Assembly (NCBI GenBank): GCA_951406725.2 | Contig: OX597829.1 | Span: 55,490,001 to 55,554,000 of the forward strand | Source: Octopus vulgaris | Lineage: Eukaryota | Direction of reading: 5' to 3' | DNA: 64,000 nucleotides | Part shown: one piece after another, positions 1 through 64,000 of the stretch | How the letters are laid out: every line of letters starts with the position of its first letter | Numbering within the stretch: position 1 is the stretch's first letter | Notes under the pieces: model-generated | What the model was told of the DNA's origin: nothing | What the model saw: the letters and a program-made list of their open reading frames with translations, nothing else | Databases searched by the model: none | Position numbers and translations under genes: made by a program

Positions 1-989
1 CCATAGCCTTACCAACACAGACATATCTGCTGAATTCTATAAATAGGAACCTTCATTTTTGTTTAGTTCAGTGATTTGTGTGTGCATAGTAATTAATCCA
101 CTGTGTGTGTGTGTGTGTGTGTGTGTGTATACTGGAGGTAAGTGCGAAGGGAAGGACCAGAAAGGGAGAAATAAATGAGTATGGCAAGGAATTCAGTGAG
201 AGCCACTGAAGGTTCGGGGGGGGGGGAGTCAGAAGGGGTGTGGAGGGAAGGACAGAGAGAGAGAGAGAGAGAAACGAAGTAGGGGTTGAGGAGTAATGTG
301 TAAGTAGAGGGAGCAATGAGGGGAAAGAAGGGCTAGAGGATATTAGGAAGGCAGAGGGAAGAACAGTGGAAGATGTAGAGAATGCATTTCAAGAAGGGAA
401 ATTTTGGGGAGAAGCAGAATGTGAATGCAAGGAAAAGAGGCCAGTGTGGGCAGTGAGAAAGGAGCGGCGTTACCATTCAGTGATCACAGTTGGAAGAGTG
501 AAAGAAAGGATGAAGGGTACCGTAGAGGTGTGAGGACAAATAGTGAAATAAAGGCAAGACTAAGGGTATTGAATGGCAGTAGAAGTAACTAGAGAGAGAG
601 AGAGAGTGAGAGAGTGTGTGTGTGTGTGTGTGCTGGTTGTTTGTACAAGACAGTTGTAATGAATGCTGGGTAGGAAGAGGTGAGGGTAGTCTAGTGCAAC
701 CTTTTATACATGGACCTAGAGAAGGATGAGATGTATAGAATGAAATGGATGAGGATGAGGATGATGATGCAGTCTGTCTTGGTAGATGAGAATCATGGAG
801 GGGAAAGCGAAGGAACAGTAATGCTGGCTTGGCCTGAAACGAAAGTGTATCGGCATTAGGAATGGCATCCAGCCATAGAAACTGTGTCCAAAACAAATAA
901 CTGGAGCTAGATACCGCCCTCTGGCTTTACCAGCTCCTATCAAACCATTCAACTCATGCCAGCATGGAAAACAGATGATGATGATATAT

Positions 990-1755
990 ACCTGTTGGCT
1001 CTCCTCCTGCAACTCAACTTGATTTCAAACCAGGTCGTCTGCTGCTGGAGAGGACCGATCAGGTAAAGGACCTGGGTATCTTGGTGGATTCCTCCTTTTC
1101 GCCTTCGGCCCAGTGCGTCCATGCTGCCAACAAAGCACGTGGAATTCTGTTCTTGATTCGACGGTCATTTGGAATGCTCACAGCAGCCATATTCCTACCG
1201 CTCTATGTCACGCTGGTGAGACCCATATTGGAGTACGGGATTCAAGCCTCTTCTCCTTATCTCCTCAAAGACATACAGTACCTCGAAAGAGTCCAGAAGC
1301 TGGCTACCCACATGGTTCTTGGTCTCAAGCATTTGTCTTATGAAGAAAGGCTAAGGACGCTCGACCTTTATTCTCTAGAAAAATGACGATGCCGTGGAGA
1401 TCTCATTCTTGCTCACAACATCATAAGCGGAAAGTGTAACCTCTCGAAAGAGCTGTTCTTCACTCCTGCTCCAGAGCGTCGGCTGTGGGGTCATTCCGAA
1501 AAGCTCTATCTGCGACGATTTCATCTCAATCGAAGGAGAAGGGCTTTCTCTGTCCGGGTTGCCGATCCGTGGAATAAGCTGCCAGACGAGATGGTGAAGA
1601 TGCCGATGACCGCTCGGTTCAAAGTCTCCCTTGACCTCAGGTGGCCTGAAGTCTTTACATGAACACCACCCTGTACATAACTCCATGCCCCCCTACATGG
1701 CCTTGCTTTTTGCTTTTTGAGCCAAAAAATTAACTAACTAACTAACTAACTAACA
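990..1755 (+). mobile_element. 5'-truncated CR1-type LINE (3' end of ORF2) with (AACT)n tail
   Basis: KDLGILVDS..A.NKA.G.L..IRRSF...LY.TLVRPILEY...LERVQ..AT....L..LSYEERL..L.L.SLE, then an in-frame TGA at 1384-1386 (probably CGA), then RGDLI...GH..KL...FSVRV...WNKLP. Tail taactaactaac. Confidence 0.9.
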
Positions 1756-1756
1756 T

Positions 1757-1915
1757 ACGAAAAGCTCTATCTGCGACGATTTCATCTCAATCAAAGGAGA
1801 GGAGCTTTCTCCGTCCGGGTTGCGGATCCATGGAATAAGCTGCCGGATGAGATAGTGAAGATGCCGACGACCGCTTGGTTCAAAGTCTCCCTTGACTAAC
1901 TAACTAACTAACTAA
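1757..1915 (+). mobile_element. Second short copy of the same LINE 3' end, in tandem, with its own (AACT)n tail
   Basis: cgaaaagctctatctgcgacg...caaagtctcccttga repeats about 1497-1635 with several substitutions, then goes straight to (ctaa)n. Confidence 0.85.
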
Positions 1916-2029
1916 CATATGTGTGTATATATATGTATATATATATATGGTGGTATCTAAAACACTATTGTGTGTAGGAATATTTTTCTGTAATGGATGA
2001 ACAAGACTTTAATAGCACTGTGTATGACC

Positions 2030-2480
2030 AGTCTGTATGGTTCTTTGTTGTCTTCTCTATGAGATGCAGCATATTCAGGTCCATACTTCATCTCTTCTCT
2101 CCAACTCAAGTCCACTTTGGTTTTCCTCTTCTACAAGTTCCACTAACATAGAGCACTCAACACTTTTCTGTGCAGTACTCTTCTTCCTCTGCTGTATCAC
2201 ATGTTTGTGCAACTATAGACTCCTCCTTTACACAACACACCTGACTTCTCTTGTACGTAGCTTTCCTCAGCTCATTTGTATCCAGGCATTCATGTGGTGC
2301 ACTAACATTACGTATCTGATGGGACAAGCTGGCTTCATTTCTTTCAAGCTTTTGCAAGTCTTTTACATTCAAGTTTCACATCTTGCTACCATGCAGCATT
2401 GCAATTCTAACGCAAGTGCCATCAATCTTCACTCAAAAGAGAAAAAAATTTGGTTGTCAGCAGAGGTTAATCACATGCAT
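2030..2480 (-). mobile_element. Degenerate RTE-clade LINE 3' fragment
   Basis: Minus-strand KDLQKLERNEAS...IRNVS......ELR resembles the RTE C-terminal region and parallels 6480-6900. Confidence 0.55.
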
Positions 2481-3612
2481 TCTTCACATTCAATATCTTC
2501 TCATAACAACACTTCCATGATGCTATTTCATCTTCCGTAGCAATGACATCTTGGTTCTCTCTAAAACGGATTTGAAATTCTGAACATCTCACACACTTTG
2601 TTCCTCATGTTACAGGACATGTGAAAAACCTGTTCTTTACTGTGTCACCCATAACCAAATATACTTGTAGCCTAGCTGGCCATTCTAGCTATTTAATAAT
2701 TCTCTCTACTACCACCTTCCTTCCTAGTTTTCCAAGCCTGTCTCTTAGCCTTTACTGCTCTGTGAATCATTTAATATCCATTGTCCACGCTGGCATGGGT
2801 TGGACAATGTGACCAGAGCTGGCAAACCAGATGGCTGCACCAAACTTCAGTCTGATTTGGCATAGTTTCTATGGTTCGATACCCTTCCTAATGCCAACCT
2901 CTTTACAGAGTGTGCAGGGTGCTTTTACGTGCCACTCCATGGGGACTTATACATGATGCTGCAGGGGAATGTTTTTTAACTGTTACATCCCTTTTGTTCC
3001 TACCACATATCAAATCTCTAGTCTTATGTAGGTTATTTTGTACAAATTCCCAGGTGTTATTTATGCTACAGGTATCATAAGTCCTCCTTCCTAAAGTCAT
3101 ATGCATCATGTAGAATTTCTATAAACTTATGCCCAACTTTAGGGTCTTTTAGTTTCTGTATCTTCCTTCTCCATGCTGCTATTCATTTCTGTGTCTACCC
3201 TGCTCTGACTCATATCACTTATTAGTCACTAATATCTATGTTGCATTCTACATTCTTCAACAGAAAATGCTTGGAGTATTTACAAGAGCCTCCCATCCCA
3301 TTTCTTGGTGAAAATGTTACTTATCTGACTTGTGTACTCACCAGATTGGTAAGCAATGAGGATGACTAGAGAGTTTCTTGAAGTGTGTGTTAGAACAAAT
3401 TGTTAGGTCAGTTGCGCCATTAAATGCAGGAGCCTTGCATCCTCATCATTTCTCATGCCATATTTAAACCTCTATGAACATCATGGAAGCCATGATGCCA
3501 ACATGCCCATTAAAATCACTCACCATGAAAATGAAGATGCTTTTTGTTGTTGTTGAGGTAGTCTGCTGAGGCTGCCTCAAAGAAACAGTTGTTCTGTATG
3601 GAAATAGACATC

Positions 3613-3651
<39 letters not shown>

Positions 3652-3653
3652 GC

Positions 3654-3698
<45 letters not shown>

Positions 3699-3734
3699 AA
3701 ATACATTTTAAAAAACCAAATAGGCATAGAACTC

Positions 3735-4673
3735 AGATCTTTTCCTTTTGAAACGGCAGATTGAGAAATTAAATTTTTGTAACTAAACCCTTTCAAACTT
3801 CAGACACTGGTAGATTGTGTCATATAAAACATCTTTTACTCTTAGTGTTTTTGAGAAAAGTTTATATTTTCAAAGTTATTTCGTGTTAAAGTTGTCGTAT
3901 TTGAGTAATTTCAACCAATCAATGGCATGTATTCAGCTGAATAAAATTACTGCCGTTGTTTGTCAACAACAACTTCCAGGGGTGTATATTTCATTTGTCA
4001 CTGTTATTTATGACATTATTCCTGTGTTTGTACTGGTTTAGCTTTAGGGTTTTAGAGTTAGGGTTATGCAAAAAAGTGAAAAATGAAGAAATTGGAGGAG
4101 GGAGGGGTAAGGGGAGGGGCGGAATGTAAAAATTCCGATTTTTGGAAATTTTCTGGAATCTCCGTATCTGAAAAGCTGGGTTTTTGGCAAAAAAAAAAAA
4201 TAATAAAAAAACCCCAATAATTTATGAGAAAATGGGGTGGGGCAGTGGCAGGAAGTCTTTCCAAAAATAGTAGCTGAAAAACAGGAAAAAAAGACCTAAA
4301 AAGCAGTAGAAATGCACGAAATGGTGGTGCCATGGAGTAAACATGCTTCAGATACACTCGTTTATTCATACAAACGTAACTGAGATGAAATAAGTCATAA
4401 ATAACAGTGACAAATGAAATATACAGTGCCAGAAGTTGTTGTTGACAAACAACGGCAGTAATTTTATTCAGCTGAATACACATCATTGATTGGTTGAAAT
4501 TACCAAAATACGACAACTTTAACATGAAATAACTTCATAAATATGTTTTTCTCAAAAACACTAAGAGTAAAAGATGTTTTATTATATGACACATTCGACC
4601 AGTGTCCGAAGTTTGAAAGTGTTTAGTTACAAAAAATTAATTTCTCGATTTGCTGTTGAAAGGGAAAAGATCC
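3735..4673. mobile_element. Non-autonomous DNA transposon with about 290-bp TIRs and 8-bp TSD
   Basis: Ends agatcttttcc and ggaaaagatcc. About 3735-4020 is the reverse complement of about 4385-4673. TSD tagaactc at 3727-3734 and 4674-4681. Confidence 0.88.
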
Positions 4674-6163
4674 TAGAACTCTGATGCAATGTCTGTAAAG
4701 TTCTCACTGTAAAGTCTGTAGGTTGTCTATTAGAGAAGATATAATAGAGAAGCTAATGCAATTTCACATCCTGTGAGGCTGAAATTGATAAAAACGAATT
4801 TAAGAAGTTTATTGTTTCAAACATACTACAATGTGTGTGCAGGTGATAGGTCAATAGCTGGGTTTTCAACCTCTGAAAGAAGAGTTGTTTGCCATATATC
4901 TGTCTGTCTGTCTGTCTATATCATCATCATCCTCTAATGCCTGTCATCCATGCATGTATGAGTAGGACTGTTAACAGGAGCTGGCCAGGTAGAAGTGTAT
5001 CCCAGGCTACTGTGTCTATTTTGGCAGGGATTTTACGGCCGGATGCCTTTCCTAACACCAACCACTCAGCAAAGTGGACTTAGTGCTTTTTACATGGCAC
5101 AAGCACAAGTCAGGTCAGCTTTGGCAAGGTTTTTACAGCTGGATGCCCTTCCAAATGCCAACCACATTACAGTGTGGACTGGATGCTTTTAACACGGCAC
5201 CAGCACTGGCATGGTCACCAAGTAACTCATAAGACAAGGAATTATGAGATGAGCAGCGCTACTGGAGGTGGAGCTTTTGTGTAGGGATGAGGACAGAGAA
5301 ATAGAGAGGCAGAAACATGTGTCTTGCTATAGAGGAGGTACATGGTTACCCAGTGAGAGAGAGGAAATGCAAGAGAGAGGAAAAGAGAGAGAGAAGAAAA
5401 AGAGAGGGAGAGAAAAAGAGAGAGAGGCACAAGAAAGAGGAGAGAAACAGATATGCTGATGTAAAGGTGATACTAGTCAGGTTACCTAGTCAGAGCAAAA
5501 TCAAGAGGAGAGAGAGAGAGAGATGGGGGGGATCAAGAATGAAAGCAGAAACAGGTATGCTGCTGTAGAGGGGATACACGGCTACCCAGGCAGAGGGAAG
5601 AGAGAGAGAGAGAGAGAGAGAGAGATGGTGGTAAAGTGTCAGGGTATACTCACAAGAAATGGAGTTCAGAGCATAGATGGGATGGTAGAGGAAGGAAATG
5701 GTGGCAATTGCCAGGGCATGACCCTAAGGTACAGAGGTCATAATATACGCAGTAAGGTATTGTCAAGAAGGTGTGAGTAGGGAGTGGGAATTGCTTTGAC
5801 TGGTGAAAACCTGGGCAATAAAGATGGGGTGGGTTGGGGGATTCAGTGATACAGTGAGCAGGGCAGTGAGGGAAGGGAAGGGGAGTGGGAGATAATCATA
5901 GTGTATGAAAAAGAAATACAAGGCAGAGAAACATGTAGTTTAGAAGAGGAAATGTAATTCCATAATGGTAAGATTAACAAAAAAAAAACTCCATCTGGCG
6001 AGGGATAAATATTATTTAATAAACACAATATATATATTTATGCTATGAAAAACATCTCAGACAGCATTTTTTAACACATCTGGTGCCTTCATGCAGTTCT
6101 CAGGCTATTAGTAGCTCACAAAAATATACATTGCTTTTATTAAAGAATATATATATATACACA

Positions 6164-6360
6164 CAAGGGTGTGCTGAAAAGTTCATGGTTTTAAGGGTAT
6201 TGCAAAAAGGGTTGGTTGGAGGCCCAACCTTCCAAGTTCTTTTACAGGGCTTAGAAATACTGAAGGACCCCTGCAATAAGTGTGTGAATCTGAGACAAGA
6301 ATATGTTGAATAAAATCCTGTACTTTTTTACCCAAAGCCAGGAACTTTTCAGCACCCTCT
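6164..6360. mobile_element. Mariner-type MITE
   Basis: TIRs agggtgtgctgaaaagttc and gaacttttcagcaccct, in TA-rich flanks. Confidence 0.7.
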
Positions 6361-6439
6361 CCTATATATATCCTTAAATCCTTAAAAATGTTTTAGCCCG
6401 AAGGCCGTGGCCATGCTGGGGCACCACCGCTGAATGAGC

Positions 6440-7600
6440 TACGCTAATATGTGAATCCACCTCTGATACATGGCACTTAGTCAACAAGGGAGGTCATTCT
6501 TCAGTACTTCGTCCCATATCTTCCTGGGTTTTCCACTTCCACATGCTCCATCAGCACTTCTTCATGGCGCTGTCAGCATCCATCTGCATCACATGACCAA
6601 ACCAGCACAGCTTTCTCTCATGCACACAGCATCTAATTCCTCTTATGCCCAACCTCTCTCTCAAAAAAACAAACACTCTGTTGAGCATGTACACTTACAT
6701 TACACATCCATCAGAGCATACCAGCCTCATTTCTCTCTAGCCTTTTCTTGTCCTCTGCATTCAGGGCCCACATCTCATTAGTATGTAGAACTGCTGTCTG
6801 TATACATGCATCATACAATCTTCTTTTCACTCAGAGAGAGTGGAACCTTCATAGCCAACAAAGGTAACAGCTCTCTGAATTTCCTCTTTGGATCTTTCTG
6901 GTCCTAAGCCTGAAGACACTAACCACCAGCTTATTTATGTTGAGTTGTACATTCTTCCCCTAGGAAAGATTTTGTATTTACGAGCATATACCTATCCCCG
7001 TGTCAAGTGAGGATGCAGTCAATCTGGCTGGTGTGTCTCCCATATTCATAAGTGATCAGATGGTTGACAAGTTTTCTGATGTCGGTGTTGCAGACAAGTA
7101 AGCCTTGAGCATTGCAAGACTTTGGCAGCCTTGTCCCCTCCTCATTTCTGGGGTCAAAACTGTAGCCACCATGCACACCCTGAAATCCATTGGAGTATTT
7201 TTCCAACATGTCCATTGAAGTCCTCTACCTTTTTTTCGAATGCCGTTGTCTTTCATCGTCAAAAGGATCCCCAAAAGGGATTCATAGACGTGGTCCTTCT
7301 GAGTATTTGCGAGTCTGGCAAGCAGAGACAACTAACACAATTACATCAAACAAATTTATTCTTAGCTTAATAATCCTATCATATACCCTGACTACCTCGA
7401 TCACCTTATCCACCCATTTCTCTACTAGTAGAATACCCACACCTTGTTGCCTACCTGGAAAAATTTGTATCTATGCCCATTGCCTGTAAGCAGTCTAGCT
7501 GAGACCCCCCATCATTGTACCTCTTAGACACATCTACCTGTCTCCACTCAAACATCTCAACTATCTCTCCAAATCTCCAAATCTACCTTTTATAGCACCA
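6440..7600 (-). mobile_element. Degenerate, internally deleted RTE-clade LINE (AP endonuclease and 3' region)
   Basis: Minus frames give FQGVHGGYSF..RNEEG.RL.....L.VCNT...K...HLITY......SQID.IL (RTE endonuclease). The 3' segment has a W.GHV...D and GKPRKIW-like region. Multiple frameshifts. Confidence 0.8.
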
Positions 7601-8173
7601 ACATTGGTTGTGCCAGTTCTGAGCTTGTAGAACTAAAGAGAAGATTGTGGGAATATTTTTGGCTTCTAGAAAGAAATGGCTACAGGCCCTTGTGCTTTGG
7701 TAGAGAAATAATGCTACAATTCCAGTTTCCAATTTCCTCCATCCCATAACCTTAATGGCTAAGCACATACATTATAAGAAAGCACACAGGTATATGCCCA
7801 TATTTCTGAATAGAGTACGAGCATATGTGCTTGAGTCACTTTCACTGAGGTGGTGGTGGGGTGGGGTTTGTGTTAGGGGCATCTGGAATCCATTGATATC
7901 ACATGACAAAATGTCCCACCATGAAGTTAGAAACGAAATTAATTTGTCAATCAATGGAGAAATATTTGTTATCCATAATCTGAAATACCTATGTATTTCC
8001 CTGAAGGAGAGAGAGAAAAATTAGGTTTGGTATTATTCACCTATTGTTTGAAATAAAGAGAAGGAAGGATAGCTGGCTAGCTGGACAGGTAGATAGAAAA
8101 TGCACCTGTTGGCATTGGTATATATATATATATATATATAGAAATATGTGTGTGTGTTGTTTGCGTGTGAGTG

Positions 8174-8338
8174 TAGGGCTGGCCCTAGGGTTGCTGGGCC
8201 CCAGGTAAGCTGGACTTCAGCTTCTTCAAGCTGACCATTGTGGAAATTTCCTTGTCCTTGTCCATGTCCTCCTTGGCACCCCCTGCACTCGGCACCCTGG
8301 ATGACTGTCCAAGTGGCCGGTACCTTGGGCTGGCCCTG
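8174..8338. mobile_element. hAT-type MITE
   Basis: TIRs tagggctggccctagg and ccttgggctggccctg. Flanks tgtgagtg and tgtgtgtg (7/8 match, 8-bp TSD). Confidence 0.7.
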
Positions 8339-8399
8339 TGTGTGTGTATATACACACACACACACAACACATGTATGTATATATATATATATATATTTA

Positions 8400-8943
8400 T
8401 GTCAGGTTACTTTCAAGTGCTACTGGTAACATGTAACCCAGTACAACCCGTTGCATGGTCGGGTCATCGGCGACTAAACCGGCAACCCCACCAAGCTTGC
8501 TTGGTGAGGAGGGTGTTTATCGGATACCCTGTGGGAGGAAAACCAAAACCCGTCAAAGGGCGGAGGAACTCTTGAGAGTCAACGGCCATCCAATAAATGT
8601 ATCATGCGAAGGGACATAGAAATAATCGGACTGAATACCCGATCGCGCGGTTAAACCATTGGGAGTGAAGGACTCCTAGCCTTTGTTAGGGCATCCTTCT
8701 AGGAGAAGGCAACTCAGGTAACTGGGATAACTCCAACACAAAACCTGTGGCTCAGTGGTTACCGATGATGTTGACTTGTTCTTCTTTTCGGATTATGGCT
8801 GGTGTTGCTTAGTGAGTGGGATTGACTCAGTGCATAGCCTTTCCTCACTTTAAAAAAATTCTTCTTGCACAGGCATTGCACGATAACAACATGGATTAAG
8901 CTTCGTGCAGTGGCCATACTCGATAACGAGGGGCAACCACCAT
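8400..8943 (+). mobile_element. CpG-rich non-coding element in a (TA)n tract, probably RTE 5'UTR-derived
   Basis: Bounded by (TA)n on both sides. Contains gggcatccttctaggagaaggcaactc, resembling the GGCA..C..TCTAGGAGAAGG.AAACTC motif of RTE 5' regions. Confidence 0.55.
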
Positions 8944-9133
8944 GTATATATATATATATATATATATATAGATAAATATATACATACAGTTGAGGTGTAT
9001 TCTGTTAAGAACGTATTAGAGTACAAAACAGAGCTTGTTCACCCTTAGAAATAGCAGATAGCCAGCAATATTATGGTATGCTACTGATTCTAGTCTTAGG
9101 CATTCCTCGTTCATGAAAAATAAAAAAGAAAGA

Positions 9134-9478
9134 ATAAATAGAGTCCAATAGAGTCAAAAGTAAGAGGTGTATGACTGTTTAATGATCACTACATATGTTT
9201 CGATACAGCATAGAGCCACATTTACACAGGATTTAAATTCAAAGGAGCCAGATGGATGTGACAGCATCGAAATCAAACATTTACTGACGGAGAGAGAGCG
9301 ATTATATATCACCTGAGGAGATACATCTAGGTCCTATCATACAGGTAAACTGTTACTTAATTGAAATTTAAATCCTGTATATATGTGGAGCTATGTTGTA
9401 TCGAAACATGTGTAGGGGATCATTAAACAGCTGTCGAGGCAGGGTCCCTCTTACTTTTGACTTTTGACTCTATTTATA
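9134..9478. mobile_element. Penelope-like pLTR remnant in inverted configuration
   Basis: About 9134-9240 is the reverse complement of about 9365-9478, and the unit encloses a hammerhead motif. Confidence 0.6.
9308..9420 (+). ncRNA. Hammerhead ribozyme candidate (type I, long stem II, intact core)
   Basis: atcac CTGAGGA GATACA[insert]TGTATC GAAA CATGTG TA ggggat. The inverted arm preserves GAAA CATATG TA gtgat, which pairs perfectly with atcac. Confidence 0.65.
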
Positions 9479-9708
9479 TATTTCATATATATATATATAT
9501 ATATATGGGCATGGCTGTGTGGTTAGGGAGCTTGCTTCCTAACTATATGGTTTCGGGTTCAGTCCCACTGCGTGGCACTTTGGGTAGGTGTCTTTCACTA
9601 TAGCCCCGAGCTGACCGGAGCTTTGTGATTGAATTCGGTAGGTGGAAGTTACTGCTGTGTGTGTATATGTGCGTGTAGGTGCTTGTGCCTCTCCGAAAGA
9701 GAGAGAGG

Positions 9709-9739
<31 letters not shown>

Positions 9740-10099
9740 GAAATGGATAATATGGTATCACTACAATCGTTTCATTAAGAGATTTTATAGTATTGTAACA
9801 TTGTACAGGCAGGTACATATGAATTGCAACATGTACAAAATACTGCAAAACACAACAGAGAAACTCTCCCATCATTAGGTTGTACAGTAACCTGGCACAT
9901 TTGTATTTGTTTTGCTCACTGAACAAAATGTTTGGTAGCATTTCTTTCAGCTTTACGGTTCTGCTGAGGTCGACTTTGCCTTTCATCCCTTTCAGGGTCA
10001 ATGAAATAATTACCTGTTGAACACTAGGGTTGATGTAATCAATTGGTACCCCCACCCCAAAAGTTTCAGGCCTTAGTGGAAGGGCTTATTATCATCAAA

Positions 10100-10322
10100 T
10101 TAGTAAATGTTAATTTATTAGCAAGGATTCTATCTTGAGTTTTGCTGACAAGTCTCGTCAAATTTCCAAGAACCTGAGCCTTTCTTAGGATTCTAACAGA
10201 AAATAGGAACGTACTCTTCTGCTGGTCAACAATGTCGGTTTCAATTCCAATCTCCTTCAGTCTTTTGGGTAGCATTTTGGGTGTTGCATTAATTACTGCA
10301 GGAATAATTGTTGTCTTAACAG
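10100..10322 (-). mobile_element. RLE-type (R4/Dong-like) LINE C-terminal remnant next to (AGT)n
   Basis: VKTTIIPAVI.A...LPK.LKEIGI...I...QKS.....RILRK resembles the IPVVIGALG...LQK..LL...RILR end of RLE LINEs. Confidence 0.55.
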
Positions 10323-10345
10323 CAGCAGTAGTGGTAGTAGTAGTG

Positions 10346-10393
<48 letters not shown>

Positions 10394-11344
10394 TACCCTT
10401 TTATAATTGACAGCTCATCATTGGGGTAACTATTATACTTATTCACTGGAACTGTAAATTCAAGTCCATTTAGCCAGACACAGCACATTTTCTCTTGTAT
10501 AAAAAAAATGGATTATGTTGTCCTATTATACACTGTCCAAAAAACAAAACAAAAACAAAACAAAACAAAACAGTTCAAAAGAAGAGAAACAAATCAAATA
10601 TTTATTTATAGTTTGAGTCATTAGTGTTAATCAACAATTATCTAATGCTAAGCAGAAATGTTCCATCTCCAACTGTTCATTAAAGACTGCAATGAGTTCT
10701 TCATTATCTTCATATTTTGGGTGTGTTTCTTTTGGGTGTGTTTCTTCAGGTCTGTAAACAAGAAATATGTTGATGTTCTTTGGTGATTAAGTTTTTAAAA
10801 TAACATCTTAGATAATGTTTAAATAATGTGTTGTGCAATCAAGAACTTGTGTGCAAACGAGGCAGTTGCAATGTGGTAACTTGCTTTACAAGAACTAGCA
10901 GCCAAATCTCCCTTAAATTATACCTGTTAATTTAAAAAATGGAAGGACACATTAAATAATGTAGTCTTAAGTGAACTAAGTTTGAATAAAAGACAGGTTA
11001 GTCATGGCTGGAATATCCCTGACCATAGGTCTGCTGGGCTAGAGTGGACCTTGGGCTAAAAATGATAAGGATCAAGGGCTTATGGATTGATCCATAAACC
11101 CTTCTACTAGGATAAAATTTCAAAGCCACCATTTTACATCTTATATCTTTACTTCTCCATATAAACCATAAAAATAGATTAATGATATGTCAAAACAATG
11201 AAATTTCTTTCTGATCTCAGAATAACATTCATCATGATCTCAGCAGACTTTGTAGCCTTTGGGTTCAGACCATTTAGATATCACCATTCATAGGATTTCT
11301 TCAAACTTTCATTATGATAATAATAATAATAATAATAATAATTA

Positions 11345-11612
11345 TCATCTTTTAATGTTCGCTTTCCATGCTGGCATGGGTTGGACGATTTGACTGAGGA
11401 CTGGTGAACCAGATGGCTGCACCAGGCGCAATCTGATCTGGCAGAGTTTCTACAGCTCAATGCCCCTCCTAATGCCAACCGCTCCGAGAGTGTAGTGGGT
11501 GCTTTTACATGCCACTAGCACGAGGGCCAGTCAGGTGGTACTGGCAATGGCCACGCTCAGATGGTGTTTTTTACATGCTACCTGCATAGGAGCCAGTCCA
11601 GTGGCACTGGCA
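11345..11612 (-). mobile_element. SINE family C (GAT-tailed, RTE-like 3' end)
   Basis: tttccatgctggcatgggttggac...ggatgcccttcctaatgccaac recurs at about 860-985(+), 2765-2940(-), 4920-5230(-), 20215-20620(-), 27125-27260(+), 46583-46708(+), 49840-50042(+), 56585-56680(+) and 57711-57820(+). Confidence 0.8.
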
Positions 11613-12517
11613 ATGATGATAATAATAATAATAATGATGATAATAATAACAACAGCAACAACAACAAGAACCCTGTTACATTTCCAGTCACTGTTTGTTA
11701 AAAAAGGAAAAACAAAATTTTTTTCTTGGTTAACAACCTCCAACAGTTTTTGAACAAAAGTCATTTGAATATTCTGTTAGCATTTAAGCCAAACATATCT
11801 GGCCCAAATATTCTATCTATTCTATCTTCAAACTGGCCAGATCCAGCCTCTCACACTTACCATATAAGATAAACAACCATACCATAAAGATCTCAAAGCT
11901 GTAAGATAAGTCATGATTAATTCAAAACAATATGGATAATTATGAATTCCATTTGGCAGAGTAACCCGAATGCTAAATAGTAATATTGAGGTTTACATTT
12001 TCAGAAATCCCTTCTCTAATCACTTCATATTCCCAATTTTAACTGCAATTAGCGATGGATTAGAGTTTCGGTAATGAAAATCTTTGGTGGAGGATATTAA
12101 TAGTACTACATCATTCCTCGGTGAAACATTTCATAATTAACTAATTGATACCCCAATTTGTTCACTTTAAATAGTGGCAATTTATAAAAATATAAATCAT
12201 TTCAAGAAACAATTAGTTGATTAGGAACAGTTATTGATAAATGCATAAAGAAGTATTAATTTAGTTGCATGGAAAAAAAAAAAAAGGTAAAAACATTAAT
12301 TTTAAACACCTAAGGCTAAATCTTAAGGTACATGTGGTATTACAATATATAGAGTAATTTGCTCAGGAAAAACGGTTATGTCTGCTCTAGTTCTGAATTG
12401 ATGTCAATTGAGCACGTTTTGATTGTGGTTGACTTTACTTTAAAATCAAAAATAATATTTTGTAACAATGGCTGATTGTCATATCTCTAATGCTAAATGT
12501 ATTTTTCTGTAACATAT

Positions 12518-13335
12518 TAAACCATTTAGCATTCAGATTACTTTGTCAAGTGTAATATTTATTTATTCACATTACTTTGAATTAATCATGAATATAATCT
12601 TATTGCTTTGCGATTTCAATGATGTGATTGTTTAGTTTTAGACTGGTAATACAGGATATTATTAAGTTGAATTAATTTCATTTAAAATATTATAGACATT
12701 CTAACTTTAACCTCTTTAGCATTCAGATTTCTCTATCAAATGTAATGCTTTTTTTATTCTCAATGTTTTCATTTAATCATATATTATCTCAGTTTTGAGA
12801 TTTCAATGATGTGATTATTTAGTTTTAGAATGTCGTTGTGGGGTAGGTGAGAGAGGCCAGATATGGCCAGTTTTAACACAAAACATGTAGAATATTTGGA
12901 CTGGATACGGCTGGTTTAAATTCTAAAGGGTTAAACCAGCCATATTCAGCCCAAATGCCCTGACTGTTTTATGTTCAAACCAACCAGATCTGGCCTCTTG
13001 CATCTACCCTACAATGTCATTCTAAAAACAAAGAATCACATCATCCAACTCTTGAAGCTATGAGATAATGCCTGATTAATTAAAGACAATGTGAATTAGA
13101 AAGCATTACATTTGATAACCTGAATGCTAAAAGGTTAAACTGGCCTAAATACTTTACCTGTTTTATATTCTAACTTGCCAGATTCAACCTGTCACACTTA
13201 CCCTACAATGTCATTCTAAAAATAAGCAATCACATCGTCAGAATATTTCAGCTATGAGATAATGCATGATTTATTCAAAACAATGTGAATAAATAAGGAA
13301 TAAGGAATTTGACAGAATAATCTGAATATTAAACA
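12518..13335. mobile_element. Cluster of four TTAA-flanked (piggyBac-like) MITE copies in mixed orientation
   Basis: Termini ttaacc.tttagcatt and aatgctaaa.ggttaa. Copies at about 12518-12660(+, partial), 12707-12934(+), 12931-13138(-) and 13135-13335(-). Another copy at about 11776-11980(-). Confidence 0.75.
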
Positions 13336-13866
13336 GTTCATACAACAAAACATTCATCTCGTTAAGCTGCTTTAATAAGGTTAACTCAGTAATGCTACTG
13401 AACATTGTAACCAGCATTATTAATTATTTTGACTAATAAATGAAGAAAATGAAATTCAGTGGTTTTCAACCATTTTTTTTTTTTACCTAAGGACCCATTT
13501 ATTTACTATTTTATTCTGGTGGATTCCCATATCCATTTGAGGCTTAAAAACTAGTTCTATACAAATTTCTTTCAAAATTCCTATTTTATTTTTCACACAT
13601 TGTGTTGATTGAACCTTGTAAAATGTCTGAGAAAGAAACCCAGCTATTTCTTGCCATAAATACATCTAAAACAGTTTTTTCTGGGTACCTTAAAATACTT
13701 TTGTGGATCCCCAATTTGCTACTTTGCTTGTGCACCCCACCCCCTAAAAAACAATGAGAACCATTGTTGTAATATATCAGACTTAAGGAAAATACTTTGA
13801 CGATTTGTTTGATCTTCTTGAAGACATTTTCAGTTGAATCATCAATTTTTTCTTTTTTCTTTCCAG

Positions 13867-14069
13867 ACAAATACTTTCCAGGTTGTTATTGCTTCCAGCG
13901 GTGATGACTCATTTGTTCTGTTCAATTATGATGACAAAATTCAATGGATCAAAGGCGAAGGCAAGGGACCACATCCAGATCCACCTGCACAGATGGGATT
14001 CGACTCAGGAGCAGGGCATTACCAACGATTGCCTTATTCCGGATCAGACGAAGCAGCTAACGTAGCAAA
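13867..14069 (+). CDS. NID: Nidogen/entactin-like gene, internal exon encoding NIDO (G1) domain core
   Basis: Acceptor tttttttccag|ACA after a long pyrimidine tract; donor AA|gtattt (phase 0 to 2). Peptide TNTFQVVIAS..SFVLFNY..IQWIKGEG..PAQMGFDSG..LPYSGS matches the NIDO pattern NTFQ.VL...SF.LF.Y...W. The W..GE...PD..AQ.GF spacing resembles invertebrate nidogen. Confidence 0.88.
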
Positions 14070-14639
14070 GTATTTATTAGTTTTTATTTAAGTCTTCCTT
14101 GTTTCAGTCACTGGAACTGTAGCCAAGCTGGGCCACCACCTAGAAAGGTGTTTTAGTCAAATGAATCAACTCCATTGTTTTTATTTGCTTCCTATACCAA
14201 ACTACTAAGTTCCTGGGATGTAAACAAACCAACATCAGTTGTCAAGTGGGGATGAGGGATAAATACAAACACACACACACACACAAACACACATACTTAT
14301 ATATATGTATGTATACACACATATAAGTATGTGTGTGTTGGCCTAACACTAAAATATGTTGTTTGGCATACTTTATCAAAAAGGATTTTCATCAGAAAAA
14401 TGTGAAGTTGTTACCTTGATTTATACACCTTGTATACTATGTGTGTGTATAGGTATGTGTGTATGTGTGTATGTATGTATGCATGTGCATACATATATGT
14501 TTCTATCTGTCTGTATGTATGTATATATATGTACATATGTGTATGTATGTATGTATGTATATGTATATATGTGTGTATTTATGTATATGTATATATGTGT
14601 GTATATGAGTGTTTGTTATGTAAAATATTTGTCTACATG

Positions 14640-14680
<41 letters not shown>

Positions 14681-15059
14681 GTAACATATTTATGTGTGTC
14701 ACTCAGTCTTCTGCTAATATATCAATATTTTCTGCTGATGTTATCAATATTTTTTTAGTTTTTTTGTATTCCATCAGTTATTCTCCCCCAGAAGATTGTT
14801 AATCTGTCAGCTTTTGGATAAAAGAAAATTCTAATGTCACTTATTTCAAGAACGACAAAATATACTGAGAATTAACCTTTTTCTTTTTGTTTAAGCATCT
14901 TTACGTTTAAAGAATCCTCCAAGCATATTCAGCTTGGTGTTCTCTGAGTAAAGATGGACTTCAACCCTGGATCATTGAAAATCTACACTTCATTCAAAAG
15001 AAGCCTATCAACTAGATTAAGAAATTAGAAAATTACTATTTCTAAATCTCACAACAAGA

Positions 15060-15748
15060 GATATTCATCAACAGTACTTTGGAGTAAAGATTGTTTGCCA
15101 ACATAACATAAAATGGCAGTGCCCAGTCCTGGTTTAGGATAAATTTGGCAGCACCACCTATAGCCAAACAATTATTCTGTGCTGATGAAGGGAAATAACC
15201 TGGAAATCGTGATACACAGATATTGTTCTGAGCTGGGTTGGGGTGCTAGATTCCCTTGTTCGAAAATATAAGGACTCAGATTGTGTCATATAGCCAGCTG
15301 GAGACGATGTCTCCTGGGGCTAAATTACAGCAACATTCGTCCTAAACCAGGACTGCCATGTTATGTTGGCAAGCAATCTTTATTACAAAGTACTGTTGCT
15401 AAATATCACCCATTATAACCGTTGTAAGATTTAAAAATAGTAATTTTCTTATTTATAGATCAGTGACTAGTTGTCACTTTGAAAACTATATATTTCGAAC
15501 GGGAATCTGGCAGCACCACCTCTGGCTGAACAATTATTCTGTGATGATGAAAAGAAATAACCTGGAAATCGTGATACACAGATATTGTTTTGAGCTGAGT
15601 GGGGGTGCTAGACCACCTTGTTGGAAAATATAAGGACACAGATTGTGTCGTATAGCCAGCTGGAGATGATGTCTCCTGGGGCTAAATTACAGCAACACTT
15701 GTCCTGAACCAGGACTGCCCTGTTATATTGGAAAACAATCTTTGCTCC
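15060..15748 (+). mobile_element. Penelope-like pLTR remnant: two direct units plus an inverted segment
   Basis: About 15147-15385 repeats at about 15508-15745 (offset about 362). About 15060-15140 is the reverse complement of about 15338-15407. Confidence 0.7.
15176..15220 (+). ncRNA. Minimal hammerhead ribozyme candidate
   Basis: tctgtg CTGATGA agggaaataacctg GAAA tcgtga TA cacaga. 6-bp stem I and near-palindromic stem III. The second copy at 15538-15582 has ATGATGA. Confidence 0.7.
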
Positions 15749-16601
15749 TAGATTAAGAAATGTTCTTACACATAAACACCATTATGTTCTCATAAAACAT
15801 TATAGTATTTATGTGTTCTCTATATCTTAAATGAGTAAATTTTGTTCATAATTTGTAATTCTCTTTTTGTATCAATCTTTTGCACATTCTCCCCTTTTGG
15901 CCCCTATTACTAAATTGGGTCCACTCCCTCATTCTGCTATCGCTACTTTTCATCACAATGCCAAATTGCTTTATCCTTTACATATTGTAACTTGTTCGTT
16001 GGTATGTTGCTATATTTTAAGTAATCCACTTTCTGTAAACCGTAAATGCATTTAAATAAAGCGTATTTAGGAAACAGGATTTAATTACAACATACTGAGA
16101 CTTAATTAATAATAGTTGACAGTAAACAGGATATTGCAATAACTGGTTTGGCAATTAGTAGATAACAACTTAATTAATTTCACATCTGTAAATACAATTA
16201 TTTGCTGCCTAATGAGTAAAATGAATGTATGAATTTGATTTAAACTTGTCTGTGTGAATGCTTGTCTGTGTGAAGATAGTATCTTTCATGGGATGGGGGA
16301 GGGGGGTTAAATGCATATAGAAAGAATTTTCAGGATCTTTTGAACATTTATTCTTGGCAAAGGTAAATGGAAGAAGCGTCATGGTTTTAAAAATTACAAA
16401 TCAATTTTAAAAAACAATAAATCCTGGGATAATATGGGTTAAATCTGTGTCATTGCAGTAATTGATATCAAGGTTATTAATTAGTATCTAAGTAAGGCAT
16501 GAACAAAGACAAAGTAAAAATAATTTCAAAACACAAAAACAAAACAAAATGAAAATAGTGAATAAAGTACAATGTAATTAATGCTGTGGACGGAAAGAAA
16601 A

Positions 16602-16635
16602 GTTGACATTTCAGACAGTGGTCTTTCATCAAAAC
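16602..16635 (-). ncRNA. Degenerate minimal hammerhead motif
   Basis: Minus strand: gtt TTGATGA AAGAC cact GTCT GAAA tg TC aac. Confidence 0.5.
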
Positions 16636-16761
16636 AGAAGGATGGAGAAAAGAAAAGAACAAAAAAAAAAAATAAAAAGAAAGAAGAAAGAAAAACATTA
16701 TGTCAGTTGAGATGAGTAATATACTTGAAGTCCATTAATTTTATAAATGAGTTGATTTTTG

Positions 16762-16948
16762 GAGCAAAGAAGAATGAGCAAAGAAGAATGAGCAAAGAAG
16801 AATGAGCAAAGAAGAATGAGCAAAGAAGAATGAGCAAAGAAGAATGAGCAAAGAAGAATGAGCAAAGAAGAATGAGCAAAGAAGAATGAGCAAAGAAGAA
16901 TGAGCAAAGAAGAATGAGCAAAGAAGAATGAGCAAAGAAGAATGAGCA
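16762..16948. repeat. Perfect 14-bp minisatellite (GAGCAAAGAAGAAT) x13.3
   Basis: Thirteen identical units plus GAGCA. Confidence 0.95.
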
Positions 16949-17129
16949 TTGGTGAAAGAAATAAGTACAGCAATCATGGAAGAAAAATGAAGTTTGTGTG
17001 AAGTAAGGGTGTGTATGTGTGAGTGTGTGAATGACATGCATAGGAGAGTATGCGAAGTATACAAACATAAATACACACATGCACGCACACACACACACAT
17101 GCACGCACACACACACATACACACACTGT

Positions 17130-17492
17130 TTAGTTGTTTTAGTCACTGGACTGTGGCTACGATGGGGGTTTGCCCTGAAGGGTTTCATTGAACAAATTGA
17201 CCCCAGTACTTACGTATTCTTTTTTGTCTGGTACTTATTCTATCGGTCTCTTTTGTTGAACCACCAAGTTATGTGGACATAAACAAACCAATTGTCAGTT
17301 GTCAAGTGGTGGCAATGGACAAATGCAGCCACAAAGGCACCACATGCTCCTCTCAGCTTCAGCCTACCAAATCTGCTCTCAAGGTTTTGTTTGGCCTGGG
17401 GCTATAGTAGAAAGCACTTGCCCAAGGTGACACAACCATACAACCATTAACCATGTGGTTGGGAAGAAAACTTCTTTCCACACAGCCATGCT
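17130..17492 (-). mobile_element. SINE family A copy (tRNA-derived head)
   Basis: Reverse complement of the GCATGGCTGTGTGG...CCTTGGGCAAGTG head and the GAATAAGTAC...TGACTAAAAC tail. Confidence 0.75.
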
Positions 17493-17666
17493 GATACGTG
17501 TGTGTGTGTGTGTGTGTGTGAATTAACAAGGTTGTGTGCAAATGTTCGTCAATATAATTAATGAGTAAAGTAGATTGTTATTGGGTAATGTGTGCCAAGT
17601 CTTCACAACATGGGTGTGTTGGGTGTTTGCTTGAAGTATGCTTATGTATGTGTGTGTGTGAGCATG

Positions 17667-18010
17667 GTAAAGACCCCCTACAATCATGAATGATTATGGG
17701 ACTGCACCTAGAAAATTCCCCTCCAAGGTACAAGTCTGGGCAAGGTTGTTTCTATGGAAGACCAGTTGTCATCCATGCCATACCAGCCTCCACTCTCCAT
17801 GCCACTGATCTTATCCAAGGAGAAAGACAAAAGCTGATACAACTTGGCACCAGTGATGTCACAATTCATTTCTACAGATGAGTGAATTGGAGCAACGTGA
17901 AATAAAATGTCTTGCTCAAGAACACAACACACAGCCCAGTCAGGGAACCGAACTCACTACCTTATGATTGTGAGCCTGACGCTCTAACCACTGAGCCATG
18001 TGCCTTCACT
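17667..18010 (-). mobile_element. SINE family D copy (tRNA-derived head)
   Basis: gtaaagacccc...ctctaaccactgagccatgtgccttcac. Second copy at 19780-20116; partial copies at about 41200-41340, 41860-41990 and 62770-62890. Confidence 0.8.
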
Positions 18011-18559
18011 GTGTGGGAGCAGAGAGGGAGTTCAGTGTGTTGGCAAAGTTGTATGTGAATGTTATAGTGTGCAGGGTGAATATATAAGTTATGATGTTAG
18101 AGAATGGTATGTGTTAGGATTTATTGAGTGAATTTAATCTGAAAAGGTGTCAAAGTGTGTGTGAATGTAGGAACAGAGAGAAAGAGAGAGTGGTGGGTGA
18201 GTGGTAGTGTGTTTGTGTATGGAGTGTGTGACTGATTGGATAGAGAACACACATGGTATGGGGATGTGTTTGCATATCCAGTGTGTGGGTAGAGAAGAAA
18301 GCAGATGGCAGGGGTATCATGTTTATGTATGTAGTGTGAAAGAGTATAGAGAAGGCAAGATGGACGTTGCAGAGAAGGGAGGTAATGCACAATGCATGTT
18401 TGTATATGCAGTACTTGGGAAGATGGAAAGTGGGGTGGCCGAATACAGACTGTGTATGAGGGAAGTGATTTAGCAGTATGTAAATTAGTTACTAATTTCA
18501 GCATGAGCTAAAATAGGAATGGACATTTAGTTGTTGTTCACTACGAAGCTTGAAAATGA

Positions 18560-18960
18560 GTTCTATGGTGTTGTATAATCTCTCAGACAATGAGATGCAT
18601 CAGCAGATGGAAGACCCCTGAAGATTTAAAATGATTGGTCAAATGGCCTCAGGTCACAGGCTTAAGGGATCTGCTGTGATCGTGCTGGACATCCAACAAA
18701 GCTTCTTCAAAGGATAAGACATGTGGTACCCAGTCTTTCCTATGTACAATAAGTGACAAAGTTGGCATTTAAAGCAGCAGATGACATTTTTGGACATACA
18801 AGAGGCCATGATGTGGAAAAAGTTCATTTTAATTGAGATGGGTGGAAATGCTGTTGAAAATGGTGGAAAGGCTGATGGAAATGTTGTAAGATGATGCATT
18901 AAAGGGGTCCAGTGACAGGGTGGAAGGTGAAGGAATTAGGAAGGTATCTACTGATGGCAA
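18560..18960 (-). mobile_element. Penelope-like element GIY-YIG endonuclease remnant
   Basis: SCMSKNVICCFKCQLCHLLYIGKTG matches the PLE C.S.NVIY...C..C...YIG.T motif. Degenerate related sequence continues at about 19480-19760. Confidence 0.7.
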
Positions 18961-19007
18961 AAGTATGATGCAGAAATGAGGATGTGTGGTGAAAAGCGAG
19001 GGCTTAC

Positions 19008-19428
19008 TCTTCTTTTATTTGTTTCAGTCATTTGACTGCGGCCATGCTGGAGCACTGCCTTTAGTCAAACAAATCGCCCCCAGGACTTGTTCTTTGTAAG
19101 CCAAGTACTTATTCTGTCAGTGTCTTTTGCTGAACTGCTAAGTTATGGGGACGTAAACATACCAACATCAGTTGTCAAGTGATGGTGAAGAGGGTGGACA
19201 AACACACACACAAACATATACATACATATATATATATATGTGTGTGTATATATATATATATATGATGGGCTTCTTTTAGTTTCTGTCTATCAAATCTACT
19301 CACAAGGCTTTGGTTGGCCTGAGATTATAGTAGAAGACAACTTGCCCAAGGTGCCAAGCAGTAGGACTGAACCTGGAACTATGTGTTTGGGATGCAAGCG
19401 TCTTACCACACAGCCATACCTGTGCCTA
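19008..19428 (-). mobile_element. SINE family A, near full length
   Basis: Head and tail are separated by a (TA/CA) tract. Other pieces at about 9507-9690(+), 14092-14270(-), 20770-20915(+), 21822-22035(+), 22048-22203(-), 34455-34660(-) and 35215-35380(-). Confidence 0.85.
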
Positions 19429-21310
19429 TAATTGCAATTAATGTTAGTGGACAGTTGGTGGTAACTTGACCGAAGGAAGAAGTGGAACGTATGGTGAAAC
19501 TGATCCTGAAAATCAGAGACTGATTATATGACTGTGGATTTGGAATGAAGCATGATAAGATTAAATCAAAGTGAGAGAAGGTTCAGTGGATTTGTAAAAT
19601 CAGAGGGGAAATGGATTAGGGTGGGAAATATGCAGAGATGTTGGAGAAGGTAGATGCAAATTCTAAATCAGTGTGGAAGAAGTTGGTGAAAGCAGGTGAG
19701 CTGCTTATGGGTAAGGGAAGTATTTCATTCTAACTTTATTTGTTGACACAACCAATGTAGCATATGTAAAGAGTAAAGTGTAAAGACCCCCTTCGGTCAT
19801 GAATGACCATGAAATTGCACCTAGAAAGTTTGCCATCCAAGGTTCAAGTTCAGGTAAAGTTTATGGAAGACCAGCACTTGCTCATGCCATACCAGCCACC
19901 CGTCTCCATGCCACCGATGTTATCCAAGAGAAGACAAAGGCTGATACAGTTTGGCACCAGTGATGTTACAACTCATTTCTACGGCTGAGTGAACTGGAGC
20001 AACATGAAATAAAGTGTCTTGCTCAAGAACACAACACACAGCTAGGTCTGGGAATTGAACTCACTGCCTCATGATTGTGAGCCTGATGCTCTAACCACTG
20101 AGCCATGTGACTTCATAGAATTGATGTTTATTTTATGTACTTAAGTCTGAAAGATGGAGAGAAATATCTTGTGAAATTACATCAGCGCCTGCATTTTAGG
20201 TTTCATTGTCATCACCATTGTCATTTAACGTCTACTTTCCATGCTGGCACAGGTTTGACTGAGGACTGGTGAGCCAGGAGGATGCACCAGGCTCTAATCT
20301 GATCTGGCAGAGTTTCTACAGCTGGATGCCCTTCCTAATGCCAACCACTCCGAGAGTGTAGTGGGTGCTTTTACAGTTCAGTCAGGCTGTTCTGGCAACG
20401 ACCACACTCGAATGTTGTTTTTCATGTGCCAGTAAGGAAACACTGGCAATGATCATGTGTGAATGGTGCTTTTTACGTGCCACCGTCACGGGAGCCAATC
20501 TGTGGCCCTGGCAACGATCATGCTCAGATGAGCTTTTAACGTTCCACTGGCACAAGTGCCAATCAGGCAGTACTGCCATCAGCCACTTCAGCGATTTTGA
20601 TTTTGATCTCACTTGCTTCAATGTTTCCATATCCTAATTCTTTATCTTAATTCAGATTAAGTGTTTTAATTATACAGTCTCTTAATTATTCAGCTATTAG
20701 TCTTCTTCTACAATTTATTAGAACACATAATCAAAATCTAAAAGAAAAAAGAGAATATTTTCCATAATGGTGCAGGAATGGCTGTGAGGTAAGGAGCTTG
20801 CTTCCCATCCACATGGTTCTGGGTTCAGTTCCACTGCATGACATCTTGAGTAAGTGTTTTCTACTGCCTTGTGAGTGGATTTGGTAGACGGAAACTGAAA
20901 GAAGCCCATCGAGTATATATATATATGAATTTGAGTAACTGTTAACATAATTTACTTCAAGGTATGGATGAATTAAGTTTAGTTTTAACTTCCCCATTCT
21001 TATAAACATCAAAAGTGGATATTTAACTCTCTTTGACATGTGTGCGTATGCTTGCATTTTCATGGATGCTTGTATGAGTGAGTGTACACATGCCATGCAG
21101 CTTATGCAAGGATGTTTATACATGCATATTTATTAACAGTTATTTTTACTACTTTTCTCACTGCATTACGTGTCCGTTTCCCTTTTATTCCCATCTGTGA
21201 TTTTATTTTTGGTCTTCTGTGTAAACGAAGGTATTTCCTTCATTTTGCTGCTTTCTATGAAATGAGAAAATACATAATGGAACTGTTATTTTAACAAGTT
21301 GTGTCTATTC

Positions 21311-21409
21311 ATCATCTGATGAGAGACATCTGCACCGCCAGATGCTCCTGAACCAGTTGTTGAGTGTCGCACCTGTGACGGATCGATGCATCGAAACAAT
21401 TGTCGTAAT
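21311..21409 (+). ncRNA. Hammerhead ribozyme candidate with branched stem II and intact core
   Basis: atcat CTGATGA GA[hairpins CATCTG/CAGATG and GTCGCA/TGTGAC]TC GAAA CAATTG TC gtaat. Palindromic stem III ACAATTGT and a GUC cleavage triplet. Confidence 0.62.
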
Positions 21410-21454
21410 TAATAATAAATTCTCGTATATTCCATCTTCTGTTTTATATATAAA

Positions 21455-21821
21455 CTAGCAGTATCGCCCGGCGTTGCTCGGGTTTGTAAGGGAAATAACT
21501 ATATAAGCATTTTTAGAGATGTAAAGTATAATAGCCATCTCAATATGGCTAACCACAAAGGGGGGGTGTTACTGTAGCTTTTTACATTCTGAGATTTAAT
21601 AATACATTTTTAGAGAGTTACAAAAAATGCATTAAAAATGGGAAAAAATGATGGTAAATTTTTTTTTAAATTGTAGACGCGCGCTAATACCCAGAAGGGC
21701 TCAATATAAATCATGACTATAAGATACCCGCTTTTGGTTACACTGCATCGCAAAATGTGGGAGTAGTTAGGAATCTAATTCGTAGGAGACAGACACACAA
21801 CTTCACTTTTATATATAAAGA
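21455..21821 (-). mobile_element. Non-autonomous Helitron
   Basis: The minus strand starts A|TCTTTATATATAAAAGTG and ends CCCGAGCAACGCCGGG (hairpin) CGATACTG CTAG|T. It sits between A and T with no TSD. Confidence 0.85.
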
Positions 21822-22631
21822 TTTGTGTGTTTGTGTCTGTGCTTGTCCCTGCACCATCGCTTGACAACTGATCTTGGTGTGTTTACATTCCCATAACTTA
21901 GCAGTTTGGTAAAAGAGACCAATAGAATAAGTACCAGGCTTACAAAGAATAAGTTTAGGGGTTGGTTTCCTCAACTAAAAGATAATGCTCCAGTATGGCC
22001 ACAGTTAAAATGACTGAAACACATAAAAGAATAAAAAAATATTTATTATGGGTTTCTTTCAGTTTCTGTCTACAAAACCCACTGGCAAGGCTTTGGTTGG
22101 CCCAAGGCTATAGCAGAAAACTTGTGTAAGGTACCCTGCTGAGAGACTGACCTCAAAACCATGTGGTTTAGAAGCAAACTTCTTACCACATGGCCTCACC
22201 TGCTAAAAATAATTGTATGAATAATTGTATGAATATATAAATATATCGGAAAGAGCCAGACTCCCCTATATTTCTGAATGTTTTATACTGTGTTGAAAAG
22301 CACAGCAGATGCACGGTTTTAAAGAGACAGAAATATTTCAGAACCTAACACCATTTGTCATATCTTGTTAAATATTAAAATTCTATTTACATCATAAAAT
22401 AAATTGAAAATAAATATTTATATTGCCAATTCACTCACAGAATAAACATAATTAGTCACTTAACTCTTCATGATCTGAAATATCCATCAACAAGTGATGG
22501 TAATGGTGGCGGTAGTCGTAATGTGTTTGTAGAACTGTAACAGTGAAGTAGGGACGATCACAAACGTAATTAACAAAACACATTTTTGCCTCTAAATCTC
22601 TTAAAATTTTTATTATTTCTTTATTTTGCAG

Positions 22632-22723
22632 CTACTCCAATATTGGCGTAAAAGGCCAATATTTATACCATATTTCAGACAAGTATGGCAAACAAATCAG
22701 AGGCCCGCCTGAAAAGGAAGAAA
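22632..22723 (+). CDS. NID: Nidogen-like gene, next exon (end of NIDO domain and start of linker)
   Basis: Acceptor ttattttgcag|C and donor GAAA|gtaagt. 92 nt, phase 2 to 1, joining the previous exon (AA+C=Asn). Reads NYSNIGVKGQYLYHISDKYGKQIRGPPEKEE, i.e. the NIDO C-terminal SN.GV.G..(W/Y).(F/Y) motif. Absent from the ORF track. Confidence 0.87.
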
Positions 22724-22934
22724 GTAAGTAATGTTAGAAATAAAATTTTTATTAAAAAAAATGATAAATTGTTTGATAAAATTTGTTTTATATTTTTGTA
22801 ATTCCATTTCCCTACATACCAATCAGGTTTCTGTCATAGAAGGAAAACATCTCCATCTTAAATGTTTAGCAAATATGTTGAATCATTGTGGCAATAAATA
22901 ACACTGACGTCATTTGTACACTTTTCCTGATATT

Positions 22935-22959
22935 TTGACTGCATACTGGAAAAATGGAT

Positions 22960-22996
<37 letters not shown>

Positions 22997-23050
22997 GTCG
23001 TTTGATGATGATGATGATGATGATTATCCATTTTTCCAGTATGCAGTCAA
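22935..23050. repeat. Inverted repeat with (CAT)n/(ATG)n centre
   Basis: ttgactgcatactggaaaaatggataatcatcat... pairs perfectly with ...atgatgattatccatttttccagtatgcagtcaa. Confidence 0.9.
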
Positions 23051-23069
23051 TAAGTTTTTCTCAATTATT

Positions 23070-23105
<36 letters not shown>

Positions 23106-24769
23106 CAGTATTTATTAACCACATCAAATTCTGCCACCTTTCAAAGGCTATGGGAAATTTCCTCCTTCCTCCATCCCTCCTCTTCTATCCTCGTCTATCC
23201 TCCTCCTCCTCCATCTTGCTGCTACCATACTCATCCTCTTCTTTATCACCCCTTTCTTCTACTCCTCCTTCCCTCATCCTGTTCTTCCTCCCCCAGCCCC
23301 ATTTTCCCTTTACTCTACCCTTTGTCTTTCTCTTCTTCCTCATTCTTTCCTCCCCACTCTGCAGATCTTTCTCTTTCTCCACCACATCCCATCCACCCCT
23401 TTTCCCCTCCCCTCCTGCACCTCCCTTTGCTCTTCCTTCTTTTGGTCCTTTTTTCAACACACACCATAAAGTTAATGACAAAACCCATGAGTGTAATTAA
23501 CAGACGAGTGTTCTTCGTCACAACACCAAACTATTTAACGAGTTCCACTATCCAGTCTTTCGGTTATTATTGCTAAACTGATTTTCTATGATATTGATGA
23601 AGATCACTTATTGATCTCACTAACACATATAGATTGGTCATTCAACTCCTTGTTATTTGGCCCTTCTTTTTTTTTTTTCCAGCTAACCTTTTCAAAACCA
23701 ATCCTTGAGAACCCTTTTATTAAAATGTCCAAATATTTAATTTAAATCTTGAACAGTAAAATCATTATGACAAAGATTTGCAAATTCTAGCCTCCGACAC
23801 CCATCTCCAGCCACCTGTACCCTGCCTCTACCCTATCTTTCCCTCCTACCATCTCATTCAGTTCATCCCCTACTTTAGCTGCTCTTACTGCAGTTATCTT
23901 GCTCTACCTATCTCTAGTCTAACTATTTTCCACCACCAACACAAGACTCTAACCTATTTCCTTTCCAGCTACAATATATTCTCATCATATGATTTTAACG
24001 ACACCTAATTCACCAATAATTTACTCTCAGATGTGTTTCCACAGAAAAAAAAAATCAAGAACAACAACAAAAAACAAAAAACAAATTCTAAATGTACTGG
24101 CTACTACTGTGCCATAAATTATATAGTAATATAGAATAAGAACAACCAAATTGTTCAGTCACATGATATATATAGCTAATGTTCACAATCAATTATTTGG
24201 TAATTATTACTTTACGCATTCATAAAAAGAGACCTACAAAGCATCACCAAATTCCTCAATAGAGAATAAAAATATCTTTTTGGTAAAAAAAAAATTACTT
24301 CAGGTTATTTACTGTTTAAAGAAAGATGAATTTTATTTACTTGAAAATGAGAAAAGAGTTGTGTTTAATATTTGATTGAAAGTTCTCCCCACAAAAATTC
24401 TCTCTTCAACTATTATCTCTTCTTTGTTATTATTCATTAATATTCATAAAACTGCATCAATGAGAACAGCTAACACAGCATCTGTCTGCAGGCATTTTTA
24501 TGAATATTTTTTTTTTCTCATACTAATCTAGTCAGTGGTGTGATGTGAAATTGTTGTTGTGTAGCTTCAGGTCAGCTTTGATGAACAGAAGTAACAGACA
24601 GATATCATGTGGTGTGATATGTTGTTACACTTGGTAATTAGTATCGGTGATATGGTATTAGATTTTGTAGTCACAGTGTGTAATAAATACCAACTGCACA
24701 GTGATAATGCGTTGTGCTGTGAAATAAAAAGTTAAATAAAAAGATGGATATTTCATAAAGATTTTGAAA

Positions 24770-25630
24770 AAAGAATAACCGGAACGCACACACATAAAAC
24801 TTATAAACAACAGCATTTAAATAAAAATTGGGTTGAAAAACACTTTTGGATGGAAAAAAGTCAAAAGTTGCCCATAGGATTTGAAGCCACATCTTCCGTA
24901 AACATGATAGAGTTTCTGCAATTGGACTAAAGTCAATCCTTTGAATTCCTCTGTCCATTTTGGAAACTTTGTTCTGACTAATGAGAATTTTATGTTATTG
25001 ACGTCAAAAGAATGTTTATAAATAGTGATCTCAAAGTGTATAAAGTTATAAACAATAGCATATAAATAGCTGATAAGTTTCTAAAATTGAGAGAGAAATT
25101 CAAAGGATTAACTTTGGTCCAATGGTAGAACATCTGCCATGTTTACAGAGGATGTAGGTTCAAATCCTATGGACAGCCTTTGACTTTTTCTATTCAGAAA
25201 GGTTTTTCAACCAAACATTTACATCATCATCATCATCATTACATGATATTGTTTATAGCCTTATGTATGTGCTTCAATATACACTATTCTAAAAAAAGAG
25301 TTATTTTATGTTCTCTCTCAAGGTTTATAAAATTCTTATACCATAAACAATGTGTAGTTCTTGTTGGTAAAGATAAAGTTTCTAAAGTGTAGAGAGACAT
25401 TAAGAGGATTGACTTTGGTCCAATGGTAAAATGTCTGTCATGTCTACAGATGATATAGGTTCAAGTCCCATGGACAACCTTCAACATTTTCTATCCAAAA
25501 GAGATTTTCAATCCAATATTTACAAGATATTGTTTATAGATTTATGTATGTGATTTGAGAAATACCATTCCAAAAAAGAATTATTTCGCATTCTCTCAAG
25601 AGTTTACAAAATTCTTATGACGTCAAAAAA
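24770..25630. repeat. About 300-bp unit with tRNA-like head: two direct copies and one inverted copy
   Basis: ctttggtccaatggtagaac...ggttcaaatcctatggaca at about 25112 and about 25412. Reverse complement at about 24780-24945. Confidence 0.7.
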
Positions 25631-25649
25631 TAGTAATATTTCTTTGGTC

Positions 25650-26005
25650 TTGTTTGTTCTGGTAGATTCTGTAAGAGTGGAGAGCAGCCTGGTGTCAGAG
25701 GTTTCACAGGGTCCCTTTCTGCACATTATAAGCTTTGATACTTGGCTGTTATTTATCGTGGGAGACATTCAACATCCAAGAATCCAATCTCAAAATCCTA
25801 GCTGTCCCCAGCAGATTAGATTTTTGGGAGCTTGCTCTTCTGTCATGTCAATTCTGATTTCTTGAACTTGGTTCCTAGTGCTCCGAGTGCCCTTATAACT
25901 ACTGGAATGACCTGCACTCTCCTGATAGTCCAGATTCTTGCAATTTCGTCTTTTAGTAGTCTGTACTTTCCAATCTTTTCTAGTTCTTTGTCACTTATGC
26001 ATGCA
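25650..26005 (-). mobile_element. RLE-type (R4/Dong-like) LINE C-terminal remnant
   Basis: Minus frame DKELEKIGKYRLLKDEIARIWTIRRVQVIPVVIRALGA matches the E.EKI.KY..L..EI.R.W....V.VIPVVIGALG motif. Abuts (ATT)n. Confidence 0.75.
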
Positions 26006-26007
26006 TC

Positions 26008-26008
<1 letters not shown>

Positions 26009-26050
<42 letters not shown>

Positions 26051-26072
26051 GTTATTGTTATTATTATTATTA

Positions 26073-26110
<38 letters not shown>

Positions 26111-26168
26111 GTTATTATTATTATTATTGTTATTATTATTATTATTATTGTTATTATTATTATTATTG

Positions 26169-26235
<67 letters not shown>
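26009..26235. repeat. (ATT)n microsatellite with GTT interruptions
   Basis: Read directly from the sequence. Confidence 0.95.
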
Positions 26236-27284
26236 GAAACCTTTTAGTTTTTAAAATATTAATTACCAGTTACCGATGTTAATGCCATATGTTATTATTT
26301 TTGCAACATAAAACAGGAAATGTTTAATTTACATTGCAAACGGTGTTGGAAAACCAGAAGAATTATGTCATCCACTTATTTCAGATGAAGTTTATCTCAG
26401 CCACTCCATTCTATGCCTTCTTGCTTAGCTCATCTTAAACTAAATGACATTTTGTCTCTATTCAGTGGAAGATGATATTTAATAATCATTTATTTGACTC
26501 AATAATTGACTTATTCATAAATTATTTTAAATTGCAGAAAAATGGTTGTTAATAAGCTTTTCAAGATGAATGATAGAAAATTTGTAAAAATCAATGTGCT
26601 GTTATGATATTTAGATGGAATTTTGGCTTTTAGGAAGTAATTTTCATCAGATAATTAATCAGAATGAAAAGCTAATTAAAATTCTTTGAATCATATTATT
26701 AGCCTCCCATACATACATACATACATACATACATACATACATACATACATACATACATGCATAATTGCATACATACATACATGCATAATTGCATACATGC
26801 ATATGTACATACATACATATATACATACTTCTCCTTAAGGAATTTATTGTGTAATATGTAATGCTTTTAGAGGCTATGAATTTTGCCTATTGATAACGAG
26901 GAAAAAACATTAATAATTTTGATAATGACATTAATAATGCCCAGATAATAATCAGAAAACTCAGATAAACAACTTAGAATTGTAAGAGGGCAATGTTTAT
27001 ATAGGGACTTATTCATTACTTTCTGATTTCAAATCCCACCCAAGTCAACTTTGCATTTCACCCTTCCAGGGTCAGTAAAAGACCTGTAAAACACAGGAGT
27101 GAATTCATATTTCTACACTCTCAGAGGGCATCCAGCGGTAGAAACCTTGCCAGATCAGATTGGAGCCTGGTACAGCGTTCTAGCTTCCAAGTCCTCAGTC
27201 AAACTATCTAACCCATTGCCAGCATGGAAAACGGATGTTAAATGACGACGACGACAATGATACTGATGCTTCCTTGATGTCTAG

Positions 27285-27690
27285 GGTAGTGAGCTGACAG
27301 AATCATTAGCGCACCAAGTGAAATGCTTGATGGTATTTCACTTGAAGGCGTCGAGCTGGTAGAAACGTTAGCACGCCGGGCGAAATGCTTAGCAGTATTT
27401 CATCTGCTGCTACGTTCTGAGTTCAAATTCTGCCGAGGTTGACTTTGCCTTTCATCCTTTCGGGGTCAATTAAATAAGTACCAGTTATGCACTGGGGTCG
27501 ATATAATCCATTTGTCTGTCCTTGTTTGTCCTCTCTGTGTTTAGCCCCTTGTGAGTAGTAAAGAAATAGGTATTTCATCCATCCACATGTCCTGAGTTCA
27601 AATTCTGCTCAGGTCATCTTTGCCTTTCATCCTTTTGGGATTCATAGAATAAGTACCACTTGACCACTGGGGTCAATGTAACTGACTTAA
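27285..27690 (+). mobile_element. SINE family B; a younger copy (about 27346-27570) nested in an older one
   Basis: gagctgg.agaa.cgttagcacgccgggcgaaatgcttagc...gagttcaaattc...gactttgcctttcatcctttcggggtc. The older head before 27340 resumes at about 27570. Other copies at about 9925-10080, 31720-31910(-), 34145-34295(-), 36465-36667(-), 44117-44330, 61908-62112 and 63240-63400(-). Confidence 0.8.
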
Positions 27691-30600
27691 CTACTCTTAG
27701 GTAAGAGTATAAAAATTGCACTCCTCTGTGAGGCCATGTTGCAGAGTAGGCTCATCAAACCAGTATGATCTCAATCTCAAATCCATGGCCACCACATTGG
27801 ACCATGTTTGGTGGAGAGAACATGCTAGCCTTCATCCTGCAGTGGACTCAACATAGGCAATCCAGCTGAGGCCAATCCAATGCATCCTTGATATGAATGG
27901 AATTATGATAGAAGATGAGGACTAAATTTGTAGAAATTGTTAGAAAGAAAATGTATGAGAAAACATTGGTTTATGTTTAGATGTATTTCTTTTTTACTTC
28001 TTGGTCATGGTTGGATACCTTTAAACGTTAAGCCTCAGTGACATGTTCAATACTTCAGTCTCTCACTTTTAGGACTTATGAAGTTTAGTAAATTTCATTA
28101 TGATTTGACCATTTGCAATGGTCAAGAAAAGAGAGTTTCTAAAACAATATTGATTGTTAGAGAAATGATGTTTTATTGGAAACTTACGTATTGTGATCTT
28201 TTGACAATGGCTTTTAAGAAATATTTGCTTCTTTGTAGAATATTTTAAATTTTGGTTCTGTCTCATTGTCCTGTATTGGTTTGGACCCTGGGTTTGTTGG
28301 CATTCCCAAGTGTTTGACTCTATGTTGTAAAGGGAAGAATAAGAATTGCACTGATATTTTTTATTACCGAGTAGGAAGAGAAAGGGAAGTGTAGAGTCTT
28401 CAAGACTGGCAGGAAGGAGAAGAAATTTTTGGTGTTAAACTGGGCATGTAATGTCATTTCTTTGTAAACTTATGTTTATGTTTTGTGGTAGTGAGTATGG
28501 GTCATGCAGGTATAAAGGTAAAAGGACAGGTGAGATGATTAATCCTTGTAGTATGGAAAATTGTAGATTCCAGACATGTAAAAAGAAAACTGCAAATGTT
28601 TGAAAAATCTACACATAGTTTCTCTACTTTCTATCTTTGACTCAGTGCTCAAGTTAAGACGTTTCTGAAGTCTATGATTTTTGTTTAATAGGCTTCACAA
28701 ACATGTTCTTATATAAATTTCAACTTGCTGTATATTAAACTTAGGTAAACTTTTTTTAGGAGCAGATCACATCAGATATTTCTCATCATAAATCAAGCCA
28801 CACCACTAAAACAAGAAGTAGAAAGCAAGGAACAATATCAGATAACTAGAAGACAAGCTAAACTTTAGATTTATACGTAGTTTGGACAGAAGTTGAAAAT
28901 AAAAGGTTTGCCAATGTTCTGCGATGAAAAGATCGTAATTCTATTGTAAGGTTAAGCACAATTTTGCTGCAAGCTTTAAACCTTGTTTCAAATTTAGGCA
29001 CAAGGCAAATAATGTTAATGGGAAGGAGCAGTGCTGGATTAAGACCCAAGAGAGAAAATAATGTTTATTTTTGTATACTTGCACTATATTTATATTTGAA
29101 AAGTTTCCTCCTACTTTTTTGAATTGCAAAGTCTTTGATGAGATCCTTAAAATTAATCTCAGGTAACACATCTGCATCTATACTTAGTAGAAGTAAACAC
29201 ATCCTGAATATTAATTCTAGAGAGACAATGTTCTGTTAGTTATATGCTTGTTTCATGCTGTATAGTTATAAATGATACAGTCTGTTACATGGTTGCTTAG
29301 TTACCATGTTGTGGTGTTGTGATGTATATGGTGTTGATGACCATCACCATATGGTCTGGTTGGATGCATGCATAATAAATGAAACAAACTCACAAACATT
29401 CAATATATTTATTGATAGAAGGATTTATTGTATCAGCCATCTAGAAAAGAAAAGAAAGATGCAGACAACATAACTGCCTGCTGGGAGGAGAGGAGTGTGC
29501 TGTGTCTTGTTGAAGGCTGACCGAGGTACATTGTGTGTGAGTGTTTGAAGTCGTCTCTTGCTTGAGGTGGTGTGTCCGAGGTGGTCTGCTTGAATGCTCA
29601 AGACAGTCTGCTGCCTGGTGCCCAAGGTTGTCTGCCTAGGTATCCAAGTTGGTCTCTCTGTGATTTAGGCACCAAATGGTTTAAGTAGGGTAAAAAGAGG
29701 TTAAATCTTAGAACATCTACATTATGCCACATCTTCATGCTGATTGGTCAATTTATAGACCAATCACGTAAAACTGTGGTGGCATACTTGTGATCCCAAG
29801 CTGAATATATCATGGTTAGGGTCCTGATCCTAACTATTTTTTTGGAGGTATTAAATGTCAGATATGTTAGTCAACAGTTTTCAGGCGTGCTTTGGAATTT
29901 TTTTTTTTTAGTAGGCATTGCCAATCATTGAATAATGGAACTTGTTGCAGGATAACCGTTTTTGTTCACAATTTTTGAAGTACATTTTTATATGGTTCAA
30001 TAAGCAGACAATTTCAAAAGGTTTTTAAAAAAAATTTTGATGTTTGGTATTAGTCATATTTTCAAAATCTCTGTAAAAGTTAGTTCTTCTTATAGACCAT
30101 AGTACTTTAGCATTTTTAACCTTGTTTCTTCTTTCCAAATATATTCTGAGAGCAAAACTGTTTTTACTTATTAAAATCCATGTAGCAGCTGCTTATGTTG
30201 AAATGAAAGATTCCCTTCATGAAGCGTCTGATTTTTGGCAATTACCTTCCAATACTGACACAGAACTGTTCACACTGGTATTTAAATTACAATTTGTGGA
30301 CATTAACATCATTGGTTACAAGTTGCCAGTGAGCCTATCCCTGATTGGCTGCATGCTGACAGTCAAAGTGATAAGGAAGTGTCACCAGATTCTGTTTTTT
30401 TCTTTTTTGGTTGTTCCTTGGTGATATTTATATCCTTTGCCAATAAGCGTCAGCAAAAAAATATACACAGACACGCACACTCACTCTTTCACACACATGT
30501 ACGCACACACGCACACACTCACACACTATATATATATATATATGAACATACATATGTATCACTTTTAATTCTATCTCTACAGATTTTCTGAGCTAGCACC

Positions 30601-31997
30601 GAAAGTTATGATATTTCATACACAAATATGTCTCCGTAATATATTACGGGTGCAAAACAAAATATGGGATCTTTACCAGTAATTAATAAACACACACATA
30701 TATATATATATGTGTGTGTGTTTATATATATTTATACACTTGTGTGTGTGTATATGTGTTTGCGTGTATATACACAAACATACACACATATACATATGAG
30801 TTTTCTCAGCATCTGTTTACCAAATTCCATCGAGGCTGTAGTAAAAGACATTTGTCGATTATGTCATTTAGTGAGATTCAACTTAGGTCCCTGTCGTTGC
30901 AGAACGAACTCTGTGCTTCCGAAAGACATGTCTACAAGTTTTTCTTTTGTTTGCACAGCTTGCCACAAATCACATATTTTAAGAATGAAGAAAATTCTTC
31001 ATATAAATAAAGGCTTCACTGATATGTGATATGTTGAGATAATGCCATACAACACTCTCTTCAGAAAAGCACGTAAGAAAAACTTATCAAAGACACTTTA
31101 AAAGATCTGCCTCATTCATTCACGACACATCTGGTTTTTCTGTCAGTTGTTCAGACTAATAAATTCTTAAAAGGAAATAAAAAAAGAAACAACAACTTCT
31201 ACAAGTATTTGTTCAGACTAATTTACTCTTAAAACAGTTTAAATTTCAACACCCACCCACACCACTTAGCCAACATTCATTTTCACGTTCTACATTTGGG
31301 TATCTGGTTACATTCAATAATAAAAATCTCATTATTTCCCCTACATCTAGCAGCATTGTTTGTATCTATGAGAAGAAATGCTGTTCTGTGAAGCACAGTT
31401 TTTTTCGCCTCCCATCAAACTCGCTCTGCCATCACTAATAGACTGAATCTGTCTTTTCTATCAAAATCGGTCATATTCATTTGCAGACATTTGCCATCAG
31501 ATTTAGTTAAGCAGGGGATTGGAAGAAGTGGCTGAGCATTGGACAAACTACCTGCATGCATAGTTATAGTTCTTTCTTTTTTTGGGGGGGGAATATCTCA
31601 GAGTACACACACGAGTCTGTAAGCAATAGCATTTAAATATTGGGTTGACAGATGTCTGAGGCTGTCCAAAGGGTTTTTCAAAACAATATTTATATGATAA
31701 TGGTTTCAAATTATGGCCCAAGGCCAGTAAGGTGGGGCCAAGTCAATTACATCGACCCCAGTGCTCAACAGGTACTTAATTTATTGATGGCAGAAGGATG
31801 AAAGGCAAAGTCGACCTCAGCAGAATTAGAACTCAGAACCAAAAGACAGATAAAATGCTACAAAGCATTTTGCCTGTCATGCTTATGATTCTGCCGGTTT
31901 GCCACCTTATTTATATAAGGAGTGGCTGTGAGGTAAATAGCCTGCTTACCAACCACATGGTTCCATCAGTCAGACAATCCTCACCATGAAAATGAGT

Positions 31998-32001
<4 letters not shown>

Positions 32002-32066
<65 letters not shown>
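32002..32066. repeat. (GA)n microsatellite
   Basis: Read directly from the sequence. Confidence 0.95.
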
Positions 32067-32068
<2 letters not shown>

Positions 32069-32369
32069 AGAGAAGCTTTATTGCTTTTCAAATATTTTTT
32101 AATCCAACTTTATTGATTCATATTGAAACTGAAATGAAATAATTATAATTAGGTTATTTAAAAAAAAATCTTTGATATTTAATAGTGCAATAATTTATAT
32201 CATATATATTAACATACATGCACACATACATACACATACATTCATATACATGTGTGTATAATTAATTTAGCAAAGACCAAAGTATTAGTAAGTAGGAAAG
32301 CAGACATATTACTAATCCCTTCAGGGAAATGGCCCTGTTAGATATGTAGAAAAGTTGTAGGTAGAAATT

Positions 32370-32620
32370 CTATACAGTATACCCGGTGCAAGCTAAGGAC
32401 ACACATAAGAGGTGCAGTGGTAGTCTTTGTGTGTAGCAGATGTGCAAGAACAACAAGCACAAAGAACCCATAGGAAGTAAGATTTCCTGCAATGTCCAGG
32501 AGGATCCTTAGAAGTGGTAGGCAGTTTCTGTTTCATAGGTGACCTAATTAGCAGTGGGGGAGGATGCTCTGAAAGTATAGTTGCCTGAAATAAGAACTGG
32601 TTGTAGAAAATTCAGTCATT
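32370..32620 (+). mobile_element. RTE-clade LINE RT fragment
   Basis: LEVVGSFCFIGDLISSGGGCSESIVA*IRTG resembles LE.V..F.YLG..I...GG......RI..(A/G)W. Confidence 0.6.
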
Positions 32621-33002
32621 AACCCTTTATTTCACAGTTATGGCAGATACCAGTGTCACACAAATGGCACCCGTGCCAGTGGCACATAAGAACACCCATT
32701 ACACTCTCATGCAATATTCTTTATTTCATGCTGCTCCTGTCCACTCAGCTGGCAAAAATGAGTAGTACCTGTGATTTCAAAAGGCTGGCCATGTTACATT
32801 CAGTGCTGAGAACTACATTGAAGGAAAGCATATCTGTGGAGTACTCAGCCACAGGCTGTTCTGTTGGTCAAACAGTTGGAACACTTGTTATCATAATTGA
32901 TGGCATGCCAGGTGGTGTGTGTGTGTGTGTGTTTATATATATATATATATGGAAAAAAAAGTCAAGATAGAAAATGCTAAAATAATTTTATAAAAAACAT
33001 TT

Positions 33003-33038
33003 CAGTACCGGTTTCAGTCATTGAGACTTTTTCAACTT
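33003..33038 (-). ncRNA. Degenerate minimal hammerhead motif
   Basis: Minus strand: aag TTGAAAA AGTC tcaat GACT GAAA CCGG TA ctg. Perfect 4-bp stem II and palindromic ACCGGT, but a mutated CUGANGA. Confidence 0.45.
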
Positions 33039-33603
33039 TAAGTATGGAAAACAATTAAATTTAGAAAAATTAAAAAAAGTTTTTTTAAAGGAATATTTGC
33101 ATAGTGTTCAAATACAAGTGGCATTTTCCTTGTTTCTGCCTGTCTCTATATATCCAAAATTATGGAATGGGGTTCTGTTAGCTAGGAAACATATGTAGCC
33201 TGGATTTTTTTTTTTTTTTACACCATTCCCTAATTCTGGAATTTCTATTCACATACACAGCAATCCCAGTTGCTAACCATGAACTAAAAAAATGACTTTT
33301 TTTCAACTTCTCAAACTTTGATATGGGAAAAATTTATAACCATCTCCATCAGTAAACTACTATTCTTCCTGAAAGCTGTTTTTTTTTTATACCTTCTATA
33401 AATTGCTTGAATCTTATTAACTTCCTACACCTTGATCCTTAGATTTTACCATTACATATTGCTATGTGTGTGTGTGTGTGTGTAATCAACAGTAACTCAG
33501 AGTTAAACAACACACACACACACATGCACATACCCCCCCCCCACACACACACACATGCACACTCAAACTCATTTACTCTATTTATGAATTTGATTGTTTA
33601 ACT

Positions 33604-33877
33604 CAGTGATTCTCAGCTGGGCTCCACATAACCCCTGGAGAGTCACATGACCCTTGAAGAGTCACATGACCCTTGGGAATCCACATAACATTTTGCAATA
33701 AAATTGGTTATATTTCTGCAATGCACAAAATGGCTGTGTGGTAAATAGCTTGCTTCCCAACCACATGGTTCTGGGTTCAGTCCCACTGCATGGCACCTTG
33801 GGCAAGTGTCTTCTACTATAGCTGACCAAAGCTTTGTGAGTGGATTTGGTTGATGGAAACTGAAAGAAGCCCATTGT

Positions 33878-33909
<32 letters not shown>

Positions 33910-34340
33910 GTGTGTGTGTGTGTGTGTATGTTTGTGTGTCTGTGTTTGTCCTCCCAACATCACTTGACAACCGTTGGTAGTGTGTTTATGTCCCCGTAAC
34001 TTAATGTTTCAGCGAAAGAGACCAATAGAATAAGTACTGGGCTTACAAAGAATAAGTCGATTTGCTCGACTAAAGGTGGTGTGCCAGCATGGCCGCAGTC
34101 GAATGACTAAAACAAGTAAAAGAGTAATTCTTAATAATCCCTTTTTTCCATAGGCCTGAAATTTTTGTGGGAGGGGACTAGTAGATTACATTGACCCCAG
34201 TGTTTCACTGGTACTTAATTTATCTTCCCCAAAAGGATGAAAGGCAAAGTTGACCTTGATGGAATTTGAACTCAGAACAGGCGAAATACCACTTAGGAAT
34301 CAAAGGGCTCTGTAGGGAACAAAATGACTGAGAAACGTTA
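33604..34340. mobile_element. hAT (Charlie-like) MITE interrupted by two SINEs
   Basis: Left end cagtgattctcagctgggctcc; right end gggctc...aaaatgactgagaaacgtta. Encloses a family A SINE (33730-34125) and a family B SINE (34145-34295). Confidence 0.5.
33730..34125 (+). mobile_element. SINE family A, near full length
   Basis: tggctgtgtggtaaatagcttgcttcccaaccacatggttctgggttcagtccc (A/B-box-like) through gaatgactaaaacaagtaaaagag. Confidence 0.85.
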
Positions 34341-34688
34341 GTTTAAAGTATGAAAGCATTTATACATGAGGATGATGCTTGTGTCTTTTTGTTATCCAAT
34401 ATTTGGAACAAGCAAAAGAATACAAGAATTGGTAATGGATTATCCTTGTTCTTTTGTTTGTTTCAGTCATTTGATGGTGACCATGCTGGAGCATCACCTT
34501 AAAGGGTGTTAGTCAAAGAAATTGACCCCTAGACTTATTATTTGTAAGCATAGTATTTATTCTATTGGTGTCTTTTGCTGAACCACTAAGTTATGATGAC
34601 ATAAACATACCAACATTGGTTGGCAAGCAATGGTAGAGAAACAAACACAGACACAAATGCATAAATATATACATACATACATATATAT

Positions 34689-34737
<49 letters not shown>

Positions 34738-34896
34738 AACCTTTTAAAACAAGCCTTCTGTAGTTTTTTCACTTTTTACTATTTTCTATATATATATATG
34801 TATATAAAGTTAGAATTAACAAAAAGCAAAAGACGAAGACAGGTGTGTAAACAACAAACAGGTGTATTAGTTTAATGCTTGGGAAGGTGAAAAAGT

Positions 34897-34932
34897 CTTT
34901 TACGTTTCGAGCCTATACTCTTCAGCAGAAAG
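34897..34932 (-). ncRNA. Minimal hammerhead variant
   Basis: Minus strand: cttt CTGCTGA AGAG tatagg CTC GAAA CG TA aaag. Confidence 0.55.
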
Positions 34933-35077
34933 GAACACGAGAAAATAAACAGAGAGAGAATAAAAAAAACGTTTTAGTGGCCAGCGGTCAATATATATTG
35001 ACAATATTGTAAATAAGGATTATCTGAAATATCAACAGCATTACCTTTAATTCTATAATTATATTCTGCCTTTTAAG

Positions 35078-35158
35078 ACCAACACATGTTTCATTTGCAC
35101 TGATTAGTAATCATTACAATTGCAACTCCACTGTAAAACGGTGCAGTCCCTTCAGGGT
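35078..35158 (-). ncRNA. Degenerate hammerhead motif with long stem II
   Basis: Minus strand: acc CTGAAGG gacTGCAC[insert]GTGCAaat GAAA CATGTG TT ggt. Confidence 0.4.
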
Positions 35159-35593
35159 TTTGGCTTGATATCCCTCGATATGGCTGTTTCACACACACAC
35201 ACACACACACACATATGACAGGCTTCTTTCAGTTTCCATCTACCAAATTCTCTCACAAGGCGTTGGTTGGCCTAAGGCTATTGTAGAAGACACTTGCCCA
35301 AGATGCCATGCAGTGGGACTGAACCGAGAACCATATGGCTGGAAAGCAAGCTTTTTGCCACATAACCATGCCTGTGCCTATAAATTAATAACCCATAGAT
35401 TTCTTGCTAATTGTCAAATCCCTGATTCCATTTACCATAACCAAAGTCTTCTATTCTTCTTAAATGCCAGCTAATTACTCTAAAGACCATTGCTAAATAG
35501 CTGTCAATCTTTTTTACGTCCCCTGTGTGTACAACAAGTATTGGAAAGTAAATAAATTCTAATCTACAGTTGTTCTTCTCATTTGCTCACTTG

Positions 35594-35645
<52 letters not shown>

Positions 35646-37883
35646 TCTCTCACTCTCTCTCTAATTATATCCATTGTGATCCTCTAAACTCGGCCACCTT
35701 GAAGTTGACTTATTGCTGTAATTCGAAGTTCACCTCTTAGGAACTGTAATATTTATACTTCCTCCTCTTCCACTGCTGCCACTGTCGCCGCCACCAGCGG
35801 TGCTAACGATTCTGCCAGTTCTGCCACTTTCAACACAAAACTATATCAAGTTTGTTCATACTCAGCTTTAGAAGCTTTGATTGAGCAGACCTATGATCAA
35901 AACCATTCCACTCACAGCAATCCTCTCTTGTGTTTTTAGACGTAACGCATCCAGAACCACATTATTCCATATCGTTATCTCTTTTTAAGACACTAAGATA
36001 TTTAGCCATTATTTCTAGCAGATTGAATTTCTACGTAAGATACGCGTTGAAGCTGTCACGGGGACATAACTCTATTAAAGAAAAACAGTTATTTCCCTTA
36101 TTGTGTTCTAATCTAGGATTAGGGAGTGACTTAGCTACGCAACATTAATCCTCCCAGTTCTGATACTCTTGTGACATTACGCGTGATTCAACACCGCCTA
36201 GCCTTTTTATAGACCATCTAAAATTAGGAACAACTCACTCTAATTGCTATTATCGACTTCTGTCAATAGATTCTCATAAAATTATTTTTTCTCACGCACA
36301 CTAATATAAATACCTACACATATATACACACAATCATACATAATGCATGCAACACACACATGTATGCATATATGTACACATACATTACATACATACAAAT
36401 GTACATGTGCACATATATACATACACGCATGCACACACACACACACACACACTTTTCTACTCTATGTACAAGGCTCGAAATTTTGGGGGAGGGGGATAGT
36501 CGATTAGATCGATCCCCAGTACGCATCTGGTATTTAATTTATCGATCCCAAAAGGATGAAAGGCAAAGTCAACCTCGGCGGAATTCAAACTCAGAACGTA
36601 AAGACAGACGAAATACTGCTAATCATTTTGCCCAGTGAGCTAATGTTTCCGCCAGCTGGCCACCTTCATACATACATATATTACATATACATACATTATA
36701 TACATGCATACAAACATGTACACATACATACATGCATGCATACATACATACATACATGCATTCAATCATGTATACATGCATGTGTGCATGCATGCGTACA
36801 TACATATATACATGCATACAAGCATGCATATACACATTCGTGCATACATACATACATCATATACATGCATACAAACATACATGTGTACATGCATACAAAC
36901 ACATGTTATACACACACGTAGATACATACACACCTATCTATGTAAACTTTACCATAAACTATTGAGTCAGTCCAGTGCATAATAGTTTAATTTAAATATT
37001 TCCAAGGACCTAAAAGGTTTCACATGAAGCGCTCTGCTTTGAGTACTTGCTTAATTATAGCAGCAACGACTGTAAGCTAATGAAAAGGATAATGTAACTC
37101 CTATTCTTGTGTCATTCATTAATTGTGTATTTATTTGTTTGTTTGTGTGTGTGTGCTTGTTTGTATTTCCCCTCCTTTTTCACATGTGTTTGCCGATTGT
37201 ATACAATGGCCTTGCTGTTCATGTGGTTGGTGCAGTTTGCTTGCCTTCCGTCACAAGATAATGTCTGGGCTTCTTACTCTCTTGACATGCTGCGCAATCT
37301 TTGCAAAGAAAAGACTCATTCATTCGGTGGCGTTTGCTTCCGGTTCTCTACACAATCATATCATCTGAGTTGTTTGTTATTGTTTGATAGACTGGGAAAT
37401 TAACACCCCACTTGGAAACGGATAGGGGTTGGTATCAGGAAGGGCAACCCGACAGAGAAAACTTTGCCTTTAATGTGCTCTCACCTGACCCATGCAAGCA
37501 TAAAAAAGTAGACCGTAGATGATGCGATGACAGTGAAAACTCTGATGACAAGGACAATGAAAATATGATGAATATTGCAGGAAATCTAAATGTATAGCAA
37601 AGGGTTGAAATTTCATTTGTTGTTATTAATGCATTTATCATTCATTTCTTTGATGGAAAACCATATTCTAAATCTCAGAATATATCTCCATTCATAACAC
37701 AAAAAAACTTATCTTACAAAATTTTATTTCTTTCAGCTGACTTTTGTTTTTTTTTTTGAATTTTTAGTTTCTCAAGTTTCTTTTGTCTTTCTTTCTTTAT
37801 TTTTTCTTCTTCAATGATGTTTAGAAATGTTTGGTAGATGATCAATTAAATCCATGCTATATGTCTGTATTCTCTTTCTTTAG

Positions 37884-37907
37884 TCGAAGGATCAGGAACC
37901 GACACTC
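37884..37907 (+). CDS. 24-nt microexon of the nidogen-like gene, encoding (I)EGSGTDT
   Basis: tattctctttctttag|TCGAAGGATCAGGAACCGACACTC|gtaagt. Consensus splice sites, phase 1/1, open in the frame left by the 22632-22723 exon. A GC-richer island in AT-rich unique sequence. Confidence 0.7.
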
Positions 37908-38187
37908 GTAAGTATCCCTAGATATCTACAACAGTGTTGTCGAATGAAAATAATCACCTGTTAACTTTGCATTTCCGTTTTTTTTGGTTTTTGTTTTTTG
38001 TTTAACATTTGCTGCATCCACATGAATATGCTTACAAAAAAAAAAAAAAGGGATTTGTATCAATGAATGTTTTTAAACATAAACCCATGCAGAAGTCCAT
38101 CTTATACTTATATTCATATTTTATAAATCATTCATAGGTAGGATCAATAAAAAAAGTACTCCATCCAGGAAGAGATAAATAACATTT

Positions 38188-38358
38188 AATATACACAACT
38201 ACAAAAGAGAGCTTCTAATAGTTTCATGCCTTAAGATACATTAAATTGACAGGTTCATATAGATTCCTCAGAGCTACATAGCATGCTTTATAAATCTGAC
38301 AATTTAATGTATCTTTAAGCATAAAAGTATTAGTAACTCTTTTGTAATTGTGTTTATT
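38188..38358. repeat. Inverted repeat containing a degenerate hammerhead (minus strand, 38210-38275)
   Basis: acacaactacaaaagag..agatacattaaattg versus caatttaatgtatct..ctcttttgtaattgtgt. The minus strand reads agct CTGAGGA at..gcat GAAA ctattag. Confidence 0.6.
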
Positions 38359-38809
38359 AGAGAGTATATATATATATAACCATGTATATATATATTGTAG
38401 ACGAAATTTAATTCAGTCAGTGAAGACATTGAGCTGAAGCAAAGAGTTTCCTTGCTTGATGATGCATCAATCTCATTCGTCAATCATTTTGAATCCGAAA
38501 TATCTTTATATGTTTGAGTTTACACAAAGAGCACAAAGAGTATAGAACACTCTGTGCTGAAACAGATATATGTATACACACACACACATATATATGTATA
38601 CATATATGTATACACACATATATGTATACACACACACACATATATATATATACATACATGCATGCATACTTGCATTATCTTCTACCATTTACATATGTAC
38701 ATGCATGCATACATGCATACAAGCACATACGTGTGTACACACTCTGGGGTGGTATCCAGTTTATATACAATATGAAGTAATAAGTACAGAATAATATAAA
38801 GTGGGTAGA

Positions 38810-39212
38810 TGTTTGACCCTTTCATTACAGTATTTCTGTTGAGATGCTCTGTGTTTCTTTCAATTAATTTTAAGTTTAACAACGAATTTAGTAAAATAAC
38901 TTAGTTATCATTAAGCTAGTGTTAGGAACATAAAATGTGACTAAGGTTTGGTGGAAGATTCTAATTCAAAACTTATGAAAATAAGACATTTGTACTCAGA
39001 GCCAGAGCCAGTTTCAGCCAGGTTGGTATCAAATGGGTTAAATATAACAAAGAGTTTAGTAAAATAACTTAGTTATCACTAAGTTGGTTTAAGGAACATA
39101 AATTGTGACTAAGGTTTGGTGGAAGATTTTAATTAAAAACTTATGAAATCAAGACATTTGTACTCAGAGAGCCAGAGCTGGTTTCAGCCGGGTTCGTAAT
39201 AAAAGGGTTAAT
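38810..39212. mobile_element. TTAA-type MITE with tandem duplication of about 170 bp
   Basis: tttagtaaaataacttagttatca...gtttcagcc.ggtt.gta...aa.gggttaa occurs twice (about 38880-39041 and about 39047-39211). Confidence 0.7.
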
Positions 39213-39917
39213 GAACAGGATTTGTTCCCCAATTATCAACTTGCCTCTGTCACATTTGTTGTGCTGTTCTATAAAGCCATGTAGAAAATAGTTGGATTAT
39301 AATTGCTATTTAAGTCTACGTTTCTGGAGAAAAGCTTCGTTGCAAGTAACTTTGCAACACTATATCTATAATGCTGAATGTGGTTATGGACAAAGAGAAA
39401 CAATAGCCAGAAGTGAAAAGGAATGCCACAAGGTACCAAGCGTAATAGAAAGGAAACCCAGTTTGAAATAAGTCCACAATGTAAGTCGTCGTTGTGTTGG
39501 CTTTTGTGGCAGGGTTTAAGTTCAATCCCCAGAAGAAGAAGCAATGGAAAAAAACAACAGGAGGACATCTAAGATTTTTTGACCTGGGTGGACCTGATTT
39601 CCTTAGAGTGTCAGAAGTACTGCTAACAAGTCGAAGCACCTGTTTGATGGGAGTTCTTCCTCTGAAGGTTTCCCCATCCTGCTTGCTCACCCTGTAGTGA
39701 AGTTTCCACTCACCCCAGTTTTCATTATTCTTCGTTATTGTTTCAGATAAGAGAAACATTGTATCCCAAATTCTTAACTAAGATTTCAACGACAACATTG
39801 ATTTCATTTCCTTTGTATGACAAAAATTTAATCTTCAGGAAAGTAATGCAAGGAACTGAATGCCTGATTTTGATTGAGTTAGACAAATTCTTCAAAAGCC
39901 ATTACTCCTGCTGATTA

Positions 39918-40151
39918 CAGTAATCCCTCGACTATCACGGGAGATACGTTTCAAAGCCCCCACCCCCCGCCCCCCACGGCGATAGGTGAAAATCCGCGTA
40001 GTAGAAACAGTACTGTATATATTTTTTTATTATTTTTATAATTTGTGAATATTTTAAAAATTATAGATGCAAAACAACACCAAAGAGGAATCGACGTAAG
40101 CGTAAATAATAGACTGCGATAGGCGAACCGCAATATGGCGGGGGAATGCTG
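39918..40151. mobile_element. pogo/Tigger-type MITE
   Basis: TA|cagtaatccctcgactatcacgg ... ccgcaatatggcgggggaatgctg|TA. Imperfect TIRs, TA TSD, CpG-rich. Confidence 0.8.
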
Positions 40152-40664
40152 TAAACAGTTCGATCCAAGGGAGGTAATTTAAGTTATATCAGGGCAGTTT
40201 TAGAATCAGAGTTATTTCAAATTTATGAAGAATTTTGGCATTTACTGAATGGGACATTTTAGAGTTGCATCGCCAACAGAGCTGAATCTTTGCCGTTGTC
40301 CACTGCAGTTGTTTCTGGAGTGGAGTTTTAGTGATGGCCACTCACCGTGTGAGTCCGTACAACATGATGCTGTTAGGAAAACAATGTACATCCATCATAG
40401 GGTGAAGTGTATGATTAAGAAGTTTGCTTCAGAAACCATGAGATCCCAGATCGAATCCCATTGCAGGACATTTTGGACAGATGTTTTGCCCAAGACTTAA
40501 GAATGGAAACTTGGAAGATGGAATCTGTTCAAAAGCCCACTGAATGGAAAGTACTTCCAATTGAAAAGTCCGTCCTTGTCACTGTTACACTTAACCTGCC
40601 AGAGAATCACACAAAGGTGTACCTGCATCTGGAATACTCAGCCAGGTCACACATTAATCTAGAT

Positions 40665-41004
40665 CAGTGGTTCTCAACTGGGTCCACATAAGATTTTGAG
40701 TGGGTTCCATGCAAGCAAAGTAGCAAATTGGGGATCTACAATAATATTTTAAGGGCCCTGAACAAATTTCACTTTAGATGTATGTATTGGTATTTTTTTT
40801 TTTTTTTGCAAGAAACAACTAAGTTTCTTCCTTTAACATTTTCCAGGGTTCCATCTACACTAGTGAATGTGTGAAAAACAAAATGGGAATTTTGAAAGAA
40901 GTTTCTATAAAACTAGTTTTTAAACATGGAATGGCTATGAGGGTCCACCAGAATAAAATAGTAATCAAAGGGGTCCAGAGATGAAAAATGGTTGGGAAGC
41001 CCTG
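40665..41004. mobile_element. hAT (Charlie-like) MITE
   Basis: cagtggttctcaac ... gttgggaagccctg. Flanks atctagat and ctttagat (NTCTAGAN-type target). Confidence 0.8.
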
Positions 41005-42899
41005 CTTTAGATGGTCATAAAGGAAAATTCACAGGAAATCCTATTATATACTTATACACATATACATTAATACATTTGTTAAAAAGGAAAAAAAAAACCT
41101 GACAAAGTTCTTTCCTAAGTCATTTACACTTATAAAGTTGGTTTCCTAGATTCTGGGGATTTAAATATTCCCCAAATGAATGGCATTCTGGTACAATACA
41201 TTGTTACTCATTTTTAACGGCTGAGTAACGTGAAATGAAGTGTCTTGTTCAAGGGCACAGTGCATTGCCTTGTCTGGGAATTGAAACCATGGTTTTACAA
41301 TCATGAGTCCAGCACCCTAACCACATATCCACATGCCTCCACTTAATACAAACATGCTCATAAACACGCATGCATGCATGCATTCATATATACGCATACA
41401 AATAGCTATATCTATTTGTCTGTCTATATATATATTTGTTCATACAAAATTCATTCATTCATGTATGTATATATATATATACAAACATAATTCTACACAC
41501 ATATACACATATACATAATAAGTGAGACATTGTTTCTTGGACCAGAATACAAATATTTCATTAAAAATTAGTGAGTAAAACAAGATTTATAGTCAACCAT
41601 TTCAAAATTTACTTAGATTTCTATTGGTTGTAATCGGTGGAGCACTTGGTTTTATTGCCAACTGCGCAAGTGTTTGATGGTTGTCTCTTGTTGTCCTAGA
41701 AAGATGGTTCTGCAATTCCTTGCTAAATGACCTGCAAAAATGATTCGTTTATAGTGATCAAATGTATTTGCTGTACATTAAGCTCATTTCCACCATCAAA
41801 TCTGACATTACCTGAACAAGTGCCCAGCGCATGGTGTACCACATGTACACATGCATCAAAGTGATAGCAGAGTGAAGTGAAATGAAGTGTTTTGTTCCAG
41901 AACACAGCACATTGCCCACTTCAGGAATTGAAACCATGATCTTATGATAGAGTGTGCAACACCTGAACCACTGTCATACACCTTCACAAACTGTATAAGT
42001 AATAATCTGGTAAAGCTAACGTTTTTAGACAATGGAGAGATCCTCTAACATGTATTCTGCAAATTTAGTCTATAAACAGTGGGAATATGCAAAATTTTTT
42101 TCTAAGATTTAGTGTAGCTGCCTACTATGGTTAGCATTTAGGTTCTTGTGGTCCAACTGCAAAGTTACATCTTTCATGGAAACAATCCTTTCTTAACTGC
42201 AAGAACTCAAAGAATTAAAAACAAACAAACAAACCATACATGCATACATATTTATGCAAACACCTTACAATCATACTCACATGTATGCATGCACACACAC
42301 ACACACATTGCATGAAATAAGTTATTTCTCCATGCATTGAAAAAAGATGATATATAATTTAACTCTATAACCAGTTATATTGAGTGTTTGCAACTTTGAT
42401 ATTTGTAACTTGTTTGTGTGTGTGTATTTGTATGTGTATATTTTTCCAACTGTGTACATATATATGTGTATATGAATGTACACATATAGATGAATGTATG
42501 TGTGCATGCATGTATGTATGTGTTTTTACGGCTATATGCACCTTTGTTCTAACAACACCGGAAGCAAATGAAGATTTGATATTTCATCTACTTACATCTT
42601 CAATTAAGAAACGTTTGCATGGCTGAAAGCATGTCTACGACAGATGCATGGCAGCAAATGGAAAGTTATACTTTCAATGGAGAAAAGCTATGGCGCTGTT
42701 GCTTAGGTTTGTTATCTGTTTGCATGGCGATCTTCTCTGATGATGATGAATGAAGAATACTCAATATAAAACAGATATGGAGAGGATGGATGGGAAGTTT
42801 GGATGTAGAAACGTTAGGGAGGCATGGATTGTTGGTGTTGCAGTTGTTTAATTTCAACAAGCTGTATTTTGAATATCGAATGCAATGTTTAGATTCTGA

Positions 42900-43980
42900 A
42901 CCCCCAATGGGCCATGCCTCTGTCTGCTATGCAAACCATGATGAAGTCTCTGGTATACATTCGTTGGTTACATCTTGTGTTCATAGTCTTGTCCTGCTCT
43001 ATTTTTTAAATGCAATCTGGTTATCTGTGCTTGATGGACATAGTTTAGTGTTGAGATATGATGATGATAATAATAATAATAATAGTGAATAATGATAGTG
43101 AAATTATTGTGTATAGTGCTCAGGCGCATTACAGCTCATTAAAGGTGTATGTACAGAACATAGAATTATGTAGAAAAGTCAGGAAAGTGAACAGTGTATG
43201 AGTCATGATAGACATGTGTGCATGTGTATGGAAGGGGAAGGGGATGTCAGGTGTAGTGTTGGTGAATTTCAGGGAACATGGAGGTTTTAAAGGTTTTAAT
43301 AATCTTGAAGTCTTGGTTCTTGACTGCTGTGGAAATGTGTGTGTTTGTATGAAGAAGATAATTGCAAAAGAGATCAGCATATATTTATTAGCCTAATGAG
43401 AAACTGTAGTTTATAGATGGACTGAGGATTAAAGGGACTACTTATAATTAGTATGATTAATTTTTAGTTTGAATTTTTAATGTCTGTTAGAAAAAAAAAT
43501 TGTGAGGATAGATTTAGTTCGAGGAGATATAGTTCTAATTAGGGATGGTCAGATTAGGAAGAAAATCCATGACAAAGTAATGCTGTAAAAAATTCATGGT
43601 TTTGTGTAGCAAGAAAGGATCTAATTAATAATCCAGTTAGAGTTTTAAGTACTCAGTAAGGATATCAATTATCAATATGTAATTAAATGGAAGTAGAATT
43701 AACTGTAAGGTAGGTGGGTAGGGCGTAGGGTTAGGTGTGATCAGAATTAGAAGTTGAACTGCAAATATTTTGATTCAGAAATAATTTTAAAAGAGAAACT
43801 TTTAAAGAAATGGGCCTGAAATTTTAAATTATTTAATTTGTTATTAAAGGAAAGAAATTCTAGCAAATCTGTTCTTTTGTAGAGGAAGTTTATTGCCATA
43901 AGAGCAGAGTCAAAGACATAATATATGGAAACGGTAGCAGTTAGTTTTGGTGAAGGAAAGACTAAAATCCTAAACACAGC
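42900..43980 (-). mobile_element. Very old Penelope-like RT remnant (tentative)
   Basis: Minus LTATVSIYYVFDSALMAINFL...LLEFLSFNN is weakly reminiscent of the PLE RT L.T.DV.SLYT.IP....L.AI..FL...LLEF.L.NN region. Confidence 0.3.
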
Positions 43981-45000
43981 AAGGCATCGTAATTGTCAGT
44001 TAAACCTTTTGATGCTATATTTTTGTTTTTAAATACACTCTTTGTATTTTGATTAATTAATTAAAATCACAATGGTACAGGAAAATAACTTTGTCATTAT
44101 CCAGTTAGTATCTAAGGTGGCATGTTGGCAGAACCGTTAGCAAACTGGAGAAAATGCTTGGTGGCATTTTGTTCATCTCTCTATGGTTAAAGTTCCTATT
44201 CTGCCAAGTTTGACTTTGCCCTTCATCCCATTGAGATTGATAAAACAAGCACTTGTCAAGTACTGGTGTTGATGAAATCAACTAGCCCTCTTTCACAAAA
44301 TTTCACACCATGTGTCTATGGTAGAAAGAATTACTGTGCTAGCATAGTTTACATGAAATTTTAATGGGAAATTTTAAGCTAGGGGACTTTAAAATGGAAA
44401 GTCTGTACCACAGAACCAATGGTAGTTTCAGGCAGGTTGGAATCAAATGAACTAAAGAGCAGATTTTATGAAAGATATCCAATGCTTCAATGTTGATTCT
44501 TTATTAACATATTTAAATAAATATCTACAGTTTCACATGAATGAATTTACGTGCATGGCTACACGCAGCTTATTCCTGTCACTGGCAAACATAACTTTCT
44601 TCTCTGAGCTGCTCAATTCACAATCACTATATTCATTTCGTTCACCTTTTCTCTTGGACACAGCTCCATCTGGAACCAATTTAATGGCACTCATTACATG
44701 AAATAACCACATTTCTTGCGAAAATATCACAGACATTATTCTCCGTAATATTAACTTGGATTTTGAGTTTCTTGGATGGTTTTTATGATTCAAACTTTTG
44801 CTTACTGCAATGCAATGCATGGCAAGAATTAAGTCTATTTTCGATTATGAAATTATATTGATGTAGATACATATTGCTTTATGTCTCAATGATCTCAATG
44901 TTATTTACAATAATCAATATATTTTCATTTGTACTCAAATACTATTTGCTGTTATTTTCTAAAATTATTTTCTTTTTCCCTATAAAACTCAGAATTGAAA

Positions 45001-45068
45001 TACACACACACACAGACATGCATATGCACACACGTGGACAAACACATACACATGGACACACACAAGTG

Positions 45069-45101
<33 letters not shown>

Positions 45102-45192
45102 GTGCACACAACACATACACACACACACACGTACACACACACATACACACACACACACGTACACACACATACACACACATGTGCACACGACA

Positions 45193-45251
<59 letters not shown>

Positions 45252-45262
45252 CCACACACACA
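45001..45262. repeat. Compound (CA)n microsatellite
   Basis: Read directly from the sequence; the source of the HT/CV ORFs. Confidence 0.9.
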
Positions 45263-45696
45263 AGTATATTTATTTACAATCCCTGGGTTGTGAGTTTCTC
45301 CCCACACACTGTGAATGAAACATTCAGCTCTTGAGTAACTTTGCAGCTTCTGCTAATTAACACTGTAAAAAAAAAAAAAAAGGTGTATACTCATGCTTTG
45401 AGATCTACATTTCCTGTTTGTCTCACCAAACCTATGGCGGCTGTCTGCTCCTTGCAGAGCTTAACCTCTTGGTGTGCCTATAATTGTTCTTCCTCAGCTT
45501 GAGATCATAAACGACTTTTGAGCCCTGAAAGTCATTTAAAGAGCTGATAACAAAACCTGCAGCAATGTCTCATTTCAGTATTGACTCCTTTTCCTGCCTG
45601 TTTTATTATGAATATTCAAAGGCCATTTCAATCATCCACATGACTTGCAGGTTTTATATATCTGTATTAATGTGTACACACACACATATGTATGTA

Positions 45697-45732
<36 letters not shown>

Positions 45733-45875
45733 CATATATATATATGATACATGTTTTGTAATTCAAATTAAAGTCAAACAATTGTAGGCAATGCTAAATA
45801 ATTAATAAATTAATTTATATGCATTGAATCTCTCTGTTTTCAAACTTATTACATATCTGTATATGTATATATATA

Positions 45876-46032
45876 CTTTATTTAAAGCAGCAGAAAATTC
45901 AACAAAACAAAACAAAATCTGTTACTCTGAGTTTCCCGTTGCCGTTCATCTAGCAAAAACTGTCCGATGAACGGCAACAGGAAACTCTGAGTAACAGGTT
46001 TTTTGAATTTTCTGCTGCTTAAAATAAAGCAT
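45876..46032. repeat. Inverted repeat (PLE-like) carrying a minimal hammerhead at 45960-45997 (+)
   Basis: aagcagcagaaaattcaa..ctgttactctgagtttcccgttgccgttcatc versus its reverse complement. Motif: ctgt CCGATGA acggcaacag GAAA ctctgag TA acag. Confidence 0.7.
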
Positions 46033-46552
46033 ATTACTCTACCACTGGTATTTGAGTACTCTTTTTTCCACCTTGTTTCACATTTATGTGTTTACTCCGG
46101 TATATATATATATATATATATATAGATACGCACACACACATATATGTATACTTATATACGTATATATACACACACACATATATATATACATCAATACATA
46201 CACAAATATATGTGTGTGTATATATATGTGTATATACACTGAGACTTAGTCCCTGCTTGCTTTGTGAGATGCATACAAAAGTAAGCTTTTTGCCATTCTG
46301 TTTGACCTATTGCAGTTTTCTCTGACCCAGTGGAACAAGCCTTCATGCAATTGTCGTTTTTTCCTGGAATGGTCAGCACTGGTTGATCTCTTTCTGGCTT
46401 CCTTCATTTGGTCTTCACATCAATGCAGTCTTTGCATACAAGGTGACCAGTAGGTGCAAAATGTGACCGTCAACAGTTGGGACTCGGGATTTATTGTGTG
46501 GAAGGATTAACTTATATCTAATATATATATATAAGTATATGTATCTATCATC

Positions 46553-46584
<32 letters not shown>

Positions 46585-46705
46585 CTGTAGAAACACTGCC
46601 AGATCTGACTGGCCTGGTGCAGCCTTCGGGCTCCCCAGACCCCAGTTGAACCGTCCAACCCATGCTAGCATGGAAAGCGGACGTTAAACGATGATGATGA
46701 TGATG

Positions 46706-46747
<42 letters not shown>

Positions 46748-46850
46748 GTCTTTCAAAGACTGACCAGCAGCAAAGATATCAACAAATTTTTTCTTCTTTC
46801 TCTATTTCTTCTTCCTTTCAGATACAAACACACACACACACACACACACA

Positions 46851-46884
<34 letters not shown>

Positions 46885-47162
46885 TTCACTTCCTCTCCAT
46901 TCCTCACCCTCTTGTACTATCATATATCTCTCTTCACCCCTACACACTCAATAAAACTGTAAAAAGTCAAAATTCCTGCAAAAGTTCAATTTGAAGACTC
47001 CACCAGAAAGGACGAAAGCGCTAATATATGATATATGATATAAGTTATATGATTTATAAAAACATGTAACATACTAATAAATATCGTTAAATATAAAACC
47101 ATCCAGATTTCTGAGTACCTCATTTCTTCTGATATATAATACCTGTACATCATCTCCAAACC

Positions 47163-47200
<38 letters not shown>

Positions 47201-48347
47201 TAAGAAAGTTGATATATATATATGTACATACATACACACACACAAAGACTCACACATGTTTACACATACTCACACACACATGTAGAAGAAACAAAATATA
47301 CAATGTATGTGGCATGTTGTAATTCCATAAGTTTTCACTTAAAATTGCATAAATATGATAACAGAATTACTTGATACTTAGTAAAATATATAATCTCTCT
47401 AAGAATCCTATTTTTTATATCAGAAATGTGTTCTGAGTATTTTTTGTATGAACCAAAATGCTTCTTATATTAACTTGATTATTATTGTAATATTTAATCT
47501 TAAGTTTGATACTTGTAAAAAATAGTTATAATTGCAATGAATTTTTTTTGTTTTGTTCTGGATGAATTTGGAACAAATTGAAATAACTTATTTCTCAGCA
47601 TGGTATGTTTTCAGGAATATATACTTGCAAGAATGTATGATATTTTTTAAGTATTTATCATCATTTAATTTCCAGCATTTTAAAATGTTTTGCTTATAAT
47701 TTAAGTAATGTATTTAAATGTTATGTTGTCAAAGTTTGTACTTATAATTTTACATTTACATTGCCAATTCTGAATTGACAAATTTAACTCTATTTCTAAA
47801 TTTCCAAATCAGATTTGTTTTATGATTTAAGTTCTTAGTAGCTTCTATATTTTCCAAATATTTCCAACAATTCATAGTTCACATCATGAATGTATCTTTC
47901 ATTGTTTTTTTTTTCCCTCTCTCAATTTTTCTTCTGCTGAAAGGAGACCCCTTGCAAACCTTCATGATTCTCTTCCTGCCTTGAATAGTAAATCACTTTT
48001 CAGATATCATTCACTAATAAATGTTATTGTGCAGTAAATAATTCAAAATTTGGTCTACAACATCCTTAAACAAGTCTTTCTACTAAATTGGAGAAAACCT
48101 CAACATCAATGAATCATTTCTAATGTAAACCTTCCAGCAAATGGATAAACTAAAATCTAATTATTTCTTTAATCTTCAGATGAAAACTGAAAGAATTCCT
48201 GGTAGAAAATATTAATTAGCATAAGTAGTAATTAGAATTACTTTACCTTGATTAACATCCTTAAGAAGGTGCCCAGAGAAATATTTAACACCAAATTTTC
48301 TCTTCTGTTAACTTTTCTTTTATCTCTGTTTTGTCTGTACATTCTAG

Positions 48348-48371
48348 CAATTTACTCTGGAGAAATACCAG
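48348..48371 (+). CDS. 24-nt microexon of the nidogen-like gene, encoding (P)IYSGEIP
   Basis: Long pyrimidine tract ...ttttgtctgtacattctag|CAATTTACTCTGGAGAAATACCAG|gtaagt. Perfect CAG|gtaagt donor, phase 1/1, open frame. Confidence 0.7.
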
Positions 48372-48623
48372 GTAAGTGGTTCAGTCAAGAATATACATTG
48401 GGCATTCCTCCATCAATTCACATCTTTCTATGAGTCTCTTCTTTACTTTTTAATCCTTCTCAAGATAAACAACCAATTTTCTTCAGCATATACAATTTTA
48501 CATTTAATTTGTATGTATACATATGTATGTGCGTGCATGTGTGTGTCTGTAAGATTGTAACTCTTTGTATGTGCATCTATACATGTCTTCATATATATAC
48601 ATATATAAATAAACACATATCTA

Positions 48624-48665
<42 letters not shown>

Positions 48666-49110
48666 CGCATGTATAGATGCATTGTGTACTTATGTGTTTG
48701 CATTTTTGCATATGTGTTGTTTATAAATTTATGAATCTATCTGTATATTTTTACAGCATTTTAAAGGTGGCCTTTCACAGCCTTTATTTTAGAATTAAGA
48801 TTATATTTTTCTTCAGCTTTATGTTATAGTATAAGGGAAGCCATTCTGAAACAGCTTATATGAATTACCTCACTTGAATTGATACATCTTATCTAATCAA
48901 TAGTAATAATGTCATTCCAAGAATTCTCTCAATTCTATACAAATTATACATCGAAATTAAATCCCTAATTTCATGAACAATTAGATGATGATGATGATGA
49001 TGATGATGATGAATTAAATCATGTATAAATAAAGGAAAAACAAAGCCATTTCTCCTCTTGTGAAGATTTTAGTATGTTTTGAAATAGAATTAAACAGCAA
49101 CAGCATTTAT

Positions 49111-49184
<74 letters not shown>

Positions 49185-49756
49185 TGTTTTAGTATAGTCC
49201 ATAACCATGAAAGATATGAAATTATGGGCAAAATGGCCCACTTTACTAAATAAAACTTCAGTCACTATAGAAATATTATAATAATTATAATCATTGGAAT
49301 TATGGAAATATAATAATTATAATCAGTAAAGTCTACTAATTAGACAATTAGTCACTATTATAGGAACAAGGGAGAAGACCTCGCTTCGATGAATTTCTTC
49401 AACCCCCCCCTCTTTCTTTTGTTGTCCTTGTTGTGAACATCCACCCAAAGCCCCAAACTAACTTCTACATTCAGGGTTTTCATGCATCTGAAATTCCTGA
49501 CCTGCCCTGGGTCTTCCTGCTGCTGTAAATTTTCAACTTTTCAATTAAGGAGGAGCAATAAAGTTGTATGAATCTCGCCAACTTTGGGGGGGGTTGGAGC
49601 ATAGCCTGTCGTCCAGATCAATCCATTATTGTTAAAAACACACTCACATATGGCGGTGCCCCAGCAAAATGGCAGTGCCCCAGCAAATGGCGGTGCCCCA
49701 GCATGGCCACAGCTCAAGAGCTGAAACTGGAAAACATAAACATAAATATGCTTCCA

Positions 49757-49823
<67 letters not shown>

Positions 49824-50199
49824 GCAGCCCAATATAAAAGTGCCAGTGCAGTGTCACATAAAAAGCATCCAGCACTCTCTCTGAAGTGGTTGGCATTAGG
49901 AAGGGCAGCTTCCAGCTGTAGAAACTATGTCAAATCAGACTGGAACTTGGTGCAGCTCCCCAGCTTTTCAGCTCTGGTCACACTGTCCAACCCATGCCAG
50001 CATGGACAATGGACATTAAATGATGATGATGATGATGATGATATGTCTAAGAATCTATGTTGGAAGAAAACAGGCACCTGTATATTTGTCAACAGAGTGG
50101 GCACATTGATATTTATACAATTACAGTGTCACAGATCCATTGTAGCTAAGATTACCAATCAGTTTTGCACATGAGAGTTTGGTGGGGGTGGGGGATAAC

Positions 50200-51450
50200 C
50201 TAATCTCAGCACATGTCAGAGGGGGCTAGTAGGAAAGGTTATTGTTATGACTTTTTGCTGTCATCAGGTTGGGTGGGGGTGGGTCATATAGTGTGTGGGT
50301 GTTGTGTGACAAACTGAAATGTAAAAAGAAAAAAGAAAAACCTGTGGGAAAAGTTCAGAGGGTAAGTTACCTTGAGTTATGTCCCTTGGACAAGAATCAG
50401 ATTGTCTTCATGGTGTAAAAGAGATAACTGCCAGCTGAATGGGATTGGAACTGTGGGTACAGAGGAGGGAGATTGGAGTGTAGTCAGTCTTGAAATCAAA
50501 ATCTTAAATTGTATATGCATGTGTGTGTTTGTATGTTATAAGCTGGGCATGGTAGATCTTGTGCTGCACTCTTGGACTGGTGATGAGAAGTACTGAGGGT
50601 GGAAGCTCTAACGTTCGGCAGACAGACTTGCAGAAATATGTGACAGAAGGTTCTTTCCGAACCAGATTTAACAAACAGTACTCCTGTAATATCCAGGAGA
50701 GGTGAAATGTTGCAGCCTTAGCTAGATATATATGGTCATTGAGAGAAAAGACTATGAATAGCAGTATCAAGTGGAAAGTAGTTGAGAGGTGTAAGCCTTA
50801 CCTCAATAGCAGTAGGAAGTGGTGCTGGCTGTGCTTGGTAGAGGAAAGAATTATACTAAAGAACTCTCTTCACTTGGTTACTGATCTAAACTGTAAAAGG
50901 AAATTTCTTCTGAAGTCACCCATATGAAAGGAAAGTTGTTTGGATACTGGCAGACTGCACCATGAATATAAATGGTGGAGTTACCACCATCAGGACTTAC
51001 TGCTGTCACAATCTGAGGAATCAGCAGAAGGTCTACCACATCCAGCTTGTTACATACACTACACACACACACATACATATACATGACCACACATGCTATT
51101 AAATTTGACACCCACATCATCCCCACTTTCTTCTCCTTTCCCTGCAATCACATCATCTCCATTCTCCCCGGACACTAACCCCAGCTTCTCTCTTCAGTCA
51201 CCCTTTATTTTGTGAAGATGCTCAGATCCTTGTTCAAGCAGCATAATGCTAATTGAATTCCCTTTTGAACTCCCTACAAACTGGATGTCAGAGTTCCTTA
51301 CTTCCAATGGAAGAGAGTTGTCACCACACTCTTCCTATCAGCCCCTCTGATGAGTATCGCGATTGAGTTTTCCTCCAAACTCTTGTGTTGCAAAACAGTT
51401 TGGTGAAATTGGCTGAAATGAATCTATAATACTGTATTTTATAAATATAT
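50200..51450 (+). mobile_element. Penelope-like element 3' remnant with inverted segment and terminal hammerhead-like motif
   Basis: LARYIWSLREK....IKWKVVERCKPY.....CWLCLVEERII matches the PLE GIY-YIG C-terminal LS.YIW.LK...I.W.I...PY....C.LC..EK..I. About 50490-50600 is inverted at about 50985-51110. CTGATGA at 51347 is followed by a long hairpin and AAAA. Confidence 0.65.
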
Positions 51451-54400
51451 ATTTATATATTCAAACATAAAGAGAATCCCTTTATTGCCAGTAGAAGTAA
51501 TAGCTCAGTCTATTAGGTTGCCTAGGTAACAGAAGCAATCAATTTATTTCTATAGAAATGGACTTCATATGTCTACCTGCCTATATACATCTTGTACACC
51601 CATAGTTCATATAAGTGTGTCTCTGGGTGTGAAAATAAAAATTTACTTTGAAACTCATTCAGTAACTCCTCTCTCCTATCTCACGTATCTTCCTCATCTT
51701 TCTCACCCTCCTACTTATGATTACCATCAATATTTACCTACTTACTTGGTAAATGCTAACAATAATGGTAATGAGGTCTACTATTTGGCCCAAAGCCATT
51801 TCTCTTGATTTTGTATCCTCACACATATAAGATCTAACATCATTAAGTCTATCCACATCACTTCTACTATCTACATTTCATCTTTTATGCAAGTTAAGGC
51901 TGCACATCCAAGCAGATCATTTTCAAATCATTTATTTTCATACTCTACAGAAAGCAGGTCTCAGGAGTTTCAAAGCCTAAATCTCACTCTCATGTGACAT
52001 AACCCTTCTTATGTTTTTGACATAATATGTATATAAGATTTTAAAAAATCCTTTGTTAACAACAAGAACAACAACTCTTTGAAGCTCTCTCCCCCACATT
52101 TCTCACTTTAGCTCTATGCATTTACTCTGTTTACCTTCAGTACTAATTATGTTATCTTCATGAAACTGTCTACCCTTCAAGAGAATCATTTGAGGATTTC
52201 CTAGACTTCATTTTATGGATGTTCCTCTTGCCATCTACCCATTTACATTCGGTTTATCTGAGTGACTGGTTCTCTTTTAATCTGCTATATCAAGCAAGGA
52301 TCCCTCCAAGATGGCACTGGTATCTTGATTATCCTGTTTCTTATCAGAATTATAGTCTTTCTTGTATTGACCATTAATTCCTGGGAGTACAGATTATTCT
52401 ATTAGTTAGACATTTTCTAAAGATTTTTCAATAGATTCTGCAATGAGAATCAAGTCATGATCACATGACATTTCCAAAATGTATGCAATTCTGGTGTCCT
52501 TAAAGATTATGAAGATTTCGAAGATTGTGACAGCATAGGTGAAGAATACCCTCATATCTAATGAATTTAAATTGTACACTGAATGAAGGAGTCCTGAACT
52601 CCCTCAAGTCACTTGTGAACCGATTATCTTATTGTAATTTTCTCATCACCCACCTGAGTACAGATCAGGGATCTCTGTTCACTTGTCTTGAAAAAGAACT
52701 CTTGCAGCTATATTTCTAAATATATGACACCTGTGTTGCCATATTCTGTTCCAATCCTAAACAGTGTGTTGCCCAAGCTGATTATATCTGGTGATGACTT
52801 TACATACCATATTCTCAGTTTCCATCCTAATTTAATTACTCAATCCATAAATATAAGACTTCTATAATTACTTCTCTCTGGAACATCATATTCACTTTTG
52901 TGGCTTTTGATGTTGGCATTACCAAACCAGTCATTAGGAATTAGAAGTAATTCCTATGGTATTGATTTAATCTGATGATTTTAGTGCCTCAGTATTGATC
53001 TCTTCAATATGAAAGATCAATAAATAGAACAATAAAATATTTATTGACAAAATTTCACAATATAGTAGGTGGTGGCTAATACTCTTGAAATAAATATTGT
53101 ATTGGTACCATGAGTGCTGTTTGTACCAGTCGTCTGTTTGGACACACGTGAATTTAACATAATGATTGAAATAGCAGAACTAACCTAGAAATATCAAGTT
53201 CTGAAGTTATTGAAGATAAAGGTAAATGGTTCAGTGAGATAAAATGTAAAAAAAATTTTAAAAAAATGAAAAAAAAAATGAACTTTCTTCAAGCAGTCCA
53301 AATTCATGAAAAAGTCTAAAAAGAATCTGATATTTTCCTTTATAACTGAAGATACTTCAACTGATTACTTAAACTTAGCTTTCATACATGTATTGGCTGC
53401 TGTTGCTGTTGTTAAAAAGCCTCTTTTGAGTTCTGATGAAATAATCTTTCTTCAGAAAAGCATTTTTACAAAATTATCTTATATTGACCTCACATATATG
53501 AAAGTTAAATATGAATACAAAGTATTATTAAGCCCTATACTCTTTGGACACCATTTAATCAGATTAATTAAGAAATATTTCTTGGTTAACCAATAAAATG
53601 TTCGAGGGTAACATTTAGCTGTTATCTTTAAAAAACTGTGTTATTGACATAGAAATCTTTTTATATGTTGGAAGCAAATTTACTCTCATGGCAAGAATAA
53701 AAGAAATTTGAAAGTAAAATAATAAACAACATTTTCTTCACCGGATTTCGCCCATAATTAGTGAAAGTAATTAATTTAAAAACAACAAACTTGTTTTCTG
53801 AATGAAATTTCAAATCTTTATATTTCTCCAAACTGAATTGATATTTAATCTAGTTTTAATGTAGACTTTACCTGTATATATATATATTGATTTTTAAATT
53901 ATATTTTGGTTAAAATAAGCTATCTGATATCCAAAATTTAAACCAGAATCTTAATTTCATTGAATGTCTGTGTAAATATGTGTATAGATATTGGTGTGTG
54001 AAAATCTGAACTCACTGAGATTTCAAGTGAAATGACAAGTTTTCTTCCTGCATGTTGTTGACTTTTCTTAAAACAGTTAATAATAATTTTTTTCTTTGAA
54101 TTCTATGAAATGTTTCCTTCATAACCGAAATGAAAACAAAATGTTAACACTTTAAGCAATTCTCTGATTTTTAACGAATTTTTCAAGTAAATGTTCTTTT
54201 TTTTATCTTTATCATTATCTCATAATATATTGCCATAATATATTTCAGGAATGTCTTGCCCAGGCATATATATTAATGTATAAATAACTTAGTTATTAAG
54301 AAATACTGTGAATTAATTGATGCTTTGCATTTTCATTATGTTGATGAATTCATCCAAACATGATATTGTTTGGTTTAAGAGTTCTTTCCGTTTCAACAAG

Positions 54401-55596
54401 CTGAAGTACTCTCCAGTTAATTACTCCCCAGATAACGACTTCACATCATAAAACTCAGTAATTTACATTTCTTTCAAGCAGATTGATTCTTTTTGAAGTT
54501 TCCTTGTAAACTTAGCTTTAGTAATACTTGTATTTTTTTTACTTTGAATAGAAGACACAGTGTTTTATTACTTCAGTGTCAAAAGAGTATATTAATATAT
54601 TTGTGTTCTTTTTATTCATTTTTATTGAATAATCAAAACATTGCAAAAAATCAAAGAAAAATCACATTCCGAAACAAATACATAAATTCCAGTAAACATT
54701 TTTTTTTCTCTTGATAATATGGGATTTATATTTTCTAAATAATATGATTTAAGGAAATTTGTTCTACAAAAGCTTCCAGCTCTTTGAAAACTATCAAATT
54801 TTATACATTTGTTTTATAAAGGAAAGCCATAATCCTTATTCTATCTATTTGACCGTAATACATTTCTCGATTGGTAAATTATTCTCAATCATTCAATACT
54901 TAGCGGCATGTTCTGATTCTTTCTTCTATGTCATGTGATTTGTGATTCTCTTCTCCAATATTTTAGCATGCTTATTCTTCACTACTGTGATTGTATAATA
55001 CAAAAATGTACGGTAACTCTAAAATTTCTCTTTTACTGATAGAACTTTCCAATTCATCGCTTACATTTATTTGTTCCAATAATTATGAGTGAATCATTTG
55101 TTTTATCGAAACAAATAACATCATGATAACAACAAAAATGAATACTTCTGCGATAACAACTTTCTCTTCATCCTAACAACTTTTAACACGACATGTCATT
55201 GCCACATTTCTTCAAATGCTGGCAACAACATCGCATAACCCTTTCCAAATAACTCTTGCAATGAAAAAAAGAAAAAAATGTCTGAAAATGGGAATGATTG
55301 ATGGTTTGTGAAGTTGTTTGAAACACATTTAAAGAATAAATCTGAAGAGGTAGGTGTGTGTATATGTGTTATATATGTAAATGATATATTCATCTATATA
55401 TATGTATGTATGTATGTATATTTTTATATATGTGCATTGTATTAGATTATATATATATAGATATGTATATATATATATAGATATCTATGTATATATACAC
55501 ACATACATACATATGTATGTATGTATCTATGATATATATATGAATGTACATAAATTTATACATGAACATATGCATGTATGTGCATCTATGTACATG

Positions 55597-55643
<47 letters not shown>

Positions 55644-55704
55644 ATATAAATATATATGTATAATAAATAGACTGACAGAAGCAGTATTAATACCAAAATA
55701 TAAA

Positions 55705-56345
55705 ATATTCACCACTTAAAAGTGGATGTTGTGTTAGAACACACAGATACTGTAATACTTTCCTTGAGAGAAAAACTCTCTTATGGTTTTTTTGAGGGCA
55801 TAAAAGCACATCATAGTTATTGCCAGTGGCAGACAATCACAGTTACTTCCACTGCCAGGACTACCAGATCACGAGATTTTGGCCTCATTTGACCTTGTCA
55901 ATAGTATATACTTGACCACTAGAAATAGAAGAAACTGTTGCGCTAACAATATACATAGAAACACAGAGCTCTATCAGGCACTGGTCTTATTATATAAAAA
56001 AAACAAAACAAATAAAGTGACAAAAGCAGTATAAATATCAAAATTCCTCAAGCTTTTAATGACACCAGTGCCTGATTGGGCTCTGTGTTTCTATGTATAT
56101 TGCTAGTATAGCAGTTATTGCTATTTCTAGCAGCCAGGTATCTACCATTGACAAGGCCAAAAGAGGCCAAAATCACATGATCTGGTATTCCTGGCAGTGG
56201 AAGTGGCTGTGATTGTCTGCCACGGGTAATAGCTATGATATGCTTTTATGCAGTGATAAACAATATGGGAATATTTCTCTCTTGGTAAATATTGCAGTAC
56301 TTGTCTGCTCTAAAATAACATCCACTTTTAAGTGGTGAATAATTT
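55705..56345. mobile_element. About 285-bp inverted repeat (PLE-like pLTR pair) with mirrored decayed hammerheads
   Basis: About 55705-55988 is the reverse complement of about 56060-56345. Plus strand 56143-56187: tacca TTGACAA GGCC aaaaga GGCC AAAA TCACATGA TC tggta. Mirror copy at 55862-55906. Confidence 0.7.
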
Positions 56346-56546
56346 GTTTATACACACACATATATATATACACACATACACATATACACATTATATATAT
56401 ATAAACATATATATATATATATATATATGATGTGGCACTGAAAATGTAATAAAGGCATTTCAAAATAAACTATTCTCTTCTATACAGAAGCATGATATTC
56501 TATTGCACGTCTAAATAAAACTTTAAGTGTGTGTGTGTGTGTGTGT

Positions 56547-56577
<31 letters not shown>

Positions 56578-56690
56578 GAGTTTCTCAGATTGGAACCTGG
56601 TGCAGCCTCCTGGCTTGCTACTCAGTCAAACCGTCCAACCCACGCCAGCATGGAAAGTGGATGTTAAGCGATGATGATGATATACACACA

Positions 56691-56742
<52 letters not shown>

Positions 56743-56784
56743 CTTACATTAGAATCACATATACATGAAAGTGTGTAATAAGCA

Positions 56785-57700
56785 TGAGGTGGTATCAAAA
56801 AGTTCCCAGACTAGTTCTGTACCATGCCAACAGATGGCAGCACATGGTTGCATGTGCAGTGAAAGTAAGAAAGATTCTTTCATGAGGCAATGTTCCAAAT
56901 GACATCACTGTGTTTACTTAGCAAGTTGTGAAATTTGGTTTTTAGTGATCCTGTGTATGCTGTGTTTGTCTGTGATTTTTGTCATGGATAGGATCAGAGA
57001 GCCAATGTGATATTTTGCATTAAATTTCGGAAGTCTGCTACAGAAATGTTGACCATGCTTCAGCAAATTTATGGTGATGAGCCAATGGATTGTACACAAT
57101 GTTTTGAGTGATACAGGTGCTTCAAAAGTGGAAAAATGTCCCTCAAAGATGATGAGTGATCTGGAAGACCTGCCATGAGCATCACCCCTGGAAATGTGGT
57201 GTTGTGCACTGAAAATCCACCCTCCAGGGCCATACCATCAATCAAAAGTCCTACCGTGACATTTTGAAGCATTTGAGAGGGGAGATTTGACAAGGGCAAC
57301 TAGATTTGTGGTGTGCAAAGAATTGGATTCTTCATGATGACAATGCACCTGGTCACCAAACTCTCCTCGTCAGTTTCTCACCAAAGACAACATGGTATCA
57401 CTTCCACACCCACCCTATTCACCAGATTTAGTACCTGCAGACTTCCATCTCTTCCTCAAGATGAAAATGCAGCTCAAAAGGTCGCTGTTTTAACACTGTT
57501 GTTCAGATCCAGAGTGAATCACAGGAGGTCCTTGACTCACGGAAAATGACTTCCAGGGCCAATTCCAAAAGTGGCAGGAATGCTGGGACAGGTTTGTTGC
57601 TGTGCAAGGTGACTATTTCGAGGATGATGATGTTGAAACTTACGTTTAATAAAAAACAACTTACTAACCAAACTAGTCTGAGAACTTTTTGATACCCCTT
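56785..57700 (+). mobile_element. Internally deleted, frameshifted mariner transposon
   Basis: TIRs gaggtggtatcaaaaagttcccagactagtt and aactagtctgagaactttttgatacccct. Remnants of QRANV.FC.K..KSATE...MLQQ.YGDE, WILHDDNAPGH and HPPYSPDL.PADFHL. Confidence 0.9.
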
Positions 57701-59042
57701 TATATATATAGATCTGACTGGACTGGTGCAGCTTTCGGGCTCCCCAGACCCCAGTTGAACCGTCCAACCCATGCTAGCATGGAAAGCGGATGTTAAATGA
57801 TGATGATGATGATGATGATATACTGGGAAAATATCAACAAATTTCCCAGTGTAGATCAAACCATAAATCTCCTACAATCTAAGTCAGTATACTATTCTAC
57901 ACTTTATTTTTTTACCTTCTTTTAGTCATATGTTGGGACATGATAACCATTTTGCTCTAGAGGTATCGACATTCTTATAAGAGGCAGATTGAGATCTGGC
58001 CATTGGGCCACTAATACCTAGAGACACATTGTGATAATTTCTGCATTCGTTCTTTGAATGTCTTATCACAGAGAAAGTCTTTTGTACAATAACTTTTGAT
58101 CTCATTTCACATTGGTAAAACTACTATGAATTTATTTCTGTTTAATGTAATTTAATTAACTACTTCTCATTTAATATCTGTTGGCTCAAGCAATATGCCC
58201 ATGTTTTAATCCTATACTTGATTAAAAAGCAATTATATAGGCATTATTGAATTTTTTAAATTGTTATTTATAGAATGATCAAATTCTTCTCAATATCTTC
58301 TGCACAAAGTCTTTCTGGAACTGATTTGAGCTGTTCCTTATTTTTCCCTTTGAAGTATTTTTTTAATAATACATATGGATTAATATTGATTAAATTCAGT
58401 TGTTGTTGTTATTATATATATTATAAATTGATTCTAGAAGAAATTTTTAAGAGCATGGTTGTGTGATTAACAAATTCAAATATCAACAAAATGATTTCAG
58501 TTTTGATTCCACAGAATGGTACCACGGGCAAGTATCTTCAACTATAGCCTCTGTTTAACTGATAGTTTGTGACTAGATTTGAAAGACAGTGCCAAACATC
58601 AAATATATCTATATACATTCATTCATTTTCAATGTCTATTTTTCCAAGTTAGCATGGGGCTGGATGAATATATTTTTAAGGCATTGTTTTATATCAAGAT
58701 GCTCTTTCTTATGCTAACCCTTATTTGTTTTTAAATAATGATCTCTTATTTCATACAGCTTCGAAGGCATGGAGCAAGCAGGCATTTTATTTACAGGAGA
58801 AAACTGTGTGAATGTCCTGATTTTGGAATAAACAAGTACCAACAAACACATACACACACCCATGCACATATACGTGCACACACACACACACACATACACA
58901 AGATATTTAAAAGACTTTGCAAAACATAATTGATACTGTCACAATATTTAAAGAAAGATTTTTCGTAAAAGTTATTAATTATCTAAAAAGAAAAAAAAAT
59001 CAGAATGTTACAAGCCTTTGGAGAAGTTTTGTATTATTTACA

Positions 59043-59281
59043 TTATTTACATTTGACAGATATTTGTCCTCATATTGTTTTGGCTGATATCCCCTCCAGC
59101 CTTCATCAGGTGCCTTGGGAAAATTTCGAACCTGGAGTTCTCATTCCTAAGGTATTTTTCAATGTTATTGTTGTTGTTGATGTTGTTAATATTATTATTA
59201 TTATTATTATTATTATATGGTGTAGCGGTTAAGAGTGTGGGCTACTAACCTAAAAATTCTGAGTTTGATGCCAGGCAGTGA

Positions 59282-59325
<44 letters not shown>

Positions 59326-59462
59326 TCGAAAAATACCTTAGGAATTAGAATCCAAGTTCGAAATTTCCCCAAGACACCTGATGAAGCTGGAGGGTATATC
59401 AGCCACAATGTTGCGTTAACAACAAACAAGATGAGGACAAATATCCATCAAATGTAAATAAT
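59043..59462. mobile_element. Inverted hammerhead-bearing arms flanking a tRNA-like segment
   Basis: About 59043-59170 is the reverse complement of about 59318-59462. Each arm has CTGATGA A(G)GCTG..CAGCC with decayed GAAA. The centre 59217-59282 is tRNA-like, between (ATT)n and (AAT)n. Confidence 0.7.
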
Positions 59463-59506
59463 TTCTCATCTCTTAAATATAGTACTGTAAGTTTTGTATT
59501 GTGCAT

Positions 59507-59883
59507 AAGCATTTCATTGTTCAATTTTCCAAATACACATATTCTGACCTAAATCGTACAGAGGAAGTTCTTTTTAGAAATGGTGTTAAACAATTTCTGG
59601 TTTAGCTATGGATTTTGAATTCTTATTAAATATTATTCTTAAGCCTTTTTTAGTTGATCATTTTTCATCTTTTATTCTATAAAACGGGAATTCAAAATAT
59701 TCCCTTTTTATAGAATAAAAGATGAAAAATGATCAACTACAAAAGGTTTAAGAATAATATTTAATAAGAATTCAAAATCCATAGCTAAACCAGAAATTGT
59801 TTAACACCATTTCTAAAAAGAACTTCCTCTGTACGATTTAGGTCAGAATATGTGTATTTGGAAAATTGAACAATGAAATGCTT
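59507..59883. repeat. Near-perfect palindrome with 185-bp arms and 7-nt loop
   Basis: 59507-59691 is the reverse complement of 59699-59883, with 3 mismatches seen by eye. Loop tcaaaat. Confidence 0.92.
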
Positions 59884-59926
59884 TAATCTTTTCCAAAGGC
59901 TAATGAGGTTTTTTTTTTATATATAC

Positions 59927-60086
59927 AGGTGCAGGCATGGCTGTGTATTAAGAAGCTTGCTTCCCAATCACATGGTTGTGGGTTCAGTCCCACTGTTTGG
60001 CACCTTGGGCAACTGTTTTCTATAGCATCAGGCCAACCAAAGCCTTATGAGTTGATTTGGTAGACAGAAACTGAAAGAGGGCCATT

Positions 60087-60128
<42 letters not shown>

Positions 60129-60360
60129 TCATGTGTGCATGTGTGTGTCTGTGTTTGTCCCCCCACCACTGCTTGACAACCGGTGCTGGTGTGTTTATGT
60201 CCCCATAACTTAGCAGTTAGACAAAATAGACCAATAGACTAAGTACCAAGCTTTGAAAAATAAAAAAAATGTACTGGGATCAATATATTCCACAACAAAT
60301 TCTTGAAGGCAGTACCCCAGTATGGCTGCAGTCTAATGACTGGAGCATGTAAAAGATAAA
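59927..60360 (+). mobile_element. SINE family A, near full length
   Basis: aggtgcaggcatggctgtgt...ctaatgactggagcatgtaaaagataaa. Confidence 0.85.
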
Positions 60361-60449
60361 ATATATATATATTTAAGACTGTCACTTATAAGAACCTACA
60401 GTTTACAGTCTTATGAACAAGAACTGATGGATCACTTTATTCCTTAATT

Positions 60450-60808
60450 CCTTTCAGTCATTTGACTGTGGCCATGCTGGAGCACTGCCTTTAGTTGAAC
60501 ACATCGACCCTAGGACTTATTCTTTGTAAGCCTAGTGCTTATTCTATTGGTCTCTTTTTCTGAACTGCTAAGTTACAGGGATGTAAACACACCAGCATCA
60601 ATTTCCAAGCGATGTTGGGGGGACAAACACAAACATACATATATATATACATATATGACAGGCTTCTTTCAGTTTCCGTCTACCAAATCCACTCACAAGG
60701 CTTTGGTTGGCCAAAGACACTTGCCCAAGGTGCCACACAGTGGGACTGAACCCAGAACCATGTGGTTGGTAAGCAAACTACTTACCACACAGCCAGTACT
60801 GCACCTAT
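60450..60808 (-). mobile_element. SINE family A, near full length, inverted relative to its neighbour
   Basis: tttcagtcatttgactgtggccatgctggagcac...cttaccacacagcca. Confidence 0.85.
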
Positions 60809-62941
60809 GATATTTTTTTTAATGTTTGATTAGTGGTACCATGGAATTACAATAAAAGTCAAGAAAAGTAGCATTGCTTTTAAATTCTTATGGAAATTGT
60901 TAGCAAAATATCTTTCCAGAATTAACATCATATTGTTTCACAGCCAAGGATTATGGGAACGATTTAAATATTTTGGAAAAAAAAAATCTTTGGAATTCAA
61001 ACTGAGAATTTCCAAGCAAGAATTTTGCTGTACAAATAATATAGTTTTGTCAGTGTCAGGAATTTTAGAGCAGAATCATTCAGGACTGATTGACTCACAT
61101 AAAAACACAAAAAATTTGAACAGCTTGGCATAAATTTCTTAGCCTCAGTGTTAAATAGCAAATGATTGTTCTTCATACACCAAACTTTTTTGCAGGATTA
61201 TAACACTATTTTTTACTGTAAGGTAATGAAAGCAATCTATCATCTAAAGAAAGATGTTTGGGTAGATTTTGTTGCAGCCTTTGAAAAACACATGATAGGT
61301 TACACGAGGGAAACTCTTCCATTAACCATTAGAGAAGAAAATATGGGCATGTTTGATACAAACTTTTGTTGAAATGGATTTCAGCACTAATATTTTCTTT
61401 TAATGTATATAATAAATTTTATAGATTTAAGTATTTTTTTTATTGATTACTAAAATAAAAAGAAAACATTCTTGTATTTTACTTTCTTAATTTGTTATAT
61501 AGAGCCTCAAATTTCAGTAGCAGTCATGTGGTATATGTTTGTGAGTGCACATGTGCACACACATGGATATATGTTGTACACACATACACACAAACACATA
61601 AATTTCAATCTGATATACTGAATATACAACTAATAAAGGCCTCCCATGTCTAACTGAATTTCATTAGTAACTTTAGCTGTGCAGAGAAAGGCTTTATTCA
61701 CTTTAATGTTTAACAACACAATACATCAAACCTTAATCCATCTATTGAGGAGAATTAAAATCAGAGACTCTTTAACTCATAATGCTTGTTTGAAAATAAG
61801 GTTATATGAGGAAGAAGGCAGAAGGAAAATTTACTGTTTTTAGGTTAAATTTTTGAAATTAATTTGTTAATTATCTGATTTCTTTGAATATTAATACTTT
61901 GAAATAAGGCAGCCACCTGGCAGAATCGTTAGCATGTTGGACGAAATGCTTAGCAGTATTTTGTTCATCTTCATGTTCTGAGCATGAATTCTACTGAAGT
62001 TGACTTTGTCTTTCATCCTTTTCAAGTTCATAAAATAACAGAACTGGGGTTGATGGAATCAACTTCCCAACTTCTTTGAAGTTACTGGCCTTGTGCCAAA
62101 ATTTGAAACCAATATTAATATATTTGAAACTTTAAGAGTATTCTTGGATGAGATACCATTTTATTTTTTACTGTAAAAATTAATGTGTTACCTAAGTTTA
62201 CTTATATACAACTAAACACATTTCTCTGCATCTTCATTGTGCAATACAAGATCTGCAGAAGAGAATGGTTTTTGCACCAGAAGGCATCTCAACAAAATTT
62301 AACTGTTCATAATTAATTCAGGCCAAATTCTAAGTTTAATTGGTAATTAGGGTCTGATTCTGTTCCCAACGATGACTTCATTACTACTTTTTAATATTAA
62401 CTTGATGGACATGTATAATATGAAATATTTTACAGATTTTAACCATTAGTGTCTAGCATGTCTATGTATGTATTTTTGGAACATACACCCAAATCATGTG
62501 AAAGAATATATAAATATTTTATTGAAGAAATAAGATTTGTTCAGGACTGCTTCAATACTTAATGTATCTCATCTGTTCCACAAGTTCAACATCATGTACT
62601 GACTACTTAGTTTTTTTAAGACTATACACTTATGTGTGTGTGGTGTGTGTGTGTGATGGACCCTTCTGTTGTAATTGACAGATGAGGGATATATTGATTC
62701 ACTCCCTCTCTCAAATCAACATTGCTTTTATGTACGCACTGTGCACCACATATTAAACGTCAAAGTCATCACACAGCAACATGAAATGGAATGATTTGCC
62801 CAAGAACACAATACAATACCCAGTTGAGAAATTAAAACAACTATCTCATGACTATGATATATGCTAACCACTAGGTCATGAGCCTTCACAAATATAGAAT
62901 CCATGTTGGCATTGAAGAAGGACATTAAAATGATGATGATG

Positions 62942-62972
<31 letters not shown>

Positions 62973-63152
62973 CATCTGGAATGGCTGGATAACTGAAGAG
63001 ATGGTGGTGTGGATTTCCACCTTGGCATCCGAAACTCAGAGTTTTACCTTGGCTACCGAATAATTGTCACATATTACAGTTACAGATAAATTCCTCAATT
63101 TTCATAATATTGAGGTCTCTTTCTTTCTTTTGTTATCTTACTGTTTTTACCA

Positions 63153-63192
<40 letters not shown>

Positions 63193-64000
63193 TAAAGCAG
63201 TATGTGTAGTTAACATAGGTACAATGCCAATTATTTAAAAAAAGTATAGAGGAACAATTAAATCAAAATACTCAGTACTTTGATTCCAGAAATATAAATG
63301 GTAAAGACAACTTTAACAAGATTTGAATCTAAAGAGCTGGAAGAGAATGTGCAAGATATTTTTCGTTAATGCTTTAACGATTCAGTCAACCTGCCATCTG
63401 TTTTTCTGTTAATCTATAATTTAATATTTGAGTGTGTATGTATGTATGTATGTATGTATTTATATATATCTTGATCACTCTATGTTACCAGAACATAAAA
63501 ATACATCGAGAGACATAATATATTCTACATTACATTTTCAGTAATCACAACATCACAGTGTAGGTATTTCTACTTAAATTTTACCATATAAACAATTTCT
63601 ACATTCGTATTATTATTATATAAGCACCTACATCACTACCACTATATAAGCTCATTATACACCCATATCACTTCTACATTCACACTTTTGTCTTATGAAA
63701 TTAACATTTATCTACTTTCTGTTTCCTTGAAAGCTGCTGTTTACCTTGATGTTAGCCTTGATCGAACAGGCTCAAAGTCCCACCAGCTATGAACATTCTG
63801 TTTTTTTATTATTATTATTATTATTATTTTAGGTGTCATGTATCTCAGACTGTACCATCTGATGTCTCCATTGTTAAGCCCATAAGGTGTAGTTTGAAGG
63901 AGATTTGGATGCTACTTGTAGCAGTTTGAGTGACCATATGGACATTTCTCCCTGTTGGTTTGTTTTCAAACCTGTTATTTCAGTTGCTATTTTATCATAC

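What the first reader, a model, noticed from the sequence alone, without database searches (positions are those of the whole stretch)
37884..48371. Two 24-nt frame-preserving microexons building a Ser-Gly-rich nidogen linker
Seen: two isolated 24-nt segments about 10.4 kb apart. Each has a pyrimidine tract plus TAG acceptor and a GTAAGT donor, and both are phase 1/1 and open in the frame left by the exon ending at 22723. They give ...PPEKEE-IEGSGTDT-PIYSGEIP. Known: acid-flanked Ser-Gly (EGSG) is the xylosylation site for glycosaminoglycan chains, and symmetric exons of 27 nt or less can be skipped without frameshift. Inference: a modular splice switch that could turn this nidogen into a part-time proteoglycan or tune the G1-G2 linker by tissue. 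Gene predictors often miss such exons.
Basis: partly seen in the sequence, partly recalled or inferred. Interest (0 to 1): 0.75.

Follow-up and report, generated by a model that had tools for sequence, protein, structure and literature searches.

The report
Octopus nidogen sugar-chain microexon pair
Two 24-base mini-exons in the octopus gene for the basement-membrane protein nidogen are real and spliced; the first, usually kept, adds a likely attachment site for a long sugar chain, and the optional second would likely tune how many or what kind of chains are added rather than switch them on and off.

Summary
Both 24-nt exons are real. Coordinates, splice sites and phase are as described. Spliced contigs join them to the next exon in 3 of 4 runs laid. 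Public proteins hold both, exon A only, or neither.

The two exons differ in role. A (acid-flanked G-S-G) is in 8 of 9 octopod proteins and every upstream-joined contig seen. The motif is kept in Argonauta and an unnamed sister clade, but in only 2 of 42 other short-linker nidogens. B is the variable one: about 29% by contig depth in one run, the only form in another, not seen in a third.

Both serines lie in the model's longest disordered stretch. Inferred mechanism: A makes cephalopod nidogen a glycosaminoglycan carrier. B adds a weaker second Ser-Gly and pushes the downstream Asp-Glu-Asp cluster eight residues from A's serine; in human enzymes such clusters decide heparan versus chondroitin sulfate.

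No chain has been shown, and tissues are unknown. The exons are already in RefSeq isoforms, and splice-controlled chain sites are known (APP, APLP2). A neat, testable variant.

The parts
13867..14069 (+). Nidogen exon T, C-terminal part of NIDO (G1) domain; weak donor GTATTT
   Evidence: tblastn 91-97% to full-length Octopus nidogens; boundaries
22632..22723 (+). Nidogen exon U (end of G1, start of linker, ends ...PPEKEE); supplies the acidic residues upstream of A's serine; phase-1 donor
   Evidence: its last 6 nt seen joined to A in contigs of X10 and X1
22724..37883 (+). Intron U-A, 15,160 nt
37884..37907 (+). Microexon A, 24 nt, phase 1/1, encodes (I)EGSGTDT; carries the conserved acid-flanked G-S-G sequon; mostly included
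37908..48347 (+). Intron A-B, 10,440 nt
48308..48312 (+). Candidate branch point TTAAC 40 nt upstream of B, inside a 67-nt AG-free zone (motif match only)
48348..48371 (+). Microexon B, 24 nt, phase 1/1, encodes (P)IYSGEIP; alternatively included cassette with a second Ser-Gly at the same codon offset as in A
48372..64000 (+). Intron B-D (15,804 nt, runs past the window end); exon D (DEDVAFC..., EGF before G2) begins at window-equivalent 64176

Best explanation
The two segments are genuine microexons of the octopus nidogen G1-G2 linker: A is usually included and likely provides a glycosaminoglycan attachment serine, while B is an optional cassette that likely tunes chain number or type rather than switching chains on and off.

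Shown: splicing of U-A-D and A-B-D; frame; conservation of G-S-G with acids on both sides across octopods and their sister clade.

Predicted: both serines lie in a disordered linker.

Inferred: (1) Xylosyltransferase modifies A's serine (E at -2, -4, -5; G at -1 and +1; T at +2). (2) Both exons are 24 nt with Ser-Gly at the same offset, so the last included exon's serine always sits 6-8 residues before the Asp-Glu-Asp of exon D. With A alone that slot holds A's serine, an EXTL3/heparan-favouring context by analogy to betaglycan. With A+B the cluster moves to +14..+16 from A's serine, and B's weaker serine (Y at -1, one acid at -5) takes the slot. That would add a second chain and/or shift A's chain toward default chondroitin. 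Skipping both, seen only as a RefSeq model, would give a chain-free linker.

Rough odds: exons real 0.99; B alternative 0.95; A carries a chain 0.65; B alters chain number or type 0.35.
For: Splicing: X10 holds U-A-D (depth 160.8) and A-B-D (65.8), about 29% B; X11 shows only A-B-D (675.7); X1 shows U-A-D in one 4058-nt contig.

Proteins: A in 8 of 9 octopod proteins spanning the linker, B in 3 of 9, none B-only.

Motif distribution: an acid-flanked G-S-G linker site in 15 of 16 cephalopod-clade rows, versus 2 of 42 other short-linker nidogens. The 16 rows are not independent (about four lineages), and the one miss is the skip isoform. The unnamed clade P0011/19/25 is sister to octopods with support 1.0 and keeps G-S-G while flanks vary. 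A's site ranks top by acid count among the 14 Ser-Gly of P0008.

Structure: residues 171-194 of P0006, holding both serines, are the longest pLDDT<50 stretch.

Enzymes: one Xylo_C locus and three GT64 loci in the genome; octopus and squid make chondroitin sulfates (PMC6696379 passages).

Enzyme rules: XT1 needs small +1, favours Val/Thr at +2, tolerates Tyr at -1 and Pro at -3 (PMC5992326 passages). Acids C-terminal of Ser-Gly, e.g. +7, confer EXTL3 specificity; chondroitin is the default (PMC10570366 passages). Human nidogen-2 is listed with chondroitin sulfate at Ser452 and Ser358 (PMC8418075 table).
Against: No glycan was observed; all enzyme rules come from human proteins. XT1 is promiscuous in vitro, so a motif match predicts little.

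My acid rule scores 0 of 30 long-linker nidogens although 13 have a Ser-Gly, so it is not a validated predictor.

Low pLDDT is partly forced by thin alignment there (3-13 of 45 rows at residues 176-188).

Contig depth is a poor measure and contigs drop rare forms. The runs are only guessed to be RNA, tissues are not given, and X1 is a different organism label from X10/X11, so the B differences may be species or assembly effects. RefSeq X3 shows A can be modelled as skipped.

B was seen only in genus Octopus: not in 2 Argonauta proteins or 8 sister-clade rows. Exon boundaries outside this genome were inferred from peptide length, not DNA.
Confidence: 0.55

Rival explanations
1. On/off switch: regulated skipping of A (and B) makes nidogen a part-time proteoglycan by tissue.
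For: O. bimaculoides RefSeq isoform X3 (P0005) lacks both exons and has no linker Ser-Gly. The U-D join is in frame. APP and APLP2 do this.
Against: A is in 8 of 9 octopod proteins, in 8 of 8 sister-clade rows spanning the linker, and in all 4 upstream-joined contigs of 3 runs. Read support for X3 could not be seen.
Confidence: 0.15
2. No glycosaminoglycan: the exons only set length, flexibility or protease sensitivity of the G1-G2 tether, or add other modifications (O-GalNAc on Thr/Ser, tyrosine sulfation on B's Tyr; vertebrate precedent recalled, not from a call).
For: Gly/Ser/acid-rich composition is typical of flexible linkers. Gastropod linkers of similar length (26-27 aa) have no Ser-Gly. 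B's Tyr, Ile and Glu are conserved as well as its Ser-Gly (6 of 7 internal residues shared with O. bimaculoides).
Against: G-S-G stays invariant while its neighbours change across four lineages, with acids kept on both sides. That is more specific than a spacer needs.
Confidence: 0.2
3. B is a near-neutral, leaky exon tolerated in a low-constraint linker.
For: B seen only in Octopus; no distinctive regulatory motif found; linker poorly conserved across 45 nidogens.
Against: B is the only form in X11 at depth 675.7 and about 29% in X10. Its peptide is better conserved between O. vulgaris and O. bimaculoides (6 of 7) than A's (4 of 7).
Confidence: 0.1

Closest known systems
APP exon 15 / appican and APLP2-751 vs -763 (splice-controlled chondroitin sulfate sites; PMC4314671 and PMC3117885, passages)
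   Same: A short in-frame alternative segment in an extracellular linker changes whether or how a serine carries a glycosaminoglycan.
   Different: There, exon skipping creates the site and inclusion removes it. Here the site is encoded inside a microexon (A), and a second microexon (B) adds another Ser-Gly and moves the downstream acidic cluster. The chain is shown biochemically there, only inferred here.
Human nidogen-2 as a chondroitin sulfate proteoglycan (Ser452, Ser358; PMC8418075 table row); nidogen-1 called a bona fide proteoglycan in PMC13038410 (passage)
   Same: Same protein family. The sites fall in the G1-G2 linker by recalled domain boundaries (not tested here); that linker is described as disordered (PMC13398667 passage).
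   Different: Long-linker nidogens have 70-290 aa linkers, the octopus linker is 23-39 aa. Most other short-linker nidogens lack the motif (36 of 42 have no Ser-Gly at all), so the cephalopod site probably arose independently. No splice control of the nidogen-2 sites turned up in my searches.
Srrm3/4 (eMIC)-dependent neural microexons (bioRxiv 10.1101/2021.02.24.432780, passages)
   Same: Size of 27 nt or less, frame-preserving, long flanking introns, AG-free zone (44 and 67 nt); B has a branch-point match.
   Different: No UGC near B's acceptor (nearest -78); A has one at -29. Donors are consensus GTAAGT. AG-free zones of the ordinary exons U and D are as long (78, 62). Neural specificity is untested.
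RefSeq O. bimaculoides nidogen-1-like isoforms X1/X2/X3 (XP_052829735/737/738) and O. sinensis XP_029648740
   Same: Same exons, already modelled as alternative isoforms.
   Different: Automatic annotation only; no function, glycosylation site or tissue pattern attached.

Membership tests
Nidogen | NIDO (G1) - linker - EGF/G2F - EGF rod - LDL-B propeller (G3) architecture | tested here: met
   Pfam on P0006/P0008; exons in order on C16; hits to solved nidogen-1 G2 and G3
Alternative microexon (cassette, 3-27 nt) | Spliced into mRNA at both predicted junctions | tested here: met
   U-A, A-D, A-B and B-D joins read in loose ends of contigs
Alternative microexon (cassette, 3-27 nt) | Both inclusion and skipping occur | tested here: met
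   B: both forms in one run, X10. A: skipping only as RefSeq model X3, so inconclusive for A
Srrm3/4 (eMIC) neural microexon programme | UGC close to the 3' splice site with long pyrimidine tract | tested here: not met
   B nearest UGC at -78; A one at -29; pyrimidine share 0.77-0.80 versus 0.70-0.77 in exons T, U, D
Srrm3/4 (eMIC) neural microexon programme | Neural-specific inclusion dependent on the eMIC factor | not testable with these tools
   Run tissues not given; supplements of the bioRxiv 20-species splicing study are closed
Glycosaminoglycan attachment site | Ser-Gly with nearby acidic residues | tested here: met
   A: 3 acids in -5..-1 and 4 (A-only) or 2 (A+B) in +2..+10. B: 1 and 4
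Glycosaminoglycan attachment site | At least four residues each side in an unstructured, accessible stretch of a secreted protein | tested here: met
   Predicted only: pLDDT<50 at 171-194 of P0006; thin alignment there
Glycosaminoglycan attachment site | Xylose-linked chain actually present on the serine | not testable with these tools
   Needs glycoproteomics or lyase digestion
Splice-controlled part-time proteoglycan (APP/APLP2 type) | Isoforms differ in chain presence, number or type | not testable with these tools
   Sequon context differs by isoform, but no biochemistry
Tandemly duplicated exon pair | Sequence similarity between A and B and their flanks | tested here: not met
   6 of 24 nt identical; 26 of 131 control sites align to A's neighbourhood as well as B's does

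The most novel reading that the evidence does not exclude
Microexon B is a splice-operated heparan/chondroitin selector. By inserting exactly eight residues it swaps which serine sits at the EXTL3-reading distance from a fixed acidic cluster, so one cephalopod basement-membrane protein carries different chain types or numbers in different tissues. It acts on a glycosaminoglycan site that cephalopods gained through a dedicated microexon.
Probability: 0.2. Interest if true: 0.68.

Novelty: new variant of a known kind. Interest (0 to 1): 0.4.

Why it matters
If true, octopus nidogen offers a natural, minimal isoform series (no site, one site, two sites with a shifted acidic cluster) to test in an animal how core-protein spacing decides heparan versus chondroitin sulfate. 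That rule has so far been shown with human peptides and cells. It would also point to a cephalopod-specific change in a core basement-membrane protein. If no chain is there, it is an ordinary pair of already annotated linker microexons.

Tried and rejected
Splice-motif statistics as proof: rejected, not above chance. Further microexons between U and D: a relaxed scan gave 16 candidates including A and B; none of the other 14 peptides appears in the named proteins, so none was kept.

A and B as a tandem duplication: no support. The shared TGTCTGTA upstream of both occurs 6 times in the window and was not pursued. Srrm4-type and Rbfox-type motifs: no convincing signal; the TGCATG 163 nt after B lies in a microsatellite and occurs 37 times in the window.

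Run search: no RNA holder listed; X7 laid nothing. No skip-both (U-D) or B-only contig was seen in the 3 covered runs, but contigs cannot show absence. Junctions were read only from the exon D side.

Search for shorter sister-clade proteins lacking the motif gave 1 hit that does not span the linker. Two rows (P0146, P0160) were dropped from the linker count because their domain hits overlapped.

Papers not held: Toledo 2020, source of the nidogen-2 sites, and the 2019 eMIC origin paper. PMC3618921 passages gave nothing on the linker. Earlier scan notes: nothing on this locus and unrelated microexon arrays. Pfam scan of 10 intronic ORFs: one weak hit below cut-off. L003 was fetched but not analysed.
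Full report
OBSERVATION. A (37884-37907) and B (48348-48371) are 24 nt each, follow a pyrimidine tract and TAG, and precede GTAAGT. Exon U (22632-22723) ends one base into a codon. The next constitutive exon D lies just beyond the window (L002:1176-1310) and begins in phase 1. All four combinations are open: KEE-I-DEDVAFC (neither), KEE-I-EGSGTDT-L-DEDVAFC (A), KEE-T-IYSGEIP-V-DED (B), KEE-I-EGSGTDT-P-IYSGEIP-V-DED (both). The motifs alone are not proof: about 2.8 such acceptor-donor pairs are expected by chance, with 3 found on the plus strand and 4 on the minus.

THE GENE. The window holds four coding exons of a nidogen spread over about 190 kb of contig C16. The joined peptide matches O. 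vulgaris proteins at 150 of 151 aligned residues and O. sinensis at 156 of 159, so the genome is most likely O. vulgaris. Pfam gives NIDO, G2F, EGF repeats and LDL-B repeats. The microexons fall between NIDO and the EGF that precedes G2F.

THE EXONS ARE USED. Named proteins: O. bimaculoides RefSeq X1 (1274 aa) has both, X2 (1266) A only, X3 (1258) neither; O. sinensis has both; two O. vulgaris proteins have A only; two Argonauta proteins have an A-like segment (V-DGSGFGP-I); an unnamed MetaClust protein has both. So A is in 8 of 9 and B in 3 of 9, never alone.

Contigs of four public runs were laid on exon D. X10 holds U-A-D (depth 160.8) and A-B-D (65.8; its length fits U-A-B-D), roughly 29% B. 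X11 shows only A-B-D (675.7). X1, another organism label, shows U-A-D in a 4058-nt contig. X7 laid nothing. The runs are only guessed to be RNA, though exon-joined contigs argue for it. Tissues are not given, depth is crude, and rare forms are dropped. Within those limits B is an alternative cassette (both forms in one run) and A looks mostly included.

CONSERVATION. A search of 50%-identity representatives (best 150 listed) plus earlier hits gave 90 proteins with both NIDO and G2; two were dropped. I counted linker Ser-Gly with at least two acids in the five residues before and two in the nine after. It occurs in 15 of 16 cephalopod-clade rows, 2 of 42 other short-linker nidogens and 0 of 30 long-linker ones. 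The 16 rows represent about four lineages, and the miss is the skip isoform. An unnamed clade (P0011, P0019, P0025) is sister to octopods with support 1.0 on a 28-sequence FastTree, probably squid or cuttlefish (inference). It keeps F-DTGSGSI-F-EED: seven residues between junction positions, as a 24-nt exon would give, though its DNA was not seen. Two named gastropods lack any linker Ser-Gly. The site therefore likely arose once in the cephalopod line and was kept while neighbours drifted. The zero in long linkers shows my rule is not a validated predictor.

MECHANISM. An AlphaFold2 model of the two-exon protein (mean pLDDT 79.5) has its longest low-confidence stretch at 171-194, covering both serines; the alignment is thin there. 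Human XT1 needs a small residue at +1, favours Val or Thr at +2, tolerates Tyr at -1 and Pro at -3, likes upstream acids, needs an extended stretch, and is otherwise promiscuous (PMC5992326, passages). A's site (E-E-I-E-G-S-G-T) fits well and has the highest acid count of the protein's Ser-Gly sites. B's (D-T-P-I-Y-S-G-E) is permitted but weaker.

Acids C-terminal to the sequon, for example at +7 in betaglycan, let EXTL3 start heparan sulfate, while chondroitin is the default; tandem sequons raise EXTL3 efficiency (PMC10570366, passages). In PMC11031135 (passages) a longer two-site peptide was instead converted less well. Site acidity also correlates with chondroitin sulfation (PMC10424144, passages). 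Because A and B have equal length and Ser-Gly offset, exon D's Asp-Glu-Asp sits at +6..+8 from whichever serine is last. Including B hands that slot to B's serine and moves it to +14..+16 from A's. I infer that B tunes chain number or type. The genome encodes a Xylo_C protein and three GT64 loci (not assigned to EXTL3 individually), and cephalopods make chondroitin sulfates (PMC6696379, passages). None of this shows a chain on nidogen.

REGULATION AND ORIGIN. The eMIC signature includes UGC close to the acceptor (bioRxiv 10.1101/2021.02.24.432780, passages). B has none within 78 nt and A has one at -29, so a neural Srrm4-type programme is not supported by motif. A and B show no DNA likeness beyond controls, so duplication is unproven.

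COMPARISON. Splice control of a chain site is known. Skipping APP exon 15 creates appican's site (PMC4314671, passages); APLP2-751 carries a chain and APLP2-763 does not (PMC3117885, passages). Human nidogen-2 is listed with chondroitin sulfate at Ser452 and Ser358 (PMC8418075, table row). That these lie in the G1-G2 linker is recalled, and the source paper was not held.

LITERATURE SEARCH. Searches for microexon + octopus (3 of 4 listed), nidogen + microexon (3 of 4 listed), nidogen + cephalopod terms (20 of 1,973 listed), nidogen linker + splicing (15 of 28 listed) and microexon + attachment terms (11 of 11) showed no title or abstract on these exons. A 20-species splicing preprint including O. 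bimaculoides has no 'nidogen' in its main text; its supplements were closed and could list them.

VERDICT. Observation confirmed; interpretation partly supported. The exons are real and already annotated as isoforms. What looks new is the cephalopod-conserved sequon on a microexon and the geometry by which a second microexon could retune it. New variant of a known kind; interest 0.40. The bold reading (a splice-operated heparan/chondroitin selector) has probability about 0.2 and interest about 0.68 if true.

Noticed in passing
window 14070-14153: Exon T has a weak donor (GTATTT). An older O. bimaculoides model (P0001, 266 aa, 'alpha-tectorin-like') reads through it and stops in the intron, giving a NIDO-only protein: an annotation artefact or a truncated isoform.
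   Followed up: no
window 22442-22537: MetaClust protein P0009 begins with sequence matching the intron upstream of exon U, probably a mis-modelled first exon.
   Followed up: no
window 985-1659 (+) and 7006-7470 (-): Open frames that resemble fragments of non-LTR retrotransposon proteins (resemblance recalled); Pfam found no family.
   Followed up: partly
window 16762-16948 and 38877-39211: A perfect 14-bp tandem repeat of 13.4 copies, and a 169-bp tandem duplication about 1 kb downstream of microexon A.
   Followed up: no
L002:1176-1200 (exon D): O. vulgaris and O. sinensis lack two residues (GP) that O. bimaculoides and Argonauta have after the acidic cluster.
   Followed up: no
proteins P0088 and P0064: Two distant unnamed nidogens have their own acid-flanked G-S-G in the short linker, suggesting repeated independent gain of such a site.
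   Followed up: partly
L002:1090-1203 and L002:1277: Low-depth contigs (10-12) cover the intron before exon D in X10 and X11 (pre-mRNA or DNA); X1 differs from the genome by one G>A in exon D.
   Followed up: no
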